Below are positions 1 to 64,000 of a stretch of 64,000 nucleotides of DNA, in pieces. Each line of letters opens with the position of its first letter. Position 1 is the first letter of the stretch. Position numbers and translations under genes: made by a program. The notes below the pieces were generated by a model. It ran no database searches. It was not told the DNA's origin and was given only the letters and a program-made list of their open reading frames with translations. Location of the stretch: positions 1,664,001-1,728,000 of the forward strand of contig OZ241993.1 in assembly GCA_965204575.1 (NCBI GenBank), written 5' to 3'. Source of the stretch: an uncultured candidatus Porisulfidus sp. (GTDB taxonomy: Bacteria > Pseudomonadota > Gammaproteobacteria > Poriferisulfidales > Poriferisulfidaceae).

Positions 1-1
1 T

Positions 2-1189
2 GCGCTGGACGCCGCCCTCAAGGAGCTGGCGGCACTGCCGAACATCAGCGCGGCGGTCATCCTGTCCACCTGCAACCGCACCGAGCTGTACCTCAGCCAC
101 GACACCGCGGAGGATCTCGTACAGGCCCGGGACTGGCTCTGCCACTGGCACCAGGTGGACCCGACGGCCCTGCAGGATGCGCTGTACTGGTACGTGGCCG
201 ACGACGCGGTGCGCCACGCCATCGAAGTCGCCAGCGGCCTGGACTCCATGGTGCCCGGCGAACCGGAGATTCTCGGCCAGTTCAAGCAGGCCTCGCGCGA
301 TGCGGAACAGGCCGGCACGCTGGGCGGCGAACTGCACCGCCTGATCCAGCACACCTTCGCGGCCGCGAAAAAGGTCCGCACGTTGACCGAAATCAGCCGA
401 AACCCGGTCTCCATCGCCCACGTTGCCGTCTCGCTCACCAAACAGTTTTTTGACCAGTTGCAGGAACGCCGGGCGCTGGTGATCGGGGCCGGCGAGGCCG
501 CGCGGCTGGTGGCGCGCTACCTGAACGATGCCGGGATCGGCCACCTGACCATCGCCAACCGCAGCCTAGACCGCGCCCAGAAATTGGCCCGGGAACTGCT
601 GGCGCACGCCATCCCGATGTCCCACATCGGCCACGCACTGGAGGACGCGGACATCGTCATCAGCAGCACGGCGAGCCCGGTGCCGGTTCTCGGCAAGGGA
701 ATGGTCGAAGACGCCGTCCGACGGCGCAAACACCGGCCGATCTACATGGTGGACCTGGCGGTGCCGCGCGACATCGAACCGCAGATCGCGAGCCTCTCCG
801 ACGTCTACCTGTACACCCAGGAAGATTTACGCCAGATCATCGAGAAGAATCTGCAATCCCGCGAGAACGCCCGCCAAGAAGCCAGCGCGATCATCGACCA
901 GCAAGTGGAAGAATTCGCGCGACGCACACAAGGCGAATCCGCATTCGCCCTGATTCGCGACTACCGCGAGCAGGCGCAGGAGTTGCGCGATGAAACGCTG
1001 GAGCAAGCGCAAAAGCGGCTGAAGCGCGGCCGTGGAACCGAAGAGACGCTGGAGTGGCTCGCCCACACGCTGTGCAACCGCCTGACGCACAACCCGACTC
1101 AAGCCCTGAACGAAGCGGGCCAGGACAACGACCACTCCCTGCTCGACGCGGCACGCACCCTGCTCAAGACCCGTTCCCCGGATTCATGA
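2..1189 (+). CDS. hemA: Glutamyl-tRNA reductase (5' end outside window)
   Basis: Open frame from position 2 contains [11 protein letters not shown]; also [15 protein letters not shown], the NADPH-binding GAGE motif and DLAVPRDI; first gene of hemA-prfA-prmC. Confidence 0.97.
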
Positions 1190-2274
1190 GGGAGTCGCTT
1201 CGGGTCCGGCTCGACCGTTCGGTCGAACGCCATGTCTGGATCCAGCAGCAGCTCGCGGACCCCGAGGTGCTGTCCGACCGGACGCTCCACCGCGACCTGT
1301 CCAGCGAATTCGCAAGGCTGGCGCCGCTGGTGGACCGGTACCAAGAGCATCAGGCCTGCCAGCAAGAACTGGAATCGATCTCCGAACTGAAGGACGAACC
1401 CGACGCCGCGCTGCGTGCCCTGGCCGATGAGGAGCGCGTACGCCTGCAGCAACGGATGGGTGAAATCGAGAAGGAAATCGAGGAACTGCTGGTCCCGGTC
1501 GACCCGCACGACCAGTGCAACGCGTTCCTTGAAATCCGGGCCGGCACCGGCGGCCACGAAGCGGCCCTGTTCGCCGGCGACCTGTTCCGGATGTACAGCC
1601 GCTACGCCGAGCGGAACGGCTGGGAGATCGAGTCGCTCAACCACAACGAGGGTGAACAAGGCGGTTTTCGTGAGGTCGTAGCGCGCGTGCGCGGGCGGGA
1701 TGCCTACGCCCGTCTCAAGTTCGAGTCCGGCGTGCACCGGGTGCAACGCGTCCCGCAGACGGAATCCCAAGGCCGGATCCATACTTCGGCGGCCACCGTC
1801 GCGGTCTTCCCGGAAACCGAAGACATCGGCGAGATCGAACTTCCCCCCGAAGACCTGCGTATCGACCGGTTCCGCGCTTCCGGCGCCGGGGGCCAACACC
1901 TGAACAAAACCGACTCTGCCGTGCGCATCACGCACTTGCCGACCGGGCTCGTGATCGAATGCCAGGACGAACGCTCGCAGCACCGCAACCGGGAGCAGGC
2001 CATGTCCCTGTTGAGGGCGCGACTGCTGGACCGGGAGCGCCAGCGGCGCGCCGAGGAAGAAGCCAGCCTTCGCCGCGACTTGATCGGCAGTGGTGACCGT
2101 TCCGAGCGAATCCGGACCTACAACTTCCCGCAGAGCCGCGTCACCGATCACCGGATCGGGCTGACCCTGCATTCCCTGCACGAAATGCTCGAAGGCGACC
2201 TCAACCCGGTTATCGACCCCCTGCGGCAAGAACACCAGGCCATGCAACTGGCCGATCAGGACGGTGGCGGCTGA
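1186..2274 (+). CDS. prfA: Peptide chain release factor 1
   Basis: GAGGQH motif, PxT motif (RVPQTES), RIRTYNFPQ; ATG at 1186 overlaps the hemA stop (ATGA). Confidence 0.97.
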
Positions 2275-3106
2275 GCCGCCCATCCTCCGCCAGGCGCTGC
2301 TCGAATCCCGGACCCGACTGGCTTCCTGCAGTGACAGCCCGGCGGTCGATGCCGAATGGCTGTGGAGCCATGCCCTGCGCCGCTCCCGCAGTTGGCTTCT
2401 CGCGCATCCGGAATGGCCACTGACGCCAGCCGAGCAGGCGCGGGGCGAATCCCTGGTTCGTCGCCGGCAGGACGGCCACTCGATCACCCATCTTTGCGGC
2501 GAGTGCGAATTCCTGGATTTCTCGGTCCGGCTGACTTCCCAGGTCCTGGCGCCCCGCCCCGAAACCGAGCTGCTCGTCGAACAGGCGTTGCGCGGGCTGC
2601 CGCGCCGGGCGCGCATCCTCGAGTGGGGCACCGGCAGCGGCGTGCTTGCCCTGGCCCTCGCCCGAGCCCGGCCGGACTGCCGGATTCTGGCCCTGGATCA
2701 TTCGCGTACTGCGGTCGAACTGGCTCAAAGCAATGCCCTGCGGCTACGCCTGAAGAATGTCCGGTTTATGCGAGCCGACTGGCGTCGCCCCTGGCCCAGA
2801 GGAGCCTTCGACCTGATTCTGGGAAACCCACCCTACGTGGCCCTGCACGATCCGCACCTGCAATCTCCCGGGGTCTGCCAAGAGCCCCGCTCTGCGCTGG
2901 TCGCCCCGGCCCAGGGAACCCAAGCGACCCGGGTCCTGGCCGCGCAAGCGCGACGCCGCGCGCACCGGCGTACCCGGCTCCTGCTGGAGCATGGGGCAGA
3001 TCAGGGTGATGCTTGCCGGAAGATTATTCGGCAAGCAGGATGGGGGCATGCAAAAACCCTGCTCGACTTGGCTAGCCTGCCACGGGCCTGCTTGGCATCG
3101 CGCTGA
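2264..3106 (+). CDS. prmC: Release factor glutamine methyltransferase
   Basis: [18 protein letters not shown] motif, NPPY motif, LEHG; follows prfA. Confidence 0.95.
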
Positions 3107-3193
3107 TTGGTCATAGAAGCAAAACCAAGCAATGCTATTTCCACCGTAATGATCCCATGAAATACTAAATAAATAGCATAGTTGACAAAAAAA

Positions 3194-3202
3194 TGTTATA
3201 AT
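3194..3202 (+). promoter_or_regulatory. Extended -10 promoter element (TGnTATAAT), possibly giving a leaderless mRNA
   Basis: TGTTATAAT at 3194-3202; ATG at 3209 is at the expected +1 position and has no SD. Confidence 0.5.
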
Positions 3203-3208
3203 TTGATT

Positions 3209-4423
3209 ATGATCCACAGATTCTGCATTAATAATTTCCAGTCGATCCGGGAAGCTGTTGAGCTTGACTTTCGAATTCCCGGGACGACTCCGGAAATGCC
3301 TTGTTTCCGGAAAAGCCGGTCACGGCCTGATGTTCGCCTGCCGAGTTCAGTTGTACTAGTTGGCCCAAATGGATCCGGAAAAAGTACTTTGCTGAGAGCG
3401 ATGGTCGAGACTATACGCTTTGTTGCATATTCATATGGTAATCAATCGGGCAATATTCCAGGTTTCCTTCCATTTCTGTCATTGGAAACATTGTCTTCTT
3501 CTACACGGGTTGAAGTAGATTTCGATGCTTTCTGGTTCAAGTCTGGTGAGAATTCCGTAGATTCGCTACTTCGATATACCTTGGAGTTGGAGCGGGAGGA
3601 GAAAAACCCGTTTGTTCCTAGAGTTGGTCACGAAGCGTTATATTCTTTTCCAAAGGGACGCCCTCGCCGTCTACTGGAACGGAAGAAAGGACAGCCCGTT
3701 TATGTCGCGAAAGAAATAGGGCTACGTCCCCGCGATGATCGCCTCTCTTCAATTCCTGATAATGCTTCGGTTATTTCGAGTCTAGCAAGAATGGGAGTGG
3801 GCTCGTTCTTAGAAGTCCTGCAAGACATTAACGGTGTGCAAACGAATGTAAGTATCACCGACCCTGACCCTTGGAGGCCTGACACGCAAGTAGTTACTCA
3901 TTACTATCGAGATCGTAAGGATCTTGTAGAGAAAATCTCAAACAAATTGCGCCGTTTCGATCTTGGGATTAAAGATATGAACCTTCAACCGACAGAAGAC
4001 GGAGAATGGCTCTTAACATTCGAACATCATGGCCTTAGTACCCCGATAATCTTACCAAAAGAATCGGCAGGAACACGCCACTTGGTACACACCTTCCCTT
4101 CTCTTAATTACGCGATAGATACTGGCCAATTGGCGATTATGGATGCTCTTGACTCTGACTTTCACACGGAACTTTCGGTGGAAATTATCAACTGGTTTCG
4201 ACGAAAAGAAACTAATCCAATCAAAGCGCAATTGTTTTGCGCGCTTCACAATTTATCCATTTTGGACGATCTTGAAAAGGAGGAAATCTTCATCGTCGAA
4301 AAAGACCGGAGTGGCACAACTCGCGTACATGGCGCGCGCGATGTTGCTGGGCTGCGGCGTGGAACCAATCTTCAAAAACAGTATCGCAGCGGCGCTTTAG
4401 GCGGGCTGCCAGCCTTCGGCTGA
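3209..4423 (+). CDS. AAA_21/ABC-type ATPase, RloA/AbiLi-like
   Basis: N-terminal NFQSI, Walker A GPNGSGKS, ESAGT signature, Walker B-like AIMDALD, C-terminal YRSGALGGLP typical of RloA. Confidence 0.85.
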   Translation: MIHRFCINNFQSIREAVELDFRIPGTTPEMPCFRKSRSRPDVRLPSSVVLVGPNGSGKSTLLRAMVETIRFVAYSYGNQSGNIPGFLPFLSLETLSSSTRVEVDFDAFWFKSGENSVDSLLRYTLELEREEKNPFVPRVGHEALYSFPKGRPRRLLERKKGQPVYVAKEIGLRPRDDRLSSIPDNASVISSLARMGVGSFLEVLQDINGVQTNVSITDPDPWRPDTQVVTHYYRDRKDLVEKISNKLRRFDLGIKDMNLQPTEDGEWLLTFEHHGLSTPIILPKESAGTRHLVHTFPSLNYAIDTGQLAIMDALDSDFHTELSVEIINWFRRKETNPIKAQLFCALHNLSILDDLEKEEIFIVEKDRSGTTRVHGARDVAGLRRGTNLQKQYRSGALGGLPAFG

Positions 4424-4426
4424 CGA

Positions 4427-4990
4427 ATGCCGCCTCGCTTCTCGGTCCCGGAGCGAAAACGCTTCTTTGTCGGTGCCGAAGGCGAAAGCGAACGGTCGTT
4501 CGCAACCTGGCTTAGACGTCTTTGCGACGAAGCCAACCTTTATGTTCATTTGGATGTCTTCGTCTGCGGTGGAGGAGATGGTTTTGAGATCGCGAATTAT
4601 GCCGCGAAACAATACCGGAGGCGAATTCGCGAACATGGCCAGTTTGTCTCTGGACTGATCCTCCTAGACTCCGACCGGGTCGAACAAGACCGTTTGCATG
4701 GTCGTAATCCAGAGGCGGCCCTGAAAGGCCAAGAAGGACTATGTGTAGTTTATCTAAAGCCAAACCTCGAAGGATTGTTGCTGCGGCTCCACCAAGACCA
4801 CGGACAAGATGTCGTGCCAGCAGGCAATACCCTGAGGGCTCTTCGAAAACTGTGGCCTAGTTATGTGAAACCCGCATCAGCCGATGCGTTAAGTGAGCGC
4901 TTCAGTTTGAGCGACCTTCAGCGTGCATCCCGCCAGGACACTGATCTTCAAAAAATCCTGGCGACACTCGGATTGTCACGTGATAACTAG
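4427..4990 (+). CDS. RloB/AbiLii-like TOPRIM-fold protein
   Basis: FVGAEGESE, LLDSD and PNLEGLLLRLH motifs; 3 bp downstream of the RloA-like ATPase. Confidence 0.8.
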   Translation: MPPRFSVPERKRFFVGAEGESERSFATWLRRLCDEANLYVHLDVFVCGGGDGFEIANYAAKQYRRRIREHGQFVSGLILLDSDRVEQDRLHGRNPEAALKGQEGLCVVYLKPNLEGLLLRLHQDHGQDVVPAGNTLRALRKLWPSYVKPASADALSERFSLSDLQRASRQDTDLQKILATLGLSRDN

Positions 4991-5078
4991 ATGCCTAGTT
5001 CGATTCTTTCAGCCAACTAATCTAGGGTCTCAGTTTAACTCTCAATCAAAATGCAGGCCTGAACGAGCCCGTGAAAAG

Positions 5079-5492
5079 TCAATTTCGTTCCTTGGAAGGA
5101 GGTGGAGGCGGCGGGTCCGGTTTAACAAAACCTGCCGGCTTGGGTGACACACCATCCTGCAACGGAAAAGTCCGGCTAGACTGTCGAGGCGAGATTGTTC
5201 GTGCGGTTTTTTTCTTGGAAGCCTCGAAAGTAATCCTAAGATGCGTCCCGGTCGCCTGGGCGAGCCTTTCCAAGATCTTGGTCGACGGGTTCGTCTGCCC
5301 ACCCTCTAGGCGCGCAATGGCAGACTGCGTCGTATTCATACGCCTGGCCAACTGCTCCTGAGTCAGCCCGGCCTTCAAACGGACCTTGATCAGTGTCTCG
5401 ATCAATTCAAACTCCGGAGCAAGTTTTTCATAGGCTGCCCGATATTCCGGGTCGCGACTCCATTTTTTGTGCAGATCTTTTATTTTTCTCAT
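5079..5492 (-). CDS. XRE-family HTH protein (HigA-like antitoxin type) with Pro-rich C-terminal extension
   Basis: DPEYRAAYEKL...GLTQEQLARRMNTTQSAIARLEGG...PSTKILERLA. Confidence 0.8.
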   Translation of the reverse strand: MRKIKDLHKKWSRDPEYRAAYEKLAPEFELIETLIKVRLKAGLTQEQLARRMNTTQSAIARLEGGQTNPSTKILERLAQATGTHLRITFEASKKKTARTISPRQSSRTFPLQDGVSPKPAGFVKPDPPPPPPSKERN

Positions 5493-5494
5493 CG

Positions 5495-5926
5495 TTATTC
5501 AGTTGATTCCCCAAGGCGATATTTGTCCAGATTTTCCAGGAGCCGCTGTGGCGGCTTCCCCCAATGGCAGTTGCCCCGCACCATCCAAGATTGATTTCTC
5601 AAAGCTGGAGTGCACTGTCCGACAATCTCCACTAGTTCATCGTGCGGAATCATATACCAGTATTTTTCAACAGGAAATGCGACTCGTAGATCCTTGCCAC
5701 AGTATTTCTTATTGATGGTCAAACGGCTCTTCAACTGAACCTTCAGCACTTCGCCTCCATCTTTGTGAAACGCGAGAAAATCTGCTCCCTTCCAGTCATC
5801 GACAAGTTTGACGCAGTTGAAACCATAATCAGCAAGCACTGCCGCTATCTTCTGAAAGTTATAGATTTCTTTCTGCTTCGAATTAAGCGAAGCGTACTCT
5901 ACTTTTTGCCACTTTAAGTCTGTCAT
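5495..5926 (-). CDS. Small PD-(D/E)xK-like nuclease-fold protein
   Basis: GADFLA...KVQLKSR catalytic-like pattern. Confidence 0.55.
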   Translation of the reverse strand: MTDLKWQKVEYASLNSKQKEIYNFQKIAAVLADYGFNCVKLVDDWKGADFLAFHKDGGEVLKVQLKSRLTINKKYCGKDLRVAFPVEKYWYMIPHDELVEIVGQCTPALRNQSWMVRGNCHWGKPPQRLLENLDKYRLGESTE

Positions 5927-5967
5927 TCAATTCAAATCCAGTCTTGCGCGTAAAGCCCGATTCCTGC

Positions 5968-6741
5968 TTACCGGAAGATCCGCTTGAAGAATGCCCGCAT
6001 GTTTTCGGTTGACTGCTGGTCGGCATGCGCGTCGTATTTCAGGGCCTCGATGCCGTACTTGGCGACGTCCGGATTGGTGAAGCCATGGCGCACGCCGTCG
6101 TAGCCATTGAAGGTGTATTCGATCCCCGCCGCATCCAGTGCCGTGCGGAACTCGCGGACCCTCTCCTCTGGAACGAAGGGATCGTCGTTGCCGTGCTCGA
6201 CCAGTATCGCCGCCTGGATCGCCTTTGCCTGCTCGGCGGAAGCCGGCGGCAGCGAGCCGTGCAGGCTGACCACGCCCTTGACGCCCGCGCCGCTGTAGGC
6301 GAGTTGCATGACGGTCGCCCCGCCGAAGCAGTAGCCGACCGCGGCGATGTTGCCGCCATCCGTCATTTCGTGGCCGCGCAGTAACTCGACCCCCAACTGC
6401 GCGCGCTTCTGCCAGTCCGCGACATTGCTGGTGACCTGCGTCATCCATTCGCCGGCCTGCTCGGGGTGCTCGGCCACCATGCCCGCACCATACATGTCCA
6501 TGGCGAAGGCCACGTAGCCGTCGGCGGCCATCTGCCTTGCGCGATCACGGGCGTAGGCGTTCAACCCCCACCATTCATGCACCACCAATATGCCGGGGCG
6601 CTTGTCCGAGTGACTGTCGTCGTAGTAGAGATATCCCTTGTGCGGGGCACCGTTGTACTCGAAATCGACTGTTTCCTCGACGATTTCGGCTGCGGCTGAA
6701 CCGCAGGCCAGCAGCAATACCAGTGAAAAGGTGCTTTTCAT
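5968..6741 (-). CDS. Dienelactone hydrolase family protein, secreted
   Basis: Signal peptide, HEWWGLN, GYCFGG nucleophile motif, HGF catalytic His. Confidence 0.92.
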   Translation of the reverse strand: MKSTFSLVLLLACGSAAAEIVEETVDFEYNGAPHKGYLYYDDSHSDKRPGILVVHEWWGLNAYARDRARQMAADGYVAFAMDMYGAGMVAEHPEQAGEWMTQVTSNVADWQKRAQLGVELLRGHEMTDGGNIAAVGYCFGGATVMQLAYSGAGVKGVVSLHGSLPPASAEQAKAIQAAILVEHGNDDPFVPEERVREFRTALDAAGIEYTFNGYDGVRHGFTNPDVAKYGIEALKYDAHADQQSTENMRAFFKRIFR

Positions 6742-6765
6742 CGATCCCTCCTGTATCCCTCGACC

Positions 6766-8205
6766 TCAACCGGACTGAAGTTTTGTGCGCAGTTGTTCGC
6801 TGACCTGCTTCGGGTCCGCTTTCCCGCCCGACGCCTTCATCACCTGCCCCACGAAGAACCCGAGCAGGCGGTCCTTGCCGCCGCGGTATTGTTCCACTTC
6901 GGCCGGGTGCGCCTCGATGGCCTGGTCGATCCATTGGTCCAGGTCGGCTCCTGCACCGACCTGACGGAGGCCCCGTGCCTCGATGATCTCCTCGGCCCCG
7001 CCTTCGCCTCTCCACATCGCGGCCAGCACTTCCTTCGCCGCACTGTTGGACACGACGCCGGAGTCGATGCACTTCAGCAATTGCGCGAGCGAATCCGCCG
7101 ATACCGGCGGCTCGGCCAACTCGGCCGAATCCTTGTGCATCCGGGCGAACACCTCGCCCGTGATCCAGCGCGCCGCGGTGGCGGCACCGGCGCCCGCTTC
7201 GACGGTCGCCTCGAAATAATCGGCCCACTGCCGGCTCTGCACCAGCACGGCAGCCAGGTCGGCGGCCAGCGCGTACTGCTCGATCAGCCGGGTCTTGCGC
7301 GCCTGCGGCAGTTCCGGGAGCGATTCGGCCAGTTCCACCTGAATGGATTCGTCGACGACCACCGGCAGCAGGTCGGGATCCGGGAAATACCGGTAGTCGT
7401 CCGCGTATTCCTTGACCCGCATCGGGCGGGTGCGGTCGGTTCCCGGGTCGTACTGCCGAGTCTCCTGGATGATCGGTTTGCCGGACTCCAGCGCATCGAC
7501 CTGGCGCTGCTGCTCGTAGCGCAGGGCACGCTCCACGAAGCGGAACGAGTTGATGTTTTTCAGTTCGACCTTTACGCCCAACTCTTTTTCGCCCGGCCGC
7601 CGCATGGAAATGTTCGCGTCGCAGCGGAACGAGCCTTGCTCCATGTTGCCGTCACAGATTCCCAGGAAGGTGACGATGCCGTGCAGGGTCCGCATGTAGG
7701 CGGAGGCTTCCTCGGGGCTTCGCATCTGCGGCTCCGAGACGATTTCCATCAGCGGCACGCCGGCGCGGTTGAGGTCCACCGCGCTCTCCCCGGCGTAGCC
7801 CTCGTGCAGCAACTTGCCGGCATCCTCCTCCAGATGCGCCCGGGTCAGTTCGATCTCCCGGTGGCTGCCGTCCTGCAGTTCGATTTCGACCACGCCGCCC
7901 TCGACGATCGGCAGTTCGTACTGGCTGATCTGGTAGCCGCGAGGGAGGTCCGGGTAGAAATAGTTCTTGCGCGCGAACACGCAGGGCGTGCGGATCTTCG
8001 CGCCGACGGCAAGCCCGAACAGGATCGCCATGCGGATGGCTTCGCGGTTGACCACCGGCAATACGCCCGGCAGCGCCAAGTCGATGCCGCAGGCCTGGCG
8101 GTTCGGTTCCGCCCCGTACTGCGTCGAGGCGGCGGAGAACAGCTTGCTTCGGGTCGAGAGCTGGGTATGAATCTCCAGCCCGATCACGGTCTTCCACTCA
8201 CTCAT
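6766..8205 (-). CDS. gatB: Asp/Glu-tRNA amidotransferase subunit B
   Basis: Starts [16 protein letters not shown] at 8205; [28 protein letters not shown]. Confidence 0.97.
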
Positions 8206-9656
8206 GCGAACCCCGGCGGCACCTGCCGGTGCCAATCCGTCTCCCGTTGCCAGGCGGCGCCGAGCCCGAACAGCCGCGCCTCGTCGAAATAATTGCCGAT
8301 CAGCTGCACGCCGGTCGGCAGCCCGTCGACCGGCCGCGCCGGCAACGACAGGCCCGGCAGGCCGGCCAGGTTGACCGGGATGGTATAGCAGTCGATCAGG
8401 TACATCGCCACCGGATCCTGCGTCTTCTCGCCGAGTTTGAACGGCAGCACCGGCGAGACCGGGGCCGCGATCGCATCGACCTTCTCGAACGCCTGCCGGA
8501 AATCCCGCCGGATCAACTGCCGCACTCGCCGCGCCCGGTCGTAGTACGCCTCGCGATAACCGGCAGACAAGGCATACGTTCCGATCATGATTCGGCGCCG
8601 CACTTCCGCCCCGAAGCCTTCCTCGCGCGAGCGGCAGAACAGGTCCTCCAGGTCTTCCGGGTCTGCGCACCGGTGTCCGTAGCGCACCCCGTCGTAGCGG
8701 GCCAGGTTGGACGAGCATTCGGCCGAGGCGATCACGTAGTAGGCCGGCGTCGCGAGCGGGAGATTCGGCAATGAAATCTCGACCCGTTGCGCGCCCTGCC
8801 CCTCCCAGGCCGCAACCGCTTCCTCCACGGACGCCCGGATCCGCGCATCGAGCCGCCCGTCGAAAAATTCTTTCGGCAATCCCAGGCGCAGGCCGTCGAT
8901 CGGCTGCTTCAGTTCTTTTTGGTAATCCGGCACGGGGTGATCCACGCTGGTCGAGTCGCGGGAGTCGAACCCCGCCATCGTGCCGAGCAGGGCCGCGCAG
9001 TCTTCGGCGCTCGCGCCGAGCATCCCGCCCTGGTCCAAACTGGAGGCGTAGGCCACCATGCCGAACCGGGACACCCGGCCGTAGGTCGGCTTCAGGCCGG
9101 TCACGCCGCAGAACGTGGCCGGCTGCCGGATGGAGCCGCCGGTGTCGGTCGCGGTGGCCGCCGGGGCAAGGCGGGCCGCCACGGCAGCAGCGGAGCCGCC
9201 GCTGGAGCCGCCCGGGACCCGTTCCGGATCCCAGGGATTATGGACCGGACCGTAGTAGCTGTTCTCGTTGGACGAACCCATCGCGAATTCGTCCATGTTC
9301 GTCTTGCCGAGCATCACCATGCCGGCCGCCTGCAGCCGTTCCACGACCGTGGCGTCGTACGGCGAGACGAAGTTGTCCAGCATCCGGGACCCGCAGGTGG
9401 TGCGCACGCCGCGCGTGCAGAAAATATCCTTGTGCGCCAGCGGCACGCCGGTCAGCGGCCCGGCTTCGCCGGCGGACCGGGCGCGGTCCGCCGCCTCGGC
9501 CTGCGCCAGGGCCTGCGCCTCCGTCACGGTGACGAAGCTGTTGAGCGAGCCGTCGTGCGCCTGGATGCGCTTGAGGTAGGACCGCGTCAGTTCGACGCTG
9601 GACACTTCCCCGTCCTGCAGCGCCTGCGCCTGTTCCAGCAGGGTTCGCTCGTGCAT
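8202..9656 (-). CDS. gatA: Asp/Glu-tRNA amidotransferase subunit A
   Basis: Amidase signature [35 protein letters not shown]. Confidence 0.97.
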
Positions 9657-9949
9657 CAGTCGGAATCCAGCACCGCGGGGACCCGGTACAGGCCTTCGCG
9701 CGCATCCGGGGCGATCTCCTGGTAGTCCTCCCGCCGGTCGGGTTCGGTCACCTCGTCCTCGCGCATGCGCTGGTCGACCTCGAGCGGATGCGCCATCGGC
9801 TCGATGCCGTCGACTTCCGCCTCGCTGAGCTGGGCGAAGAACTCGAGGATCGCGCCCAGATCCTGGATCAGGCGCTGGTCTTCCTCTGGGTTCGGGCGGA
9901 GTCGGGCGAGTTTTGCGATCCCGCGGACGGTCTCGGCGGTCAGATCCAT
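9656..9949 (-). CDS. gatC: Asp/Glu-tRNA amidotransferase subunit C
   Basis: IAKLARL, EPMAHP, REDEV, VPAV; first gene of gatCAB. Confidence 0.95.
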
Positions 9950-10004
9950 GAACGAAGGGAGGTCTTAGGGGTCAAAAAAGGCTGCGATTAATAGTCTAGT
10001 ATAG

Positions 10005-11889
10005 CCCCGATCTCCGAGCTAGGGCGATTTTGGGGGATTTTTTCCGTTTGGGGTTGCCCACCAAGAGATTTTCGAGCCGAAGAGGGTGATGTGGTCGGGT
10101 TTTGTGTCCAACCGCTGGGGGCTGAGGATGATTTTTGACGCTTCGGCGCCCTGTCGCGCAGGGCTCCGCTCGCCGCTCAGGCGGCCCGTGCCAGGGTCGC
10201 AGCCGAACCGGTCGTCACGAAGTGTCGTAGGCCAGGAACCCGGCCATTCGGTCCAGCGCCTGCCGGACCCGCTGCACATGAGCCGTCTGGAACACCAGCC
10301 GCCGGTTGCGGGCATGCCGCACCACCTTGGCCACCAGGTGGACCCAGCACAGGCGCACCTGCTTCATCCGGGTCCACAGCCAGTCGCGTCCGAACGCGGC
10401 ATGCCGCAGCAGCGCGTTGACGTTGGCCGACAGCACCGCCAGCTGCCACCAGGCGGCGTTCGCCCCGAACTTCCCCGACGGCATCATGCCGCCGGCCAGG
10501 TCCTGCTTGAGCACGGCGTGCACCTCTTCGCCATGCCCGCAGCGCTCGTGCGCGAAGCGCACCACCTCCGAGGCGGTCATCCCCAGGCCCGCCCCCTCCC
10601 CGGAGCGCCCCGGATACGGCAGGTTGGTCAGATAGACCCGGTAGCGGTACGCCGGACGCCCGGACCTCGCCGGCGTCTCGTCCGGGTTCACCCCCAACAC
10701 GCCCGGCAAGACACGCCGGGTGCCGACATGGCGCAGCAGCTGCCCCCGGGACTGCCGCGCGCCCCACGGCGAGACATAATCCAGGTCGGCGCATTCCAGT
10801 TCCGGCTCCGAGGCCCGCACCGGCTCCCACCACTGCTCCGGCGTCGCCCCCACGGCCTCGCGTAGTTCTTCTCTCTGCGGCGCGCCGACCACGAAGCCGA
10901 TCACGCCGAAGCGGCGCAATGCCGCCGGGCGCGAAGCCGGCACGTTGCAGAAGCGGATCAGCCGGTTCTGGCAACCCGCCCCGTCCGAACGCAGCCACAC
11001 CCGCCGCACCTCCGGCGGCAGCCCCGACAGCACCCGCTGGAGCATCTCCAGGTTGCCCACCGAGGCCGGCACGTTGCCGTCGCGGAACTGGCTCGCCAGC
11101 ACCATGCCCAACTCCGGGCAGAACATCGACAGCGGCTGGTAGCCCCGCTCGCCCGGAACCTCGCCGGTCGAACTGCGGTAGGTCGGCTGCGCCTCGCGCT
11201 TGCCCGAGGCCAGCACCGTCGCATCCAGGTCCAGGGTCAACTCGTCCAGCCCCAGGCGCCGGATCAGGCCCCGCGCCAGCCGCCGGTTGACCGCCTCGAC
11301 CAGTTGCAGGGCCGCCGCCGGCTCCGGCACCACCGCCGCGCCCTTCACGCGCGCCGCACCGGCCGCCGCATCATGGAAACGCCGCAGCCAGTCATGCACC
11401 GCATTGGCGGACGGGAAGGTGCGCCCGCGCCCCCCGCGGAAGCGCGCCGCCAGCCCCGCCGGCATCACCCCCAGAAGCTCCGGTTCGTAGTCGCGCACCA
11501 GTCGGCACAGGCTGCGGTCCGCCTCCAGCGCGTCCACGTCCGAGACCCGCTCGTGACCGATCACGTTGAGCAGCAGCACGGTCAGCATCATCTGGCCGTC
11601 GCGCCAGCCCTGCGCCCCGGCCACCTGCACCGGAAGGGTCCGAAACGCCCCGCTGCGGCGCAGCAGCTCCAGCCACAGCACGGCCCCGCCACAGGCGCTG
11701 GTTCGGCTTAACTTGGGGTCGCCCCCAATGGCGACCAAAGGGGAAAAGTTCGACATATAATGAGACTCCCGGTTGGTTGTTCCCGGTTCACCCAATGGGT
11801 GAAACTTTTGCACCACCGATTTTAACCGTTTCACTCGGTTAAATAAGCGCCAACCGGGACCTCGCTCTCATTTAGCTCGGATATCGGGG
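10005..11889 (-). mobile_element. IS1380-family insertion sequence, 1885 bp
   Basis: 17-bp TIRs CCCCGAT(C/A)TCCGAGCTA with one mismatch at 10005-10021 and 11873-11889; flanking direct repeat GTATAG at 9999-10004 and 11890-11895; single transposase. Confidence 0.92.
10215..11756 (-). CDS. IS1380-family DDE transposase
   Basis: LDLDAT, GYQPL, FRDGN, LRSDG and E..HAVLKQDL..PSGKFGANAAW motifs; likely start MSNFSP at 11756 (ORF open to 11834). Confidence 0.88.
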   Translation of the reverse strand: MSNFSPLVAIGGDPKLSRTSACGGAVLWLELLRRSGAFRTLPVQVAGAQGWRDGQMMLTVLLLNVIGHERVSDVDALEADRSLCRLVRDYEPELLGVMPAGLAARFRGGRGRTFPSANAVHDWLRRFHDAAAGAARVKGAAVVPEPAAALQLVEAVNRRLARGLIRRLGLDELTLDLDATVLASGKREAQPTYRSSTGEVPGERGYQPLSMFCPELGMVLASQFRDGNVPASVGNLEMLQRVLSGLPPEVRRVWLRSDGAGCQNRLIRFCNVPASRPAALRRFGVIGFVVGAPQREELREAVGATPEQWWEPVRASEPELECADLDYVSPWGARQSRGQLLRHVGTRRVLPGVLGVNPDETPARSGRPAYRYRVYLTNLPYPGRSGEGAGLGMTASEVVRFAHERCGHGEEVHAVLKQDLAGGMMPSGKFGANAAWWQLAVLSANVNALLRHAAFGRDWLWTRMKQVRLCWVHLVAKVVRHARNRRLVFQTAHVQRVRQALDRMAGFLAYDTS

Positions 11890-11950
11890 GTATAGCCGCC
11901 AAGCCTATATTTATGCTAAATTGACCCATTCAATTTTCTGGAAGTTTTCC

Positions 11951-12988
11951 ATGTTCCGACGTCTTCTCAGCGACGACATGTCCATCGACCTGGGCACCGC
12001 CAATACCCTCGTCTACGTGCCCGGAGAAGGAATCGTCCTGGACGAGCCTTCGGTGGTGGCGATCCGCAAGTATTCGGACCTGAACAAACCGCAGGTCGAG
12101 GCCGTCGGCATCGAGGCCAAGCGCATGATCGGCCGGACGCCCGCCAACATCGAGGTGGTGCGGCCCCTGCGCGACGGCGTGGTCGCCGACTTCGCGACCG
12201 CCGAGAAGATGTTGCAGTATTTCATTCGAAAGGCAAGTCAACGACGGCTGTTCTCCATCGGGCCGCGGGTTCTGATCTGCGTGCCCTGCGGCGCCACCCA
12301 GGTGGAACGCCGGGCGATCCGGGCCGCCGCGGAAGCGGCCGGCGCGCGCAAGGTCTACCTGTACGAGGAGCCGCTGCTCGCCGCGCTGGGCGCGGGGTTG
12401 AGCATCGAGGAGCCCTGCGGCCACTTCATCCTGGACATCGGCGGCGGCACGTCGGAGGTCGCGGTGCTGTCGCTCAACGACATCGTCTATGCCGACTCCT
12501 CCCGAACCGGCGGCGACCACTTCAACCAGAGCGTCATCGAGTACGTGCGGCGCAACTGCGGGCTGTTGATCGGCGAAACCACCGCGGAGACGATCAAGCA
12601 CACCATCGGCAGCGCCTACCGCCCGCAGACGGTGGAAGAAATGGAAGTGCGGGGCCGCGACCTGTCCGACGGCACGCCGCGCAGCATCACCGTCAACAGC
12701 AACGAGATCAACGACGCCCTGCAGGAGCCGCTGCAGATCGTCCTGAACAAGGTTCGTTCGGTTCTGGAGCAGACCCCACCGGACCTGGCTTCGGACATCA
12801 TGGCGCGCGGCATCGTCGTCACCGGCGGCGGCGCCATGCTGCGGGGCATCGACGAATTGCTGGTGCAGGAGATCAAGGTCTCCGTGATCATCGCCAACGA
12901 ACCCTTGTACTGCGTCGCACGCGGCGGCGGCAAGGTCCTGGAGGAAAACATCAAACTTCAGCAGGATTCGCAAGCCTTTTTCGGGTAA
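11951..12988 (+). CDS. mreB: Rod shape-determining protein MreB
   Basis: [21 protein letters not shown] actin-fold motifs. Confidence 0.97.
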
Positions 12989-13038
12989 CCGGCCGCAATC
13001 CGCTGGAACGGCTGAGCCTTTCCTGAGTCAGACCCCGT

Positions 13039-13857
13039 ATGCTTTGGCGTAAACTGACCGGCAGCCTGATCCTGGCAATCGCATTGATCAGCGTCGACTA
13101 CCGCTATGCGGTGGTCGACCGCGCCGCCCCCCTGCTCAACCTGATCATCCAGCCGATCCTGGTTGCCGTAAGCCTGCCCCAGCGGCTTGTCGATTCGGTC
13201 TATACCCACTACCAGGGCGTCGAGACGCTGGCCGAAGAGAACCGGAAACTCCGCCAGCAACTGCTGGAGAACGTCTTCTCGTCGCGAACCCTCGAGGCGC
13301 TGCGAGACGAGAACCGCCGCCTGCGGACGCTCGCGCAACTGGACATCCAAGAGCGTTCGAAGCAGGCACTGGTTGCGGTCATCACGAAGAGCAACACGAA
13401 CGCATTCCGCCAGACCATCACCATCAATCGCGGCACCCGAAACGGCACCTACGTGGGCCAGCCGGTATTGGATGGGCGCGGTGTCGTCGGCCAGATCTCC
13501 AACACCAGCCTGTTCCAGTCCACCGTCTTGCTGGTTACCGACGTCAGCCACGCCCTGATGGTGCGCAATGCGCGGACCGACGACCGCTACCTGGCGCACG
13601 GAAACGGACAGGGGCTGACCCTCAAGTTCGTCCCGCGCCACAACGACCTCAAGCCCGGCGACATCCTGCTGACCTCGGGCCTCGACGACACCTACCCCGA
13701 GCAATACCTGGTCGGAAAGGTCACGCAGATCACCACCCAGCCCGGCCGGGATTTCCTGGAAGCGGACGTCCAGGCCGGGGCACAACTGCACCGGAACCGG
13801 GAAGTCCTGCTGGTCTGGAACCGGGAGGCTCCCGAGGAAATCGCCGATGCGGATTGA
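13039..13857 (+). CDS. mreC: Rod shape-determining protein MreC
   Basis: N-terminal TM, coiled coil (ENRRLR), INRG, LLTSGL. Confidence 0.93.
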   Translation: MLWRKLTGSLILAIALISVDYRYAVVDRAAPLLNLIIQPILVAVSLPQRLVDSVYTHYQGVETLAEENRKLRQQLLENVFSSRTLEALRDENRRLRTLAQLDIQERSKQALVAVITKSNTNAFRQTITINRGTRNGTYVGQPVLDGRGVVGQISNTSLFQSTVLLVTDVSHALMVRNARTDDRYLAHGNGQGLTLKFVPRHNDLKPGDILLTSGLDDTYPEQYLVGKVTQITTQPGRDFLEADVQAGAQLHRNREVLLVWNREAPEEIADAD

Positions 13858-14332
13858 ACGATGGCGGCTCTACCAGGCCCTGAGCCTGATCGCGGCGGCC
13901 GCCCTGTCGGCCTGGCCGCTGCCGGAATGGCTCGCGCCGTGGCAGCCGCACTGGATCGCGATGGTGATGATCTTCTGGGTCATCGCCCAGACCGGGAAAG
14001 CCGGCTTCGGAATGGCCTGGGTGGCGGGCCTGGCCAGCGACCTCATCGTCGGCAACTGGGTCGGCATTCACATCGTCAGTTATTCCATCATCGTGTATCT
14101 ATGCGCCCGGTTCTACCGGACGCTGCAGTTCTCCGGCTCCGTGAAGACCAGCCTCCCGCTCGGCCTGCTGCTGGCGCTGCACCTGGGCTACCTTCACCTG
14201 CTCTCGATCTTTCTCTCCAACGTCGACCCCGGCCTGATATTCTGGGCCAACCTGCCGACCAGCATGGTCGCTTGGCCGATCCTGTACTTTCTGCTGATGA
14301 AGATTCCGGCGGGAGAACCTGGGTTGACCTGA
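13847..14332 (+). CDS. mreD: Rod shape-determining protein MreD
   Basis: Hydrophobic 161 aa with AWVAGLASD; follows mreC. Confidence 0.9.
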   Translation: MRIERWRLYQALSLIAAAALSAWPLPEWLAPWQPHWIAMVMIFWVIAQTGKAGFGMAWVAGLASDLIVGNWVGIHIVSYSIIVYLCARFYRTLQFSGSVKTSLPLGLLLALHLGYLHLLSIFLSNVDPGLIFWANLPTSMVAWPILYFLLMKIPAGEPGLT

Positions 14333-14357
14333 GTTCGAGGTCAGGGGCGTCTTCCCG

Positions 14358-14954
14358 TTACCGGTGACGTTCCAGCCAGCGCGTCACCGCTTCCCGTTGC
14401 AGCGACGGACCCATCGGCTCCAGTAGTTTTTGGGCTCGCCGGAACGCGGTCCGGGCCGAATTCTTCTCCCCCAGCAGCACGTAGACGTTGCCGAGTTCGC
14501 CCACCAGGTCCGGGTGCTTCGGCCAGCGGTTCGTCAGCTCCAGGTAGGCCTGTTCGGCGCCCGCCAGATCCCGCTGTCGCAGTAATTGCCGGGCCCGGCT
14601 CCACGATTCGTAGAGCCTTTCCGCTTCCAGGTCGCGGGGTTGAGGCTGGGGCGGTTCCGGGGCCGCCTCCGGCTGCGGAGCCTCCGCCTCCGCTGCCCGC
14701 ACAGGCTCGGACGGAACATCCGGTTCTTCCTCCTGGGGCGCGGCCGGCACGGGTTTGACCCCGCTTTCCTCTTCCGGCTGGTCGATCACGTCCCGAAGCG
14801 AGGGCAACTCCTCGGGCTCGAACAACGGTTCCGTCTCCAGGTCCGGGAACCAGGTAACATTCGGGCTCATCCGCCATCCGAGCAACAGCAGCGTAATCAC
14901 GATGATGACGACGGCCAGATGGCTGGCGAGGCGGGAGTTCCAGCCGAACTTCAT
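14358..14954 (-). CDS. Membrane-anchored protein with acidic Pro-rich linker and C-terminal TPR-like domain
   Basis: N-terminal TM; AEQAYLEL..WPKHPDLVGELGNVY..LGE..SARTAFRRA TPR pattern. Confidence 0.7.
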   Translation of the reverse strand: MKFGWNSRLASHLAVVIIVITLLLLGWRMSPNVTWFPDLETEPLFEPEELPSLRDVIDQPEEESGVKPVPAAPQEEEPDVPSEPVRAAEAEAPQPEAAPEPPQPQPRDLEAERLYESWSRARQLLRQRDLAGAEQAYLELTNRWPKHPDLVGELGNVYVLLGEKNSARTAFRRAQKLLEPMGPSLQREAVTRWLERHR

Positions 14955-15316
14955 GGTGCCTCCTGCCTCTTTTCCGGGGTCAAGCGCATCTGAATCGTAA
15001 TTGCATCCATGATGATTCCGGGTGCCTCCTGCCTCATTTCAGGGGTCAAGCGCATCCGCAGCAAAGGATAGACATACGGCATGTCGACCAGGATGTCCGG
15101 GGAATACAGGCTCAAGGGGTCGGAGGGAAGCGCAAGGGGCTCTTCTTCCGGCGGAACAGGCGGCTCAGGCGAAAGCTCCTCTCCAGCTGATACCGGCGCA
15201 TCATTCGATGTCGCTTGAACCGGGTCATCTGTGGCTGGATCCTGCGCTTGCACCTGTCCCGGAACGCTCACGCCGACGAGCAGGGAAAACAGTAAAAAGG
15301 CCTGAAAAATAGGCAT
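14951..15316 (-). CDS. Secreted hypothetical protein with duplicated C-terminal motif
   Basis: Signal peptide MPIFQAFLLFSLLVGVSVPGQVQAQ; stop overlaps the next ATG. Confidence 0.55.
   Translation of the reverse strand: MPIFQAFLLFSLLVGVSVPGQVQAQDPATDDPVQATSNDAPVSAGEELSPEPPVPPEEEPLALPSDPLSLYSPDILVDMPYVYPLLRMRLTPEMRQEAPGIIMDAITIQMRLTPEKRQEAP
14955..15056. repeat. Two 36-bp direct repeats, period 66 bp
   Basis: GGTGCCTCCTGCCTC(T/A)TTTC(C/A)GGGGTCAAGCGCATC at 14955-14990 and 15021-15056. Confidence 0.85.
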
Positions 15317-15371
15317 TTCTTGAGGACCGGGGATAATTTCGCAACCGGAACACATTATACTGTTCCCCCCC

Positions 15372-16484
15372 ATGAGAAGGATGCTAGTACCGAGTTGGAC
15401 ATGGGTCGCCCGGCAGGACACCCTTTTGAAATTCATTGATTCCATCAAGGAAGCGCCGTGGCTTGCGCTGGACACGGAATTCCTGCGCATCAATACCTAC
15501 TACCCGAAACTCTGCCTGATGCAGGTTTCGGACGGCACTCAGCATGCCCTGATCGACGCGCAAGCCGGGCTCGACCTGTCCGGCTTCATCGCATTGCTGC
15601 GTGAATCCGACAGAATCAGCGTCCTGCACGCCTGTCTTCAGGATATCGAGATCATGTACCATGATTTCGACCTGATTCCCAAAAACCTGTTCGACACCCA
15701 GATCGCCTGGGGCTTGCTCGGGCGCGACTTCCAGGTCAGTTATGCCGCCATGGTGGAGGAAACACTGGGAATCGCGCTGGACAAATCCCAGGTGCGCAGC
15801 TGGTGGGACCGCCGACCGCTCAAGCCTGCCCAACTCCAGTACGCGCTGCGCGACGTCGTGTATCTCGGCCCCATCTACCAACAACTGTCGGAAGATCTGG
15901 AAGCCAAGGGACGAACGGCCTGGCTCCAGGAGGAACTGGAACGAAACCTGACCCCTTCCGCCCTGATCCCCGACTCAAGCCATGTGTGGAAACGAGTCAA
16001 AATCCCCAACAGCGAAATCCCCGACGACCGGCTGCACGTGCTGCAAGGGCTGGCGCGTTGGCGCGAACTGGTCGCCCGGCGCCAAGACCAGGCTCGGGGC
16101 CGGGTGGCCTCGGACGATATCTTGGTGGCTCTCGCCTGCGCGACTCCCGAGGACCGGGAGGATTTCGAACAGATTGTGGCCGGCAGGGTCTCCTGGAAGC
16201 TGCACGAAAGACTGTGGAAGGCGCTCCAAGAAGCCCACCGCCGCCCTCCCATTCAGCGGAAGCTCATGGACCGGAACGAACGCATGGAAATGCGCAGGAG
16301 AATCCGGATCCTGGCTGGCGTTGCCCGCAAGGTTGCCGAGGAAATCGGAGTCTCGCCGGAACTGCTCGCACCCCGTGCCATGCTGGAGGATCTCGTGCGG
16401 CAGAACCCGGACCCGGTCCTGCTCCAAGGCTGGCGCGGCAAGACGGTCGGCCCGGCCTTGACCCAAGCTCTCGATGCCCTCTGA
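15372..16484 (+). CDS. rnd: Ribonuclease D
   Basis: ALDTEF, LFDTQIA, YALRDV exonuclease motifs; HRDC region; C-terminal LLQGWR. Confidence 0.92.
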   Translation: MRRMLVPSWTWVARQDTLLKFIDSIKEAPWLALDTEFLRINTYYPKLCLMQVSDGTQHALIDAQAGLDLSGFIALLRESDRISVLHACLQDIEIMYHDFDLIPKNLFDTQIAWGLLGRDFQVSYAAMVEETLGIALDKSQVRSWWDRRPLKPAQLQYALRDVVYLGPIYQQLSEDLEAKGRTAWLQEELERNLTPSALIPDSSHVWKRVKIPNSEIPDDRLHVLQGLARWRELVARRQDQARGRVASDDILVALACATPEDREDFEQIVAGRVSWKLHERLWKALQEAHRRPPIQRKLMDRNERMEMRRRIRILAGVARKVAEEIGVSPELLAPRAMLEDLVRQNPDPVLLQGWRGKTVGPALTQALDAL

Positions 16485-16944
16485 ACCGGCGGCGGGCACG
16501 CCGGTTTCCCTTTTCGAGAAGGCTCGAGAAGCCGTCTCGGACCGGAGCGTGCTGCTGATCTGCGATCTCCCGTGCACCCCCGCACTGCGGTGGATCACCA
16601 TGACGCTATCGAGCACCGAGATCTTGGCGGCACCCAACCCGGAATCACGCTACGACTGCGGGCTGATCCTGACCCCGTGGGTGGAACCGAAGCAACTGGA
16701 TGCCGTCATCGCGCACCTGCGCGACTTCCTGTCGCTGGAGCTGTACGTCCTGCATCCCGGTGACGCCATGGAGCAGACCCGGCGGATGGGCGCGCTGGGA
16801 TTGCGCTGCATGGAGATTCTCGACATCAGCGGACAGCCTTGGGGGCTGAACCATTTCAGCCTGAAGACTTACAAGAAAACGCCGAATTGGCTGAACAGCC
16901 GCTTCTGGGCCAACCCTCAACTCTGGAACAAATTCCGCTGGTAG
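16474..16944 (+). CDS. Conserved hypothetical protein (DUF6231-like)
   Basis: C-terminal YKKTPNWLNSRFWANPQLWNKFRW. Confidence 0.7.
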   Translation: MPSEPAAGTPVSLFEKAREAVSDRSVLLICDLPCTPALRWITMTLSSTEILAAPNPESRYDCGLILTPWVEPKQLDAVIAHLRDFLSLELYVLHPGDAMEQTRRMGALGLRCMEILDISGQPWGLNHFSLKTYKKTPNWLNSRFWANPQLWNKFRW

Positions 16945-16951
16945 GCCAGGC

Positions 16952-17704
16952 TCAACCCTGGTCGTGCACGTTGCACAGGGCCTGAACCCCCGGCGGCAAG
17001 GTGTCGGGACAACGCCCGCACAATTCGTTGGCCGGAACCGAGAAATCGATCTTCTTCGGGTACGGCAGGTCCAGTTCGCCCATCAGTTTCACGAAATCCT
17101 CCTCGCTCCGGTTGTCCTTGAGGCGGGGGTTGCGCGCCTTTTCCTGACCGACGGTGGATACGAAACGTCCATCATAGTCGTGCGCCGGATAGACCAGGGT
17201 GTCGTTCGGGCGGGAGAAGAACTTGTCCTGGATCGAGCGGTACAGCGTGGCAGCGTCCCCCATCTGGAAGTCGGTCCGCCCGCAGGCGTCGATCAGCAGC
17301 GCATCGCCGGTGAACAGCCAGTCGCCGCTCGGGGAGTGGAACAGGAAGGCATGATGGGTGTCGGTATGCCCCGGCGTGAACAGCGGATGAATCTCCAGGG
17401 TTCCGACGCGGAATGCTTCGCCCTCGCGGACGCCGATATCCCGGCACGACAGGTCGTCCATCGCGGCGCCGGCGATCTTGCAGTCGGTGATGGCCTTGAG
17501 CTTGAAAGCCCCGCTCACGTGATCGGCGTGAACGTGCGTCTCCAGGGTATAGGTGAGTTTCAGGCCCATCTCGTGCATGACTTCAAGGTCACGGTTCGCC
17601 GTCTCCAACACCGGATCAATGAGCACGGTCTCGCCAGTCTGCGGGCAGCCGAGCAGATAGGTGTACGTGAACGATTCCGGTTCGAAGAGTTGCCTGAAAA
17701 TCAT
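16952..17704 (-). CDS. Persulfide dioxygenase (ETHE1-like MBL-fold protein)
   Basis: MIFRQLFE, ETHVHADH, TPGHT, GCGRTDF-like ACGRTDFQ, YPAHDY, NPRL. Confidence 0.9.
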   Translation of the reverse strand: MIFRQLFEPESFTYTYLLGCPQTGETVLIDPVLETANRDLEVMHEMGLKLTYTLETHVHADHVSGAFKLKAITDCKIAGAAMDDLSCRDIGVREGEAFRVGTLEIHPLFTPGHTDTHHAFLFHSPSGDWLFTGDALLIDACGRTDFQMGDAATLYRSIQDKFFSRPNDTLVYPAHDYDGRFVSTVGQEKARNPRLKDNRSEEDFVKLMGELDLPYPKKIDFSVPANELCGRCPDTLPPGVQALCNVHDQG

Positions 17705-17825
17705 GGCGAATCCGTTCCTTGCGTGAATTCCCCGGGCTTTACCTTAGACAGGAAGCCTCGAAAAAATTCCTCGGTTTCTGATGCGGGCATTTTAGCGTAT
17801 GGCGGCACAGTCGAATAAATTATGG

Positions 17826-18902
17826 CTATACAACCTTCGGCCTTTTAGACCAGCGAATTTCCTCGCCAGTTTCGGCATCTATTAATCCGTCTATGGTTGG
17901 AGGATTGTCCTCTGGTTCTGCTATGGCAAAAGCAATATGCCTTTGCGTCAAACCTTCTGCCAAAATACCATCTTTGTGGAAGATGGCCCCCGCAAGGTTT
18001 GCGCCATTAAAATAAGTTTTATGATCAAAAATTGCACCAGCCAAATTTGCACCAGCCAAATTCGCATTCATCATGAATGCGCCCGAAAAATCAGCTAGAT
18101 GTGCATTTTCGACGTAGGATAGGTTTGTGCCTAATAGTGTAGCTTCCATCAAATTCGCGCCCGAAAGGTTTGCCTTCACCAATTTCGCGCCAAAAAAATC
18201 TGCATCGGAGAGAACTGCTTTACCAAGATAGGCACCAGATAAATCTGCGCCTGCAAATGAGACTCTCGACAAATTCATCCCATAGAGGGTTTGGTTTTTA
18301 AGATCAGCGTTGCGCAAATCTGCTCGATATTTTGCCTGTTGTTCTACGGCAATTTGCATCTGATTTCGGTTGCCAATCGCCTCCATAGCAGCGTGCACAT
18401 CTTCGTTATCCTTCGATGTCGGGTTCCGCACAAACGCACACAAAAGTTGCATCACCTGGATGTGGTACTTTTCCGGACACTCCGATGCAAGGCGGCTCAA
18501 CGCATAGATACCACCAAGACGAACTGTAAGAACAGTGCTCCCCAGCATCTCAGCACCCTTCTGATAGCGTTCGTTTAACAGTCCATGTTCTGCTGTGTTA
18601 GCCTGTCTCTCAGCTACCCGACTACGCCACAAAGCTAATGGAAGACCAATTACTGCCAGAACGGTGAGAGCAAGATTACGAAGGATTGCGCCACCAGATT
18701 CCTCGCCAATCAACCAAATCCAGTTCTCTATAGCAAGCCAACCTCCTACTAGAAATACAACTACGAGCCATGTCAAAACCCAGAACCATGTGGATTTGAT
18801 CCAATAGAAAGTGGGGCGAAAACGATTCGAAAAGTTGAAAAATTTTATACACAGTTCTCTAGCACGATTTATCCAAGCGTCCAACTTTTTAAACATCGCC
18901 AT
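17826..18902 (-). CDS. Membrane-anchored pentapeptide-repeat protein
   Basis: Two N-terminal TMs, VRLGGIYALSRLA motif, A(D/N)LxG pentapeptide repeats. Confidence 0.85.
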   Translation of the reverse strand: MAMFKKLDAWINRARELCIKFFNFSNRFRPTFYWIKSTWFWVLTWLVVVFLVGGWLAIENWIWLIGEESGGAILRNLALTVLAVIGLPLALWRSRVAERQANTAEHGLLNERYQKGAEMLGSTVLTVRLGGIYALSRLASECPEKYHIQVMQLLCAFVRNPTSKDNEDVHAAMEAIGNRNQMQIAVEQQAKYRADLRNADLKNQTLYGMNLSRVSFAGADLSGAYLGKAVLSDADFFGAKLVKANLSGANLMEATLLGTNLSYVENAHLADFSGAFMMNANLAGANLAGAIFDHKTYFNGANLAGAIFHKDGILAEGLTQRHIAFAIAEPEDNPPTIDGLIDAETGEEIRWSKRPKVV

Positions 18903-18916
18903 CTTCCCAACAGTAA

Positions 18917-20080
18917 TCAGCCAATTACGAGGTCGCCGCACCAAAGACTCCGAATGAAGGTTTTTACGGGAAGAATCTCAATGCCATCATCCGTGCGCCA
19001 TGCCCGTGATTCGAGACAGACGACCATACGCCGACTAATGTCTGGATGGTCTTCCGCCAAACTACGCAGTCCTCGCAGATGGGCTGGTGAGATTTTCGGG
19101 CTCGCCTTGGCTTCAATTGCAATTCGCATGTCACCAAGCACAAAATCCACTTCTGTTCCACTCGCAAGCCTCCAATAGGACAATTTTTCATACGACTCTC
19201 GGTAGGCACGAAAAGCACATAGTTCGTGGAAAACCCAGTTTTCAAAAGCTTTTCCGTAAAGGCCTGAGCCTGGGAGTATGTCTCCCCTACGCGCCAACCG
19301 ATTGACAATGCCTACATCGGAGAAATAGAACTTCGGCGCTCGGATCACCCGCCGTTTCTGCCGCTTGCGGTAAGCCGGCAACCAGCGACCAAGCAATGTG
19401 TCCTCCAAAATCCCGAAGTAGGCTTTTGCCGTATGGCTCGATACACCGCAGTCGCTGGCAATATTCGAGAAATTGATAATCTCCCCGTCGCAGAGAGCTG
19501 CTGCATCAAGAAACCCAGAGAAACTCGGCAGGTTTCGAACCAGGCCCTCCGCCGCCACTTCTTCTTTCAGGTAATCCGCTACGTATGCTTTCAACAATTT
19601 TTCAGGCTGCTTGGCCTCATACATCCGTGGCAAATAACCACGGTTGAGCATCCGAGTCAAATCAAAATCCTTTCCAATCTCGTCCGCTGTCAGGCCATGC
19701 AACTCATACCGAACTGCCCTTCCACCGAGAAGGTTGGCAGCCCCACGCCTTACCTTGCGGGCACTTGACCCGCACAGAGCAAAACGTAGCCCCCGGTTCT
19801 CAATCATCCAGTGCACTTCGTCGAGCAGAGCGGGAACTTTCTGGATCTCGTCAATCACGATCTGGGTCCCACCTCCAGACAACCCTTCCGTCTCGATTTC
19901 CTGGCGTAAACGTTCGGGTCGGTCGCCATAGTGCCGAAATTCGTCTGACTTCAGCAAATCGACCCATCGGCTCTTCGGGTAGTGTTGGCGCAATAGTGTG
20001 CTCTTGCCCGTCTGGCGTGGCCCCCACAGGAAGAAGGTTTCAACTCCTGGGGCTGGAAGTTCCAAGTTTCTTTTGAACAT
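18917..20080 (-). CDS. AAA_14 ATPase with DUF4143 C-terminal domain
   Basis: GPRQTGKS, IDEIQK, CGSSA, PKFYFSDVG, EVDFV..IEAK. Confidence 0.88.
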   Translation of the reverse strand: MFKRNLELPAPGVETFFLWGPRQTGKSTLLRQHYPKSRWVDLLKSDEFRHYGDRPERLRQEIETEGLSGGGTQIVIDEIQKVPALLDEVHWMIENRGLRFALCGSSARKVRRGAANLLGGRAVRYELHGLTADEIGKDFDLTRMLNRGYLPRMYEAKQPEKLLKAYVADYLKEEVAAEGLVRNLPSFSGFLDAAALCDGEIINFSNIASDCGVSSHTAKAYFGILEDTLLGRWLPAYRKRQKRRVIRAPKFYFSDVGIVNRLARRGDILPGSGLYGKAFENWVFHELCAFRAYRESYEKLSYWRLASGTEVDFVLGDMRIAIEAKASPKISPAHLRGLRSLAEDHPDISRRMVVCLESRAWRTDDGIEILPVKTFIRSLWCGDLVIG

Positions 20081-20084
20081 GCAC

Positions 20085-20127
20085 TTCAAACTATCATGAT
20101 AATTTGAAATTATACTTCAAATTATCA
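20085..20127. promoter_or_regulatory. Three alternating copies of the 12-mer TTCAAATTATCA (operator-like)
   Basis: TTCAAACTATCA 20085-20096, TGATAATTTGAA 20097-20108, TTCAAATTATCA 20116-20127, immediately upstream of the ATPase start. Confidence 0.65.
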
Positions 20128-20399
20128 TTAATTTAAATTTCCCCATCATCTCCGCTAAATATCACAATTCTAGCCATATATAGCTTACAGCCATTCTCTC
20201 AGACAAACACCGAGCACAAGAGTACAATTAGCTCCAGGATTTATATATCTGGCAGTTTTAACCTAGGCCATAGCTAGCGAATCTTTGAAAATTTTCGTGG
20301 CACACATAGCCGCTCCCGAACCGTATAGTAAACGGCATACACCATGGCAAAGTATGAGATTTTGTGCATGAAAGACACTACACCATTCGAGGTGTTCCC

Positions 20400-22565
20400 A
20401 TGAACACTGATGAACAGCGCCAGATACTGTACGCAGCCTTATTGCGACATTCGCCCGAAACTGGATCGTTGCGCGAACGATCTCTTGACCGATTCGTTCT
20501 TGTAGCACTGCTGGGTTCATCTCGGCTGGAACCAATGACCATTCGCCAAATCCAAGAACTCACTGTACTCGCACCTAAGTCTCCTGGGCTGCGTGTTGAA
20601 GTGATTAACGAAACCCTTGAACGTCTTGTCCACGCCAGCAAAGTCGATCACGTGAAAATTTCGGTTGAAGACAGTTACTTCCTGACCGATCTCGGTCGAC
20701 AACACACCGATGAAGCCACTAATTCCGCCGCACAACTTTTTCGGCCAGTTCTCGATCGCATGTTGCGCGACACCACCGGGTTATTCTCCAAGCATGACGG
20801 TGAAAATGTATGTCGGACTTTCATCTCGGAGTGTTTTGCGCGCTTCGGGCATCAGATCGCGAAAGCCGTTGCTGGCGGCCTTGCGAACGACGAATCATTT
20901 GGTGGGGCAGACATTGAGGGAGCTTTTCAAGCAGCCGTTCAAGCAGTCTCCCTCTCTAAAGAAGCTGAACAGACTCTCCGCGCCAGATGTACCCGCTTCT
21001 TGCATAGCATGGAACCCAACGACAAGGATCTGAAATTTTGCCTCGCACAGAGTTATTACGTTGTACAACTTTTGGAACTTAGTCCGAAAAACTTCAATTT
21101 ACTAGCGGACGATGCTTTTCGTGAAGCAGTTTTTTACCTTGATACCAATGTCATCCTTGATGGGGTGATGTCTGATGATTTAGCCCGTCGTTTCAGTGAG
21201 CTTGTAGCAGCGTCAAACACTTTAGGCATTGAGCTTAAGGTTACCCGTGCCACGATTGACGAAGCAACTCACGTTGCGGTGCGTCATATGGAGGATATGG
21301 AGAAAGTTGTCGAAAAAGTACCAGAAAAACTGCTTGAAAGGACTAAAGACCCATTCTTCTCGGCGTACCAAAGTGCAAAAGCAAAAGACCCCGAGATGAC
21401 ACCTGTCAAGTTTATGGCTCGATTCCAAGAATTGCCAGCGTTTTTGCAAAAATTGGACATCACATTCGAAGATAGAAACGCGAACGAGATTGTTGGTGAT
21501 CAAGACGTGTCAAGAGAATGCCAAATTGTGAACAATGCAGCAGAGACAACTCGGGGCTGGGGGAAGAGCGACGACGTAAGTCTCCACGATGTGTCCCACT
21601 TCATACTGGTTCAAGAGGAGAGGCGAGAAAATCCAAAGGCATGGTTTCTGACGAAAGATCGCACGCTAAGTAAAGCTGCGGTCAAGTTAGCGCCCGGCGA
21701 ACTGCCTTTTTGCTTTCCCATGACAGCATTTCTTCAGAGTGTGTCCCCATTTCTTGAAGCACCTACCATACGCCACACTCTCGTTGATATCTTCTCCGCA
21801 GTTCTTGATGGGGAAGTTGGAGATCTGACAGGACGGTCACTGTTTGACGTGGCAGAGCTTCGACTAATCTCTGAACTTCATGCTGATGTTCTGTCTATTC
21901 CCGAGGAGCAACTGTTGCCCGCTTTTGACTATCTCAAAGGCAACCTGCTGAAAGGAAGACCATATCGGCGCGATGAGAACGTGGATATCACCCTTGAGCT
22001 AAGAAAATTCCTTACTTCTAGTGCGCACGAGAAACAAGAAGCACTACTTGCGGAAGTTGAGCAACACAAGGCACTGGCTGTCGCTGAACGGAACAAACGC
22101 ACAGATACCGAGCGAGATGCGGACAGCATGCGTAGGGAGATTGCCCGCTTGCATGCGGAAGCGCGTATCCATAGATTTCTCAGCGGGGGGCTGGCTATAC
22201 TTGGCCTTATTGTCGCGAACGTGTGCTGGCAATTAGACTTCGAACTTGGCCGATGGGCAATGAATTTTTTGAGTGTTAATGGTGTTGACGCTACACCATT
22301 TAACATTGCTATACGTGCGTCTGGTGCGGTAGTGTTTGTGGGTTCACTAATACCTGCACTTTCTTTTGTGCTAAAAGGTCAGTACCGTATACCCAGTTAC
22401 ACTATCGTTGTTGCAACCGCGCTCGGTGCATCTGATTTGGTTGGCCTGCCAATGGTCAAAGCGGCGTCCGCATACTTGGCAGTTGCAACCCCGATTGGGG
22501 TAATGATTGCTTTGGCGTTAGGTGTTCCCAAAGACAAGCAACGAAGAGACGTCGGCGAGCTGTAG
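20400..22565 (+). CDS. Large protein with wHTH-like N-terminus, PIN-like nuclease domain, coiled coil and C-terminal TM helices
   Basis: FYLDTNVI, TIDE, HD and FLTKD PIN-type acidic motifs; about four hydrophobic segments at the C-terminus; SD GAGG before ATG 20400. Confidence 0.65.
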   Translation: MNTDEQRQILYAALLRHSPETGSLRERSLDRFVLVALLGSSRLEPMTIRQIQELTVLAPKSPGLRVEVINETLERLVHASKVDHVKISVEDSYFLTDLGRQHTDEATNSAAQLFRPVLDRMLRDTTGLFSKHDGENVCRTFISECFARFGHQIAKAVAGGLANDESFGGADIEGAFQAAVQAVSLSKEAEQTLRARCTRFLHSMEPNDKDLKFCLAQSYYVVQLLELSPKNFNLLADDAFREAVFYLDTNVILDGVMSDDLARRFSELVAASNTLGIELKVTRATIDEATHVAVRHMEDMEKVVEKVPEKLLERTKDPFFSAYQSAKAKDPEMTPVKFMARFQELPAFLQKLDITFEDRNANEIVGDQDVSRECQIVNNAAETTRGWGKSDDVSLHDVSHFILVQEERRENPKAWFLTKDRTLSKAAVKLAPGELPFCFPMTAFLQSVSPFLEAPTIRHTLVDIFSAVLDGEVGDLTGRSLFDVAELRLISELHADVLSIPEEQLLPAFDYLKGNLLKGRPYRRDENVDITLELRKFLTSSAHEKQEALLAEVEQHKALAVAERNKRTDTERDADSMRREIARLHAEARIHRFLSGGLAILGLIVANVCWQLDFELGRWAMNFLSVNGVDATPFNIAIRASGAVVFVGSLIPALSFVLKGQYRIPSYTIVVATALGASDLVGLPMVKAASAYLAVATPIGVMIALALGVPKDKQRRDVGEL

Positions 22566-22623
22566 GGTCGCCATTTCAGAGCAGTCAAACTATATACTTC
22601 CTTAATTTTTCACAAAGAAACTA

Positions 22624-22863
22624 ATGGACGCACAGCAGATTGAAAACCTGATCCAGGCTGGCATTCCCGATGCCAAAGTGGCCGTCAGCGGCGGCGAAGG
22701 GAAGTTTGAAGCAACGGTAGTCAGCAATGCGTTCGAGGGCCTGATGCCCGTCAAACGCCACCAACTGGTCTACGCCACCGTCCGGGAACAAATCGCAGAC
22801 GGATCACTGCATGCCTTGACGATCCGGCCGTTGACGCCGGAAGAAAGCGAGAAAACCGGTTGA
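22624..22863 (+). CDS. BolA/IbaG family protein
   Basis: VVSNAFEG..VKRHQLVY..LHALTI. Confidence 0.92.
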   Translation: MDAQQIENLIQAGIPDAKVAVSGGEGKFEATVVSNAFEGLMPVKRHQLVYATVREQIADGSLHALTIRPLTPEESEKTG

Positions 22864-22864
22864 T

Positions 22865-23224
22865 TCAGGGGGTTCCGGAGCCCAGGCCCGCGTCAATCTT
22901 GTACAAGCCTTCCTGGGACGCGTAATACGCGGCTAGATCTTTAATATCCTCTTCCGACAGCGGTTGCACAATGGCAACCATGATCGGATTGGTACGCTCG
23001 CCGGTCTTGTAACTCAGCATGCTGTGCAGCAGATAATCCTTATGCTGCCCTGCAATGATCGGGAACGTCGGGATTGGGCTGTTGCCGTCCGTGCCATGAC
23101 AGGCCTGGCAGGTCACAGACTTCTCTTTGCCTGCCACCGGATCACCTGCCAGCACGGGGCCCGAAAGCCCGATGCTCAGTGTAATTACGGCTGAAATCAG
23201 GAAAGGACGGGACGAACGGTTCAT
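22865..23224 (-). CDS. Monoheme cytochrome c (c553/c4 type)
   Basis: Signal peptide from MNRSS (23224), CQACH, P.IAGQ, Met ligand. Confidence 0.9.
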   Translation of the reverse strand: MNRSSRPFLISAVITLSIGLSGPVLAGDPVAGKEKSVTCQACHGTDGNSPIPTFPIIAGQHKDYLLHSMLSYKTGERTNPIMVAIVQPLSEEDIKDLAAYYASQEGLYKIDAGLGSGTP

Positions 23225-23544
23225 TTGAGGGAGGAGAAATAGGTCGCAATGTCTCGGATCTGTTCTTCCGAAAGCCTGACCGAATGCGCCCGCATGGTCG
23301 GATGGCTGCGTTCGCCGGATTGATAGGCTTTCAGAGCCATGACAATGTATTCCGCATGCTGGCCGCCTAGTTTCGGCACATGGTAGGTTGGATAGACATT
23401 GGTGTAACTGGGAACACCGTGGCATCCAAGGCAGGTCCCTGCCAAAGTGCGCCCGCGTTCGATTGCCGCTTCGTCAGCAGTGGCGAGAGCGGGAGTTAAT
23501 CCCAATACGAAAGAAGCCGCAAGAAGATATCCGCGTCCGCGCAT
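23221..23544 (-). CDS. Monoheme cytochrome c (c553/c4 type)
   Basis: Signal peptide from MRGRG (23544), CLGCH, YPTYHVPKLGGQ, HPTM. Confidence 0.9.
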   Translation of the reverse strand: MRGRGYLLAASFVLGLTPALATADEAAIERGRTLAGTCLGCHGVPSYTNVYPTYHVPKLGGQHAEYIVMALKAYQSGERSHPTMRAHSVRLSEEQIRDIATYFSSLK

Positions 23545-23673
23545 GACGTTTATGAAGTCCCAGAAAGATATGTGCGAAGAATCGCTCGTCTGGCGGCCAT
23601 TATACACCGCGCTCTTCACCGAACCGTACAAATGAATGCCTAAAAAGTGGGCTACGAGGCGCAATTTCAATGG

Positions 23674-25479
23674 TTATATCGTCCCAGACTTGGGCTTGTG
23701 CATCATCGGACACTTGTCCCGCGTACAGCCGCAGGGCTTGTCTCCGCAGATCCTCATCTGCTTCATCGCATACTCCATTGCCTCTTCCCGGGTTGCCGTG
23801 AAATACTCGCTCCACTCCGGGCTGGCGAATCCCGTGCGCTCGAAAACCTCCATGATCTCGGGCTTGGCGCGGGTCACGATGAAAGTGATATTGGAATCCA
23901 CCAGTTCCCGCGCGAGGCTGTGCAGCATATGCTCCCCGGTCGAGTCAATCTCCGTGATGCTGCTCGCATCCACGATGATGTAGCGCAAGCCTTCGGTCGA
24001 AGCCGCGGCCCGCAGGACCTGGTCGCTGAAATAACCCGTGTTGGCGAAGAACAGCGGCCCGTCGAAGCGCAGCATCGAGATGCTGCAGCAAGTCTCGAGA
24101 ATCCGCCGCCGGGCATCGGCGAACTTGCCCGTGCTGTCACGCGAAATCAGGCTGATGTTCGGGCGCATGATGCGGTACACGAACAACCCGAGGGCCAAAA
24201 GCACCCCAATGATGATCCCGTTTTCCAAGTGGGGCGCGAATGCCAGCGTCAGCACGAATGTGATGACTGCCACGACCGCATCGTGTTTCTGCACTTTCCA
24301 GGCATCGATGATCGGTTTCACCCGGAACAGGCTGGCCACTGCGATGATGATGACCGAAGCCAGCATGGCCTGCGGCATGTGGTACAGCATCGGGGTCAAG
24401 AACAGCAACGTTGCAGCCACGAGTAGGCCAGTCACAACAGAAGAGAAACCGGTAACTGCCCCGGCGGTTAAATTCACCGCGGAGCGGGAAAACGAGCCGG
24501 AGACCGCATAGCCTTGGAAAAAGCTGGCCGCCAGATTGCCCAAGCCCTGACCTAACAATTCCTGATCGGCATCCAGATGCTGGCGGGTTTTTCGCATCGA
24601 CATCGACTTGGCAACGGAAAACGCCTCCATGAAGCCAATCAGGGAAATGGCAATCGCAACGCCTGCCAGGTCCAGCACATAGCCGAAATCAACGGTCGGC
24701 AATACGAGATTCGGCAAACCCTCCGGAATTGCGCCAACTATGGCCCCACCAAAATTCTCCTTAAATCCGATCAGCCACGAAACTACTGTGGTCAGGATCG
24801 CTGCAACCAAGATGCCTGGCACCTTTTGCGAAATTTTTGGCAAAAAGTACATCATGCCGAGAGCCGCGACACTCATGGCGACCGTCGGCCAGTGCGTGAA
24901 CTCGGAGGCTGCAACCAGTATGTTCCAGACCGTCTCGTAGTGATGTTCGCTTTTCTCTGCGGTCACCCCTAGCAACTTGCCCAATTGGGACGTGGCGATG
25001 ATTAGTGCCGCCGCGTTGGTGAAGCCAATGACCACCGGGTGCGACAGGAAGTCCACCAGCACTCCTAGACGTAAAAGTCCCAGAGCGATCTGGAACACGC
25101 CGACCATCAGAGCCAGCATGATCGCGTAGGCGATGTAGCCTTCCGAGCCTGACGACGCGATCGGCTCCAGGGCCGATGCCGTCAACAGCGAGATCACGGC
25201 CACCGGGCCGGTCGCCAGCTGGCGGGACGAGCCGAACACGGCCGAAACGATTACCGGCAAAAACGAGGCATACAAGCCGTAATAAGTCGGCAGGCCCGCC
25301 AACTGGGCATAAGCCATCGACTGCGGGACGATCACCAAGGCAACGGTGGTGCCGGCGATGAGGTCCGCCTTCAGGACGGCAGAGGAACGCAGTTCCGGCA
25401 GCCATTCGAGGAACGGCAGGAACCGGGTTTTTAAGTATCTCGGGATTTTTTTGGCAGTCTTGACCCAGAATTTCCTCAT
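23674..25479 (-). CDS. SulP-family anion transporter with STAS domain
   Basis: DLIAG..VPQSMAYA, GSSRQLATGP, GSFSRSA, FDGPLFFAN. Confidence 0.93.
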   Translation of the reverse strand: MRKFWVKTAKKIPRYLKTRFLPFLEWLPELRSSAVLKADLIAGTTVALVIVPQSMAYAQLAGLPTYYGLYASFLPVIVSAVFGSSRQLATGPVAVISLLTASALEPIASSGSEGYIAYAIMLALMVGVFQIALGLLRLGVLVDFLSHPVVIGFTNAAALIIATSQLGKLLGVTAEKSEHHYETVWNILVAASEFTHWPTVAMSVAALGMMYFLPKISQKVPGILVAAILTTVVSWLIGFKENFGGAIVGAIPEGLPNLVLPTVDFGYVLDLAGVAIAISLIGFMEAFSVAKSMSMRKTRQHLDADQELLGQGLGNLAASFFQGYAVSGSFSRSAVNLTAGAVTGFSSVVTGLLVAATLLFLTPMLYHMPQAMLASVIIIAVASLFRVKPIIDAWKVQKHDAVVAVITFVLTLAFAPHLENGIIIGVLLALGLFVYRIMRPNISLISRDSTGKFADARRRILETCCSISMLRFDGPLFFANTGYFSDQVLRAAASTEGLRYIIVDASSITEIDSTGEHMLHSLARELVDSNITFIVTRAKPEIMEVFERTGFASPEWSEYFTATREEAMEYAMKQMRICGDKPCGCTRDKCPMMHKPKSGTI

Positions 25480-25694
25480 GTGGGTGATTCCGTTGTTAAA
25501 TCAATCCGCCAAAAAGTGTTGCGATTACTTTAGCATATGGGGTTTTGGCGACCGTTTTCGGCGGTGTTTCCGATGGGCCTGTAGCAAACCGAATAGCCAA
25601 ACGCCCGAAAACCGCTCGATTCCTATTGGCTGACACAGAGAGGTACCGAGAGGCAGCGGATTTGCTATCTCCCGGCACTCCCAAAACAATCTGT

Positions 25695-25973
25695 CTAGGC
25701 AGCTTGTGCCTGATTTTTATCGGGCTGAGAAGGCGACAGAAGTCCGGCGGCGCGGAACCCTTCAAACAACCCTTCCATATGCGATACGCGACTTTCCACG
25801 GAGGACACGCGGCCTTCCAAAGCCGACATGCGACCTTCCAAAGCCGACATGCGGCCTTCCAAAGCCGACATGCGGCCTTCCAAAGCTGAAATGCGGCTCA
25901 AGATGACCTTGCTCTGTGCGAACACGGCACCCAGGATCGTCACGATCAGGATAATCAATTGAATGTTGTCCAT
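25695..25973 (-). CDS. Small single-TM coiled-coil protein with heptad repeats
   Basis: IQLIILIVTILGAVFA followed by four (I/M)SALEGR heptads. Confidence 0.7.
   Translation of the reverse strand: MDNIQLIILIVTILGAVFAQSKVILSRISALEGRMSALEGRMSALEGRMSALEGRVSSVESRVSHMEGLFEGFRAAGLLSPSQPDKNQAQAA
25809..25896. repeat. 21-bp tandem repeat, about 4 copies
   Basis: GCGGCCTTCCAAAGCCGACAT units starting at 25809, 25830, 25851, 25872. Confidence 0.92.
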
Positions 25974-26026
25974 CAGCATGATGCGTTCAGGTTGGTCAGC
26001 CTTATTTATTCCAACCCCGGGGTAAT

Positions 26027-27232
26027 TCAAGATCCCTCCTCAATTCCGTTTTTCGGAGGGGACGATGGTTGCGAGTCTAGCACAGAAGCCTCCCCTGCTC
26101 CAACTGGAAGGCTGTCGGCGTCTTCCATGGTCTCGGAAGAAATCCGGGCGCCGTCGACCCGGTCGCCCAGGCAGGAAGCCAGAAGGTTCCGACCCCGCTC
26201 TGCATGCTCTTCGCTGTGGGTGTCCAGAAGCACCTCACCCTCCGAGATTTCAACCATGCCGAGATACTCGCCGTCCACATTCGCATTCTTCCCAAGGAGT
26301 CGGCTAAACCATTGCCTGATCCGACCATTGCCAGGGGTGCCGGGTTCGACCCAGACCCAAAAGAAACCCCCGTCCTCCACTCTTTCGAGTTCCTCGACCG
26401 CATCCAGGACCGAGGCGATTTCCTCTGGCTTCCTCTTGAGGGGAAAGTAAACTTCGAAATATGCGAAATCCTCCTCGTCCACATCCTCGAATTCGTCGTC
26501 CTCGAAAGACAAGGCCTGATCCAGGGTGTACGACATCCAGAACCATGACAGCATGGCGGCAGGGCCTGGCGAGGACAATGCGGCATCCCGCACGGCACGC
26601 TCGTCCCTCTCGATCCCCTTCGCCTCCTTTCCCGACTCCGCAGAACCGAAGTGAATCCTTGTGTACTCTTCGAACAACTGGTCGAAGGTTTCCAGGATTT
26701 TAGGGACAATCTCGGGAGAGATGGAAAGGTGCTCGTTGGCCAGCAAAGGGTCGCCGTTGATCGTGACAACCCGCCCGGCAATGTAATCCCCCTGCTCCAG
26801 GTATTCCAGCGCTTCCTCCTTTCCCAAAACAACCGGATCATCATCTCGGAACCGGTCCTGGATCGTCACCGCCCCTTCCGGGCTCACCGCCACGACCTCA
26901 TAAAGCGACGCGACAGATTGCCTGATGGCCTTCAGATAACGCTTGCCGCGGACGCTCTCGCGCCAGCCGCATTTCTCAAGATAGGCGTCAACGACATTCT
27001 GTTTCTCTTCTCCGAACTCGACCGCGCAAAAGTCCCCCAGGATGTACGCCCTGAGCATCTGGCTGTGATGTTCGTCCAGCAGGTCGTCGATGTCGCCCGC
27101 GTCAAGCCCGAAGTTTTCTTCGACCGGGTCGAGGTAGAGGTCGATTATTCTGGAGAAACACTCCTGCCACGGCTCCCGCTTGCTCCATTTGGCCAGGTTC
27201 CGGGTCGCCTTGGTGTACTCAGGACGGGACAT
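26027..27232 (-). CDS. Conserved acidic hypothetical protein
   Basis: Long ORF with NVVDAYL..GWRES..RYL..SLYEVV motif; function unknown. Confidence 0.7.
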   Translation of the reverse strand: MSRPEYTKATRNLAKWSKREPWQECFSRIIDLYLDPVEENFGLDAGDIDDLLDEHHSQMLRAYILGDFCAVEFGEEKQNVVDAYLEKCGWRESVRGKRYLKAIRQSVASLYEVVAVSPEGAVTIQDRFRDDDPVVLGKEEALEYLEQGDYIAGRVVTINGDPLLANEHLSISPEIVPKILETFDQLFEEYTRIHFGSAESGKEAKGIERDERAVRDAALSSPGPAAMLSWFWMSYTLDQALSFEDDEFEDVDEEDFAYFEVYFPLKRKPEEIASVLDAVEELERVEDGGFFWVWVEPGTPGNGRIRQWFSRLLGKNANVDGEYLGMVEISEGEVLLDTHSEEHAERGRNLLASCLGDRVDGARISSETMEDADSLPVGAGEASVLDSQPSSPPKNGIEEGS

Positions 27233-27299
27233 GGGGAATCTCAGGTGGCACGCTCAGTCCATTGTATGGCAACGGCATGCCGACCTGGAAACCCTGGCA

Positions 27300-27459
27300 G
27301 AGCATGACCGTAGGAGCCTTGAGTGTCTCCAAATCGTGCTTTCCCCGGATGTCCTAGCGCCAGCCGTGCCACCCGGGATAGCTGTCGATGACGTTCCCCT
27401 CGCCCCGGTCGCCGAGCCGAGTCGTGAAGAAACCCTCCGTGATGAAGGCGGACAGCAAC
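27300..27459 (-). pseudogene. Degenerate paralogous fragment of the adjacent 26027-27232 gene
   Basis: Minus strand reads LLSAFITEGFFTTRLGDRGEGNVIDSYPGWHGWR*DIRGKHDLETLK, versus MLRAYILGDFCAVEFGEEKQNVVDAYLEKCGWRESVRGKRYLKAIR. Confidence 0.75.
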
Positions 27460-27663
27460 GCCGAGAAGACCGTTGTGCCTAGCTATTGCATGTGCAGCAA
27501 GTCAAGAGCGGCTGATCCGGAATGCATCAAGCCGACCGCAAGATTTGTCAGAGATTCCTTTCAAGGAGCAGGGGGCTGTGAGAAATCCACTCAGGGGCGC
27601 CACCAAGAGCAATAAGATATACTCCCTGCGAATTGTAGTGACGAACTCTCTCGAAAACCGACC

Positions 27664-28860
27664 ATGAATCAAAATGAATCACGCATAAGCGTCACACATT
27701 TTCCCCCATACGGCGAAGTTCGCCATCTTCTCCGAATCTGGGATGGGTGGTCCCGAAAACAACTCACTGGATTAAATCAATCTATCCGGAATCTGACAGG
27801 AACACCTCAAAACATCGTCGATTGGACCAATCCTGACAAATGGATCGCTGAACGACTTGGAGGCAAGGACCGCGAACTCGCTGCACTCATCTGGGAACAG
27901 AGTGGTAAAACTGTCAATCCAAGGTATACCCATGGCCACTGGAGCCTGATCCAAAAGTACAACCTTTTCAGTGAAGTATCTGACGGCGAACTTCAACTCA
28001 CCGAAGATGGTCAGGAATTCGTTAACCATGACGCCGGTCAAACTGAGCAATGCCTCGATAAACGAGAAGGGCTCATCGACCTTCTTTCCTTAGTTGAAAA
28101 TAATGAGCCCACACGCGTTAGCGGGATTCGTGAAGACTGGGCCCACCATCTCAAACTCAATTCCAATTTCCGCAGCCCCGCCACTTTCATGACCTGTCTC
28201 CATTCACGAATCAACAATCTACTTGGCCGGGATCTGATAGAACGTGATGGTGTGAGATATTCGCTGACTGGGAAAGGGTCGAAATATCTTCAGCGGTTTG
28301 ACGCCAGAGGAGGGTCTGATGACCCTGCGACGAAACTCCAAAAATCACTGAAACAGCAAGAGGACAGAACCCGGAAAGATCTGTTGGAACGCCTGCTGGA
28401 CATGGACCCTCGGGAGTTCGAATATCTCGTGAAACGCCTCTTAGTCAGCATGGGCTATGAAAACACCGAAGTGACAAAAAGTTCAGGAGATGGCGGCGTG
28501 GACGTGATTGCTGATATCGAAGTTGGTATTACTTCCGTCAAGGAGGTGGTCCAAGCCAAGAGACACCGCGGGACCATTCAACGGCACGTACTGGATGCTC
28601 TTCGAGGCTCGCTGCACCGATTCGACGCGTTCAGAGGAACCATCGTTACAACGGGCAGATTCACGAGTGGAGCCAAGGAAGCCACTTTGGAGCGCCAAGC
28701 CGCGCCAATTACCTTGATTGATGGCGACAAACTCGTAGACCTTTTGATTGAGCATGGCATCGGGGTTCGTAAACATACCATCCATCTGCCTGACCGATTC
28801 CCTCCACTCGGAATTGACGAGGCGGACAGCGAAACTGAGCTAGCCAGCCGAGATGAATAA
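27664..28860 (+). CDS. Mrr-family (type IV) restriction endonuclease
   Basis: EFEYLV, SGDGGVD, VVQAKR, ITLIDGDKLVDLL Mrr_cat motifs; extended N-terminal wHTH-like region. Confidence 0.88.
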   Translation: MNQNESRISVTHFPPYGEVRHLLRIWDGWSRKQLTGLNQSIRNLTGTPQNIVDWTNPDKWIAERLGGKDRELAALIWEQSGKTVNPRYTHGHWSLIQKYNLFSEVSDGELQLTEDGQEFVNHDAGQTEQCLDKREGLIDLLSLVENNEPTRVSGIREDWAHHLKLNSNFRSPATFMTCLHSRINNLLGRDLIERDGVRYSLTGKGSKYLQRFDARGGSDDPATKLQKSLKQQEDRTRKDLLERLLDMDPREFEYLVKRLLVSMGYENTEVTKSSGDGGVDVIADIEVGITSVKEVVQAKRHRGTIQRHVLDALRGSLHRFDAFRGTIVTTGRFTSGAKEATLERQAAPITLIDGDKLVDLLIEHGIGVRKHTIHLPDRFPPLGIDEADSETELASRDE

Positions 28861-28939
28861 ATCTACAGCAATACTTGCCGCAGTACATTTCCGAGCTGGA
28901 GATGGAACACAAGAAACATTTTTCAGGAGGAACTGATCC

Positions 28940-29242
28940 ATGAATTTTACCGAGACAAACCCACGAGAAAACGCCCGTTTGGGAATGGCCTACTTAGAGC
29001 AATCTGTTATCGGGGTGCTTCTGGAGGCAAGAGAGAGCGGGAGCGGATCGCTTGGTGCGACAGAGATCGCAAAGCGGGCTGGTATTCCGGCAAAAGCCTT
29101 CAAGCCCGCGTTCGGTAATGCGATTACGTCCGGAATCTTGGCGCGACTCTCGGAGCAGAAACGCATTGAACAATCATACGATAAAGGACCATGGCGGCTA
29201 ACCGAGGAAGAATTCACCAAACTAGAGGCAACCAGCGAGTAG
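28940..29242 (+). CDS. Small wHTH-like hypothetical protein
   Basis: SD AGGAGG; LGATEIAKRAGI..ILARL..W.LT. Confidence 0.6.
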   Translation: MNFTETNPRENARLGMAYLEQSVIGVLLEARESGSGSLGATEIAKRAGIPAKAFKPAFGNAITSGILARLSEQKRIEQSYDKGPWRLTEEEFTKLEATSE

Positions 29243-29322
29243 TAGACACGACATCAGCCCGGATAGGGTCACCCGCACAATCACCACAGCATTCCGCAAG
29301 TGCAGGAAAATTCTACAACCCC

Positions 29323-29497
29323 TTACCGCACAAAATCAGGATAAACCCTGTCACGGTCAGAAATCACAACCGGGTGGGCGGGCCAATCAATCGAAAAAGC
29401 CGGATCATCCCACCGCGCACCACATTCGTGGCCAGACTCATACATGCGCCCATCTGGTAAAGAACATCCAAGCAATCGTTCCCCTTCAGAAGCCTTG
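29323..29497 (-). pseudogene. rfbC: 3'-terminal remnant of dTDP-4-dehydrorhamnose 3,5-epimerase (rmlC/rfbC)
   Basis: DVLYQMG then a frameshift to YESGHECGARWDDPAFSIDWP...ISDRDRVYPDF, the RmlC C-terminus. Confidence 0.75.
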
Positions 29498-29531
29498 GAT
29501 TTGACAGACTTATCCATCAGACATCTCCCCT

Positions 29532-30629
29532 CTAATAAACAGCAATGCCGTGCGCGGGCAATAACTCCTTCAGCACATAATAACGATGGAGTGCTGCGGC
29601 TTGGTGAAATCGATAGATATGAGCCCCTATAGCCTCTTTTGAGGAGGGATATTTTGAGAATTGGCTTTTTTCGTTTTCCCACTCTTCAAAAGAGTAGGCA
29701 ATCCTCTCTTCGTCCGGCTCTGGAGGGTAGATGGTTCCTTGTTCAATCGCCGACCGCCATTGTTGGACTCTATCCTCTTTTCTCCCCTCAAACCGAAGAA
29801 TTTCATTCACCTTTTCCTTGAATGAGGAAAACGGTTGCTGAACCACTGGGTTGTCCACATAATACTGATGGGCAAACGAAGACAAGTACTGATGAAGTTC
29901 TTCACATCCCTCCAAATAAGTCTTTGGATTGTCGCGGTCGGATAGGGTTCCGTTTTTGGGACGTTTCTTTTCGAATGTCACTCGCCAATGAAGAAACGGA
30001 CGATCCGGGTAGGTCGCCACAGCACCATGCCCTAGCGCACCGGTACCCTTTTCAATTAACGAACTCGTAAAAGAACGCAAACCATACTTGTTGATGAAAG
30101 CGCCTTTCTTGTCAAGAAGATATCGTTCCATCTCCTCGTTCTTTACTTCAATCAATTCAAAGGAGTCTTCGTCCACCTTGTTGTATTCTGAACTGATGCC
30201 TGAAAAGCCATAATGAGAGAAAGTGTCCATGTAAACGTGGGCGGCAATCCCCATAAGTTCAAATCCAAAAGGCTGGTCCAGAGCTTTCTTGATGTGGTGT
30301 CCGATCATCTCTCGGACAATCTGACTGTTTTTGACGCAGAGCAGTTTCTCCTCTAGGGACTCCCCGTCACCACCAGGCAGAAAATGGAAAGGAACCCAGA
30401 CTCGCCGTTGTTCATCAGCCTCAACTAACCGGTTAAGCACACATTGACTATCATGATGGGCAGTGGCAATTCCGTAGAGCAACCCTTTGTCCGGATGAGG
30501 CTCACTGTCTTGCTGAGTGGAGTCATCCACGAATTGTGCGGCATAAGCAAGAGTTTTTGCATGAGCCGGAAGAAGGCCTGCCGCACGGGCAAGAACATAG
30601 GTTCCATAAAAGTGCATATCGGTCTGCAT
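29532..30629 (-). CDS. DUF6765-like protein (Zn-dependent phospholipase C/P1-nuclease-like motifs)
   Basis: MQTDMHFYGTY, QFVDD, WVPFHFLP, GIAAHVYMDTFSH, LGHG. Confidence 0.7.
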   Translation of the reverse strand: MQTDMHFYGTYVLARAAGLLPAHAKTLAYAAQFVDDSTQQDSEPHPDKGLLYGIATAHHDSQCVLNRLVEADEQRRVWVPFHFLPGGDGESLEEKLLCVKNSQIVREMIGHHIKKALDQPFGFELMGIAAHVYMDTFSHYGFSGISSEYNKVDEDSFELIEVKNEEMERYLLDKKGAFINKYGLRSFTSSLIEKGTGALGHGAVATYPDRPFLHWRVTFEKKRPKNGTLSDRDNPKTYLEGCEELHQYLSSFAHQYYVDNPVVQQPFSSFKEKVNEILRFEGRKEDRVQQWRSAIEQGTIYPPEPDEERIAYSFEEWENEKSQFSKYPSSKEAIGAHIYRFHQAAALHRYYVLKELLPAHGIAVY

Positions 30630-30690
30630 GGATCCCCCTCTGAAGACTCTCTTAATGGTAGAAGTGTTTCTCGAACAGGTTCTGCTTATT

Positions 30691-31164
30691 TCAGCCGCTA
30701 GGCGTTTTAGCTCCTTCCTTTTCGGAGGAAGCCCTCGTTTGATTTGGTGTGTCAGTGCTATCAGGCTGTGGCGGGCTCTGATCTGAACCCTTCCCTGCGA
30801 AATAGAAACCAGTCACAGCACCAGCAAGAGTTCCGAAGGCTGTAACTACTTGCTCAAAATTCTCCCCCATTACATTGGCTCCGAATACAAGAACATTAAC
30901 GAAAGAAGCAACGATCAGCAAAGCCAGCATTGCACGCACTGAACCCTTTGGAAGATTTAAACTTGTGAGTTTTTCGGATTTTTCGGAGTTTGAGATATAG
31001 CTCGCATAGCAGGGTGCCGCCAACAAAACCAACAACAATAACAATACTTCCGTCAAAAAAAGCGGCTCACACAACCACGTGCCATCACAAAACGTAGTAG
31101 CTTGAGGGTTTACTGAACTTTCTGCTGTCAGTTCACTTGCCTGTGCAACAGATAATATGTTCAT
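30691..31164 (-). CDS. Small 3-TM membrane protein
   Basis: Hydrophobic helices; LNLPKGSVRAMLAL and GAVTGFYF motifs. Confidence 0.65.
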   Translation of the reverse strand: MNILSVAQASELTAESSVNPQATTFCDGTWLCEPLFLTEVLLLLLVLLAAPCYASYISNSEKSEKLTSLNLPKGSVRAMLALLIVASFVNVLVFGANVMGENFEQVVTAFGTLAGAVTGFYFAGKGSDQSPPQPDSTDTPNQTRASSEKEGAKTPSG

Positions 31165-31547
31165 GATGTCGTTCCCATAATTTTTAACTCCTATATCTAA
31201 GCGTACTGGCGTGGCTTTCCATGCTAACACCAAAAAATCGTAAGTTGGATTGAATCTCCTTTTTTGCTGATTACTTCCCGCATCAGCATTAGAGTCCGGC
31301 ATTCGCTGACCATTATCTTATACCTGCTTTACTAGACTAGTGGCTTAACAGATAGAATACCAGACGGCTGACCTAAATGTTTAAGTTTCACATCCTCTCT
31401 GACCTATCAGCACCTAACTCTTTGCTAGATATAACCGCCTAAAATGTCCTACTGTTCGTATGATAATTGATTCTGTGTACATAGGTTTCGGATGCGGCTT
31501 GTGCTGGCGCAAGCCATTATGTTGACCTTTTATAATTTTGCATCTCA

Positions 31548-33116
31548 TTGAGCCCAAAAAGCGTGTTTTCCATGGCTCGCATAGACGAACCTTTCAGCGA
31601 AGATTTCCACGGCAGATTGGTTGTTGAAGAAATTTCGACAAATTGCGTTGAGGTTTTCTATGTTCCTTCAAGGCGAAGTTTTGAGTTGTCAGGACTAGAT
31701 TCTGCTAAATTTTCAACCCATCAAGTAAAGTTACTTCGAATAGATAGCGGAAATCAGAGCCTTACAATTTATCCGATCAACACACTTGCCACTAGCACAA
31801 GATTTTTGCAGCCGAAATACGAGCAGATTAAATGCATCACCCTGATAGGTAGCAATGTTGTCCACAATTTTTCGCCTGATGGCGATGGCATACCTCCATC
31901 CGGCCAAGCTTTTATGTCACCCACCTTAGGCCCGACAAAACCGTTAGAAGATGATTCGCTGGATATTGACTCGCTTCACCTCGTTCCTGCAACACAGGAG
32001 GACGTCATCATGATGCTGGAGGCTCTGCCCTCAGCTTTTACGAAAGACTACGATTATGGACTAGGCTTGGCAAAAAAATATCGATTTATCGTTGAATCGG
32101 TAGAGGAACTCTCCGAATGTACCGAACTTGTAATTTCTAGTTGGCATGGCACAAAAATTGAATCAGAGGAAAAGCGTTTTTATCTCTCGTTCAGTGACTT
32201 TGAAATTGCACGCAAATCCATCAATAATACGAACAGAATTTGTCAAACTTCCGCACGGTCTGTCAATACCTCAGTAACACACAATCTCTTGGCAGAACGG
32301 ACAGGGCAACCAACAATTCCAGTACAAATCGGAAGGCACCCACTGCGTAAAAAAATTTCCGCAGCAGCTCAAGAGAATGAAGCATTGTCGAAAGAAGATC
32401 AGGCAATGGTCCTAAAAATTATTCAGAAAAATGTGGACTCCATTGCCCTGGCAGAACCCAGCAAACTGTTCAAGCTTAAGCACGATATCGAACTCGCCAA
32501 TCTTGAGACTCTGATTATTCGTTACAGAGAAATGATTTCTGCAAACACGCCTGAAGGCCATTGGCAAGCTTTCTTGAACGAGAATCCATTTGTTTTAAGT
32601 TTAGCTTTTGGATACCCTGTGGTAATCACTCAAGATCAGGCGTCTGTTGGAGGAAGAAAGTTTTCTGGCAGCGGCGAAAGCATTGCTGACTATATGGTAA
32701 AAAACAGCATGACTAATAATGTTGCAATTGTTGAAATTAAAACGCCCAAAACAAAACTTCTCAATGAAACGCCTCCTCGCACGGGAATATTTGCCCCATC
32801 CACTAAACTTTCCGAAGCCATCAGTCAAGCTCTTGATCAGAAATATAAGCTTGAGCAAAATTTCGCACAACTCCAAGTGAATAGCAAAAAGTACGATATC
32901 GAAGCCTACTCAATACACTGTTGCTTGGTCATCGGGACATTACCAACCGGTGAAGATAAGTTAAAATCATTTGAATTATTTCGGGGAAATTCTAAAAACG
33001 TTGAAGTTGTCACGTTTGATGAACTCTTAAAAAAACTAGAACAACTTAGAGAATTCCTGAATCTGCCTGATACAAGGCCACCCCCCCAAACTCAGCACAT
33101 TGAACCACCTTTTTAG
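31548..33116 (+). CDS. sduA: Shedu anti-phage nuclease (DUF4263)
   Basis: EGHWQAFLNENP, IADY, IVEIKTP, AISQ, VVTFDELL; start may be ATG 31572. Confidence 0.88.
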   Translation: MSPKSVFSMARIDEPFSEDFHGRLVVEEISTNCVEVFYVPSRRSFELSGLDSAKFSTHQVKLLRIDSGNQSLTIYPINTLATSTRFLQPKYEQIKCITLIGSNVVHNFSPDGDGIPPSGQAFMSPTLGPTKPLEDDSLDIDSLHLVPATQEDVIMMLEALPSAFTKDYDYGLGLAKKYRFIVESVEELSECTELVISSWHGTKIESEEKRFYLSFSDFEIARKSINNTNRICQTSARSVNTSVTHNLLAERTGQPTIPVQIGRHPLRKKISAAAQENEALSKEDQAMVLKIIQKNVDSIALAEPSKLFKLKHDIELANLETLIIRYREMISANTPEGHWQAFLNENPFVLSLAFGYPVVITQDQASVGGRKFSGSGESIADYMVKNSMTNNVAIVEIKTPKTKLLNETPPRTGIFAPSTKLSEAISQALDQKYKLEQNFAQLQVNSKKYDIEAYSIHCCLVIGTLPTGEDKLKSFELFRGNSKNVEVVTFDELLKKLEQLREFLNLPDTRPPPQTQHIEPPF

Positions 33117-33195
33117 GTGCTTCGCGGTTTCATGGGGGATTTGCGGGAAGCAAGTGACTATACTTTCGGCATTTGTCATAGTTCCCTTTTGAGTT

Positions 33196-34209
33196 CTAAT
33201 GCGTCTCGACCAATTTTAGAACTTGGTCGAAAACCTGTTGCGGAGTAATGTCTCTCATGCAGGAGTGATGCCCATACGGGCATTGATTCTGATAGCAAGG
33301 GCTACACAAAGTTCCCATCCACAATATCTCCCGAGAATCTGATAATGGAGGATACGATTGGGGACTGGTTGGTCCGTAAATTCCCACGACTGGAGTCTCG
33401 ACAGCTGCGGCTACATGCATAAGCCCGGAGTCATTGGAAACTACGCATTTAGACGCAACAATCACGTCCACCGCCTCACTTATGGAAGATTTCCCACACA
33501 AGTTCGTAATACCCTGAGGATGTTCTGCGGCAATCACTTGACCCAAAGCAAATTCTTGATCTCCACCCATAACGCACACATGTTGTTTCTCAGCCAACAT
33601 CCTGGAAAGTTGCACAAAATATTCAATTGGCCATTTTTTGGTGCTCCACTTCGAAGCTCCAGGGGCAAGTACGATCAAAGGTTTTTGGGAAATATTCATT
33701 TCGAAACGGCCAACTGTCTCAGCGATTTCTTTTTCGCTAGTCTGCAGGCGCGGATATGGCAGATGATCTGGAACAGGCATTTCTTTCGGGAGTAAGCCGA
33801 TCGTTTTCTGGTGAAAATTGCCTGGGCGCCCTCCCCGCTGGTCATTAATTAGACCCGGTCGAACCTGCTTGAAGCCGGTACGAATCTTGATCTTGGAAAA
33901 GAAAATTAACCAAGCGGCGCTTGTGGAACGTGGGATCAAGATGGCCTGCCGGTAACCTTCTCCACGCAAATCCAAGCAGGCGTTCAGCCACTTGCGGGAC
34001 AATAACCGAATCGACCGGACATCCAAGGAGAAGTGCTTTCGCACCTCCGGCATCCGCTTGATTAACCCTTGAGCCATCGGAGGAGCAATTACATCGATCT
34101 CTAGGTCCGGCTCATGCTGCTTCAGCAAGCAAAGCAGCGTGTGGTTCATCACGATGTCGCCCACACTGAAATCCAAGACAACTAGAATGCGGCGAGAGGA
34201 TTCAGTCAT
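33196..34209 (-). CDS. waaF: Lipopolysaccharide heptosyltransferase II (GT9)
   Basis: VGDIV, APGA..KKWP, NLCGK, SNDSGLMHVAAA, YGPT, CSPC. Confidence 0.85.
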   Translation of the reverse strand: MTESSRRILVVLDFSVGDIVMNHTLLCLLKQHEPDLEIDVIAPPMAQGLIKRMPEVRKHFSLDVRSIRLLSRKWLNACLDLRGEGYRQAILIPRSTSAAWLIFFSKIKIRTGFKQVRPGLINDQRGGRPGNFHQKTIGLLPKEMPVPDHLPYPRLQTSEKEIAETVGRFEMNISQKPLIVLAPGASKWSTKKWPIEYFVQLSRMLAEKQHVCVMGGDQEFALGQVIAAEHPQGITNLCGKSSISEAVDVIVASKCVVSNDSGLMHVAAAVETPVVGIYGPTSPQSYPPLSDSREILWMGTLCSPCYQNQCPYGHHSCMRDITPQQVFDQVLKLVETH

Positions 34210-34359
34210 ATCAGAGTATTGGGCTCCCTGCTAACCACGTAACTCACAAGGGGTTTGGCGTATTTATGTAAATCATCCTTGATAGGTCATTTTAAAGATA
34301 CATCCCACCCTAATACAATACGACACTTGTTCAAACCCGAACATCTCCAAATCTCCTGT

Positions 34360-35049
34360 ATGGCCAACGAAACATCAAAGACACGCCTTGTTCGGGATGA
34401 AGATTTCGACGAGAAGTACCTGCGGGGAAAAGTTTTGGACATCGGCGCCGGTAAGGATCGGGTTTGTGCCAGTGCTGATGGATTTGACACTGATGACGGG
34501 GATGCCAATCAAATATTGGGGGTTCTGGAAAGAGAGTCTTATGACACGGTTTATTCCAGCCATTGTCTTGAGCACATGTTTGACCCCCCTCAAGCCTTGA
34601 AACAATGGTGGGAATTAATCAAACCCGATGGGTATCTTGTGCTCGTTGTTCCAGATGAAGATCTATATGAGCAAGGAATTTGGCCCAGCATCTTCAACAC
34701 GGACCACAAAGCGACTTTCCGTATGGACTCCGATCTTTCATGGTCGCCGGTCTCACATGATGTATGTTCTTTAGTTCGCTCACTGCCGAGAGCCACGGTG
34801 ATCTCCGTGGAAAGGCATGACATGCACTACGACTACCAGCTCATGGCCAAGCCAGGAGAGGCATGGAGACCGAAGACTTTCTTTGTCAAGTATTTGTACC
34901 GGATTGCACGTCAAATGCCCACAAAGATGAAACCTATTTGTCGCAAGTGGGTCGACCAATTCGCCCGATTCCGAAAAATTCCTGTCGACCAAACACTGGG
35001 ACCCGCATTGGCTCAGATACAAGTGGTCGCCCAGAAACAACAGATCTAG
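34360..35049 (+). CDS. Class I SAM-dependent methyltransferase
   Basis: VLDIGAG, YSSHCLEH, IKPDGYL. Confidence 0.85.
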   Translation: MANETSKTRLVRDEDFDEKYLRGKVLDIGAGKDRVCASADGFDTDDGDANQILGVLERESYDTVYSSHCLEHMFDPPQALKQWWELIKPDGYLVLVVPDEDLYEQGIWPSIFNTDHKATFRMDSDLSWSPVSHDVCSLVRSLPRATVISVERHDMHYDYQLMAKPGEAWRPKTFFVKYLYRIARQMPTKMKPICRKWVDQFARFRKIPVDQTLGPALAQIQVVAQKQQI

Positions 35050-35080
35050 CCCGAGTTGCAGAACGCTGAAGAAAGTAAAA

Positions 35081-35824
35081 ATGCTTCCCAGACAATTCCA
35101 GCCAACCGCAACTTATGACCTAATCCGCCTGGGTAGAAACCATGATGGAGGATACCTTGTAGATCCAACATCGGTTGTTAAAGCAGAATCGCTGATTTCC
35201 TTCGGGCTTTCTACTGATTGGTCATTTGAAAAAGATTTTTTGGCCAAAAGCAACATTCCACTATTAGCGTATGACGGCACCATTGCAACAAAACATTTAT
35301 TTCGACGTGTCGTTAGAAATTTCTTGCAACTCAGATTACGAAAGCTATTTTTCTCAATCTGCACGCTTGTGGACTACTTCTCGTTTTTTAAGCACCCTCG
35401 CGTACATCATCGTCTTAATGTCGGATACGATTCTCAAAAATCCACTTCCTTATCATCCATTTTGCTGAAAGAACAACCTAAAACCCCAATTTTTGTCAAG
35501 ATGGACATTGAAGGTTCGGAATACCGAGTACTTGGCGACCTCCTAAAACATTCGTCAAGCATTAGCGGTTTGGTGGCCGAATTTCATGATGTCGATCTTC
35601 ACCAAGAGAGGATTTTAGATTTCATGAAAGAATTTCCCCTAACCCTAGTCCACATTCATAGTAATAATTGTGGTCAATTGGTCGATTCTGCCGGGGATCC
35701 AATTACACTTGAAATGACTTTCTCGGCGTCCCCCATCGAAATCGCTCCCCAGCCGTCAATCCCACATCCTCTCGATCAGGAAAACTGTCCGAACGAAAAA
35801 GACTTGCCGCTCGGATTCATCTAG
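35081..35824 (+). CDS. FkbM-like methyltransferase (surface polysaccharide associated)
   Basis: RLGRNHDGGY, SFG..DWSFE, KMDIEGSEY, EFH, HIHSNN. Confidence 0.78.
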   Translation: MLPRQFQPTATYDLIRLGRNHDGGYLVDPTSVVKAESLISFGLSTDWSFEKDFLAKSNIPLLAYDGTIATKHLFRRVVRNFLQLRLRKLFFSICTLVDYFSFFKHPRVHHRLNVGYDSQKSTSLSSILLKEQPKTPIFVKMDIEGSEYRVLGDLLKHSSSISGLVAEFHDVDLHQERILDFMKEFPLTLVHIHSNNCGQLVDSAGDPITLEMTFSASPIEIAPQPSIPHPLDQENCPNEKDLPLGFI

Positions 35825-35837
35825 CTACTGCACCATT

Positions 35838-37430
35838 TCAGTTCAAAACCGATCCATAATCCTGGTAGACCTTTATATGCTCTTTCGCTATCAACTCCGG
35901 GCTGTACTCTTTCGCCCTCTCAATCCCCTTCTCTGACAGACTTCGCCTCAACCCTTCTGACCGATATAGACGAAGCAATTGCTCTGCCAATGCCCCCGCA
36001 TCTCCAGGCGGAACCAAAATTCCGCACCCTTCAGCAATGATTTCCGGGATCCCATCCACCCGGCTCGCCACGATTGGCACGCCCGCGCGCATTACATCCA
36101 GAAGCGTGGACCCCAACGGCTCGATCAGAGAAGGAAATGCGAAAAGATCAAAAGCGGCAATCCATGTGATGGGATCTTCAACCCAACCTGCAAAGTGCAC
36201 ATTGGATAAACTTCCGGCCTGCTGATGGAATTCTTCCTCCAAACGGCCACTCCCTAGCAAAACAAACTGGATATCTGGCACATCCTGCTGAAGGACTCGC
36301 GCCGCCTGAAGCAATATGGAGTGCCCCTTCTCCGGGCCATCCATCGCAGCAGCGTGCCCGACAATGCATTTACCCGAAAACTTCTCCCTGATCTTCCGCA
36401 CCTCCTCCGGATCAGGATACTCGGGATTCCAAGCATCGGGGATGCGGTCGATTGAAAGCTCCGGGAAACGATCCCGAAGACTGTTTTCCACCGCCTCAGT
36501 CAAAGCCACTACAGTTCGTGCATTCCGGTATACGGCAGAACTGTAGACATTGGAGCGCACAGGCCTTATCAACCGGCGTGTAATCAGATATTGCTTGCCA
36601 AACAGGCTGGCAGCATACGCCGCCTGCGCCGCATGCGCTTCATGCGCGTGCAGTAAAGATGCGCCTCGACAAGCGAATACCGCCGACAACCGGTTTCTGA
36701 CCCGGCAAACCTCCAAATCTGGGCTGCTTTGGAAGCGATTCGCCAAAGGACCGTGGCGCAGCACAACGACACGCTGCTTGGGCATGTTTTCGACCGCAAG
36801 TGCCTTGACTAGGATCTCAGTCTGACGCTCACCCCCTCGCAGTTTTGGGTTGCGGGCCAGATTGATATGGCAAACCAAAACATCCCCTTGGAGCCTCTCC
36901 CGATTCCACAATTTGGCATGGTACTGCGGAGATTGCGTCGCAAGCCGACGAATCAGCCAGAAAGGACCAATCAGTGTGCAGTATACCCTTGACGCATACC
37001 AACTGCCTCGGAGCTTCCAGAAAGTGCTCCAGATTGCTTTAATCTCCCATGACAAATCAAGGATCAAATCAGAAGAAACCTTTATCTCTACAGAATCTCC
37101 GTTTTTTAATTGAAATTTCTCCCTAAGCCGATAGGGAGAGAGAACCTCGACAATGTGCAGAGGATGTCCTTTTGCCCTTGTGAGCAGGCAACGGCTCCCG
37201 TTGATTTCTGCAGCCCAGTAATAGGCACGATGCCCTCCGGGAAATGCAACCTTCTCTGGATCAAATCGAATGGGCTTCTCAAGTGCAACGTTCAACGAGC
37301 CCGGGGCTTGGAGTTCCCCGAAAAAGTCTGAAATTGGCGATTCGCCGACTTTTGATCGAGAAGCAGTGCCGCGTCCGCTAATTACACGACCGTACATTAT
37401 TGCCTGTTTGGGCGTAGGACTTGGATTCAC
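35838..37430 (-). CDS. Fusion of an N-terminal CTP-dependent riboflavin-kinase-like domain and a GT4 glycosyltransferase
   Basis: GRVISGRG..PGSLNV..EVLSPYRLR..LKNGDSV at the N-terminus; RGGERQ, EKG, FPS..EPLG..D.M.AGVP.VAS.V.GIPE at the C-terminus. Confidence 0.78.
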   Translation of the reverse strand: MNPSPTPKQAIMYGRVISGRGTASRSKVGESPISDFFGELQAPGSLNVALEKPIRFDPEKVAFPGGHRAYYWAAEINGSRCLLTRAKGHPLHIVEVLSPYRLREKFQLKNGDSVEIKVSSDLILDLSWEIKAIWSTFWKLRGSWYASRVYCTLIGPFWLIRRLATQSPQYHAKLWNRERLQGDVLVCHINLARNPKLRGGERQTEILVKALAVENMPKQRVVVLRHGPLANRFQSSPDLEVCRVRNRLSAVFACRGASLLHAHEAHAAQAAYAASLFGKQYLITRRLIRPVRSNVYSSAVYRNARTVVALTEAVENSLRDRFPELSIDRIPDAWNPEYPDPEEVRKIREKFSGKCIVGHAAAMDGPEKGHSILLQAARVLQQDVPDIQFVLLGSGRLEEEFHQQAGSLSNVHFAGWVEDPITWIAAFDLFAFPSLIEPLGSTLLDVMRAGVPIVASRVDGIPEIIAEGCGILVPPGDAGALAEQLLRLYRSEGLRRSLSEKGIERAKEYSPELIAKEHIKVYQDYGSVLN

Positions 37431-37479
37431 GTTCGTATCAATCCAAAAAGTTCCCGAGATTCGGCGCCTCGAGAAATGA

Positions 37480-39576
37480 CTACCAATGCATCTCTATGTA
37501 CTTGTGCGTTTCTTCAGAGTCAAGACAGCGAGAGGTATTTCCTGCACGAATATAGAACATTTTCTCTTTGCCGGATTCTTTTACAAATACCGGTTCAGGA
37601 GATCGTTCAACATCAATGATACAGACCGATTTGTCCTCAACATCTTCAAAGCGTATGCGGTAGCATTGCACAATAGCAACACCTATACTTTCGGAGATCA
37701 AATCAACTAGAAGGCGTTCGAAACGATCCCGCGATTGATTCACAAGCGCAAGATCTCTATCCAATCCCAAAACGCTTCCATCATCTTCCACCCCTATTAC
37801 CAAAGTGCCACCTTGCGAATTCAAGAATGCGGCGATTGTTTTTATAACAGACAACCGCAAAGCCTTATTCTGCTCATTTTTCACAATATCCCATTGGAGC
37901 GTACTCTTAAATTCGAGGACATAGCTCTCGCCATGCTGGACGATGTCTGTGATCGGTCTGAAAAAGGTTGGGTCATGGTCACTAATCAAACTATCCATGA
38001 ACTCATTGAGTTTTCGAGCTATGGTTTTCCGGCGAATTGCCAAAAAGTCCTTATAGTTTTCAACTGTCCATAGGCTAGGGTCCATGGGAACAAACTGTGC
38101 AGACAATGCGCCCGGGTAGTTCTCTTCGATCTTTGGGAGATATTCTTCAGGCAATTTGTTTTTTATTGATGCGGGTTCGGCAAGAAACGCCCGGTTTGCG
38201 ATTTCATTTACTGCTTGGCGCTGAATCCGATTCTCGGGGGACCAACCATTCTTGTAGAGGCGAGACTGCGGAAATATATGGATGTCATAAAACCCATCGT
38301 CTCTCGTTTGCCCCAGAGGAAGCCCATTGAACCAATCAACGGCCTGATGGGCTTTCGCTAAAATGTACGCCGCTGTGTAAAGCGGATTTTGAGAGCCTCG
38401 ACCCTCGAAATCCAAAGCCTTGACTTCAATGCGTCCACGTTGCTCAATGATATTCCCGCGAAGAGCCTCCCAAGGTTCAGTTTCCCTTACCACCAACTGA
38501 ACATCTGCTTCTAGTCGCTGGTCAGTCTGCGCAGTGTACCGGGACCACATGAGTGCGGCATACAACCAGTGGGAAGCATGGCGAATCGATTTTTCATTGG
38601 GAAACTGGCCATTATTCATTGAGAGGTAGACAATGAGGGGAATAAGCGCATTGCTCGTACTGAGATCGTAAGTAGAATGTATAAACATCTTCAGCGGGAG
38701 AATGGTCAGCAGATAATCCAATATCTTGGACAACTTGTCCCATCCATACTTCAATTCCTCGCGTGGACGCGAGTGAATCAATTCAAACAATGCACGATTT
38801 GTAACAGTTGTGGTTAACGCGCGCGTCATGAAAGTCAGTCCAAAATCAAATCCTTGATCGTTACAACTTTCCATCTTGGCTTTCAATTCACGTCTCGCCG
38901 CTGGCCATTTCCCAGTCATATGGGTCAGGGCAAGCTCAGCATCCGTCAGATGAGTTCCTTGCCTGTTCACTCTGTCGAAGATATCAATCGCTTCGTCCAA
39001 ATTGGCACTAGATGGCACCATTAATTCTGGAAGGTTGACGTCCTTAATCCTGCGAATTGAGTTGAGATTGTCCATCAGTAGTTGTGCCAATTCCATCGGG
39101 TCTTGCCCATCTTCGGCTTTTTCTTGGGCTATCTGGATGGGGCTAATTTCATTACTGTCTTCAAAGCAATCAGTCACTTGTTGCCAATAAGAATCGTCTT
39201 TCATTCGGGATGGCTGATAATATTGGAAGTCCAAGTTCCTTATATTTACGTAAAGATTGCGTGGATCATTTTCAATCTCATTTTCGGTGTAGTAGCACGG
39301 GATTTCGCCAATAATCAGCATGTGCAATGTCGTCAGACGTTGCTGACCATCAAGTAGAACTTGCACAGTGCCTATCTTTTCTGGCAGTGCCTTAATATTC
39401 TTAAGTTCAGGTGGGTTCTCCGTTTTCCATAACAACAAAACCCCAACAGGATACTCACGGGACAGTGAAATCATCAATTGTTTCGCTTGTTCCAAACTCC
39501 ATACATACTCACGCTGGAATTCTGGAAGCACAAGGTCATTCCTTTGAATGCAATCAAGTAGTTCACTAATTTTCAT
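37480..39576 (-). CDS. GmrSD-type (DUF262) restriction protein fused to a C-terminal Schlafen/AlbA_2 domain
   Basis: LPEFQREYVW, LLDGQQRLTT, IFDRVN; HIFP..NEIAN; ESYVLEFKST..AFLNSQGGTLVIGVEDDG. Confidence 0.85.
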   Translation of the reverse strand: MKISELLDCIQRNDLVLPEFQREYVWSLEQAKQLMISLSREYPVGVLLLWKTENPPELKNIKALPEKIGTVQVLLDGQQRLTTLHMLIIGEIPCYYTENEIENDPRNLYVNIRNLDFQYYQPSRMKDDSYWQQVTDCFEDSNEISPIQIAQEKAEDGQDPMELAQLLMDNLNSIRRIKDVNLPELMVPSSANLDEAIDIFDRVNRQGTHLTDAELALTHMTGKWPAARRELKAKMESCNDQGFDFGLTFMTRALTTTVTNRALFELIHSRPREELKYGWDKLSKILDYLLTILPLKMFIHSTYDLSTSNALIPLIVYLSMNNGQFPNEKSIRHASHWLYAALMWSRYTAQTDQRLEADVQLVVRETEPWEALRGNIIEQRGRIEVKALDFEGRGSQNPLYTAAYILAKAHQAVDWFNGLPLGQTRDDGFYDIHIFPQSRLYKNGWSPENRIQRQAVNEIANRAFLAEPASIKNKLPEEYLPKIEENYPGALSAQFVPMDPSLWTVENYKDFLAIRRKTIARKLNEFMDSLISDHDPTFFRPITDIVQHGESYVLEFKSTLQWDIVKNEQNKALRLSVIKTIAAFLNSQGGTLVIGVEDDGSVLGLDRDLALVNQSRDRFERLLVDLISESIGVAIVQCYRIRFEDVEDKSVCIIDVERSPEPVFVKESGKEKMFYIRAGNTSRCLDSEETHKYIEMHW

Positions 39577-39852
39577 CTGGCTTGATTTTTTTATTGGACA
39601 CATTTGCTGTGAGCAGTTTCGATTATACCTAGAGGCCCAGGCTGCATAAATGTGTGTGAGGATGAAGTCTGCTCATTGCCCACAGAGGAATGGTATTTGC
39701 CCAATATGGCTCTTCTACATGTTGGGCAGATATGAACCGATTGGCACACTCTGAAGCCTCTAAAGAGACTGCGGGGTTCCACGTGTGCATAGTATTCCCT
39801 ATGCCGCCATCGGGTCACACCACTCTGTATATACTCGTAAGCACCAGTAGCA

Positions 39853-42318
39853 TTACTCCAAGGATTTGCTTTTGGACAATGTTGCGTAAATTGCCAGTCC
39901 CACCGAACTCCTGTGCTTCGTACTTCCGGAGGCAATGAGAAGGCGCCGCACACTGTTAGTGGTCAATCCACCAAAAGGAATTTTACAGGTGAATCTTGCT
40001 CTGAATTCATCTCCAGTTGAGCCACGCCTCTTCCTTGTATATGCGGCGCGAAAAGTCTCCCACTGATGAATAGACGCTTTACATTCTTTTTGCATTCGAC
40101 AGCACAACTGTTCCACCATGAGCGGACTATCATGACCTAGTTCATCCTCTATGGCGACCTTCATTTCTCTAAAAACGCGTCTAACCCCTTTCAATTTTCC
40201 TGCGCGGCGCAATTCAAACACGAAGCGAGGGTCCGTATCCATCAAGAAATTGACGCTCTCTACCGTTTGAGCCAATTTGCTCTTGCCTTCCAGTCTCGCG
40301 CCGTTAGAATCCAAAATCGCTCTCTCAATTTCCTTCCAGCGATGCTTGTTATCTGTAACGACAACCACTCCGGTCAATTGCGCTAAAAGTAGTCCTAATT
40401 CAAAATTGGGAGTAAGATTCAAGCGTATTAGTTGACCCTTCCCGAAAAGAATATCCTCTTGCAACAATGCTAGCGGGTCTCTGAGACGTTTATTTTTTAA
40501 ATGCTGGAGAATTTCAATCAATTCAGCTTCTGACATAGAGGGAAATTGCTGCTGGATTATTGCCCGTCGCTCCGATTCCGACATTGAAAATAGGATGTGT
40601 TCAGCATCCGCAAAGATTAATTCGCGCATATCTCCAACATTCGATTCGTCTAGAGTTTTACCGCGCAAGCGCTTTTTAGCCATATCCAGCACATCCTCCC
40701 GAAGGTGGGCATTGAAAACACTTGGGTCTGGAATCAAATTGATATAGCCAGCTTCAATAAATGGCATTAATTGCAATATCAAAAAAACGTTCTTAAGTGT
40801 CTCTTGCTTGTATTTATGCGGAATGTTGACTGGGCTGCATTCGGGCCTGATTCCAGCAGGATTTACAAATGGATTGATAATAATTACTTCATCAAAGTAG
40901 AGCGTCAGACTAGTCGCAAACTTCGTAGTCATTCTAGGATCGACAATTCCCGAATAAATTGCGCGAGAGATTTTTTTGTTAGGTGCCGGAAGCAAACTAT
41001 AAATATCAGTATCTATTGGCCATAAGAATCCAAATGCTTCGTGGATCTTCTTTACTTGTTCGTTCGACAAATTTTCTCGAATATCGCGCCAAGTTTTACC
41101 TTGCGACAATCCAAGAGTATTGCAAACAATATTCGCGAAAGCTATGTTTCGTTCACGAACACTAAGTTCAGTGAATGATGGTCTTTCATTTATAGGTATG
41201 TCCCGGCAACACTCTTTGTACCTCCTGCCACTGCCACACGGACATGGCTTATTGGGCCAAACCCAACCAGATGGAGGCTTTTTCTTTAAATGGTCATGGT
41301 TGCTGGTGGTACGGCCAAATGCATCTTGGTAATGAACCGAACCATCTTTGTACTCCACAAATATTTCGCCCCCAAAACGGTGCAATTCTTCTTCGGGAGG
41401 TCTAAGCACCAAGTTAAGATCAGACCAAGGCGCACTGACTCGGTTTTCTGGAAATAGCCAGCCTTTCTCATGTGCTGCAACATATCTTTTCGCTCTAGAT
41501 TTGATAATAAAATTAATCTGCTCAACCTCAGAATCCGTTAGGCTACGACATCGGATAAAGGCATCTGTTCTAGCAAGGCTCGGCGCGAAGTATCGGGGGT
41601 TAGTTCGTTTTTCTAAGGGGTCTTCGGTATCTGGATTACTTGCGTATTCAAGGCTAGTCAGGATGAGGCAATGGTTAAATCCTAACGGAAATATAGTTTG
41701 CGTTCCTTTTAGAGAGACATGCGGGTCATAAGGGTCACGACAATAATTGGAATCCGGTGGGCAAGCACTGTTATATGTTGTTACTGGATGATCCGAAATA
41801 ATAAATTTGACCGTGGAATTTTCCGCAGACACGATTTCCCTAACTCCTTCTGCCCAAATGGTACAGTTGAGGTTCCGCAAGTGTTGCATCTCTTCCATTA
41901 ACGCTACTTGATCCAGATTGATATATTCTTCCCTCAACCAAGCAAGTCCTTTAGGCGTCCGGATTTTTTGTGCATCAATATATTGGAAAAAATTTAAAAA
42001 GTGCTTGTGGCACTGTTCGAAATCTCCAGAAATAAATGCGCGAACCGCCAAACATCCAAATTGATCAATTGTTCCAAATAAGTGCCTTTCGATATCATCG
42101 TTAATCTCTGAACCAAAGAAAGTTGTATATAAATCGCGCAACATAAAGCCTTTCGAAGGCGGCAGGGCTTCAAGTTCATTTATCCAAATTGTTCGGCCAT
42201 CAGGCAACTTCCGACTAGCAGGGGTTTTATCTGCAAACCACAGCACGCCCGTGCCGCCACAAGAAAACCCTTTTTGGTACCATTTCGGCACGTAATGATT
42301 ATTCCTTGACTTTGACAT
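39853..42318 (-). CDS. DUF4238-domain protein with central SEC-C zinc motif
   Basis: NHYVPKWYQKGF, FIISDHPV, PCPCGSGRRYKECC. Confidence 0.8.
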   Translation of the reverse strand: MSKSRNNHYVPKWYQKGFSCGGTGVLWFADKTPASRKLPDGRTIWINELEALPPSKGFMLRDLYTTFFGSEINDDIERHLFGTIDQFGCLAVRAFISGDFEQCHKHFLNFFQYIDAQKIRTPKGLAWLREEYINLDQVALMEEMQHLRNLNCTIWAEGVREIVSAENSTVKFIISDHPVTTYNSACPPDSNYCRDPYDPHVSLKGTQTIFPLGFNHCLILTSLEYASNPDTEDPLEKRTNPRYFAPSLARTDAFIRCRSLTDSEVEQINFIIKSRAKRYVAAHEKGWLFPENRVSAPWSDLNLVLRPPEEELHRFGGEIFVEYKDGSVHYQDAFGRTTSNHDHLKKKPPSGWVWPNKPCPCGSGRRYKECCRDIPINERPSFTELSVRERNIAFANIVCNTLGLSQGKTWRDIRENLSNEQVKKIHEAFGFLWPIDTDIYSLLPAPNKKISRAIYSGIVDPRMTTKFATSLTLYFDEVIIINPFVNPAGIRPECSPVNIPHKYKQETLKNVFLILQLMPFIEAGYINLIPDPSVFNAHLREDVLDMAKKRLRGKTLDESNVGDMRELIFADAEHILFSMSESERRAIIQQQFPSMSEAELIEILQHLKNKRLRDPLALLQEDILFGKGQLIRLNLTPNFELGLLLAQLTGVVVVTDNKHRWKEIERAILDSNGARLEGKSKLAQTVESVNFLMDTDPRFVFELRRAGKLKGVRRVFREMKVAIEDELGHDSPLMVEQLCCRMQKECKASIHQWETFRAAYTRKRRGSTGDEFRARFTCKIPFGGLTTNSVRRLLIASGSTKHRSSVGLAIYATLSKSKSLE

Positions 42319-42394
42319 TTCTGATGAATTCCATAGCACCCAAAGCGCGATCTTTGACTGGTTGCTCCGTGATTGCAGGATTTGGAAAATTCCC

Positions 42395-42904
42395 TTACAG
42401 AAGAGTTTTAAAGCTAGTTACTTTTGATCTGGAGCGATGTCTTTGTGCCCATTCAATGAGGAGTTGATCCGCATCTTCCAAGGTCATTTGGCCGTTGCGG
42501 ATAAGGCCAACAATTAAGTCTTCTGTCTGGCAAAACCGCAAGCCCTTGCTTCGCCGCTCCCCCTCTGTACGTGCCCTCCTATCCTGAACCCCCGCCACCA
42601 AGTTTCGAGTAATCGCTACTGCAAGAACGGCGCATTCACCAGCATCCAATCGACCGCTGGCGTGCAGATTGGCAAAAAGTTCCACCTCTTTAACATCTGT
42701 TACCCGCTCGAAATCAAAAATGCCTGAACTGATCGCTTTCTGTAGGGCTTTTTTCTGTTCCGGCTGTGTTATTTCTACGAGCACTTGATCAAGAAGTAGG
42801 ACCCGAAATCCAGCATGTCCCAACAGGCCAACACGTCCAACCTTCAAAAAATTCAAAAGTATCGACGTGTCGATTACTACTGTGGGCGGATTCTGCTGTG
42901 GCAC
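42395..42904 (-). CDS. PIN-domain protein (DUF3368-like)
   Basis: VVIDTSILLNF, V..E, LDAGE, QDRRAR; probable GTG start at 42904 after GGAGGAG. Confidence 0.82.
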   Translation of the reverse strand: MPQQNPPTVVIDTSILLNFLKVGRVGLLGHAGFRVLLLDQVLVEITQPEQKKALQKAISSGIFDFERVTDVKEVELFANLHASGRLDAGECAVLAVAITRNLVAGVQDRRARTEGERRSKGLRFCQTEDLIVGLIRNGQMTLEDADQLLIEWAQRHRSRSKVTSFKTLL

Positions 42905-42923
42905 TGCTGACTTAACTCCTCCA

Positions 42924-44168
42924 TCACAACCCCACAGCTTCCGCCAAATCAAGCGTCATTTCATCATCGATGTGAAGCAATCGGCCTATTTCTAGAAGTC
43001 GATTCTGCGAAATTTCCCCACGCCGCCAAGCTTCCAAGGCAAGCGGCAGGATTTGCCATTTCAAATCATGATCTTCATGGTTTTCTGCCGGGGCTTGACT
43101 TTCTTCTCCCTCCAGCATCTCGTTGGTTTGAAGCGCGTCTAAGTAGCATCTGGCCATGTCCGTTTGATCCAGCAGGATTTTCGCTTCATGCGCACTTATG
43201 ATGTTTAGGCCTCGCAATCTCCAAACTGCGGCCGAATAGCTTACTCCGAAATTCCGGCCGAATAAGGCAACATCTGGGTAGGTAATATGTTGCGACCGTG
43301 GCGGCACACGCAGTTCCCCTCGAACAACCTGCTCTTCCACACTATCCATAACCGTCTCTTCGCGACGTGAACTACGGCCCTTGCCAAGTTCGTATATGAA
43401 ATCCCTCGCACCGGCTTCCGGAACCAGAAATGCTGCCGCAAAGGCATTTGCTCGTTGCTCTCTCACATGCTTGGCGTTATGTCGGCTAGTAACGGTAGCC
43501 TGATGAGCCCTATCCATCAGAGCATGTCCATATTCATGAGCATAGGAGAACCGCTGACGCACTGGCGATTGCCCTCCATTGACTAGAATTCCCATACCAA
43601 ACTCTAGGCTCTTCAAGAAAAGCCCAGATACCTCGTCGGATAATTGCAAGGCAGCAGTCCAAATTCCTTGGGACCCAATAAGCTTGGGAATTGAGAATAT
43701 TGGTGCCAAGCCAAGCCCGAGACGCCGCCGTTCCTGGTTGGCCACATCTTGACCCTGTGCAATCGCGAGCCCCGTTGACCGAGGTTCTGGAAGCTCATAA
43801 CGAGGCAACACGCCCATGGAAACTCGGCCAAGTAAATTTACTAGGGAGGCACCCGCAGAAAACAGGCGAATACAGTGTCTGGCCTGTTTCTCCACTGCTT
43901 CATTTTCTAAACTCGGTTCAGCTCGAAATAGAGCAAAGACAGGATCTTCGAGCGGCGCATCTGGATTCACAAACCACTCAACAGAGCGACCATACAATTC
44001 AGCAAGGCGCATTAGTTCTAGCGTGGAAACTTGGCGTTTCCCTGACTCCATCAAACTAATTGCTGAACTCTGGAGTCCGACTCCAGCCGCCACTGCGCTT
44101 TGGGTAAGCCCTCGACTCTCACGGGCGACCCGTAGCCGCTCTCCAAATTGTTTAGTGCTGATTGGCAT
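42924..44168 (-). CDS. XRE HTH plus ImmA/IrrE-family zinc metallopeptidase
   Basis: FGERLRVARESRGLTQ HTH; RFSYAHEYGH (HExxH); EQRANAFAAAFL; SD GGAGG before MPIST. Confidence 0.92.
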   Translation of the reverse strand: MPISTKQFGERLRVARESRGLTQSAVAAGVGLQSSAISLMESGKRQVSTLELMRLAELYGRSVEWFVNPDAPLEDPVFALFRAEPSLENEAVEKQARHCIRLFSAGASLVNLLGRVSMGVLPRYELPEPRSTGLAIAQGQDVANQERRRLGLGLAPIFSIPKLIGSQGIWTAALQLSDEVSGLFLKSLEFGMGILVNGGQSPVRQRFSYAHEYGHALMDRAHQATVTSRHNAKHVREQRANAFAAAFLVPEAGARDFIYELGKGRSSRREETVMDSVEEQVVRGELRVPPRSQHITYPDVALFGRNFGVSYSAAVWRLRGLNIISAHEAKILLDQTDMARCYLDALQTNEMLEGEESQAPAENHEDHDLKWQILPLALEAWRRGEISQNRLLEIGRLLHIDDEMTLDLAEAVGL

Positions 44169-44253
44169 GTCCCTACCTCCTCTGAGAAGATTTTCACATC
44201 CCATAGATCAATTTTTCCATACAATGCATGAAATTACAAGTTTTTGGATAAAA

Positions 44254-44282
44254 TTGACATTTTAGATTAGATAATCTAAAAT
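44254..44282 (+). promoter_or_regulatory. Near-consensus sigma70 promoter overlapped by a perfect palindromic operator
   Basis: TTGACA 44254-44259, 17-bp spacer, TAAAAT 44277-44282; palindrome ATTTTAGATTA-GA-TAATCTAAAAT 44259-44282. Confidence 0.75.
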
Positions 44283-44370
44283 TTTTAGCAGCCAATTTCA
44301 AAAATGAAAATGCAACCAATACTCTGGAGAAAAAAAGAAAATGGCAAAAAAAAATGGAATGGATGGATTA

Positions 44371-44601
44371 TTCGGGAGGGCGGCACGCCACCCCAACCTG
44401 CGCATGTGCTAAACACAAATTTAAGTGCAAAAGGAGGTGGTGAATATGAGAAGAATTAAATGTAGGTGTTTACGGACACGTCGGAGATCCGGACGAAAAG
44501 TTGTTCGTGTACGGTCACATGTTCGGTCTAGGCCGGGCTCAATTTCTAGGCGCTGCCGGTAAGTGGCAGATTTGATTAACCGTGGCGTGCCGCTCCCCGA
44601 A
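44371..44601 (+). repeat. Long-range ~20-bp inverted repeat enclosing a small ORF (candidate structured RNA)
   Basis: TTCGGGAGGGCGGCACGCCAC 44371-44391 pairs with GTGGCGTGCCGCTCCCCGAA 44582-44601 (12 perfect bp, one G-U, one bulge). Confidence 0.75.
44446..44562 (+). CDS. 38-aa Arg-rich small protein (absent from the ORF track)
   Basis: AAGGAGGTG SD then ATG; MRRIKCRCLRTRRRSGRKVVRVRSHVRSRPGSISRRCR. Confidence 0.65.
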   Translation: MRRIKCRCLRTRRRSGRKVVRVRSHVRSRPGSISRRCR

Positions 44602-44643
44602 ACCGTTTCAATCTCAAACATCTGAAGAAAATTACATCATCCC

Positions 44644-45879
44644 TCAGGTCACTGCCCTTTGCATGGACAACACCACCCGCGTAAACCCTCCGGACACCTC
44701 GAACGAAGGTGCCGGCAGACGGAATTCTTCGACCTGCGCGAGCGCCTTGTCAATTCCGCTGCCGCGGTCCTCGCTGAAACCGAAACGGCGCATCAGGGAA
44801 ACCAGCGCCTCGTTGCGCGACCGCGGAGGCATGTCGACCAGACGGAGTTTATCGAGCAAGGGTTCGCCGGGGTTCGTAATCTCGACCCGGCTGTCGAAAA
44901 TCTCCACCATCGGGCCTGCCCCCGTCACGGTGAAATCCTGATGGATGAGCGCATTCGTGACCAATTCACGTACCGCGAGCGGGGGATACGCGAAGACCGT
45001 CCTGCGCAAGGCTCCCTTGATTACCTCGCGACTCGGCAACAGGTCGTCAATGTGGCCCGTGACCCCGCGAAGCCCCGCCGCATATCCCATGCCGTGGGAC
45101 CGCTCGACCGCGCTTCCGGTTCGGTCGTCCCCCGAATACTGAATCACCCGCATGGACTTCCGCCCGAGCCCGGGGAACTCATTGAGATCCTTGGCAAGGA
45201 GGGTCGCTCCAAGGTTGAGGATGTCCCAGCCCCCCGCATCGCACTGGCGGATCAGGCCGTCTCCGGCCAAGGCATCCATGATGCCGCTGCGGCTTTCCGG
45301 CAGCGGAAGGTCTAACAGGTCGAAATAGACCGGATAGTCGAGCAGGCGGAACACCTCGTCCGGAGCCATGTTCTCCAGACACGTCATGGCCTCGAACCGG
45401 GTCCGGTCGAAGGCGCGCCACAATGCCCTCTCTTTTTCCGGGACATTCCTCAGAGGCTTTGTCGTGCTTCCCACCCGCACGTAGTCCATTCCGTTGAAAC
45501 GCACTGGGTGGCGGGCGGCGCAGGCGATTTCCAAAACGACCAACGGCTTTCCATCAAAATCGATGGGATGGAAGCTGAAGTCGATTTTCGGCTCCAGCAA
45601 TCGGAGCAGCCAAGTCTCCAAAGGTTCATTGCCCTTCTTCGCGTGCTGCGGGGAGAACTTCGTGCCGACCGGCACATGCGTATCATCCTCCACGCCCCAG
45701 ACCACATACCCGTATGGCCGGTCATTCAATGTCGCTGCATTGGCCAGCGCTGAGATGTATTCCCCGATCTCCCTCGGATCGGCCTTGTCGCGCTTGAATT
45801 CCAACCACTCCGTCTCGGGCTGGCGGCACAGCGTTCGTGCAAGGTCGGCGAGATAGGCTGCTGTGCGTTGAGGGCTCAT
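44644..45879 (-). CDS. Schlafen/AlbA_2 plus HATPase_c_4 protein, probably C-terminally truncated
   Basis: ETEWLEFK, ISALAN, VWGVED; AVRELVTNALIHQD, EITNPG, SRN, EDRGSG; ends without the usual C-terminal wHTH. Confidence 0.8.
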   Translation of the reverse strand: MSPQRTAAYLADLARTLCRQPETEWLEFKRDKADPREIGEYISALANAATLNDRPYGYVVWGVEDDTHVPVGTKFSPQHAKKGNEPLETWLLRLLEPKIDFSFHPIDFDGKPLVVLEIACAARHPVRFNGMDYVRVGSTTKPLRNVPEKERALWRAFDRTRFEAMTCLENMAPDEVFRLLDYPVYFDLLDLPLPESRSGIMDALAGDGLIRQCDAGGWDILNLGATLLAKDLNEFPGLGRKSMRVIQYSGDDRTGSAVERSHGMGYAAGLRGVTGHIDDLLPSREVIKGALRRTVFAYPPLAVRELVTNALIHQDFTVTGAGPMVEIFDSRVEITNPGEPLLDKLRLVDMPPRSRNEALVSLMRRFGFSEDRGSGIDKALAQVEEFRLPAPSFEVSGGFTRVVLSMQRAVT

Positions 45880-46083
45880 GTCGCGATTTCCCCTGAACAT
45901 AAAGAGAATCAGGGTATCCATTGTATAAGCACGACCCGCACGTTTGGCAAACACACAAGCGGAAGCCGCCCTGCACGAGGAGGCAGGATTCCGGTTTCGA
46001 ACACGCACCTGGAATCGGGATGAAGAATCTCCTGCGCGGTTTCAATCAAACAACCATCAAGCAAATATTTTTCTATAAAATCA

Positions 46084-46101
46084 TTATATTTCAATCTATT
46101 A
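46084..46101. repeat. 18-bp direct repeat, copy 1 (IHF-site-like)
   Basis: TTATATTTCAATCTATTA, identical to 49132-49149. Confidence 0.7.
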
Positions 46102-46325
46102 TATAATATTCCTTTATTTTTTATCAGAAATAATGGATTTTCTATCAAACAAACTTTAGGGTTCCGGGTTATGGGCAATATGAGAACCCCAACCTTCTGG
46201 AACCGCGAGAGCCCCTCACCCTGTTTTCCACCCTCGTCTCCCATACTCATACTGTGGCGGAAGCCCTGAACCCTGTAAACTAATTGGAACCGCATCGCCT
46301 GATTTTCCGTACTGTAGTTTTCGAG

Positions 46326-48785
46326 ATGGGCAACAAAACACCTCCTCAATCACCTGACCCCCCATCAGACCAGAGCGACGTTCCGGCCATCAGGAAACGT
46401 CTTGCCGAACTCTCTGCCGAGCAGCGCGAACTGGAAGCACAACTCGCCGACCTGACCCGCCGACCATCACGCAAGCATCGTCCTGTCGCTCCCGCCAGAC
46501 AAGTGACCTGTGCGTCTCCCCCGGCCGAAAAAATCACCCTGTTCCGCTCCCTGTTCCGGGGACGGGAAGATGTCTTCCCCAAGTTCTGGATCAACACGAA
46601 AAGCGGGAAGTCAGGCTACTCGCCAGCCTGCGCCAACGAGTGGAAGCCCGGGCTGTGCCGCAAGCCAGCCATCAAATGCGGGGAATGCCCCAACAGCGCC
46701 TTCGCCCCGGTGACCGACGCGACCATCGAGCAGCACCTGCGCGGAAGCAACTCGAAAGACCAGGATTTCATGATGGGCATCTATCCCATGCTGACCGACG
46801 AGACCTGCTGGCTTCTGGTCGCCGACTTCGACGGAGACGCATGGCGCCGCGATGCTTTCGCCTTTCTCGAAACCTGCCAAATGCGGAATATCCCCGCTTC
46901 CCTTGAACGCTCCCGTTCCGGAAGCGGCGGCCATGTTTGGATCTTCTTTTCGGAACCCGTCCCGGCCACCCTGGCCCGCCGCTTCGGAACGCGACTTCTG
47001 GCCGAAACCATGGAACGCAGGCCGGAGGTCGGGTTCGGCTCCTACGACCGCTTCTTCCCCAGTCAGGACACCCTGCCGAATGGAGGATTTGGGAACCTGA
47101 TCGCCCTGCCCCTGCAGAAGCGGCCTAGGCAGGACGGCCACAGCCTGTTCGTGGACGAGAAATTCCAGCCTTATGCGGACCAGTGGGAATACCTGTCTTC
47201 GATACGGCGCCTGACCTTGCAAGAGATAGCTGCCCATCTGGAGGAAACCCAGCCATCGGAGTACCTGCCCGGCCTGCATCTGCCCACGAGCGAGGAAGAC
47301 GAAAAGGGTCCCTGGCTGATTCCTCCGTCCCGGGAAAAGCCCAAGATCCCTATCACTGGCCCTCTCCCGGAAACAATCGACATGGTGCTGGGGAATCAGG
47401 TGTACATTGACCGGAGCGGACTGCCCCCGGCTCTAGCGAACCGGCTCCTTCACCTGGCTGCATTCCAGAATCCAGAGTTCTACCAAGCCCAAGCCGTGCG
47501 CCGCTCCACTTTCGGCATCCCCCGAATCATAGGATGCGCAGAACTGCATTCGCGCCATATCGCCCTTCCCCGCGGCTGCCTTGAGCCGGCCGAATCGCTA
47601 CTGTCCTCGCTGGGCATTCGGGTCGCGTTCAGCGATAAACGCAACCCCGGACGCCCCATATCGGTTTCTTTCCTTGGCGAACTGACGCCGGAACAGCAGG
47701 AAGCAAAAGACGCCCTGCTGCCACATGAAACCGGAGTCTTGGCAGCAACCACCGCTTTCGGCAAAACCGTCGTCGCCTCCTCCATCATCGCTGCCCGAAA
47801 AACGAACACCCTGATTCTTGTTCACCGCCGCCAACTTCTCGACCAGTGGGTCGCGCGACTCCAGACCTTCCTGAACATCTCCGATGGCGAGGTCGGAAAA
47901 ATCGGCGGCGGCAAGCGAAATCCGGGCAGCATCGTGGATGTCGCGATCATCCAAAGCCTGGTACGGAAAGGAGAGGTCGATGATCTCGTCTCGGACTACG
48001 GCCAACTGATCGTCGACGAATGCCACCATCTGGCTGCCGTGAGTTTCGAGTCAGTCGCGCGCCGTTGCAGGGCCCGCTATGTTCTCGGACTGTCCGCCAC
48101 GGTCACACGGAAAGATGGCCACCATCCCATCATCTTTATGCAGTGCGGCCCGGTACGTTATCGCGCGAACGCCCGGAAACAGGCTGCCCGGCTGCCGTTC
48201 AGCCATCGGGTGGATGTCCGGCACACCGGGTTTGTCCCTCCTTTGGAAATGGCTGACGAACCACCACCCATCCAACAGGTCTACGCCACCCTGGCCCAAA
48301 GCGAAAAGCGAAACGACATGATCTTCGATGATATTCTGTCGGCCCTTGAAGCCAAGCGGTCGCCTCTAGTCCTGACCGAGCGGAGGGACCATGCGCTGTA
48401 TCTGGCCACACGACTTGCGCCCTTCGCCCGTAACGTCATTGTCCTGCACGGTGGCATGGGGGTGAAAGCCAGACGGACTACGATGCAGAAGCTGGAAAAC
48501 ATCGGAGACCGGGAAGAGCGATTGCTGATTGCCACAGGTCGCTACATCGGCGAAGGTTTCGATGACGCTCGACTGGATACGCTGTTCCTGACTATGCCGG
48601 TTTCCTGGCGTGGAACACTCGCGCAATACGCCGGTCGCCTGCATCGAATCCATCCGGGTAAACGCGAAGTCGTCATTTACGATTATGTCGATGACGCCAT
48701 GCCCGTGCTGGCCCGCATGAGCGACAGGCGGGCAAAAGGCTACGCCAGTTTGGGCTACTCGGTCAATAATCGTCAGGCATCATAG
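46326..48785 (+). CDS. AEP (TOTE-type) primase domain fused to an SF2 DExH helicase
   Basis: LFRGREDV, Cys cluster, ADFD, RSRSGSGGHVW, GNLIALPLQ; ATTAFGKT, DECH, LSAT, GEGFD, QYAGRLHR. Confidence 0.87.
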   Translation: MGNKTPPQSPDPPSDQSDVPAIRKRLAELSAEQRELEAQLADLTRRPSRKHRPVAPARQVTCASPPAEKITLFRSLFRGREDVFPKFWINTKSGKSGYSPACANEWKPGLCRKPAIKCGECPNSAFAPVTDATIEQHLRGSNSKDQDFMMGIYPMLTDETCWLLVADFDGDAWRRDAFAFLETCQMRNIPASLERSRSGSGGHVWIFFSEPVPATLARRFGTRLLAETMERRPEVGFGSYDRFFPSQDTLPNGGFGNLIALPLQKRPRQDGHSLFVDEKFQPYADQWEYLSSIRRLTLQEIAAHLEETQPSEYLPGLHLPTSEEDEKGPWLIPPSREKPKIPITGPLPETIDMVLGNQVYIDRSGLPPALANRLLHLAAFQNPEFYQAQAVRRSTFGIPRIIGCAELHSRHIALPRGCLEPAESLLSSLGIRVAFSDKRNPGRPISVSFLGELTPEQQEAKDALLPHETGVLAATTAFGKTVVASSIIAARKTNTLILVHRRQLLDQWVARLQTFLNISDGEVGKIGGGKRNPGSIVDVAIIQSLVRKGEVDDLVSDYGQLIVDECHHLAAVSFESVARRCRARYVLGLSATVTRKDGHHPIIFMQCGPVRYRANARKQAARLPFSHRVDVRHTGFVPPLEMADEPPPIQQVYATLAQSEKRNDMIFDDILSALEAKRSPLVLTERRDHALYLATRLAPFARNVIVLHGGMGVKARRTTMQKLENIGDREERLLIATGRYIGEGFDDARLDTLFLTMPVSWRGTLAQYAGRLHRIHPGKREVVIYDYVDDAMPVLARMSDRRAKGYASLGYSVNNRQAS

Positions 48786-49131
48786 GGATCGGAAATCCCG
48801 CATCAGCAAGGTTGCACACAGTACTCTCTCCGCATCATCACGAAATGCCTTCAAGCGACGCAGCCAGTTTTCCTTGCGGTGACGCCATCCTATTCCTCCC
48901 GCATCTGCAAGTAGATTACGCCGTGCAAGAACAAGTTTATTATGTTGTGGTCATGCAAGTGCATCGCGCGTGCTTGTCGGAGAATGCGAGCAAGCGCATA
49001 TCCTCAGGGCAACCCTAAAGACGTGCATGCGGTTCATCGTGTGCGGTCCGGGGCGAAAGAGCAGCAGTGCTTCCACGTCGGTTCTCTTGACGACACGGCG
49101 GCAATGCTCCCTGCTGATGCCAAAAAATACC

Positions 49132-49149
49132 TTATATTTCAATCTATTA
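49132..49149. repeat. 18-bp direct repeat, copy 2
   Basis: TTATATTTCAATCTATTA. Confidence 0.7.
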
Positions 49150-49444
49150 GAAAAAATGAAAGTTAAGGGGGGTGAAAAACCAAAGTTTGCGTCTTCAGCT
49201 ATTTGAAATTAAATACATTTCCATGTTCTTTGGATGCCAGATCCAAAGAGGCCAAGAAATCTCACGAAATCTTCCAGAAAGCCAGATATTTATAGCCCGC
49301 CCGGCTACCCGCCATATGAAACTCCCGACTTGAAATCCGCGACCGGGAAACCACGGAGTCTCCACATCACAAATATCCCGAAGCCCCCCCAAGAGCCACC
49401 GCTCCATCCTTGCTAAAATGCGGCATCCAGCCACTGCGCCCCCC

Positions 49445-49864
49445 ATGGAGTTCCTGAAACCCCGCACCCTCAAGGCCCGCCAGAAAACCCTCGCCCTGCT
49501 CCTGCCCTGCCTCACACCCGTTCAGGATGACCTCGGAAATGTCCCGGTTTCGATGCAGCAGGACCCCCGCGTCAACGGTGCCTTGATCGGTTTGACTGAA
49601 CGCGTCTGCGCCTACTTCAAAGTCACCCGGCCAATCCACATCCAGCGTGTAATCGCTACTGTTTTCGAGGAAATCTACCGCCGCGAAGCAACCGCCGTCC
49701 TCACGCAGTGCGACGAACTTCTGGAAGACCCCCAGTCCGAACTGTCCCGAGCGCGCATCAGCATCGGGGAGCTGCAGCCGGAAACTCCAGATCCAAACTG
49801 GGTGAGCGAACTGAACGACTACATCCAGAAAAACTACGAACGCCCCGACATCCTGGTGCTCTGA
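49445..49864 (+). CDS. Hypothetical protein
   Basis: Host-like codon usage; apparent operon with the next ORF. Confidence 0.6.
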   Translation: MEFLKPRTLKARQKTLALLLPCLTPVQDDLGNVPVSMQQDPRVNGALIGLTERVCAYFKVTRPIHIQRVIATVFEEIYRREATAVLTQCDELLEDPQSELSRARISIGELQPETPDPNWVSELNDYIQKNYERPDILVL

Positions 49865-49875
49865 ACTTCTGATTC

Positions 49876-51009
49876 ATGGACATCGCCCTGCACCGCTCAG
49901 CCTCCGACATCGAGGAAGACCTGGAATATTACTTCAGCGAACAGCGTGACAAGCACAACCAGATTCGTCCCTCGGATGACATCCGGAGTTTCACCACGGA
50001 TTCCCCGAATTTCACGGCAAATCCTAGTGAAGGCGAAATCGGCAACGTGTTTTATCCCTTTGCGCCATTCTCGCTGGATCGTATCTTCATCGGCATCAGC
50101 TTTCCCCTGTTCTCCAACAATTGGGGCGCCGCCTTCCTGCGCCACCTGCTGGGCCTGATTAAACCCAAAGGCGGCGTTATCCTCCCGGTCTACCCAGAAG
50201 TCCAGGCACGCGACCAAGGTCTGTGGTGTCGCAGTTCCCTAGAAAACATCTTTCGCAGCCGTTCGCGTTTCATCGGCATCAGCAACATCTGGGCGGAAAA
50301 CGACGGCGTCATGTCGATGCGGGTCGGCCGTCGGTGGCCACCTGTCATTCCAAGCACGGCCCGGTGGCTGTTCGAACAGGCACCACGGCGTGCGATGGCC
50401 TTAGGGCTACAAGGCAATACCGAGGCAGTCCGAGAGTTTTGGCAGTCCGAAGTCCAACGCTTCTGGCGTCTCGGCCGCTATCACGCCGTCATTGAACAGA
50501 TCATCCGCAATCAATACGGCCCGCGCCGGCCTGTGCGCTTGGCTGTCTCCGGCGAAGATGCAGGCATTCTCGCGCTTGAATGCCTCTACAGCCCTTATAC
50601 CCGTGTCACCCGGGCTGTTGCCTCCGGCACCAAGGAAGATATTGATGACCTGCAAGCCCTGGACCAAGCCTGTTCAACCCAAGCGCATGGTCCTCTAGAA
50701 CGTCCTGGCTCAACAGATTTCGGAAATTCGCTTGATGTGTTGTGCCTCGCCAACCCTCATGCTCTAAACCCAGACTCGGTCGTGTACCTACTTGCCAAAA
50801 ACGGTACGCTCATCCTGCCCCCCAAATGCGCCGAATTGACCCCGGGCCTTGGCTCGAGGTTCAACGAGCCAGAATATTATTCGGACATCGTCGCGCAGCG
50901 CCTCCACAGCAGCGTCCCGATCTACCATTACTCCGAGCGGATCGAGGAGGAAATCGCCCGGCAAATCGAATCACATCAAGACGCCTTCATGGTTCTGAGC
51001 AAGGCTTAG
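49876..51009 (+). CDS. Hypothetical protein, possibly with degenerate methyltransferase-like folds
   Basis: 377-aa ORF; LIKPKGGVIL and LLAKNGTLIL resemble the LKPGG motif. Confidence 0.55.
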   Translation: MDIALHRSASDIEEDLEYYFSEQRDKHNQIRPSDDIRSFTTDSPNFTANPSEGEIGNVFYPFAPFSLDRIFIGISFPLFSNNWGAAFLRHLLGLIKPKGGVILPVYPEVQARDQGLWCRSSLENIFRSRSRFIGISNIWAENDGVMSMRVGRRWPPVIPSTARWLFEQAPRRAMALGLQGNTEAVREFWQSEVQRFWRLGRYHAVIEQIIRNQYGPRRPVRLAVSGEDAGILALECLYSPYTRVTRAVASGTKEDIDDLQALDQACSTQAHGPLERPGSTDFGNSLDVLCLANPHALNPDSVVYLLAKNGTLILPPKCAELTPGLGSRFNEPEYYSDIVAQRLHSSVPIYHYSERIEEEIARQIESHQDAFMVLSKA

Positions 51010-51239
51010 AGCCATTGGTAAATTGCTCCCGCGATGAACGCCACACTGACGATCAGGGCTACTGCATTGAACAACACGGGCTTCCAGCCGGCATCCCTCT
51101 TCCCCTGCCGTAGCCGTCCAATCTCATGGATCAGCACGTTCCCGCTGACCAGCGCTGGAAGAACCGCCAGCACGCCGAACAGCGTTATGCCATAGCGATA
51201 GTGCGGTAGGTTGATGATCCAGTCCCAATCCCAATCCAT
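51006..51239 (-). CDS. Small 2-TM membrane protein
   Basis: Two hydrophobic segments. Confidence 0.5.
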   Translation of the reverse strand: MDWDWDWIINLPHYRYGITLFGVLAVLPALVSGNVLIHEIGRLRQGKRDAGWKPVLFNAVALIVSVAFIAGAIYQWL

Positions 51240-53187
51240 ACGGGCACTCCACACGCCCTACTCTTGCCGACAGTATACGTGCTGGCTGCTGGCCTTCGCC
51301 CTCCTGGCCGCCCTGCCCACTCTCGCCCCGGCAGCCAAATCCAGTGACTCCGAGCTGGCAGCCCAACGCGGGGTCTACAGTCAGGCCCTGAAAGCCCTGA
51401 AGAAAGGCCAAACCAAGCGCTTCCACCGCCTGCGCAAGCAACTCGGCGACTACCCGCTGGTCTCCTATCTCGACTACCGCTACCTGGTCGTACGCCGCGG
51501 TGGATCACACGACAAGCAGATCGCGAATTTCATCGTCGAGCATAAAGACTCCCACCTGAGCCGCCGGCTGCACAATGCCTGGTTGCGCTCCCTGTTCAAG
51601 CGTCGTCAATACACCAAGTTGATCAACTCTTACCAGGAAAACGGCGATGTCAGCCTCCAGTGCTTGTACGTCCGATCCCATATCCGCCTCAAAAGATCCA
51701 CTCAAGAGCTTGAGCCGCTGATCCATTCCATCTGGCTACACGGCAAGTCCCGGCCCAAGATCTGCGACCCCCTGTTCAAGTGGTTCCAAAGCAACGGGCT
51801 GACCAATGACCTGGTCTGGCAGCGCATCCAGTTGAGCATGGAGAAACGCAATACTCGCATGGCACGCTATCTCAAGCGCTTCCTGCCGAAAAAGGAGCGT
51901 GCCTGGGTCGACCTCTGGATCCGGGTTCACCGGAACCCGAAACGCTACCTGAGAGACCGCCGCCTTAAATCCGGTAGCCCCCACGCGAGCCGGATCGTCG
52001 CGCACGGCATCACGCGCCGTGCACGCAAAGACCCCGAAGCCGCTCACGAATGGTATCAAGGATTCCGCAAGGCCAAGGTGCTCAGCCTCAAGCAGGTCCA
52101 GGATTTGCGCTACCGCATTGCCCTGGAAGCCGCCAGCGACGGGTTGCCGCTGGCCCATTCATTGATGGAAGCCACTCCCAATTACTTGCGTGACGACACG
52201 TTCCGGCACATGCGTCTGCGCCTGGCCCTGCATGAAAGGGACTGGCAGAAGATTCTCGAGGCTGCCCAAGAACTGCCGGATGCCTATCCGTACAACCAAA
52301 TGGGCTCGTACTGGCAGGCCCGCGCGCTGAAGCAACTCGGCCGCACTGCCGAAAGTGTCAAGCTGTTCGAGGAAGTCGCCAATCACCGCAGTTACTACGG
52401 GTTCCTCGCGGCTGAACGGCTCAACCGGCCACACTCCGTGAACAATGCCCCCACTCCTCTGGAAAAGGTTTCCAGGAAAGAACCACCCGCGCTGAAGCGG
52501 GCCCGCGAGTTCCTCCATCAAGGGAGCATCATGAACGCGCGCGAAGAATGGTACGACCTGATGGATCAAGGCAGCATAGAGGAACTCAATCTTGCAGCCA
52601 TCGCCGCCAGCAACTGGGGTTGGCATGAAGGCACGATCCGCGCCTTCGGGAAAAACCGAAACTTCGACGATCTCAAGCGCCGCTTCCCGCGGGCTCACGC
52701 CAAACTGTTCGAAAGAGAGGCCCGCCGCAACAAGGTCGACTCTTCCCTGTTGTTCGCCATCTCTCGACGCGAAAGTGCTTTCGCGGCCGACACGCGCTCC
52801 CGAGCCGGGGCCGTCGGCCTGATGCAATTGATGCCGGGAACCGCACGGCAGGTCGCCCGGTCCCTCAAGCTCAAGCGCCCCCGGACCCAGTCCCTCAAAA
52901 AGCCTTCCCTGAATATCCGCCTGGGCAGCCGCTACATTGCCGACATGCTCAAGCGCTACAACGGCAACCCTGCCATGGCCCTGGCCGCCTACAACGCCGG
53001 TCCCGGAGCCGTTGACCGCTGGCGTCCCGATTTCGAGACGGATGCCGATATCTGGATCGACACCATCCCGTTCGAAGAGACCCGGAAATACGTCCGCATC
53101 GTGCTGGAATACGCCGTCATCTACCAGTGGCAGGCCGGCCGGAAAACTTCGCCGATCTGGCCGCAGATCCAGCCGATCCGCCCCTGA
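51211..53187 (+). CDS. slt: Soluble lytic murein transglycosylase (start uncertain)
   Basis: DYPL, YYGFLA, RRESAF, GAVGLMQLMP, AAYNAGP, IPFEETRKYV. Confidence 0.92.
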   Translation: MMIQSQSQSIRALHTPYSCRQYTCWLLAFALLAALPTLAPAAKSSDSELAAQRGVYSQALKALKKGQTKRFHRLRKQLGDYPLVSYLDYRYLVVRRGGSHDKQIANFIVEHKDSHLSRRLHNAWLRSLFKRRQYTKLINSYQENGDVSLQCLYVRSHIRLKRSTQELEPLIHSIWLHGKSRPKICDPLFKWFQSNGLTNDLVWQRIQLSMEKRNTRMARYLKRFLPKKERAWVDLWIRVHRNPKRYLRDRRLKSGSPHASRIVAHGITRRARKDPEAAHEWYQGFRKAKVLSLKQVQDLRYRIALEAASDGLPLAHSLMEATPNYLRDDTFRHMRLRLALHERDWQKILEAAQELPDAYPYNQMGSYWQARALKQLGRTAESVKLFEEVANHRSYYGFLAAERLNRPHSVNNAPTPLEKVSRKEPPALKRAREFLHQGSIMNAREEWYDLMDQGSIEELNLAAIAASNWGWHEGTIRAFGKNRNFDDLKRRFPRAHAKLFEREARRNKVDSSLLFAISRRESAFAADTRSRAGAVGLMQLMPGTARQVARSLKLKRPRTQSLKKPSLNIRLGSRYIADMLKRYNGNPAMALAAYNAGPGAVDRWRPDFETDADIWIDTIPFEETRKYVRIVLEYAVIYQWQAGRKTSPIWPQIQPIRP

Positions 53188-53208
53188 CGGCCCGCATGCG
53201 GACTGCAA

Positions 53209-54483
53209 TCAGGCTTTCGCCGCGAGCAAGGCTTGGTCGAGATCTTCGAGAATGTCGTCGATATGCTCAATGCCGATCGACAGGCGCACCATGTCCGGGC
53301 TGACCCCGGCGGCCTTCATGGAAGCCTCGTCCAACTGGCGGTGAGTGGTGGTCGCCGGGTGGCAGGCCAGCGACTTGGCGTCCCCGATGTTGACCAGCCG
53401 GACAATCAGGTTCAGGGCATCGATAAACCGCCCGCCGGCTTCTGCGCCTCCTTTAATTCCAAAACTCAGGATGGACGAGGCCTGCCCGCCCATGTAGCGC
53501 TGCACGCGGTCGTGATGCGGATGATCCTCAAGCCCCGCGAACTGCACCCAGCCCACCTGGTTGTGCCCCTGCAGGAACTCCGCGACCTTTTGCGCGTTCT
53601 CGCAATGCCGCTCCATGCGCAACGGCAGGCTCTCGATTCCCTGCAGAACCAGGAAGCTGTTGAACGGTGACAATGCCGCGCCCATATTGCGCAACGGAAT
53701 TAGCCGGACCCGCGTAATGTAGGCTGCCGCACCCAGATCGGTGTAGACCACGCCGTGGTAGGAAGCGTCCGGCTCGCTCATCATGGGAAAACGGTCCGCG
53801 TGATCGAGCCATGGGAATTTCCCGGAATCCACCACGACACCGCCGATGGACGTGCCGTGCCCACCCATGTACTTGGTCAGGGAATGGATCACGATGTCGG
53901 CCCCGAATTCGACAGGCCGACACAGTACCGGGGTCGGAACCGTGTTGTCCACCACCAGCGGCAATCCGTGCGCATGCGACAAATCGGCCAACGCCGTCAG
54001 ATCCGCGACATTGCCAAGCGGATTCCCGATGGTCTCGCAAAAAACCAGCCGCGTATGGTCGTCAATGCTTGCCTCCATGGTTTCCAGGTCATCCGGGTCG
54101 ACGAAACGGACTTCGATGCCCAGCCTCGGCAAGGCATGCGCGAACAGGTTGTAGGTGCCACCGTACAGGGTATGCGTGGAAACAATGTTGTCACCGCTGC
54201 CCGCGATCGTGAAGATTGCATCGGTAATGGCCGCCATTCCGGAGGACAGCCCCAGCGCCCCGACGCCACCCTCCATTTCGGCAACGCGCTTCTCCAGCAC
54301 CGCCGTGGTCGGATTCATGATCCGGGTGTAGATGTTGCCCTCGACCTTGAGGTCGAACAGGTCCGCCCCGTGTTGCGTATCGTCGAAAGCGTACGACGTG
54401 GTCTGGTAGACCGGCACGGCCACCGCCTTGGTTGTGGCTTCCGGTTCGTAGCCGCCGTGCACGGCCAGAGTTTCCATCTTCAT
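53209..54483 (-). CDS. metY: O-acetylhomoserine sulfhydrylase (aminocarboxypropyltransferase)
   Basis: ETLAVHGG, YQTTSY, GNIYTRIMNPT, HSLTKY (PLP lysine), NIGDAKSL. Confidence 0.93.
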   Translation of the reverse strand: MKMETLAVHGGYEPEATTKAVAVPVYQTTSYAFDDTQHGADLFDLKVEGNIYTRIMNPTTAVLEKRVAEMEGGVGALGLSSGMAAITDAIFTIAGSGDNIVSTHTLYGGTYNLFAHALPRLGIEVRFVDPDDLETMEASIDDHTRLVFCETIGNPLGNVADLTALADLSHAHGLPLVVDNTVPTPVLCRPVEFGADIVIHSLTKYMGGHGTSIGGVVVDSGKFPWLDHADRFPMMSEPDASYHGVVYTDLGAAAYITRVRLIPLRNMGAALSPFNSFLVLQGIESLPLRMERHCENAQKVAEFLQGHNQVGWVQFAGLEDHPHHDRVQRYMGGQASSILSFGIKGGAEAGGRFIDALNLIVRLVNIGDAKSLACHPATTTHRQLDEASMKAAGVSPDMVRLSIGIEHIDDILEDLDQALLAAKA

Positions 54484-54573
54484 GTTGTCAGTCCTCAATG
54501 TCGGCCAAAACCACGCTTCCTGCATGGATTAAACTGCCAGTATATAGAATAAGTACGCTTTTCAGGCTTCTCC

Positions 54574-55356
54574 ATGTCCCCGCTGCTGCCCGTCATTTCG
54601 TTCGCCCTGTACCTGGTTGCCCTAGCGGGCATCATGTCGGACAAATTGAGTCGCAACTCCACGGCCGTCGCCTGGGCGGCAGGCTGCGTACTGCACGCCT
54701 GGGTCCTGTTCGACCCGACCGGGGCTGGAGGAAGCTTCACGTTTACCTTCTTCAATGCCATGGCGTTGACCGCCCTGCTGATCAACGCGCTGGTCCTGGC
54801 CTGGGCCGTATTCCAGCCGACCTGGCATTTGGGTCTGATTACTCTTCCCTGCGCTCTGGCCGCCATCTGGATCGAACCCGCCACAGGCTCACAGGTGACC
54901 ACCCTTCCATGGAGCGTCGGCACGCACATCATGATTTCGCTTCTGGCCTACGGCACACTGATGCTGGCCGGGGCCCAAGCCCTGATGCTGTTGCTGAAAG
55001 AACACCAACTTGCTTCTCGCCATCTAACCGACCGGATTTCTGTCCTATTGCCGCCATTGGACCGGATGGAATCTCTATTGATCAAGATTATTGCGCTGGG
55101 CCTGATCTTGCTTTCAATTGGCCTCGCTGTCGGCGGCAGTGCACTGACCGAACCGTTCAGCCCCGGCATGTTGCACAAGATGACGTTTTCCGCCTTGGCG
55201 TGGATCACACTCGTCGCGCTTCTGTGGGGACATTGGCAATTCGGCTGGCGAGGACGGCTGGCCGCCGGCATGACTCTGGCGGGTCTTGTCTTCCTGATTC
55301 TCGGTTTTCTCGGCACCAAGCTGGTTCTGGAAATAATTATTAATCAACCTGTTTAG
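54574..55356 (+). CDS. ypjD: Cytochrome c assembly family inner-membrane protein (YpjD/CcsA-like)
   Basis: HI..SLLAYG, LPPL..ME, HK..FS..AW, GWRG, GTKLVLE. Confidence 0.88.
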   Translation: MSPLLPVISFALYLVALAGIMSDKLSRNSTAVAWAAGCVLHAWVLFDPTGAGGSFTFTFFNAMALTALLINALVLAWAVFQPTWHLGLITLPCALAAIWIEPATGSQVTTLPWSVGTHIMISLLAYGTLMLAGAQALMLLLKEHQLASRHLTDRISVLLPPLDRMESLLIKIIALGLILLSIGLAVGGSALTEPFSPGMLHKMTFSALAWITLVALLWGHWQFGWRGRLAAGMTLAGLVFLILGFLGTKLVLEIIINQPV

Positions 55357-55435
55357 TGGGATATCGTTATCTGATACACATTTCGTAAACTACTTTCATT
55401 AATTAATTTTTAAATAACTAAATAATAAAAATACC

Positions 55436-57466
55436 ATGTCAGAATTAGGCTCAGGCAGGGATGCCGTCGCAAATTACATCAATATTTGCCACACGATTGC
55501 AGATTCATACCCAGAAAGTATTGCGCATGGTTTGCAAAAAGACGCCATACAGAATTCCGTTGATGCCCGTAAAAGCAAGAGACTTCCCGTGCATGTCGAG
55601 TTCCAGGTGATTGAAAATGAGCGCGGCACTTTCTTGACTTTCACCGACAGCAATACTGTTGGGCTGACTGGGGATGTAGTGAATTCCGCATCAGATTACA
55701 GCAATCTCAGAAGCGATGACCACTGGGCACGATTTGAAGCATTCGCCTTCACCAAGGACGATCCTGATGCACTAGGTGCCAGAGGACAAGGAAAATTCAT
55801 TTTCCTTCGTGCGTCCCAGCAATACAAGATGGTGTATGACACTTTGCGAGACGACGGCACATACCGGCTTGGCGCCACGCAAGCGACGGAAACTGGTCGT
55901 CCAGTGTATCCCCAATACGGCGAAAGCTGGGAAGACTCAATTGCGGCAGCCAAGCTATTCGAGCTCTGCGGCTTAGAGCCTTTGAGGGAAGTCGGAACGA
56001 GGATTATCGTCTGTGACCCACTGCCAGAGGTTTTAGAGGAAATTGAAAGCGATGATTTCGAGAGGGCGATTCAGGAGACATGGCTTCGCGCTATTGATAA
56101 AAAACAATTGAATGTGCGAATCAATTCAGCACAAAACAGCAAGGAAATCAGTATGCCGTTTCCATATCCATTGCCTGACGTTGACACTCCGAACGTCAAA
56201 ACCTGGATATATGGCAGGGATTTTAATGATTTTGAAATCATCTCGGCTGACGGGACATTCAAGATCAAAAAGTTTCATGCTGTTTTCTTCCGTGAAAACG
56301 ACATCCGGGACGATCTCCAAGGAATTGCGATCGTGCAGAACGGCATGAAAATTTCCTCGCTTAATATGGAGATGGCTCCTGCTGATATTTCCCGAGGAAT
56401 CACTGGATTCATTGAATTCGACCGGGAGCTTGACCGAGAGTTACGCAAAGGAAGGAACCAGAGCCCGAATCATTACAGCCTGAAGTGGCGAAGCTCCACT
56501 CCACGAGCAATAAAGCAATTCATCATTAAACAGCTGGATGCGTTCGGACGACAGAAACTCGGCATTGGAGAGAATGAAAAAGAAAAGCAGAGACGTCTTC
56601 GAAATAGTGCAGAAAAGGAAGCCATGGAACTGTTCCGCCGTTTCGCTCCTGATATTGACTTGCGGACTCCACGCCCTGGACCTGGGCCGGGGCCCTCTCC
56701 AGACCCAAACCCTGATCCCAAACCGCCCCCGCACAAGGAAATTGGATTGATGGCCCGCGCAAAGTTTCCAGATGAAGGGAAAAAGCCTAGAGTCGACTGG
56801 GGTGAAACGATATTTCTGTTCGTACAGATTTTCAATAAAACTACTGATTTTGTAGAAGGGCTATTATCAGCCCGGGTTCTTTCAGGCGACTCGTGCATAG
56901 AAGTATTACTGGATAATAGTCACGTAGAGTTAGGGCCTAGCGAAAATGGGCCATTTGTAGTGAAGCCAGACAACACCTCACCAACCACGGTGGGCATTGA
57001 TGCCTCTCGCTACAAAGTCCCTGGGGAATACCGTATCAGGCTTGTGCTGACCGATGCCGAAACTGGGAGCCAGCTGGATATTCGCACAGTGAGATTCTGG
57101 GTGGAAGATAATCCTCCCCACCGCATGCCTTTTAATCTGGAACCCGCTGAACTCCCTACGCGCCGTGCGTGGCACCCCCATGGCGACCTCCACGATGACC
57201 CTACCATCTACTACAATACGTTGCACCCTGAATATCGTTGTGCGCAAGAAAGTGAAGAGGAGCAGGCTGACTATCTCTTCACCATCTGCCTAGAAGGTGC
57301 ACTGCATTTCATCCTGACCCGCCCACATACAGACCAAGGGCCTGATTACCATCCCTTGGATACTGACAAAATTGTAAAGAGTGGTGAGGATATGATGCCT
57401 GAAAAAGTCTTTGAGGAAATTAGCAGGTATATGTCGGAAGTCCTCTGGCGGCGTTTTAGAGAGTAG
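55436..57466 (+). CDS. GHKL (Bergerat-fold) ATPase, MORC/Hsp90-like, with Pro-rich linker and beta-rich C-terminal region
   Basis: DAIQNSVDA, DSNTVGL, GARGQGK, GTRI motifs; PGPGPGPSPDPNPDPKPPP linker; YYNTLHPEY. Confidence 0.75.
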   Translation: MSELGSGRDAVANYINICHTIADSYPESIAHGLQKDAIQNSVDARKSKRLPVHVEFQVIENERGTFLTFTDSNTVGLTGDVVNSASDYSNLRSDDHWARFEAFAFTKDDPDALGARGQGKFIFLRASQQYKMVYDTLRDDGTYRLGATQATETGRPVYPQYGESWEDSIAAAKLFELCGLEPLREVGTRIIVCDPLPEVLEEIESDDFERAIQETWLRAIDKKQLNVRINSAQNSKEISMPFPYPLPDVDTPNVKTWIYGRDFNDFEIISADGTFKIKKFHAVFFRENDIRDDLQGIAIVQNGMKISSLNMEMAPADISRGITGFIEFDRELDRELRKGRNQSPNHYSLKWRSSTPRAIKQFIIKQLDAFGRQKLGIGENEKEKQRRLRNSAEKEAMELFRRFAPDIDLRTPRPGPGPGPSPDPNPDPKPPPHKEIGLMARAKFPDEGKKPRVDWGETIFLFVQIFNKTTDFVEGLLSARVLSGDSCIEVLLDNSHVELGPSENGPFVVKPDNTSPTTVGIDASRYKVPGEYRIRLVLTDAETGSQLDIRTVRFWVEDNPPHRMPFNLEPAELPTRRAWHPHGDLHDDPTIYYNTLHPEYRCAQESEEEQADYLFTICLEGALHFILTRPHTDQGPDYHPLDTDKIVKSGEDMMPEKVFEEISRYMSEVLWRRFRE

Positions 57467-57470
57467 TGTT

Positions 57471-58172
57471 ATGGCTGTACTTCTAAGAGTAGTCGTAAAC
57501 CTCACAGGGCAAGAAGAGGAAATCAAGGTCTACCATCCGCCTGGGGAACTTTCTAGAGAGAATCAGAAACGTGCGGACGATCTCGACGAATTTCTAGCGA
57601 AAGAAGTGCCGGTATCGGCCGAACGAACCATGCACCTGCCAGATCAGGCTCACCCTATGCGGAAGTGGTACTTATTTGGTCAGGAACTCCGGCGGATCGT
57701 GGACGGTAATGAACTAGTGCTAGATCGAGACTTGAAAGAAGGATACATATGGGAGGCAATTAAACAACACCTTCCAGAAAGTTTCGGCTTGAAGGGAGCC
57801 GGGCAGGCTCGAATGAGAAAATCAAAGACGCACCTATCTTCCAACCGGGGGCACCTACCTGTGTGCTATGCAGTAGCACATTATGGTTGGGAGGATGTGA
57901 GTTGGATTCGCCGTTGGACCGATTGGTGTGCTATTTATTACCGTGAGAGTATGTGGAAAGATCGCAGAGTACTAGTTTCTCTTCGGAAAGAGATCGAAAA
58001 CATGAAAACATACCCCAAAGGTACTGAATTCAGGGAAATCATAGGCAACTTAGCAAAGCAAACGACGAAAAAGAACCTAGAGGTGCTTGATGATTCCACT
58101 ATTGTCGAGAAGGTTCACCGTGCAGTTGTGCAAGCAAGACTCAAGAAAGACGGAACGGAAAGTTCCGAATGA
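57471..58172 (+). CDS. Hypothetical partner protein of the GHKL ATPase
   Basis: ATG 4 bp after the ATPase stop; Trp-rich, predicted helical. Confidence 0.65.
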   Translation: MAVLLRVVVNLTGQEEEIKVYHPPGELSRENQKRADDLDEFLAKEVPVSAERTMHLPDQAHPMRKWYLFGQELRRIVDGNELVLDRDLKEGYIWEAIKQHLPESFGLKGAGQARMRKSKTHLSSNRGHLPVCYAVAHYGWEDVSWIRRWTDWCAIYYRESMWKDRRVLVSLRKEIENMKTYPKGTEFREIIGNLAKQTTKKNLEVLDDSTIVEKVHRAVVQARLKKDGTESSE

Positions 58173-58319
58173 CTGATGATGCGGTCGCATATTCGCGATT
58201 AATCCCACTATCAAACCAGAATCAAATGAAGGAAATCGTAAGTGGGTTCCATCTGCAGCCACTTGTGGGCTTTTTTCGCCTTCAGCTTTATGAATCACCT
58301 TCCATGATAGGATCGGGCC

Positions 58320-58544
58320 ATGAGCGGATCAAGCCCCAAAAGCTATACGGCCGTTGTCGAACGTTGCCCAGATACAGGACTCTATGTCGGTTACGTCCCC
58401 GGTTTTCCCGGTGCATATAGCCAAGGTGAGACGCTTGAGGAACTCAACGACAACCTCAAGGAAGCTATCGCCATGATACTCGACGACGGCATGCCTGCAA
58501 TGGCGGGAGAATTTGTCGGCACGCAAGTTGTCGTGGTGGCCTGA
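58320..58544 (+). CDS. hicB: HicB-family antitoxin
   Basis: YTAVVE..YVGYVPGFPGAYSQGETLEEL..NLKEAI. Confidence 0.88.
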   Translation: MSGSSPKSYTAVVERCPDTGLYVGYVPGFPGAYSQGETLEELNDNLKEAIAMILDDGMPAMAGEFVGTQVVVVA

Positions 58545-58550
58545 GACCGA

Positions 58551-58610
58551 GTGCCTCTGGTCCCTGTCCTCAAGCCGCGAGAGGTGATAGCCCTCCCCAA
58601 AGCACTGGAC
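58551..58610 (+). pseudogene. hicA: 5' stub of a HicA toxin
   Basis: VPLVPVLKPREVIAL..AL matches the HicA N-terminus, then runs into ypjD sequence before the catalytic GSH motif. Confidence 0.7.
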
Positions 58611-58906
58611 TGCATGGGATTCCCACTAATCAAGATTATCGTCCTTGGCCTGATTCTGCTTTCAATTGGCCTCGCACTGTCGGCGGCAGCGCACTGACCA
58701 AACCATTCAGCCCCGGGATGCTGCACAAAATGACGTTCTCCGCCTTGGCGTGGGTCACGCTCGTCGCACTTCTATGGGAACATTGGCAGTTCGGCTGGCC
58801 AGGACGGCTGGCCGCCGGCATGACGCTGGCAGGCATCGTCTTTCTAATCCTGGGTTTTCTTGGAACAAAACTGGTGCTAGAAATAATTCTAAGCCCGCCT
58901 ATTTAA
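58605..58906 (+). pseudogene. Diverged duplicate of the last 300 bp of ypjD, with a +2 frameshift
   Basis: Aligns with 55057-55356 through the stop codon; CTCGCTGTC has become CTCGCACTGTC. Confidence 0.9.
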
Positions 58907-58966
58907 CCAACTCAAAACTGTCATGGGGCAATTTGAAGAATATATCACGCTCCGATGACGCTGAGA

Positions 58967-61717
58967 TTAGCGTCGCGCGGCAGCTGAAAGGCGACGAAAC
59001 TCTGGAAAGTCGCTAAGAGCTGGGGCTACCGACAAGATTTGATCTAGTGCATCGGACAAGTCATCAGGAATAATGTCGTCTTCGGAAGTTCCTATAGTCG
59101 AATCAAGTAACCGCAAAAATGCCCTTGCTTTAGGCTCATCGTCAATGAGTACAAGTTTCTTTATCCCATTTTCATCGCCATAAAGATCGTAATCAATCAT
59201 TGACCAGCATCTAAATGGCACCAGAAAACGTTCAATTAAATCTACAGTCTCGGCAAAAGCAGTCTTGGAGGTGGCAGGCAAAACTGCTAACGCACGACTA
59301 ATATCTGGTGTAGTCAGAGAGCGTTCTTGTGGCCACACATTTTGGAGGAAAGGTTTCGCGGATAAACGAAACAGGTCTTCTGCCGACAACACAGTGCCAT
59401 TTTCGAGTTCCTTTCCAGAAAGATCCTGTATAAATCGCCGAATAGTATCAGCCGCTGCTACACGAGTTTCACTGTCAGAGGATCGGAGCATTTGTTGAAT
59501 GCGAGAGTTAGCGACCGCTGGTTCACCGCTTTCTCGTAAAGCATGTAGGGAATCGACAACGAGACTAAAAACGAGGCTTTCTCGCTCATCACGACCGAGT
59601 CGCTGATCAGTAACCTTGTTGACCATATCAGGGCCAATAATTTCTAAGACTTCGGCATATTGCCTCTGTCGTGCGACAGAGACCCAAAGAACTAGAGATT
59701 CTTCTCCATCTTCTTGAAGAGGAGAGATCAAATGCTTTTTTGTCCAAGCAAGGTCAGCACGAAAAAAATACGGTAAGTGCTCAATCAATCGGTATCTTGC
59801 AATCAAACCACTCTGGCCTTTAGCTTGTATTACTTTATTTCGCATTTGGCGCAACGCACTTCTGGGCGTAAAAGGATTCATGCTTTTCTTTAGTCTGGGA
59901 CATGCTGCTAGAAATACGCCAATGAGTCTTCCTGATGGTGTGTTAAGCGTATCAATATCTTTAACCTGTTGATTGTCTCCCTCAGAAACAGGCCAAACAT
60001 TCAAATTTATATCATCTTCTGGTTCACGCTCAGCGTTAGTCGCTTCAACAGCAATTGGCCAAATTCGCAACCAAACTGGTGTCCCTAAAGGCGACGCGAC
60101 AACTTGTCTATCCCAAGCACCCAACCAACTGCTAATACCTGCGATAGCGCTTGACAGAGTTGACTTAGACAGTTTTTTTAACAGTATGAGGACTCGTTCT
60201 GCTTCAATTATTGAGTCGCGCCGCAAAATCTTTTCTTCCACAGGCTGCTCAGGTCTGTGTCTCCAGCCAAAGCCACCCCACACATGCGGAAATTCATTCT
60301 TATCGCTCTGAATAGACTCTAGGTCCTCAAGAATAAGGGTTGCTTTCCCTGGTTGCTGCAACCAAGCATCTGCTGCCGCTGCAGAATCATTGTCCCAACT
60401 GTTCTGCTCACTCCCCAAAGCCTTTTCTAAAGCGTGGAGGCGTTGACCTCCTTGGAGAAAATCGTACTGATCATCGGGATGAGAAATTACCCTAGAGGCT
60501 TCAGGACATTCAGGGAAATCCTCTTCCAGAGTCATCCCAGAAAGATCAGGAAATTGCGTGATTTCTGCCTTCAGCCAAGTCTGCGCTTTATCTGACAACT
60601 TGCCCCCTGCCAACTCTATGCGCCTTAATTCCCGAAGAATCCAACGTAGGCGTATGTTTTCTATCCTCTCCAGACCTAATTCTTTTGCCCAATAGCGATG
60701 TGGTGGGCCTTTCCGGAGTCGGGTAATTATGGCTTTTTGTGTTTGATGGCTGAAGGCAGAATAACGTCGTGCTCGGAGTGCAGAAATTTCTGGATATTGC
60801 CTAGTATCCCAAAACTGATTTAGATCAAGTTCAGAAAAAAATGTTTCAACCTCCTCTGCTAGCGCCAAGGAAGGATCCAGTGCAGTAGCAGCCCATAACC
60901 GAGCATGGACGGGAGAACTACTGAAAAGCCAACGTTGGACAAATGGTCGTGCTGACGTGCTTCTCAATTTCGCGAGATGTACTACAACAGCATAAAGAAG
61001 CTTGACTACGGGGGCTATGCCGCGACTATAAGCATCAGGTTCAATTCTCTCGTAAAAGCCATGAGTTTGTTGTCCGTAGCCCGCCCAACGTAGTTGACCT
61101 AATCGAAAAGACCACTTCATGCCATCCCAGCCGATTCGGCGAGCGATGTTTAATCCACGGTTCATGGCAGCATCAAGTCCATCTGCCAAAGCAATCAAAA
61201 ACGAAATTTCTTCGATCTCTTCCAAGTCCAAGTAATTCAAAATAGTAAGTCTATTGCTCGTTAATCCCGCCCATAGTAAGTGGTCGAATGTCCTAGGGCG
61301 ATGAGGTTTTTTAATTTCCCCGTACAGCGAAGGTCCAACTGGCTTAACTTCTAGATATGGTTCAACAGAGTTCACAATTTGAGAGATGATCGCACCAGAT
61401 CTATCTCCATCTTCAAGTCGTTTTTGGATAATTGCCATTGATACGTCATCATCAACGAATTCATGAGACCAGCTTTCTTCAATTAATCGCCACGCACTTC
61501 TCCAAGGTTCGGCGATTTTGCGCCCGTCCATCCCATTTAATACACGAATGATTGCCATTCGCTCAACATGCTGGCTTGGGCTCAACTGTAATGCCCATTC
61601 GATTGCATCGGAATCAGTAAGTCGATTTTTCACAAAGGAAACAACCGTCCAAAATGTTGTTTGGTCTTTGCCCGTGAGAATAACTTGGTCAGAAATCACT
61701 AGGTGTATCTCCCGCAT
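58967..61717 (-). CDS. Large helical protein resembling the non-catalytic C-terminal part of Dsr1-type sirtuin defence proteins
   Basis: ~910 aa, Trp/Leu-rich; overlaps the SIR2 stop; probable GTG start at 61699 with GGGAG SD. Confidence 0.65.
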   Translation of the reverse strand: MREIHLVISDQVILTGKDQTTFWTVVSFVKNRLTDSDAIEWALQLSPSQHVERMAIIRVLNGMDGRKIAEPWRSAWRLIEESWSHEFVDDDVSMAIIQKRLEDGDRSGAIISQIVNSVEPYLEVKPVGPSLYGEIKKPHRPRTFDHLLWAGLTSNRLTILNYLDLEEIEEISFLIALADGLDAAMNRGLNIARRIGWDGMKWSFRLGQLRWAGYGQQTHGFYERIEPDAYSRGIAPVVKLLYAVVVHLAKLRSTSARPFVQRWLFSSSPVHARLWAATALDPSLALAEEVETFFSELDLNQFWDTRQYPEISALRARRYSAFSHQTQKAIITRLRKGPPHRYWAKELGLERIENIRLRWILRELRRIELAGGKLSDKAQTWLKAEITQFPDLSGMTLEEDFPECPEASRVISHPDDQYDFLQGGQRLHALEKALGSEQNSWDNDSAAAADAWLQQPGKATLILEDLESIQSDKNEFPHVWGGFGWRHRPEQPVEEKILRRDSIIEAERVLILLKKLSKSTLSSAIAGISSWLGAWDRQVVASPLGTPVWLRIWPIAVEATNAEREPEDDINLNVWPVSEGDNQQVKDIDTLNTPSGRLIGVFLAACPRLKKSMNPFTPRSALRQMRNKVIQAKGQSGLIARYRLIEHLPYFFRADLAWTKKHLISPLQEDGEESLVLWVSVARQRQYAEVLEIIGPDMVNKVTDQRLGRDERESLVFSLVVDSLHALRESGEPAVANSRIQQMLRSSDSETRVAAADTIRRFIQDLSGKELENGTVLSAEDLFRLSAKPFLQNVWPQERSLTTPDISRALAVLPATSKTAFAETVDLIERFLVPFRCWSMIDYDLYGDENGIKKLVLIDDEPKARAFLRLLDSTIGTSEDDIIPDDLSDALDQILSVAPALSDFPEFRRLSAAARR

Positions 61718-62897
61718 TTTCTCTATTTACTCTCACAATGGCATCAAGCCATTCCATATCTGCTTTTACTTTAGATGCTATTTCTGATAAGTGGATACGT
61801 TCACTACTGTTACTCCTTCTGAAGAAGTGATCGAAAAGATCTCGATCTGTATCGGTAGCACTTCCTCGCGGGTTTTTAACAATTCGGCGAATTTCTTTTT
61901 CGACTGCATTTTCTTTTCCATTAATTACAGAAAGATTAGCCCATCGTTCAAAAACCTCATGTAGGACAACATGATCATCACCACTGTGGTAGTGAATTGG
62001 AGTGATTCCGCGAGATTTCCAGTCTTCCAATGCGACAGGGTCTCGTGTGCGTGCACCAAAAAAAGTGAATCGTTCCTTGAGGTCATCAAAGCGATGTCCA
62101 TCTGCAGCAACGGCATTGAGAAGGTATCTCATCGGCGGATCGTTTGCACTATAGCCAACCAACACTAAGCTAAACAAGCGGGCCGCATCGTAGATAAAAT
62201 CGGGAACAATACGTCGCCTTAGATAAAATTCACCAAAATCTTGATCCGAAAGGACAAGTTCAGAATGACGCTTGGGGTCCGTAGCCAGCGCCCCATGGAT
62301 GTGAAGTACTCCTGAAAAATCTATTCGTTTTGTTGGTCGTGGGATTTCCCCTAATGAATAAGTCTCGGGTGAAAGACGAAGGCGCCCACCTGCAGCCTCA
62401 AGCAAGCGATCAAAGTTGGTCGTAACAATCGTTACTGCATTGCCACGAACAGCAAGGCGCATAAGATTTCTATGAATATCCGAGTATTTCTTGCCTTTTG
62501 CACGCAGAATATCATTGACTTTCTGCCTTACTTGGCTATCTCCTTTTGCCCAATCGTCTAAACGGCGTTCAAGCATACCAAGTACAACATCGTAATCACC
62601 GGCAATATACCTTTTCACTTCGGCTGTTTGAAATTGATTAAGACTCGAACAATCCACTCCCCATTTATTGCATATTCCACGTGGCAAATCGACAAGAATC
62701 TGATGCACTGGTGAGTCAAGCTCCTGATACACACTCAACACAAGGTCTCGAAAATCAGGCAGACCTGCTGATTTTGAAATACCTGCACCACAAATAAACA
62801 GTACTTCTCCACGTCCGTGTGCTAGCAATAGACGCTCAGGAATCGGAGGGAGCCCTTCACCAAGGACAATTTCACGATCTTCCTTAATTTGAGTCAT
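61689..62897 (-). CDS. SIR2-family NADase domain protein (Dsr1-like N-terminus)
   Basis: PPIPERLLLAH..GEVLFICGAGIS..GLP.F, VTTNFD, HIHG, LVGYSANDP. Confidence 0.88.
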   Translation of the reverse strand: MTQIKEDREIVLGEGLPPIPERLLLAHGRGEVLFICGAGISKSAGLPDFRDLVLSVYQELDSPVHQILVDLPRGICNKWGVDCSSLNQFQTAEVKRYIAGDYDVVLGMLERRLDDWAKGDSQVRQKVNDILRAKGKKYSDIHRNLMRLAVRGNAVTIVTTNFDRLLEAAGGRLRLSPETYSLGEIPRPTKRIDFSGVLHIHGALATDPKRHSELVLSDQDFGEFYLRRRIVPDFIYDAARLFSLVLVGYSANDPPMRYLLNAVAADGHRFDDLKERFTFFGARTRDPVALEDWKSRGITPIHYHSGDDHVVLHEVFERWANLSVINGKENAVEKEIRRIVKNPRGSATDTDRDLFDHFFRRSNSSERIHLSEIASKVKADMEWLDAIVRVNRENAGDTPSDF

Positions 62898-62965
62898 GTG
62901 TAAATAAGTTTCAATACGCCTGTGTCTACCCTCATTGATGAACAGTTCGAAATCCTGCAATGACT

Positions 62966-64000
62966 TCAAGTTTCCATTTGATATCCGGCAACCGACTTTC
63001 TAATCCCTTCCGTATCCAAGCCCACCGACGCCAACTGTTCCTCACGAGCCCCATGCTCCACATAGTGATCCGGCAGACCCAATTGCAACAACCGCACAGA
63101 ACTATTCAAATCCAAGGCCTCGCTCACCGCGCTGCCCGCCCCGCCTGCCACCACGTTGTCCTCGACCGTCACCAGCAGGCTGTGGGTCCCCGCCACTTCG
63201 TTCAGACACTCTATATCCAGAGGCTTGACGAAACGCATGTCGATCAGCGTCGCATCCAGTTCCTCCGCGACCGGGGCCACCTGATCCAACAAGCTGCCAA
63301 ACACCAGGAACGCGATCTCCCTCCCTTCGCGAACCTTCCGCGCCTTGCCGATCGGGATCGGCTCCAAAGTCTTCTCAACCTCGATCCCCGGTCCCTTGCC
63401 ACGCGGATAACGCACCGCCGCCGGACCTTCGTGCAGATATCCGGTCGTCAGCATCTTCCGGCATTCGTTTTCATCGGACGGCGCCATAATCACCACGCCC
63501 GGCAAACAACGCAAGTAGGACAGGTCGAAAGCACCGACATGGGTCTTCCCATCGTTCCCGACCATCCCGGCCCGGTCGATGGCAAGCAGCACGTCCAGTT
63601 CCTGAACCACGATGTCATGGACCAACTGGTCGTATCCGCGCTGCAGGAATGTCGAGTAGATGGCCACCACCGGCTTCGCGCCCGCACAGGCCATGCCCGC
63701 GCCCACGGTAACCGAATGCTGCTCAGCGATCCCGACATCGAAATAACGGTCCGGATGCTCTTTCTCAAAGCGAACCAAGCCACTGCCCTCCCGCATCGCC
63801 GGAGTGACCGCCATCAATCGGGGGTCCGCGGCGGCCTGGTCACACAGCCACTCGCCGAACACCTGCGTATACGTCGGCCCTCCGCTTGATCCTTTCTTCT
63901 CCACGCCGATTTCCGGATCGAAGGTCGGCACCGCGTGGTAGCCCACGGGGTCTCCTTCTGCCGGCTCGTAGCCCATTCCTTTCTGGGTGATGACGTGCAA
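62966..64000 (-). CDS. dxs: 1-deoxy-D-xylulose-5-phosphate synthase (5' end outside window)
   Basis: [46 protein letters not shown]. Confidence 0.97.

Follow-up and report, generated by a model that had tools for sequence, protein, structure and literature searches.

The minus strand at 42395-44168 of the window, the 64,000-nt stretch of DNA that was analysed, probably carried a self-contained two-gene TA/defence module. It consisted of an HTH-DUF955/M78 gene followed by a PIN-like gene and resembled RosmerTA. The segment next to it, containing a GC-rich foldback and a small Arg-rich open reading frame (ORF), was most simply a bystander. An earlier note on this DNA had joined the gene pair and this segment into one three-part circuit. 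Its operon of an XRE-HTH and HExxH M78 peptidase with a PIN-fold protein was borne out by Pfam and PADLOC matches and a structure model, and these two genes are described first.

The gene pair and its modelled complex

The two genes of the module were as follows.

42924..44168, minus strand: gene for an XRE-HTH + M78 (ImmA/IrrE) peptidase of 414 aa, an antitoxin/repressor candidate (Pfam, PADLOC, conserved HExxH)
42395..42904, minus strand: gene for a PIN-fold toxin candidate of 169 aa, GTG start (PADLOC, AF2 and Foldseek, conserved acidic residues)

The 414-aa protein matched Peptidase_M78 (PF06114; 2.1e-14), HTH_31 (2.9e-11) and HTH_3 (6.8e-11) in Pfam, and RmrA (1.3e-26), capP (1.9e-13) and capH (7.7e-8) among the PADLOC models. 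H211, E212, G214 and H215 of the HExxH motif were invariant across 18 peptidase sequences. The boundary of the gene was corrected; its start was most likely the ATG at 44168, which has the Shine-Dalgarno (SD) sequence GAGGAGG and opens the 414 codons.

The boundary of the PIN gene was also corrected, most likely to the GTG at 42904. Use of a longer frame of 185 aa from 42952, which overlaps the upstream gene, was unlikely. The 169-aa protein matched the PADLOC model PDC-S70 (E 5.2e-10), and its AF2 model had a mean pLDDT of 92.3. The best Foldseek matches of the model in the PDB were the PIN/VapC chains 1y82 and 4chg (E 3e-5 to 1e-4). In an alignment of 24 PIN sequences, E44, G89 and E90 were invariant, and D12 and D108 were nearly so.

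None of the Pfam PIN-like models was matched by the 169-aa protein at the cut-off of the model. A precomputed Pfam label, PF11848 (DUF3368, COG2405), was attached to 52 of 55 PIN homologues. Hmmscan at E <= 10 gave no PF11848 for this protein or for four homologues tested, and gave PIN_6 for the four homologues at 0.026-0.17. No RmrT model of PADLOC was matched by the PIN protein at E <= 0.01, which was weak counter-evidence in view of the diversity of RmrT toxins.

The PIN gene began 19 nt past the peptidase stop on the same strand, and this gene order was conserved in relatives. Of 72 related loci, from several phyla, 39 had a PIN homologue immediately after the peptidase gene. Contigs with PIN proteins 86-90% identical to this one also exist. 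The other 33 gave no PIN match, many of them being short contigs. At four loci (L019, L022, L023 and L027) there was room downstream yet no PIN gene. This suggested that the partner is exchangeable. In one genome (G010) the peptidase homologue was solitary, between mnmE and yidC, and in another (G009) a 90%-identical peptidase protein was followed by a DUF262 gene in place of the PIN gene. Together the pairs formed a well-defined subfamily of XRE-M78 peptidase and PIN genes in sponge-symbiont and soil metagenomes.

Binding between the two proteins was supported by modelling. The complex model of peptidase and PIN scored 0.75, against 0.01 for the best of three controls. Of 80 solved complexes, 58 attained the mark for this score, as did 2 of 110 mismatched pairs; these counts apply only approximately here, since alignments of our own were used. 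At least 95% of the contacts agreed between runs, and the pLDDT of the partner was at least 87. The modelled interface took in PIN residues 12-14, 43-44, 84-92 and 108-111, which are the catalytic positions. In the model, the HTH and a conserved C-terminal helix of the peptidase protein lie over the PIN active site, which gives a predicted mode of neutralisation.

In the mechanism that we propose, the XRE-peptidase would bind TTAGAT-N-ATCTAA at its own promoter and repress its own operon, while the same protein shields the PIN active site in the way modelled. On a stress or phage signal the peptidase would become active, the repressor/antitoxin function would be destroyed, and the nuclease would be freed. 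This last step follows the analogy of ImmA/IrrE/CapP. Cleavage, toxicity and defence are putative properties of the module. The module lay within a defence island that also held GmrSD-like, DUF4238, AlbA_2 and AEP-helicase genes.

The operator between the two directions

The region upstream of the peptidase gene contained the following features.

44267..44279, no strand: family-conserved operator core TTAGATAATCTAA, a 6-1-6 palindrome (recurs upstream of homologues)
44259..44282, no strand: perfect 11-2-11 palindrome that holds the operator core (inverted-repeat scan)
44254..44282, plus strand: divergent near-consensus promoter-like site TTGACA-17-TAAAAT, 11/12 positions, overlapping the palindrome (promoter scan)
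44273..44301, minus strand: promoter-like site towards the peptidase gene, TTGAAA-17-TAGATT, 9/12 positions, with its -10 inside the operator (promoter scan)
44296..44369, no strand: A-rich tract with a GC of about 0.3 and three loose copies of AAAAAAAGAAAATGG (repeat scan and GC)

The divergent promoter and the perfect palindrome over it were both found where the earlier note had placed them. Sigma-70-type sites of at least 11/12 were rare, with only 16 in the 1.8 Mb genome on both strands, the divergent promoter among them. A genome scan for palindromes with perfect arms of at least 11 and spacers of 0-4 gave 29 entries, some of which were one site at different spacers. The A-rich tract could be the leader of the plus-strand transcript, or else an AT-rich stretch that precedes the peptidase promoter.

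When up to three mismatches were allowed, 15 of 62 loci had the operator core upstream of the homologue, and none of 62 control stretches within the gene contained it. It could be aligned with the corresponding sites of three relatives (L019, L048 and L020), and distant relatives bore TGTACGATTATCGTACA as operator. The core, GAT-N-ATC within a longer palindrome, went with the protein family over a range of 31% to 90% identity, so that binding and reporter experiments can start from it directly. The exact 13-mer occurred once in the genome. The palindrome was thus a credible operator for the XRE-peptidase as repressor.

In relatives from Latescibacterota, Entotheonella and Versatilivoraceae, the operator lay in the spacer or the -10 of a TTGACA-17-TAAATT-type promoter aimed at the peptidase gene. 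This suggested, as the simpler reading, that the operator serves to autoregulate the peptidase-PIN operon. Repression of the divergent promoter by the XRE-peptidase, as claimed before, was accordingly upheld in one part only: a credible family operator does overlap that promoter, but autoregulation is the simpler reading of it.

The -35 of the divergent promoter (GTCAAT on the opposite strand) was also present in L048 and L020, two 67%-identical relatives, and absent from L019. In both relatives the divergent side faced mobile-element genes: L048 had Prim-Pol there, and L020 had an integrase, with IS630 nearby. Across loci the divergent neighbour varied between a vapBC-like pair, a PhyH-like gene, Prim-Pol, a YjzC-like gene and nothing. 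We propose from these comparisons that the divergent promoter belongs to an ancestral two-way control region of the cassette and shares its operator. Regulated divergent transcription was likely, because the plus-strand promoter overlaps the operator, of which the genome has no other exact copy.

The GC-rich segment and alternative readings

Downstream of the divergent promoter, three features lay on the plus strand.

44372..44601, plus strand: GC-rich foldback with a 20-pair closing helix around about 186 nt, an orphan beside the conserved module (RNA fold, inverted repeat, GC)
44446..44562, plus strand: 38-codon Arg-rich ORF with AAGGAGGTG 8 nt before the ATG (ORF list)
44553..44569, plus strand: weak terminator-like hairpin over the stop codon of the ORF (2 sites found against 1.8 expected, not significant)

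The GC-rich inverted repeats of about 20 nt, which the earlier note had described as bracketing the ORF and its ribosome-binding site in AT-rich DNA, were present. The arms at 44375-44391 and 44582-44598 were 17 nt long and 88% complementary. The RNA fold lengthened them to a 20-pair helix, 44372-44393 with 44580-44601, in which the arms had an unpaired probability below 0.1. The GC content stepped to 0.525 over 44370-44605, compared with 0.26 on one side (44205-44369) and 0.32 on the other (44606-44643). The plus-strand RNA folded at -92.2 kcal/mol (z = -4.33 against shuffled controls), and the minus strand gave z = -3.16. The closing helix ranked 36th-37th among 975 seeded long-range inverted repeats in the whole genome and was the only one within the surrounding 15.5 kb.

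The foldback was present in a single copy, and no similar arm was found elsewhere in the genome. Searches with the foldback DNA in 60 relatives, 400 genomes of the phylum and plasmids gave only short matches at chance level, as did those in five genomes carrying homologous loci. In phages a single 40-nt match was found, also at chance level (E 6e-3), and an arm-gap-arm pattern scan of viral contigs gave nothing. Rfam 15 covariance models had no match between 40000 and 50000 at E <= 1, and ARAGORN found no tRNA or tmRNA in the window.

The ORF was present at 44446-44562 with AAGGAGGTG ahead of it. This SD had been called ideal; the motif and its distance of 8 nt stood, but the 9-mer occurred at chance frequency (11 copies in the genome against about 14 calculated for random sequence). 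Among 1210 sites in the genome with GGAGG plus a start codon, only 405 opened at least 100 codons. The unpaired probability of the SD was 0.34 in the fold ensemble. The predicted fold partly hides the SD and brings the two ends of the segment together, as happens in regulated leader RNAs.

The 38-aa peptide contained 13 Arg, was highly cationic and of low complexity, and had no hydrophobic stretch. Phmmer against 1.84 billion representative proteins gave no match. A word-indexed search of 5.8 billion proteins, with the 45-aa frame from an upstream GTG as query, gave no candidate. None of five small frames from the region was found by exact look-up in a collection of 15 billion proteins. Tblastn of the peptide against the related loci and the genome gave only Arg-rich low-complexity noise. 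In the ESM Atlas the peptide scored 0.77 with a low recognition of 1532, and was not recognised as protein-like. The ORF was probably not a conserved gene, judging from these searches.

A pseudogene remnant on the other strand was considered and rejected. The 66-aa antisense frame had no meaningful match, either among 300 genomes of the phylum, where the best per-genome E was 5.3e-4, or in the protein database.

When the intergenic region was compared with the 72 related loci by blastn, only L019 matched, and only over the 73 nt adjoining the gene. A stronger long-range inverted repeat was found upstream in only 1 of 60 loci (L077, with REP-like repeats). Homology between this genome (G000) and G009, its closest relative, covered 42926-44279 at 89% DNA identity and ended inside the palindrome; upstream of that point G009 had a vapBC-like pair instead of the foldback segment. 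At a chromosomal defence hotspot common to the two species, the regulator gene had been exchanged together with its operator as one unit. In the scan of homologous divergent regions that had been suggested, the palindromic operator was shared and the micro-ORF and stem were not found. The proposal of a structured RNA or basic peptide as third component of the system was not supported.

From these comparisons, the ORF and the foldback were probably outside the system. We take the foldback segment to be a bystander, either left over from a junction or transcribed incidentally into a structured RNA, and the micro-ORF is probably not a gene. Absence from relatives means that the element is not a feature of the family; it says nothing on whether the element is inert here. 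A contig of a run from another study's metagenome (X4), about 95% identical, spanned 44174-44618 with 21 substitutions. It had only two indels, a loss of 3 nt at 44346 and a gain of 1 nt after 44601, and both lay outside the ORF. Since this contig retained the element, the foldback was at least stably inherited, and its persistence in such a strain made a lineage-specific function of the ORF or foldback possible.

The full circuit, in which the repressed divergent promoter would drive a lineage-specific third part, was distinctly unlikely. That part would be the cationic peptide or a structured RNA, the latter acting as substrate of the PIN protein, decoy or antitoxin-like RNA. The near-consensus promoter over the operator, the strong fold with its robust closing helix and partly sequestered SD, and the retention of the element with an indel-free ORF in X4 are all in keeping with it, as is the placement of CapH/CapP-type regulators on the strand opposite to the genes they control, described in passages of 10.1101/2022.04.27.489752. 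On the other hand, the segment was found in none of the related loci examined, not even in that with 89% DNA identity over the peptidase gene. Its peptide had no homologue in the searches of 1.84 billion and 5.8 billion proteins, was of low complexity and not protein-like, and was never called as a gene; its SD motif was at chance frequency, and neutralisation is already accounted for by the two-protein complex model. An RNA or micro-protein as third part would have been an addition to a widespread class of peptidase-gated TA/defence modules, but the comparative evidence does not support it. A narrower version, with the foldback as an operator-gated RNA that this lineage added to a RosmerTA-like module, was very improbable. 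Intact XRE-peptidase would keep the near-consensus promoter shut; on cleavage of the repressor, a transcript of about 310 nt would be made, its ends clamped by the 20-pair helix and its SD partly hidden. The freed PIN nuclease would meet this RNA as its structured substrate or as a decoy; alternatively, the RNA would be the mRNA of a nucleic-acid-binding, protamine-like Arg/Cys peptide.

Two other readings do without a third part. The foldback may be a boundary element before the gene to its right, which is convergent, encodes a 454-aa AlbA_2/HATPase_c_4 protein (nothing above 54% identity in 60 relatives) and has its stop at 44644. The element would act as a terminator or insulator in both directions, or it would be a MITE-like foldback insertion or a segment that can invert between its 21-bp inverted repeats. 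It lies 43 nt after that stop and ahead of minus-strand T-runs, ends in inverted repeats of about 21 bp that enclose about 186 bp, and sits at a step in GC from 0.26-0.3 to 0.6. We consider a boundary role highly unlikely: there was no canonical terminator on the minus strand, and the plus-strand hairpin was at chance level; the foldback was single-copy, with arms lacking a counterpart in the genome; and neither a flanking target-site duplication nor a recombinase gene among the neighbours scanned was found. The XRE-peptidase may also be mainly a damage-sensing regulator of neighbouring defence genes, a fused CapH-CapP, with PIN as co-regulated effector or passenger. Its capP and capH matches, its place in a defence island and the DUF262 gene that follows the homologue in G009 are consistent with this, and passages of Lau et al. 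(10.1101/2022.04.27.489752) report CapH-CapP fusions, including one at a DISARM locus next to a vapC-like gene. This was nevertheless rather unlikely. The RmrA match was far better than those of capP and capH, the divergent position held no conserved operon and its neighbour differed between loci, the operator occurred once in the genome, and the complex model set the protein over the PIN active site.

Comparison with known systems

The preferred reading, a two-gene module with a bystander segment, was compared with several kinds of known system. In type I toxin mRNAs (hok, AapA1), the ends are paired together and the SD is sequestered. The segment resembled them in having a small ORF behind a strong promoter, paired ends and an SD predicted to be partly hidden. 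Unlike in type I toxins, the peptide was highly cationic rather than hydrophobic, some 85 nt separated the predicted transcript start, near 44289, from the 5' arm, and no family was detected. Neither a hydrophobic or membrane toxin nor an antisense RNA was found, the only lead to the latter being a 10/12 promoter-like site at 44753-44724 on the minus strand. As for MITEs or foldback elements, inverted repeats were present, but in a single copy and with no flanking duplication.

CapH/CapP and ImmR/ImmA consist of a repressor and an M78 peptidase activated by ssDNA or damage. This locus has the same pair of domains, and it too has a palindromic operator in a control region that serves both directions. 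Here, unlike in those systems, the two domains were fused and followed by a toxin-like gene, and the models were weaker than RmrA. In place of a repressed defence operon on the opposite strand, there was a 38-codon orphan and then a convergent gene.

RosmerTA was another close system. As described in parts of Millman et al. 2022 (10.1101/2022.05.11.491447), it pairs an RmrA antitoxin, which has a Zn-peptidase, with a variable RmrT toxin. The ImmA/Rosmer antitoxin node has been linked to PIN-like domains in parts of Ernits et al. 2023 (PMC10440598). This locus likewise had an HTH ahead of a Zn-peptidase with the RmrA match, a toxin-candidate gene adjacent in the operon, and a PIN-like partner of the sort in print. 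It differed in that the partner matched PDC-S70 and no RmrT model, and its toxicity and defence are predicted.

There was also a close likeness to the modules of HTH-DUF955 and PIN-like genes. Parts of Matelska et al. 2017 (PMC5499597) describe PIN-like proteins of COG2405/DUF4411 whose genes are co-transcribed with HTH and DUF955, fusions included. The PIN protein here differed from that set in falling below the Pfam PIN-like cut-offs, in the DUF3368 label not being reproduced and in a subfamily function that is putative. It had the PIN fold and the acidic active site, with D12, E44, E90 and D108 conserved, and co-transcription was indicated by strand, order and the 19-nt gap. As in the published modules, so far as the parts consulted describe them, a fused HTH-peptidase gene was immediately followed by a small PIN-like gene whose acidic residues are conserved, in a defence-island setting with shuffling of partners. 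Pairs of HTH-DUF955 and PIN-like genes are thus already in print, and the module is of a known kind.

The peptidase and PIN genes

The features of the locus are as follows.

Features of the locus, in coordinates of the window
42395–42904, − strand: PIN-fold gene, 169 aa, downstream of the peptidase gene
42924–44168, − strand: XRE-HTH and M78 peptidase gene, 414 aa from an ATG with a GAGGAGG Shine-Dalgarno-type site (SD)
44254–44282, + strand: divergent promoter TTGACA-17-TAAAAT, matching at 11/12 positions
44259–44282: perfect 11-2-11 palindrome, containing the operator core
44267–44279: operator core TTAGATAATCTAA, 13 nt, 6-1-6, inside the palindrome
44375–44391 with 44582–44598: GC-rich inverted-repeat arms, enclosing the ORF and its RBS
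44446–44562, + strand: 38-codon ORF, with AAGGAGGTG 8 nt before the ATG

The upstream gene (42924–44168) encodes HTH_31/HTH_3 and Peptidase_M78 domains (Pfam). Its product matched the PADLOC models of RmrA, the RosmerTA antitoxin, at 1.3e-26, and more weakly capP and capH, the models of the CapH/CapP regulators. H211, E212, G214 and H215 were invariant among 18 sequences.

The 169-aa product of the downstream gene (42395–42904) gave no Pfam match at the cut-off, and matched PADLOC PDC-S70 at 5.2e-10. Its AlphaFold model, built from 24 sequences, had a mean pLDDT of 92.3, and the best PDB neighbours were PIN/VapC chains, among them 1y82, 4chg and 5h4h (E 3e-5 to 5e-4, TM 0.5–0.65). Conservation was complete at E44, G89 and E90 and nearly so at D12 and D108. 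Because the model is PIN/VapC-like and these residues are conserved, the label ‘PIN nuclease’ in the earlier note was borne out as far as fold and active site go.

Searching with the peptidase protein brought up 72 related loci (L-numbers below), 29 from genomes and 43 from metagenomes, with host records in Binatia, Latescibacterota, Entotheonella, Alphaproteobacteria, Nitrosovibrio, Planctomycetota, Gemmatimonadales and others. By tblastn with the PIN protein, a PIN homologue was found in 39 of the 72, nearly always directly 3' of the peptidase gene. Judged from these sequences, the gene pair is conserved. The other 33 loci, many of them short contigs, gave no match in this search; L019, L022, L023 and L027 had enough room beside the peptidase gene, yet no PIN match.

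In G009, a genome of the same genus, a 90%-identical peptidase protein was followed by a DUF262 gene. In G010, the genome of another relative (L012), a 43%-identical XRE-M78 homologue stood alone between mnmE and yidC, without a PIN partner. The partner of the peptidase is thus exchangeable, in keeping with passages on this antitoxin class in PMC10440598.

Prediction of the peptidase-PIN complex gave, with both alignments, a score of 0.75, versus 0.01 for the best of three controls. Of 80 solved complexes, 58 reached the mark for this score, as did 2 of 110 mismatched pairs; with custom alignments, these counts are only approximate. At least 95% of the contacts agreed between runs, and the partner pLDDT was at least 87. 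The predicted interface joins residues 46–53, 62–67 and 384–393 of the peptidase protein to residues 12–14, 43–44, 84–92 and 108–111 of the PIN protein, which are its catalytic positions. Part of the score may be likeness to known VapBC complexes, because such complexes have already been solved; the peptidase-type antitoxin here, however, is of a different kind from that of VapBC. Among PDB sequences, a profile search based on the PIN alignment returned no relative. We take the two proteins to be toxin and antitoxin, with their binding predicted by the model.

The operator and its promoters

The perfect palindrome claimed by the earlier note was present at 44259–44282. A genome scan for perfect palindromes (arms of at least 11, spacer of at most 4) returned 29 entries, and the exact operator 13-mer had one copy in the genome. 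With at most 3 mismatches, the core recurred in 15 of 62 loci, no more than 300 nt upstream of the homologue, versus 0 of 62 within-gene control stretches. This count is only illustrative: near-duplicates (L024/L025, L022/L032, L053/L062) are among the loci, and the same sequences served to define the motif. A comparable palindrome was recovered beside homologous operons.

In more distant relatives the box was TGTACGATTATCGTACA or one of the 53%-identity variants; the GAT-T-ATC centre was kept. In the Latescibacterota, Entotheonella and Versatilivoraceae loci, TTGACA-17-TAAATT/TAAACT promoters aimed at the peptidase gene had the box in their spacer and −10. In the window, a TTGAAA-17-TAGATT site is directed at the peptidase gene, with its −10 inside the operator. 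The simplest reading of the palindromic operator is autoregulation of the peptidase-PIN operon.

The divergent promoter was also found as claimed, overlapping the palindrome. Only 16 sites on both strands of the 1.82-Mb genome, this one included, matched at 11/12 or better. Since this promoter shares the operator, the inference in the earlier note that the XRE domain represses it is reasonable.

In L048 and L020, whose proteins are both 67% identical, the hexamer aligned with the divergent −35 (GTCAAT on the other strand) is unchanged; in L019 it is altered. At the divergent position, L020 has TTGACA-17-TAATAT facing a 110-aa basic ORF (no Pfam match) and a weak GIY-YIG ORF; farther out come genes for an integrase and an IS630-type transposase. 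The corresponding side of L048 holds a Prim-Pol/HTH gene. A divergent site of at least 10/12 within 300 nt occurred in 12 of 63 rows, and overlapped the operator region only in the window and L020. We infer an origin of this subfamily's cassette in a mobile-element switch of ImmR/ImmA type, with the outward promoter as an ancestral part of the cassette, probably a relic of its mobile-element past.

Outside the window, perfect AT-rich palindromes at C1:1139049–1139103 (20-1-20, adjoining a TTGACT-16-TATAAT site) and C1:1061076–1061109 (17-0-17) may be operators of other regulators.

The foldback and the 38-codon ORF

The GC-rich repeats said to bracket the ORF in AT-rich DNA were present (GC 0.525 inside, 0.26 left, 0.32 right). 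RNAfold lengthened the arms to a 20-pair helix (44372–44393 with 44580–44601), and the + strand fold of this foldback had z = −4.33. It was the sole long-range inverted repeat in the surrounding 15.5 kb. In the genome as a whole, which is 60% GC, its closing helix ranked 36th–37th among 975 seeded long-range inverted repeats. The ORF and its AAGGAGGTG also stood, but the ‘ideal’ SD was at chance level: the 9-mer had 11 copies in the genome, about the calculated random expectation. Only 405 of 1210 GGAGG-plus-start sites opened at least 100 codons.

On the − strand, a promoter-like TTGACA-18-AAGAAT (44724–44753, 10/12; only 111 sites in the genome match at 10/12 or better) falls within the 3' end of the AlbA_2/HATPase_c_4 gene and would yield a transcript antisense to the foldback.

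As parts of the system, the micro-ORF and the enclosing stem did not hold up: nothing comparable to either was found beside homologous operons. By blastn against the 72 loci, the whole intergenic region matched only L019, and only over 73 nt next to the gene. The DNA common to the window and G009 stops inside the palindrome, and G009 goes on with a vapBC-like pair. Sixty loci offered at least 500 nt of upstream sequence; of these, L077 alone had a long-range inverted repeat stronger than the −42.8 kcal/mol of the window, and that was a pair of REP-like repeats.

The segment DNA had no other copy in the genome, and no match in relatives, the phylum sample, plasmids, phages or five genomes holding homologous loci, nor any Rfam or tRNA match. 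The peptide was without relatives among 5.8 billion word-indexed proteins (45-aa frame as query) and 1.84 billion representatives (phmmer); it and four other small frames of the region were absent from a 15-billion collection. Its tblastn search gave nothing beyond Arg-rich noise, and its ESM Atlas score was 0.77, with low recognition. What the divergent promoter faces here is an orphan segment common to no relative examined.

In a sponge metagenome from a separate study (run X4), low-depth contigs covered 39000–44618 at ~92–99% identity. One of 445 nt spans 44174–44618 with 21 substitutions, a 3-nt deletion at 44346 and a 1-nt insertion after 44601, both indels lying outside the ORF and inside neither arm. 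The divergence over this stretch, 4.7%, resembled that of neighbouring genes, 1.2–8.3% per contig. This resemblance shows inheritance of the element, not constraint.

In our view the locus is probably a RosmerTA-like module of two genes, HTH-M78 peptidase and PIN, with a family-conserved autoregulatory operator, its divergent side being an orphan segment. A functional, lineage-specific third part is improbable in view of the missing counterparts in related loci and of the peptide without relatives. For a transcript starting at 44289, however, the predicted ensemble had the arms mostly paired (unpaired with probability <0.1) and the SD partly hidden (0.34). This fold and the quality of the promoter, one of the 16 best sites, give a lineage-specific regulated RNA a real, if small, chance; the inheritance in the X4 strain, with its indels outside ORF and arms, also argues against dismissing the element. 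The remaining probability falls jointly to regulator-only and boundary-element variants, which partly overlap the two-gene reading.

Genomic surroundings and known systems

The module lies in a defence island with GmrSD-like, DUF4238/SEC-C, AlbA_2 and AEP-helicase genes. The neighbours (37480–42339 and 44644–48785) include a GmrSD_N and AlbA_2 protein (PADLOC HEC-05, 2e-45), an 828-aa DUF4238 and SEC-C protein, an AlbA_2 and HATPase_c_4 protein, and an 833-aa AEP-TOTE primase and helicase (Pfam 1.1e-97). A literature search on ‘TOTE’ found no paper. On the − strand, a SIR2_2 protein (61689–62969, 1.6e-16) adjoins a 916-aa protein without a Pfam match (58967–61717), possibly another defence pair.

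Against 60 kb of G009 (L092/L011), homology was confined to the peptidase gene and operator (42926–44279, 89% DNA identity) and the flanking glycosyltransferase gene (35987–37385, only 73%); all between and beyond differs between the two species, which belong to one genus. It looks as if the regulator cassette was exchanged recently at a defence hotspot that both share; the putative breakpoints are the stop of the gene and a point within the palindrome. The closest peptidase homologues (59–67% identity) were in Binatia, Latescibacterota, Entotheonella and Versatilivoraceae MAG records, and the sponge-metagenome run contained an island copy ~95% identical, which suggests cassette exchange among bacteria of a common habitat.

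In L029, L031, L049, L050 and L051, a conserved small protein (~65–88 aa; ...YKPGE.AP.S(A/G)QYG..GPRGG.TGQERT...GEPLPPTP.PG...) lies ~250–320 nt upstream of the peptidase gene on the opposite strand, divergent from homologues of 53% identity; a GC-rich 12-6-12 hairpin separates the two. It presumably resembles YjzC-like proteins.

According to passages of PMC5499597, PIN-like proteins of COG2405/DUF3368, DUF4411 and other families are transcribed together with HTH and DUF955/COG2856 domains; the cases include HTH-DUF955 fusions upstream of a COG2405 gene. The ImmA/RmrA node appears in part of PMC10440598 as an antitoxin hub tied to PIN-like domains, and sections of 10.1101/2022.04.27.489752 describe CapH/CapP and CapH-CapP fusions, one adjoining a vapC-like gene. 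Because like arrangements are described in these passages, the pairing of an HTH-M78 peptidase gene with a PIN gene is of an already known kind.
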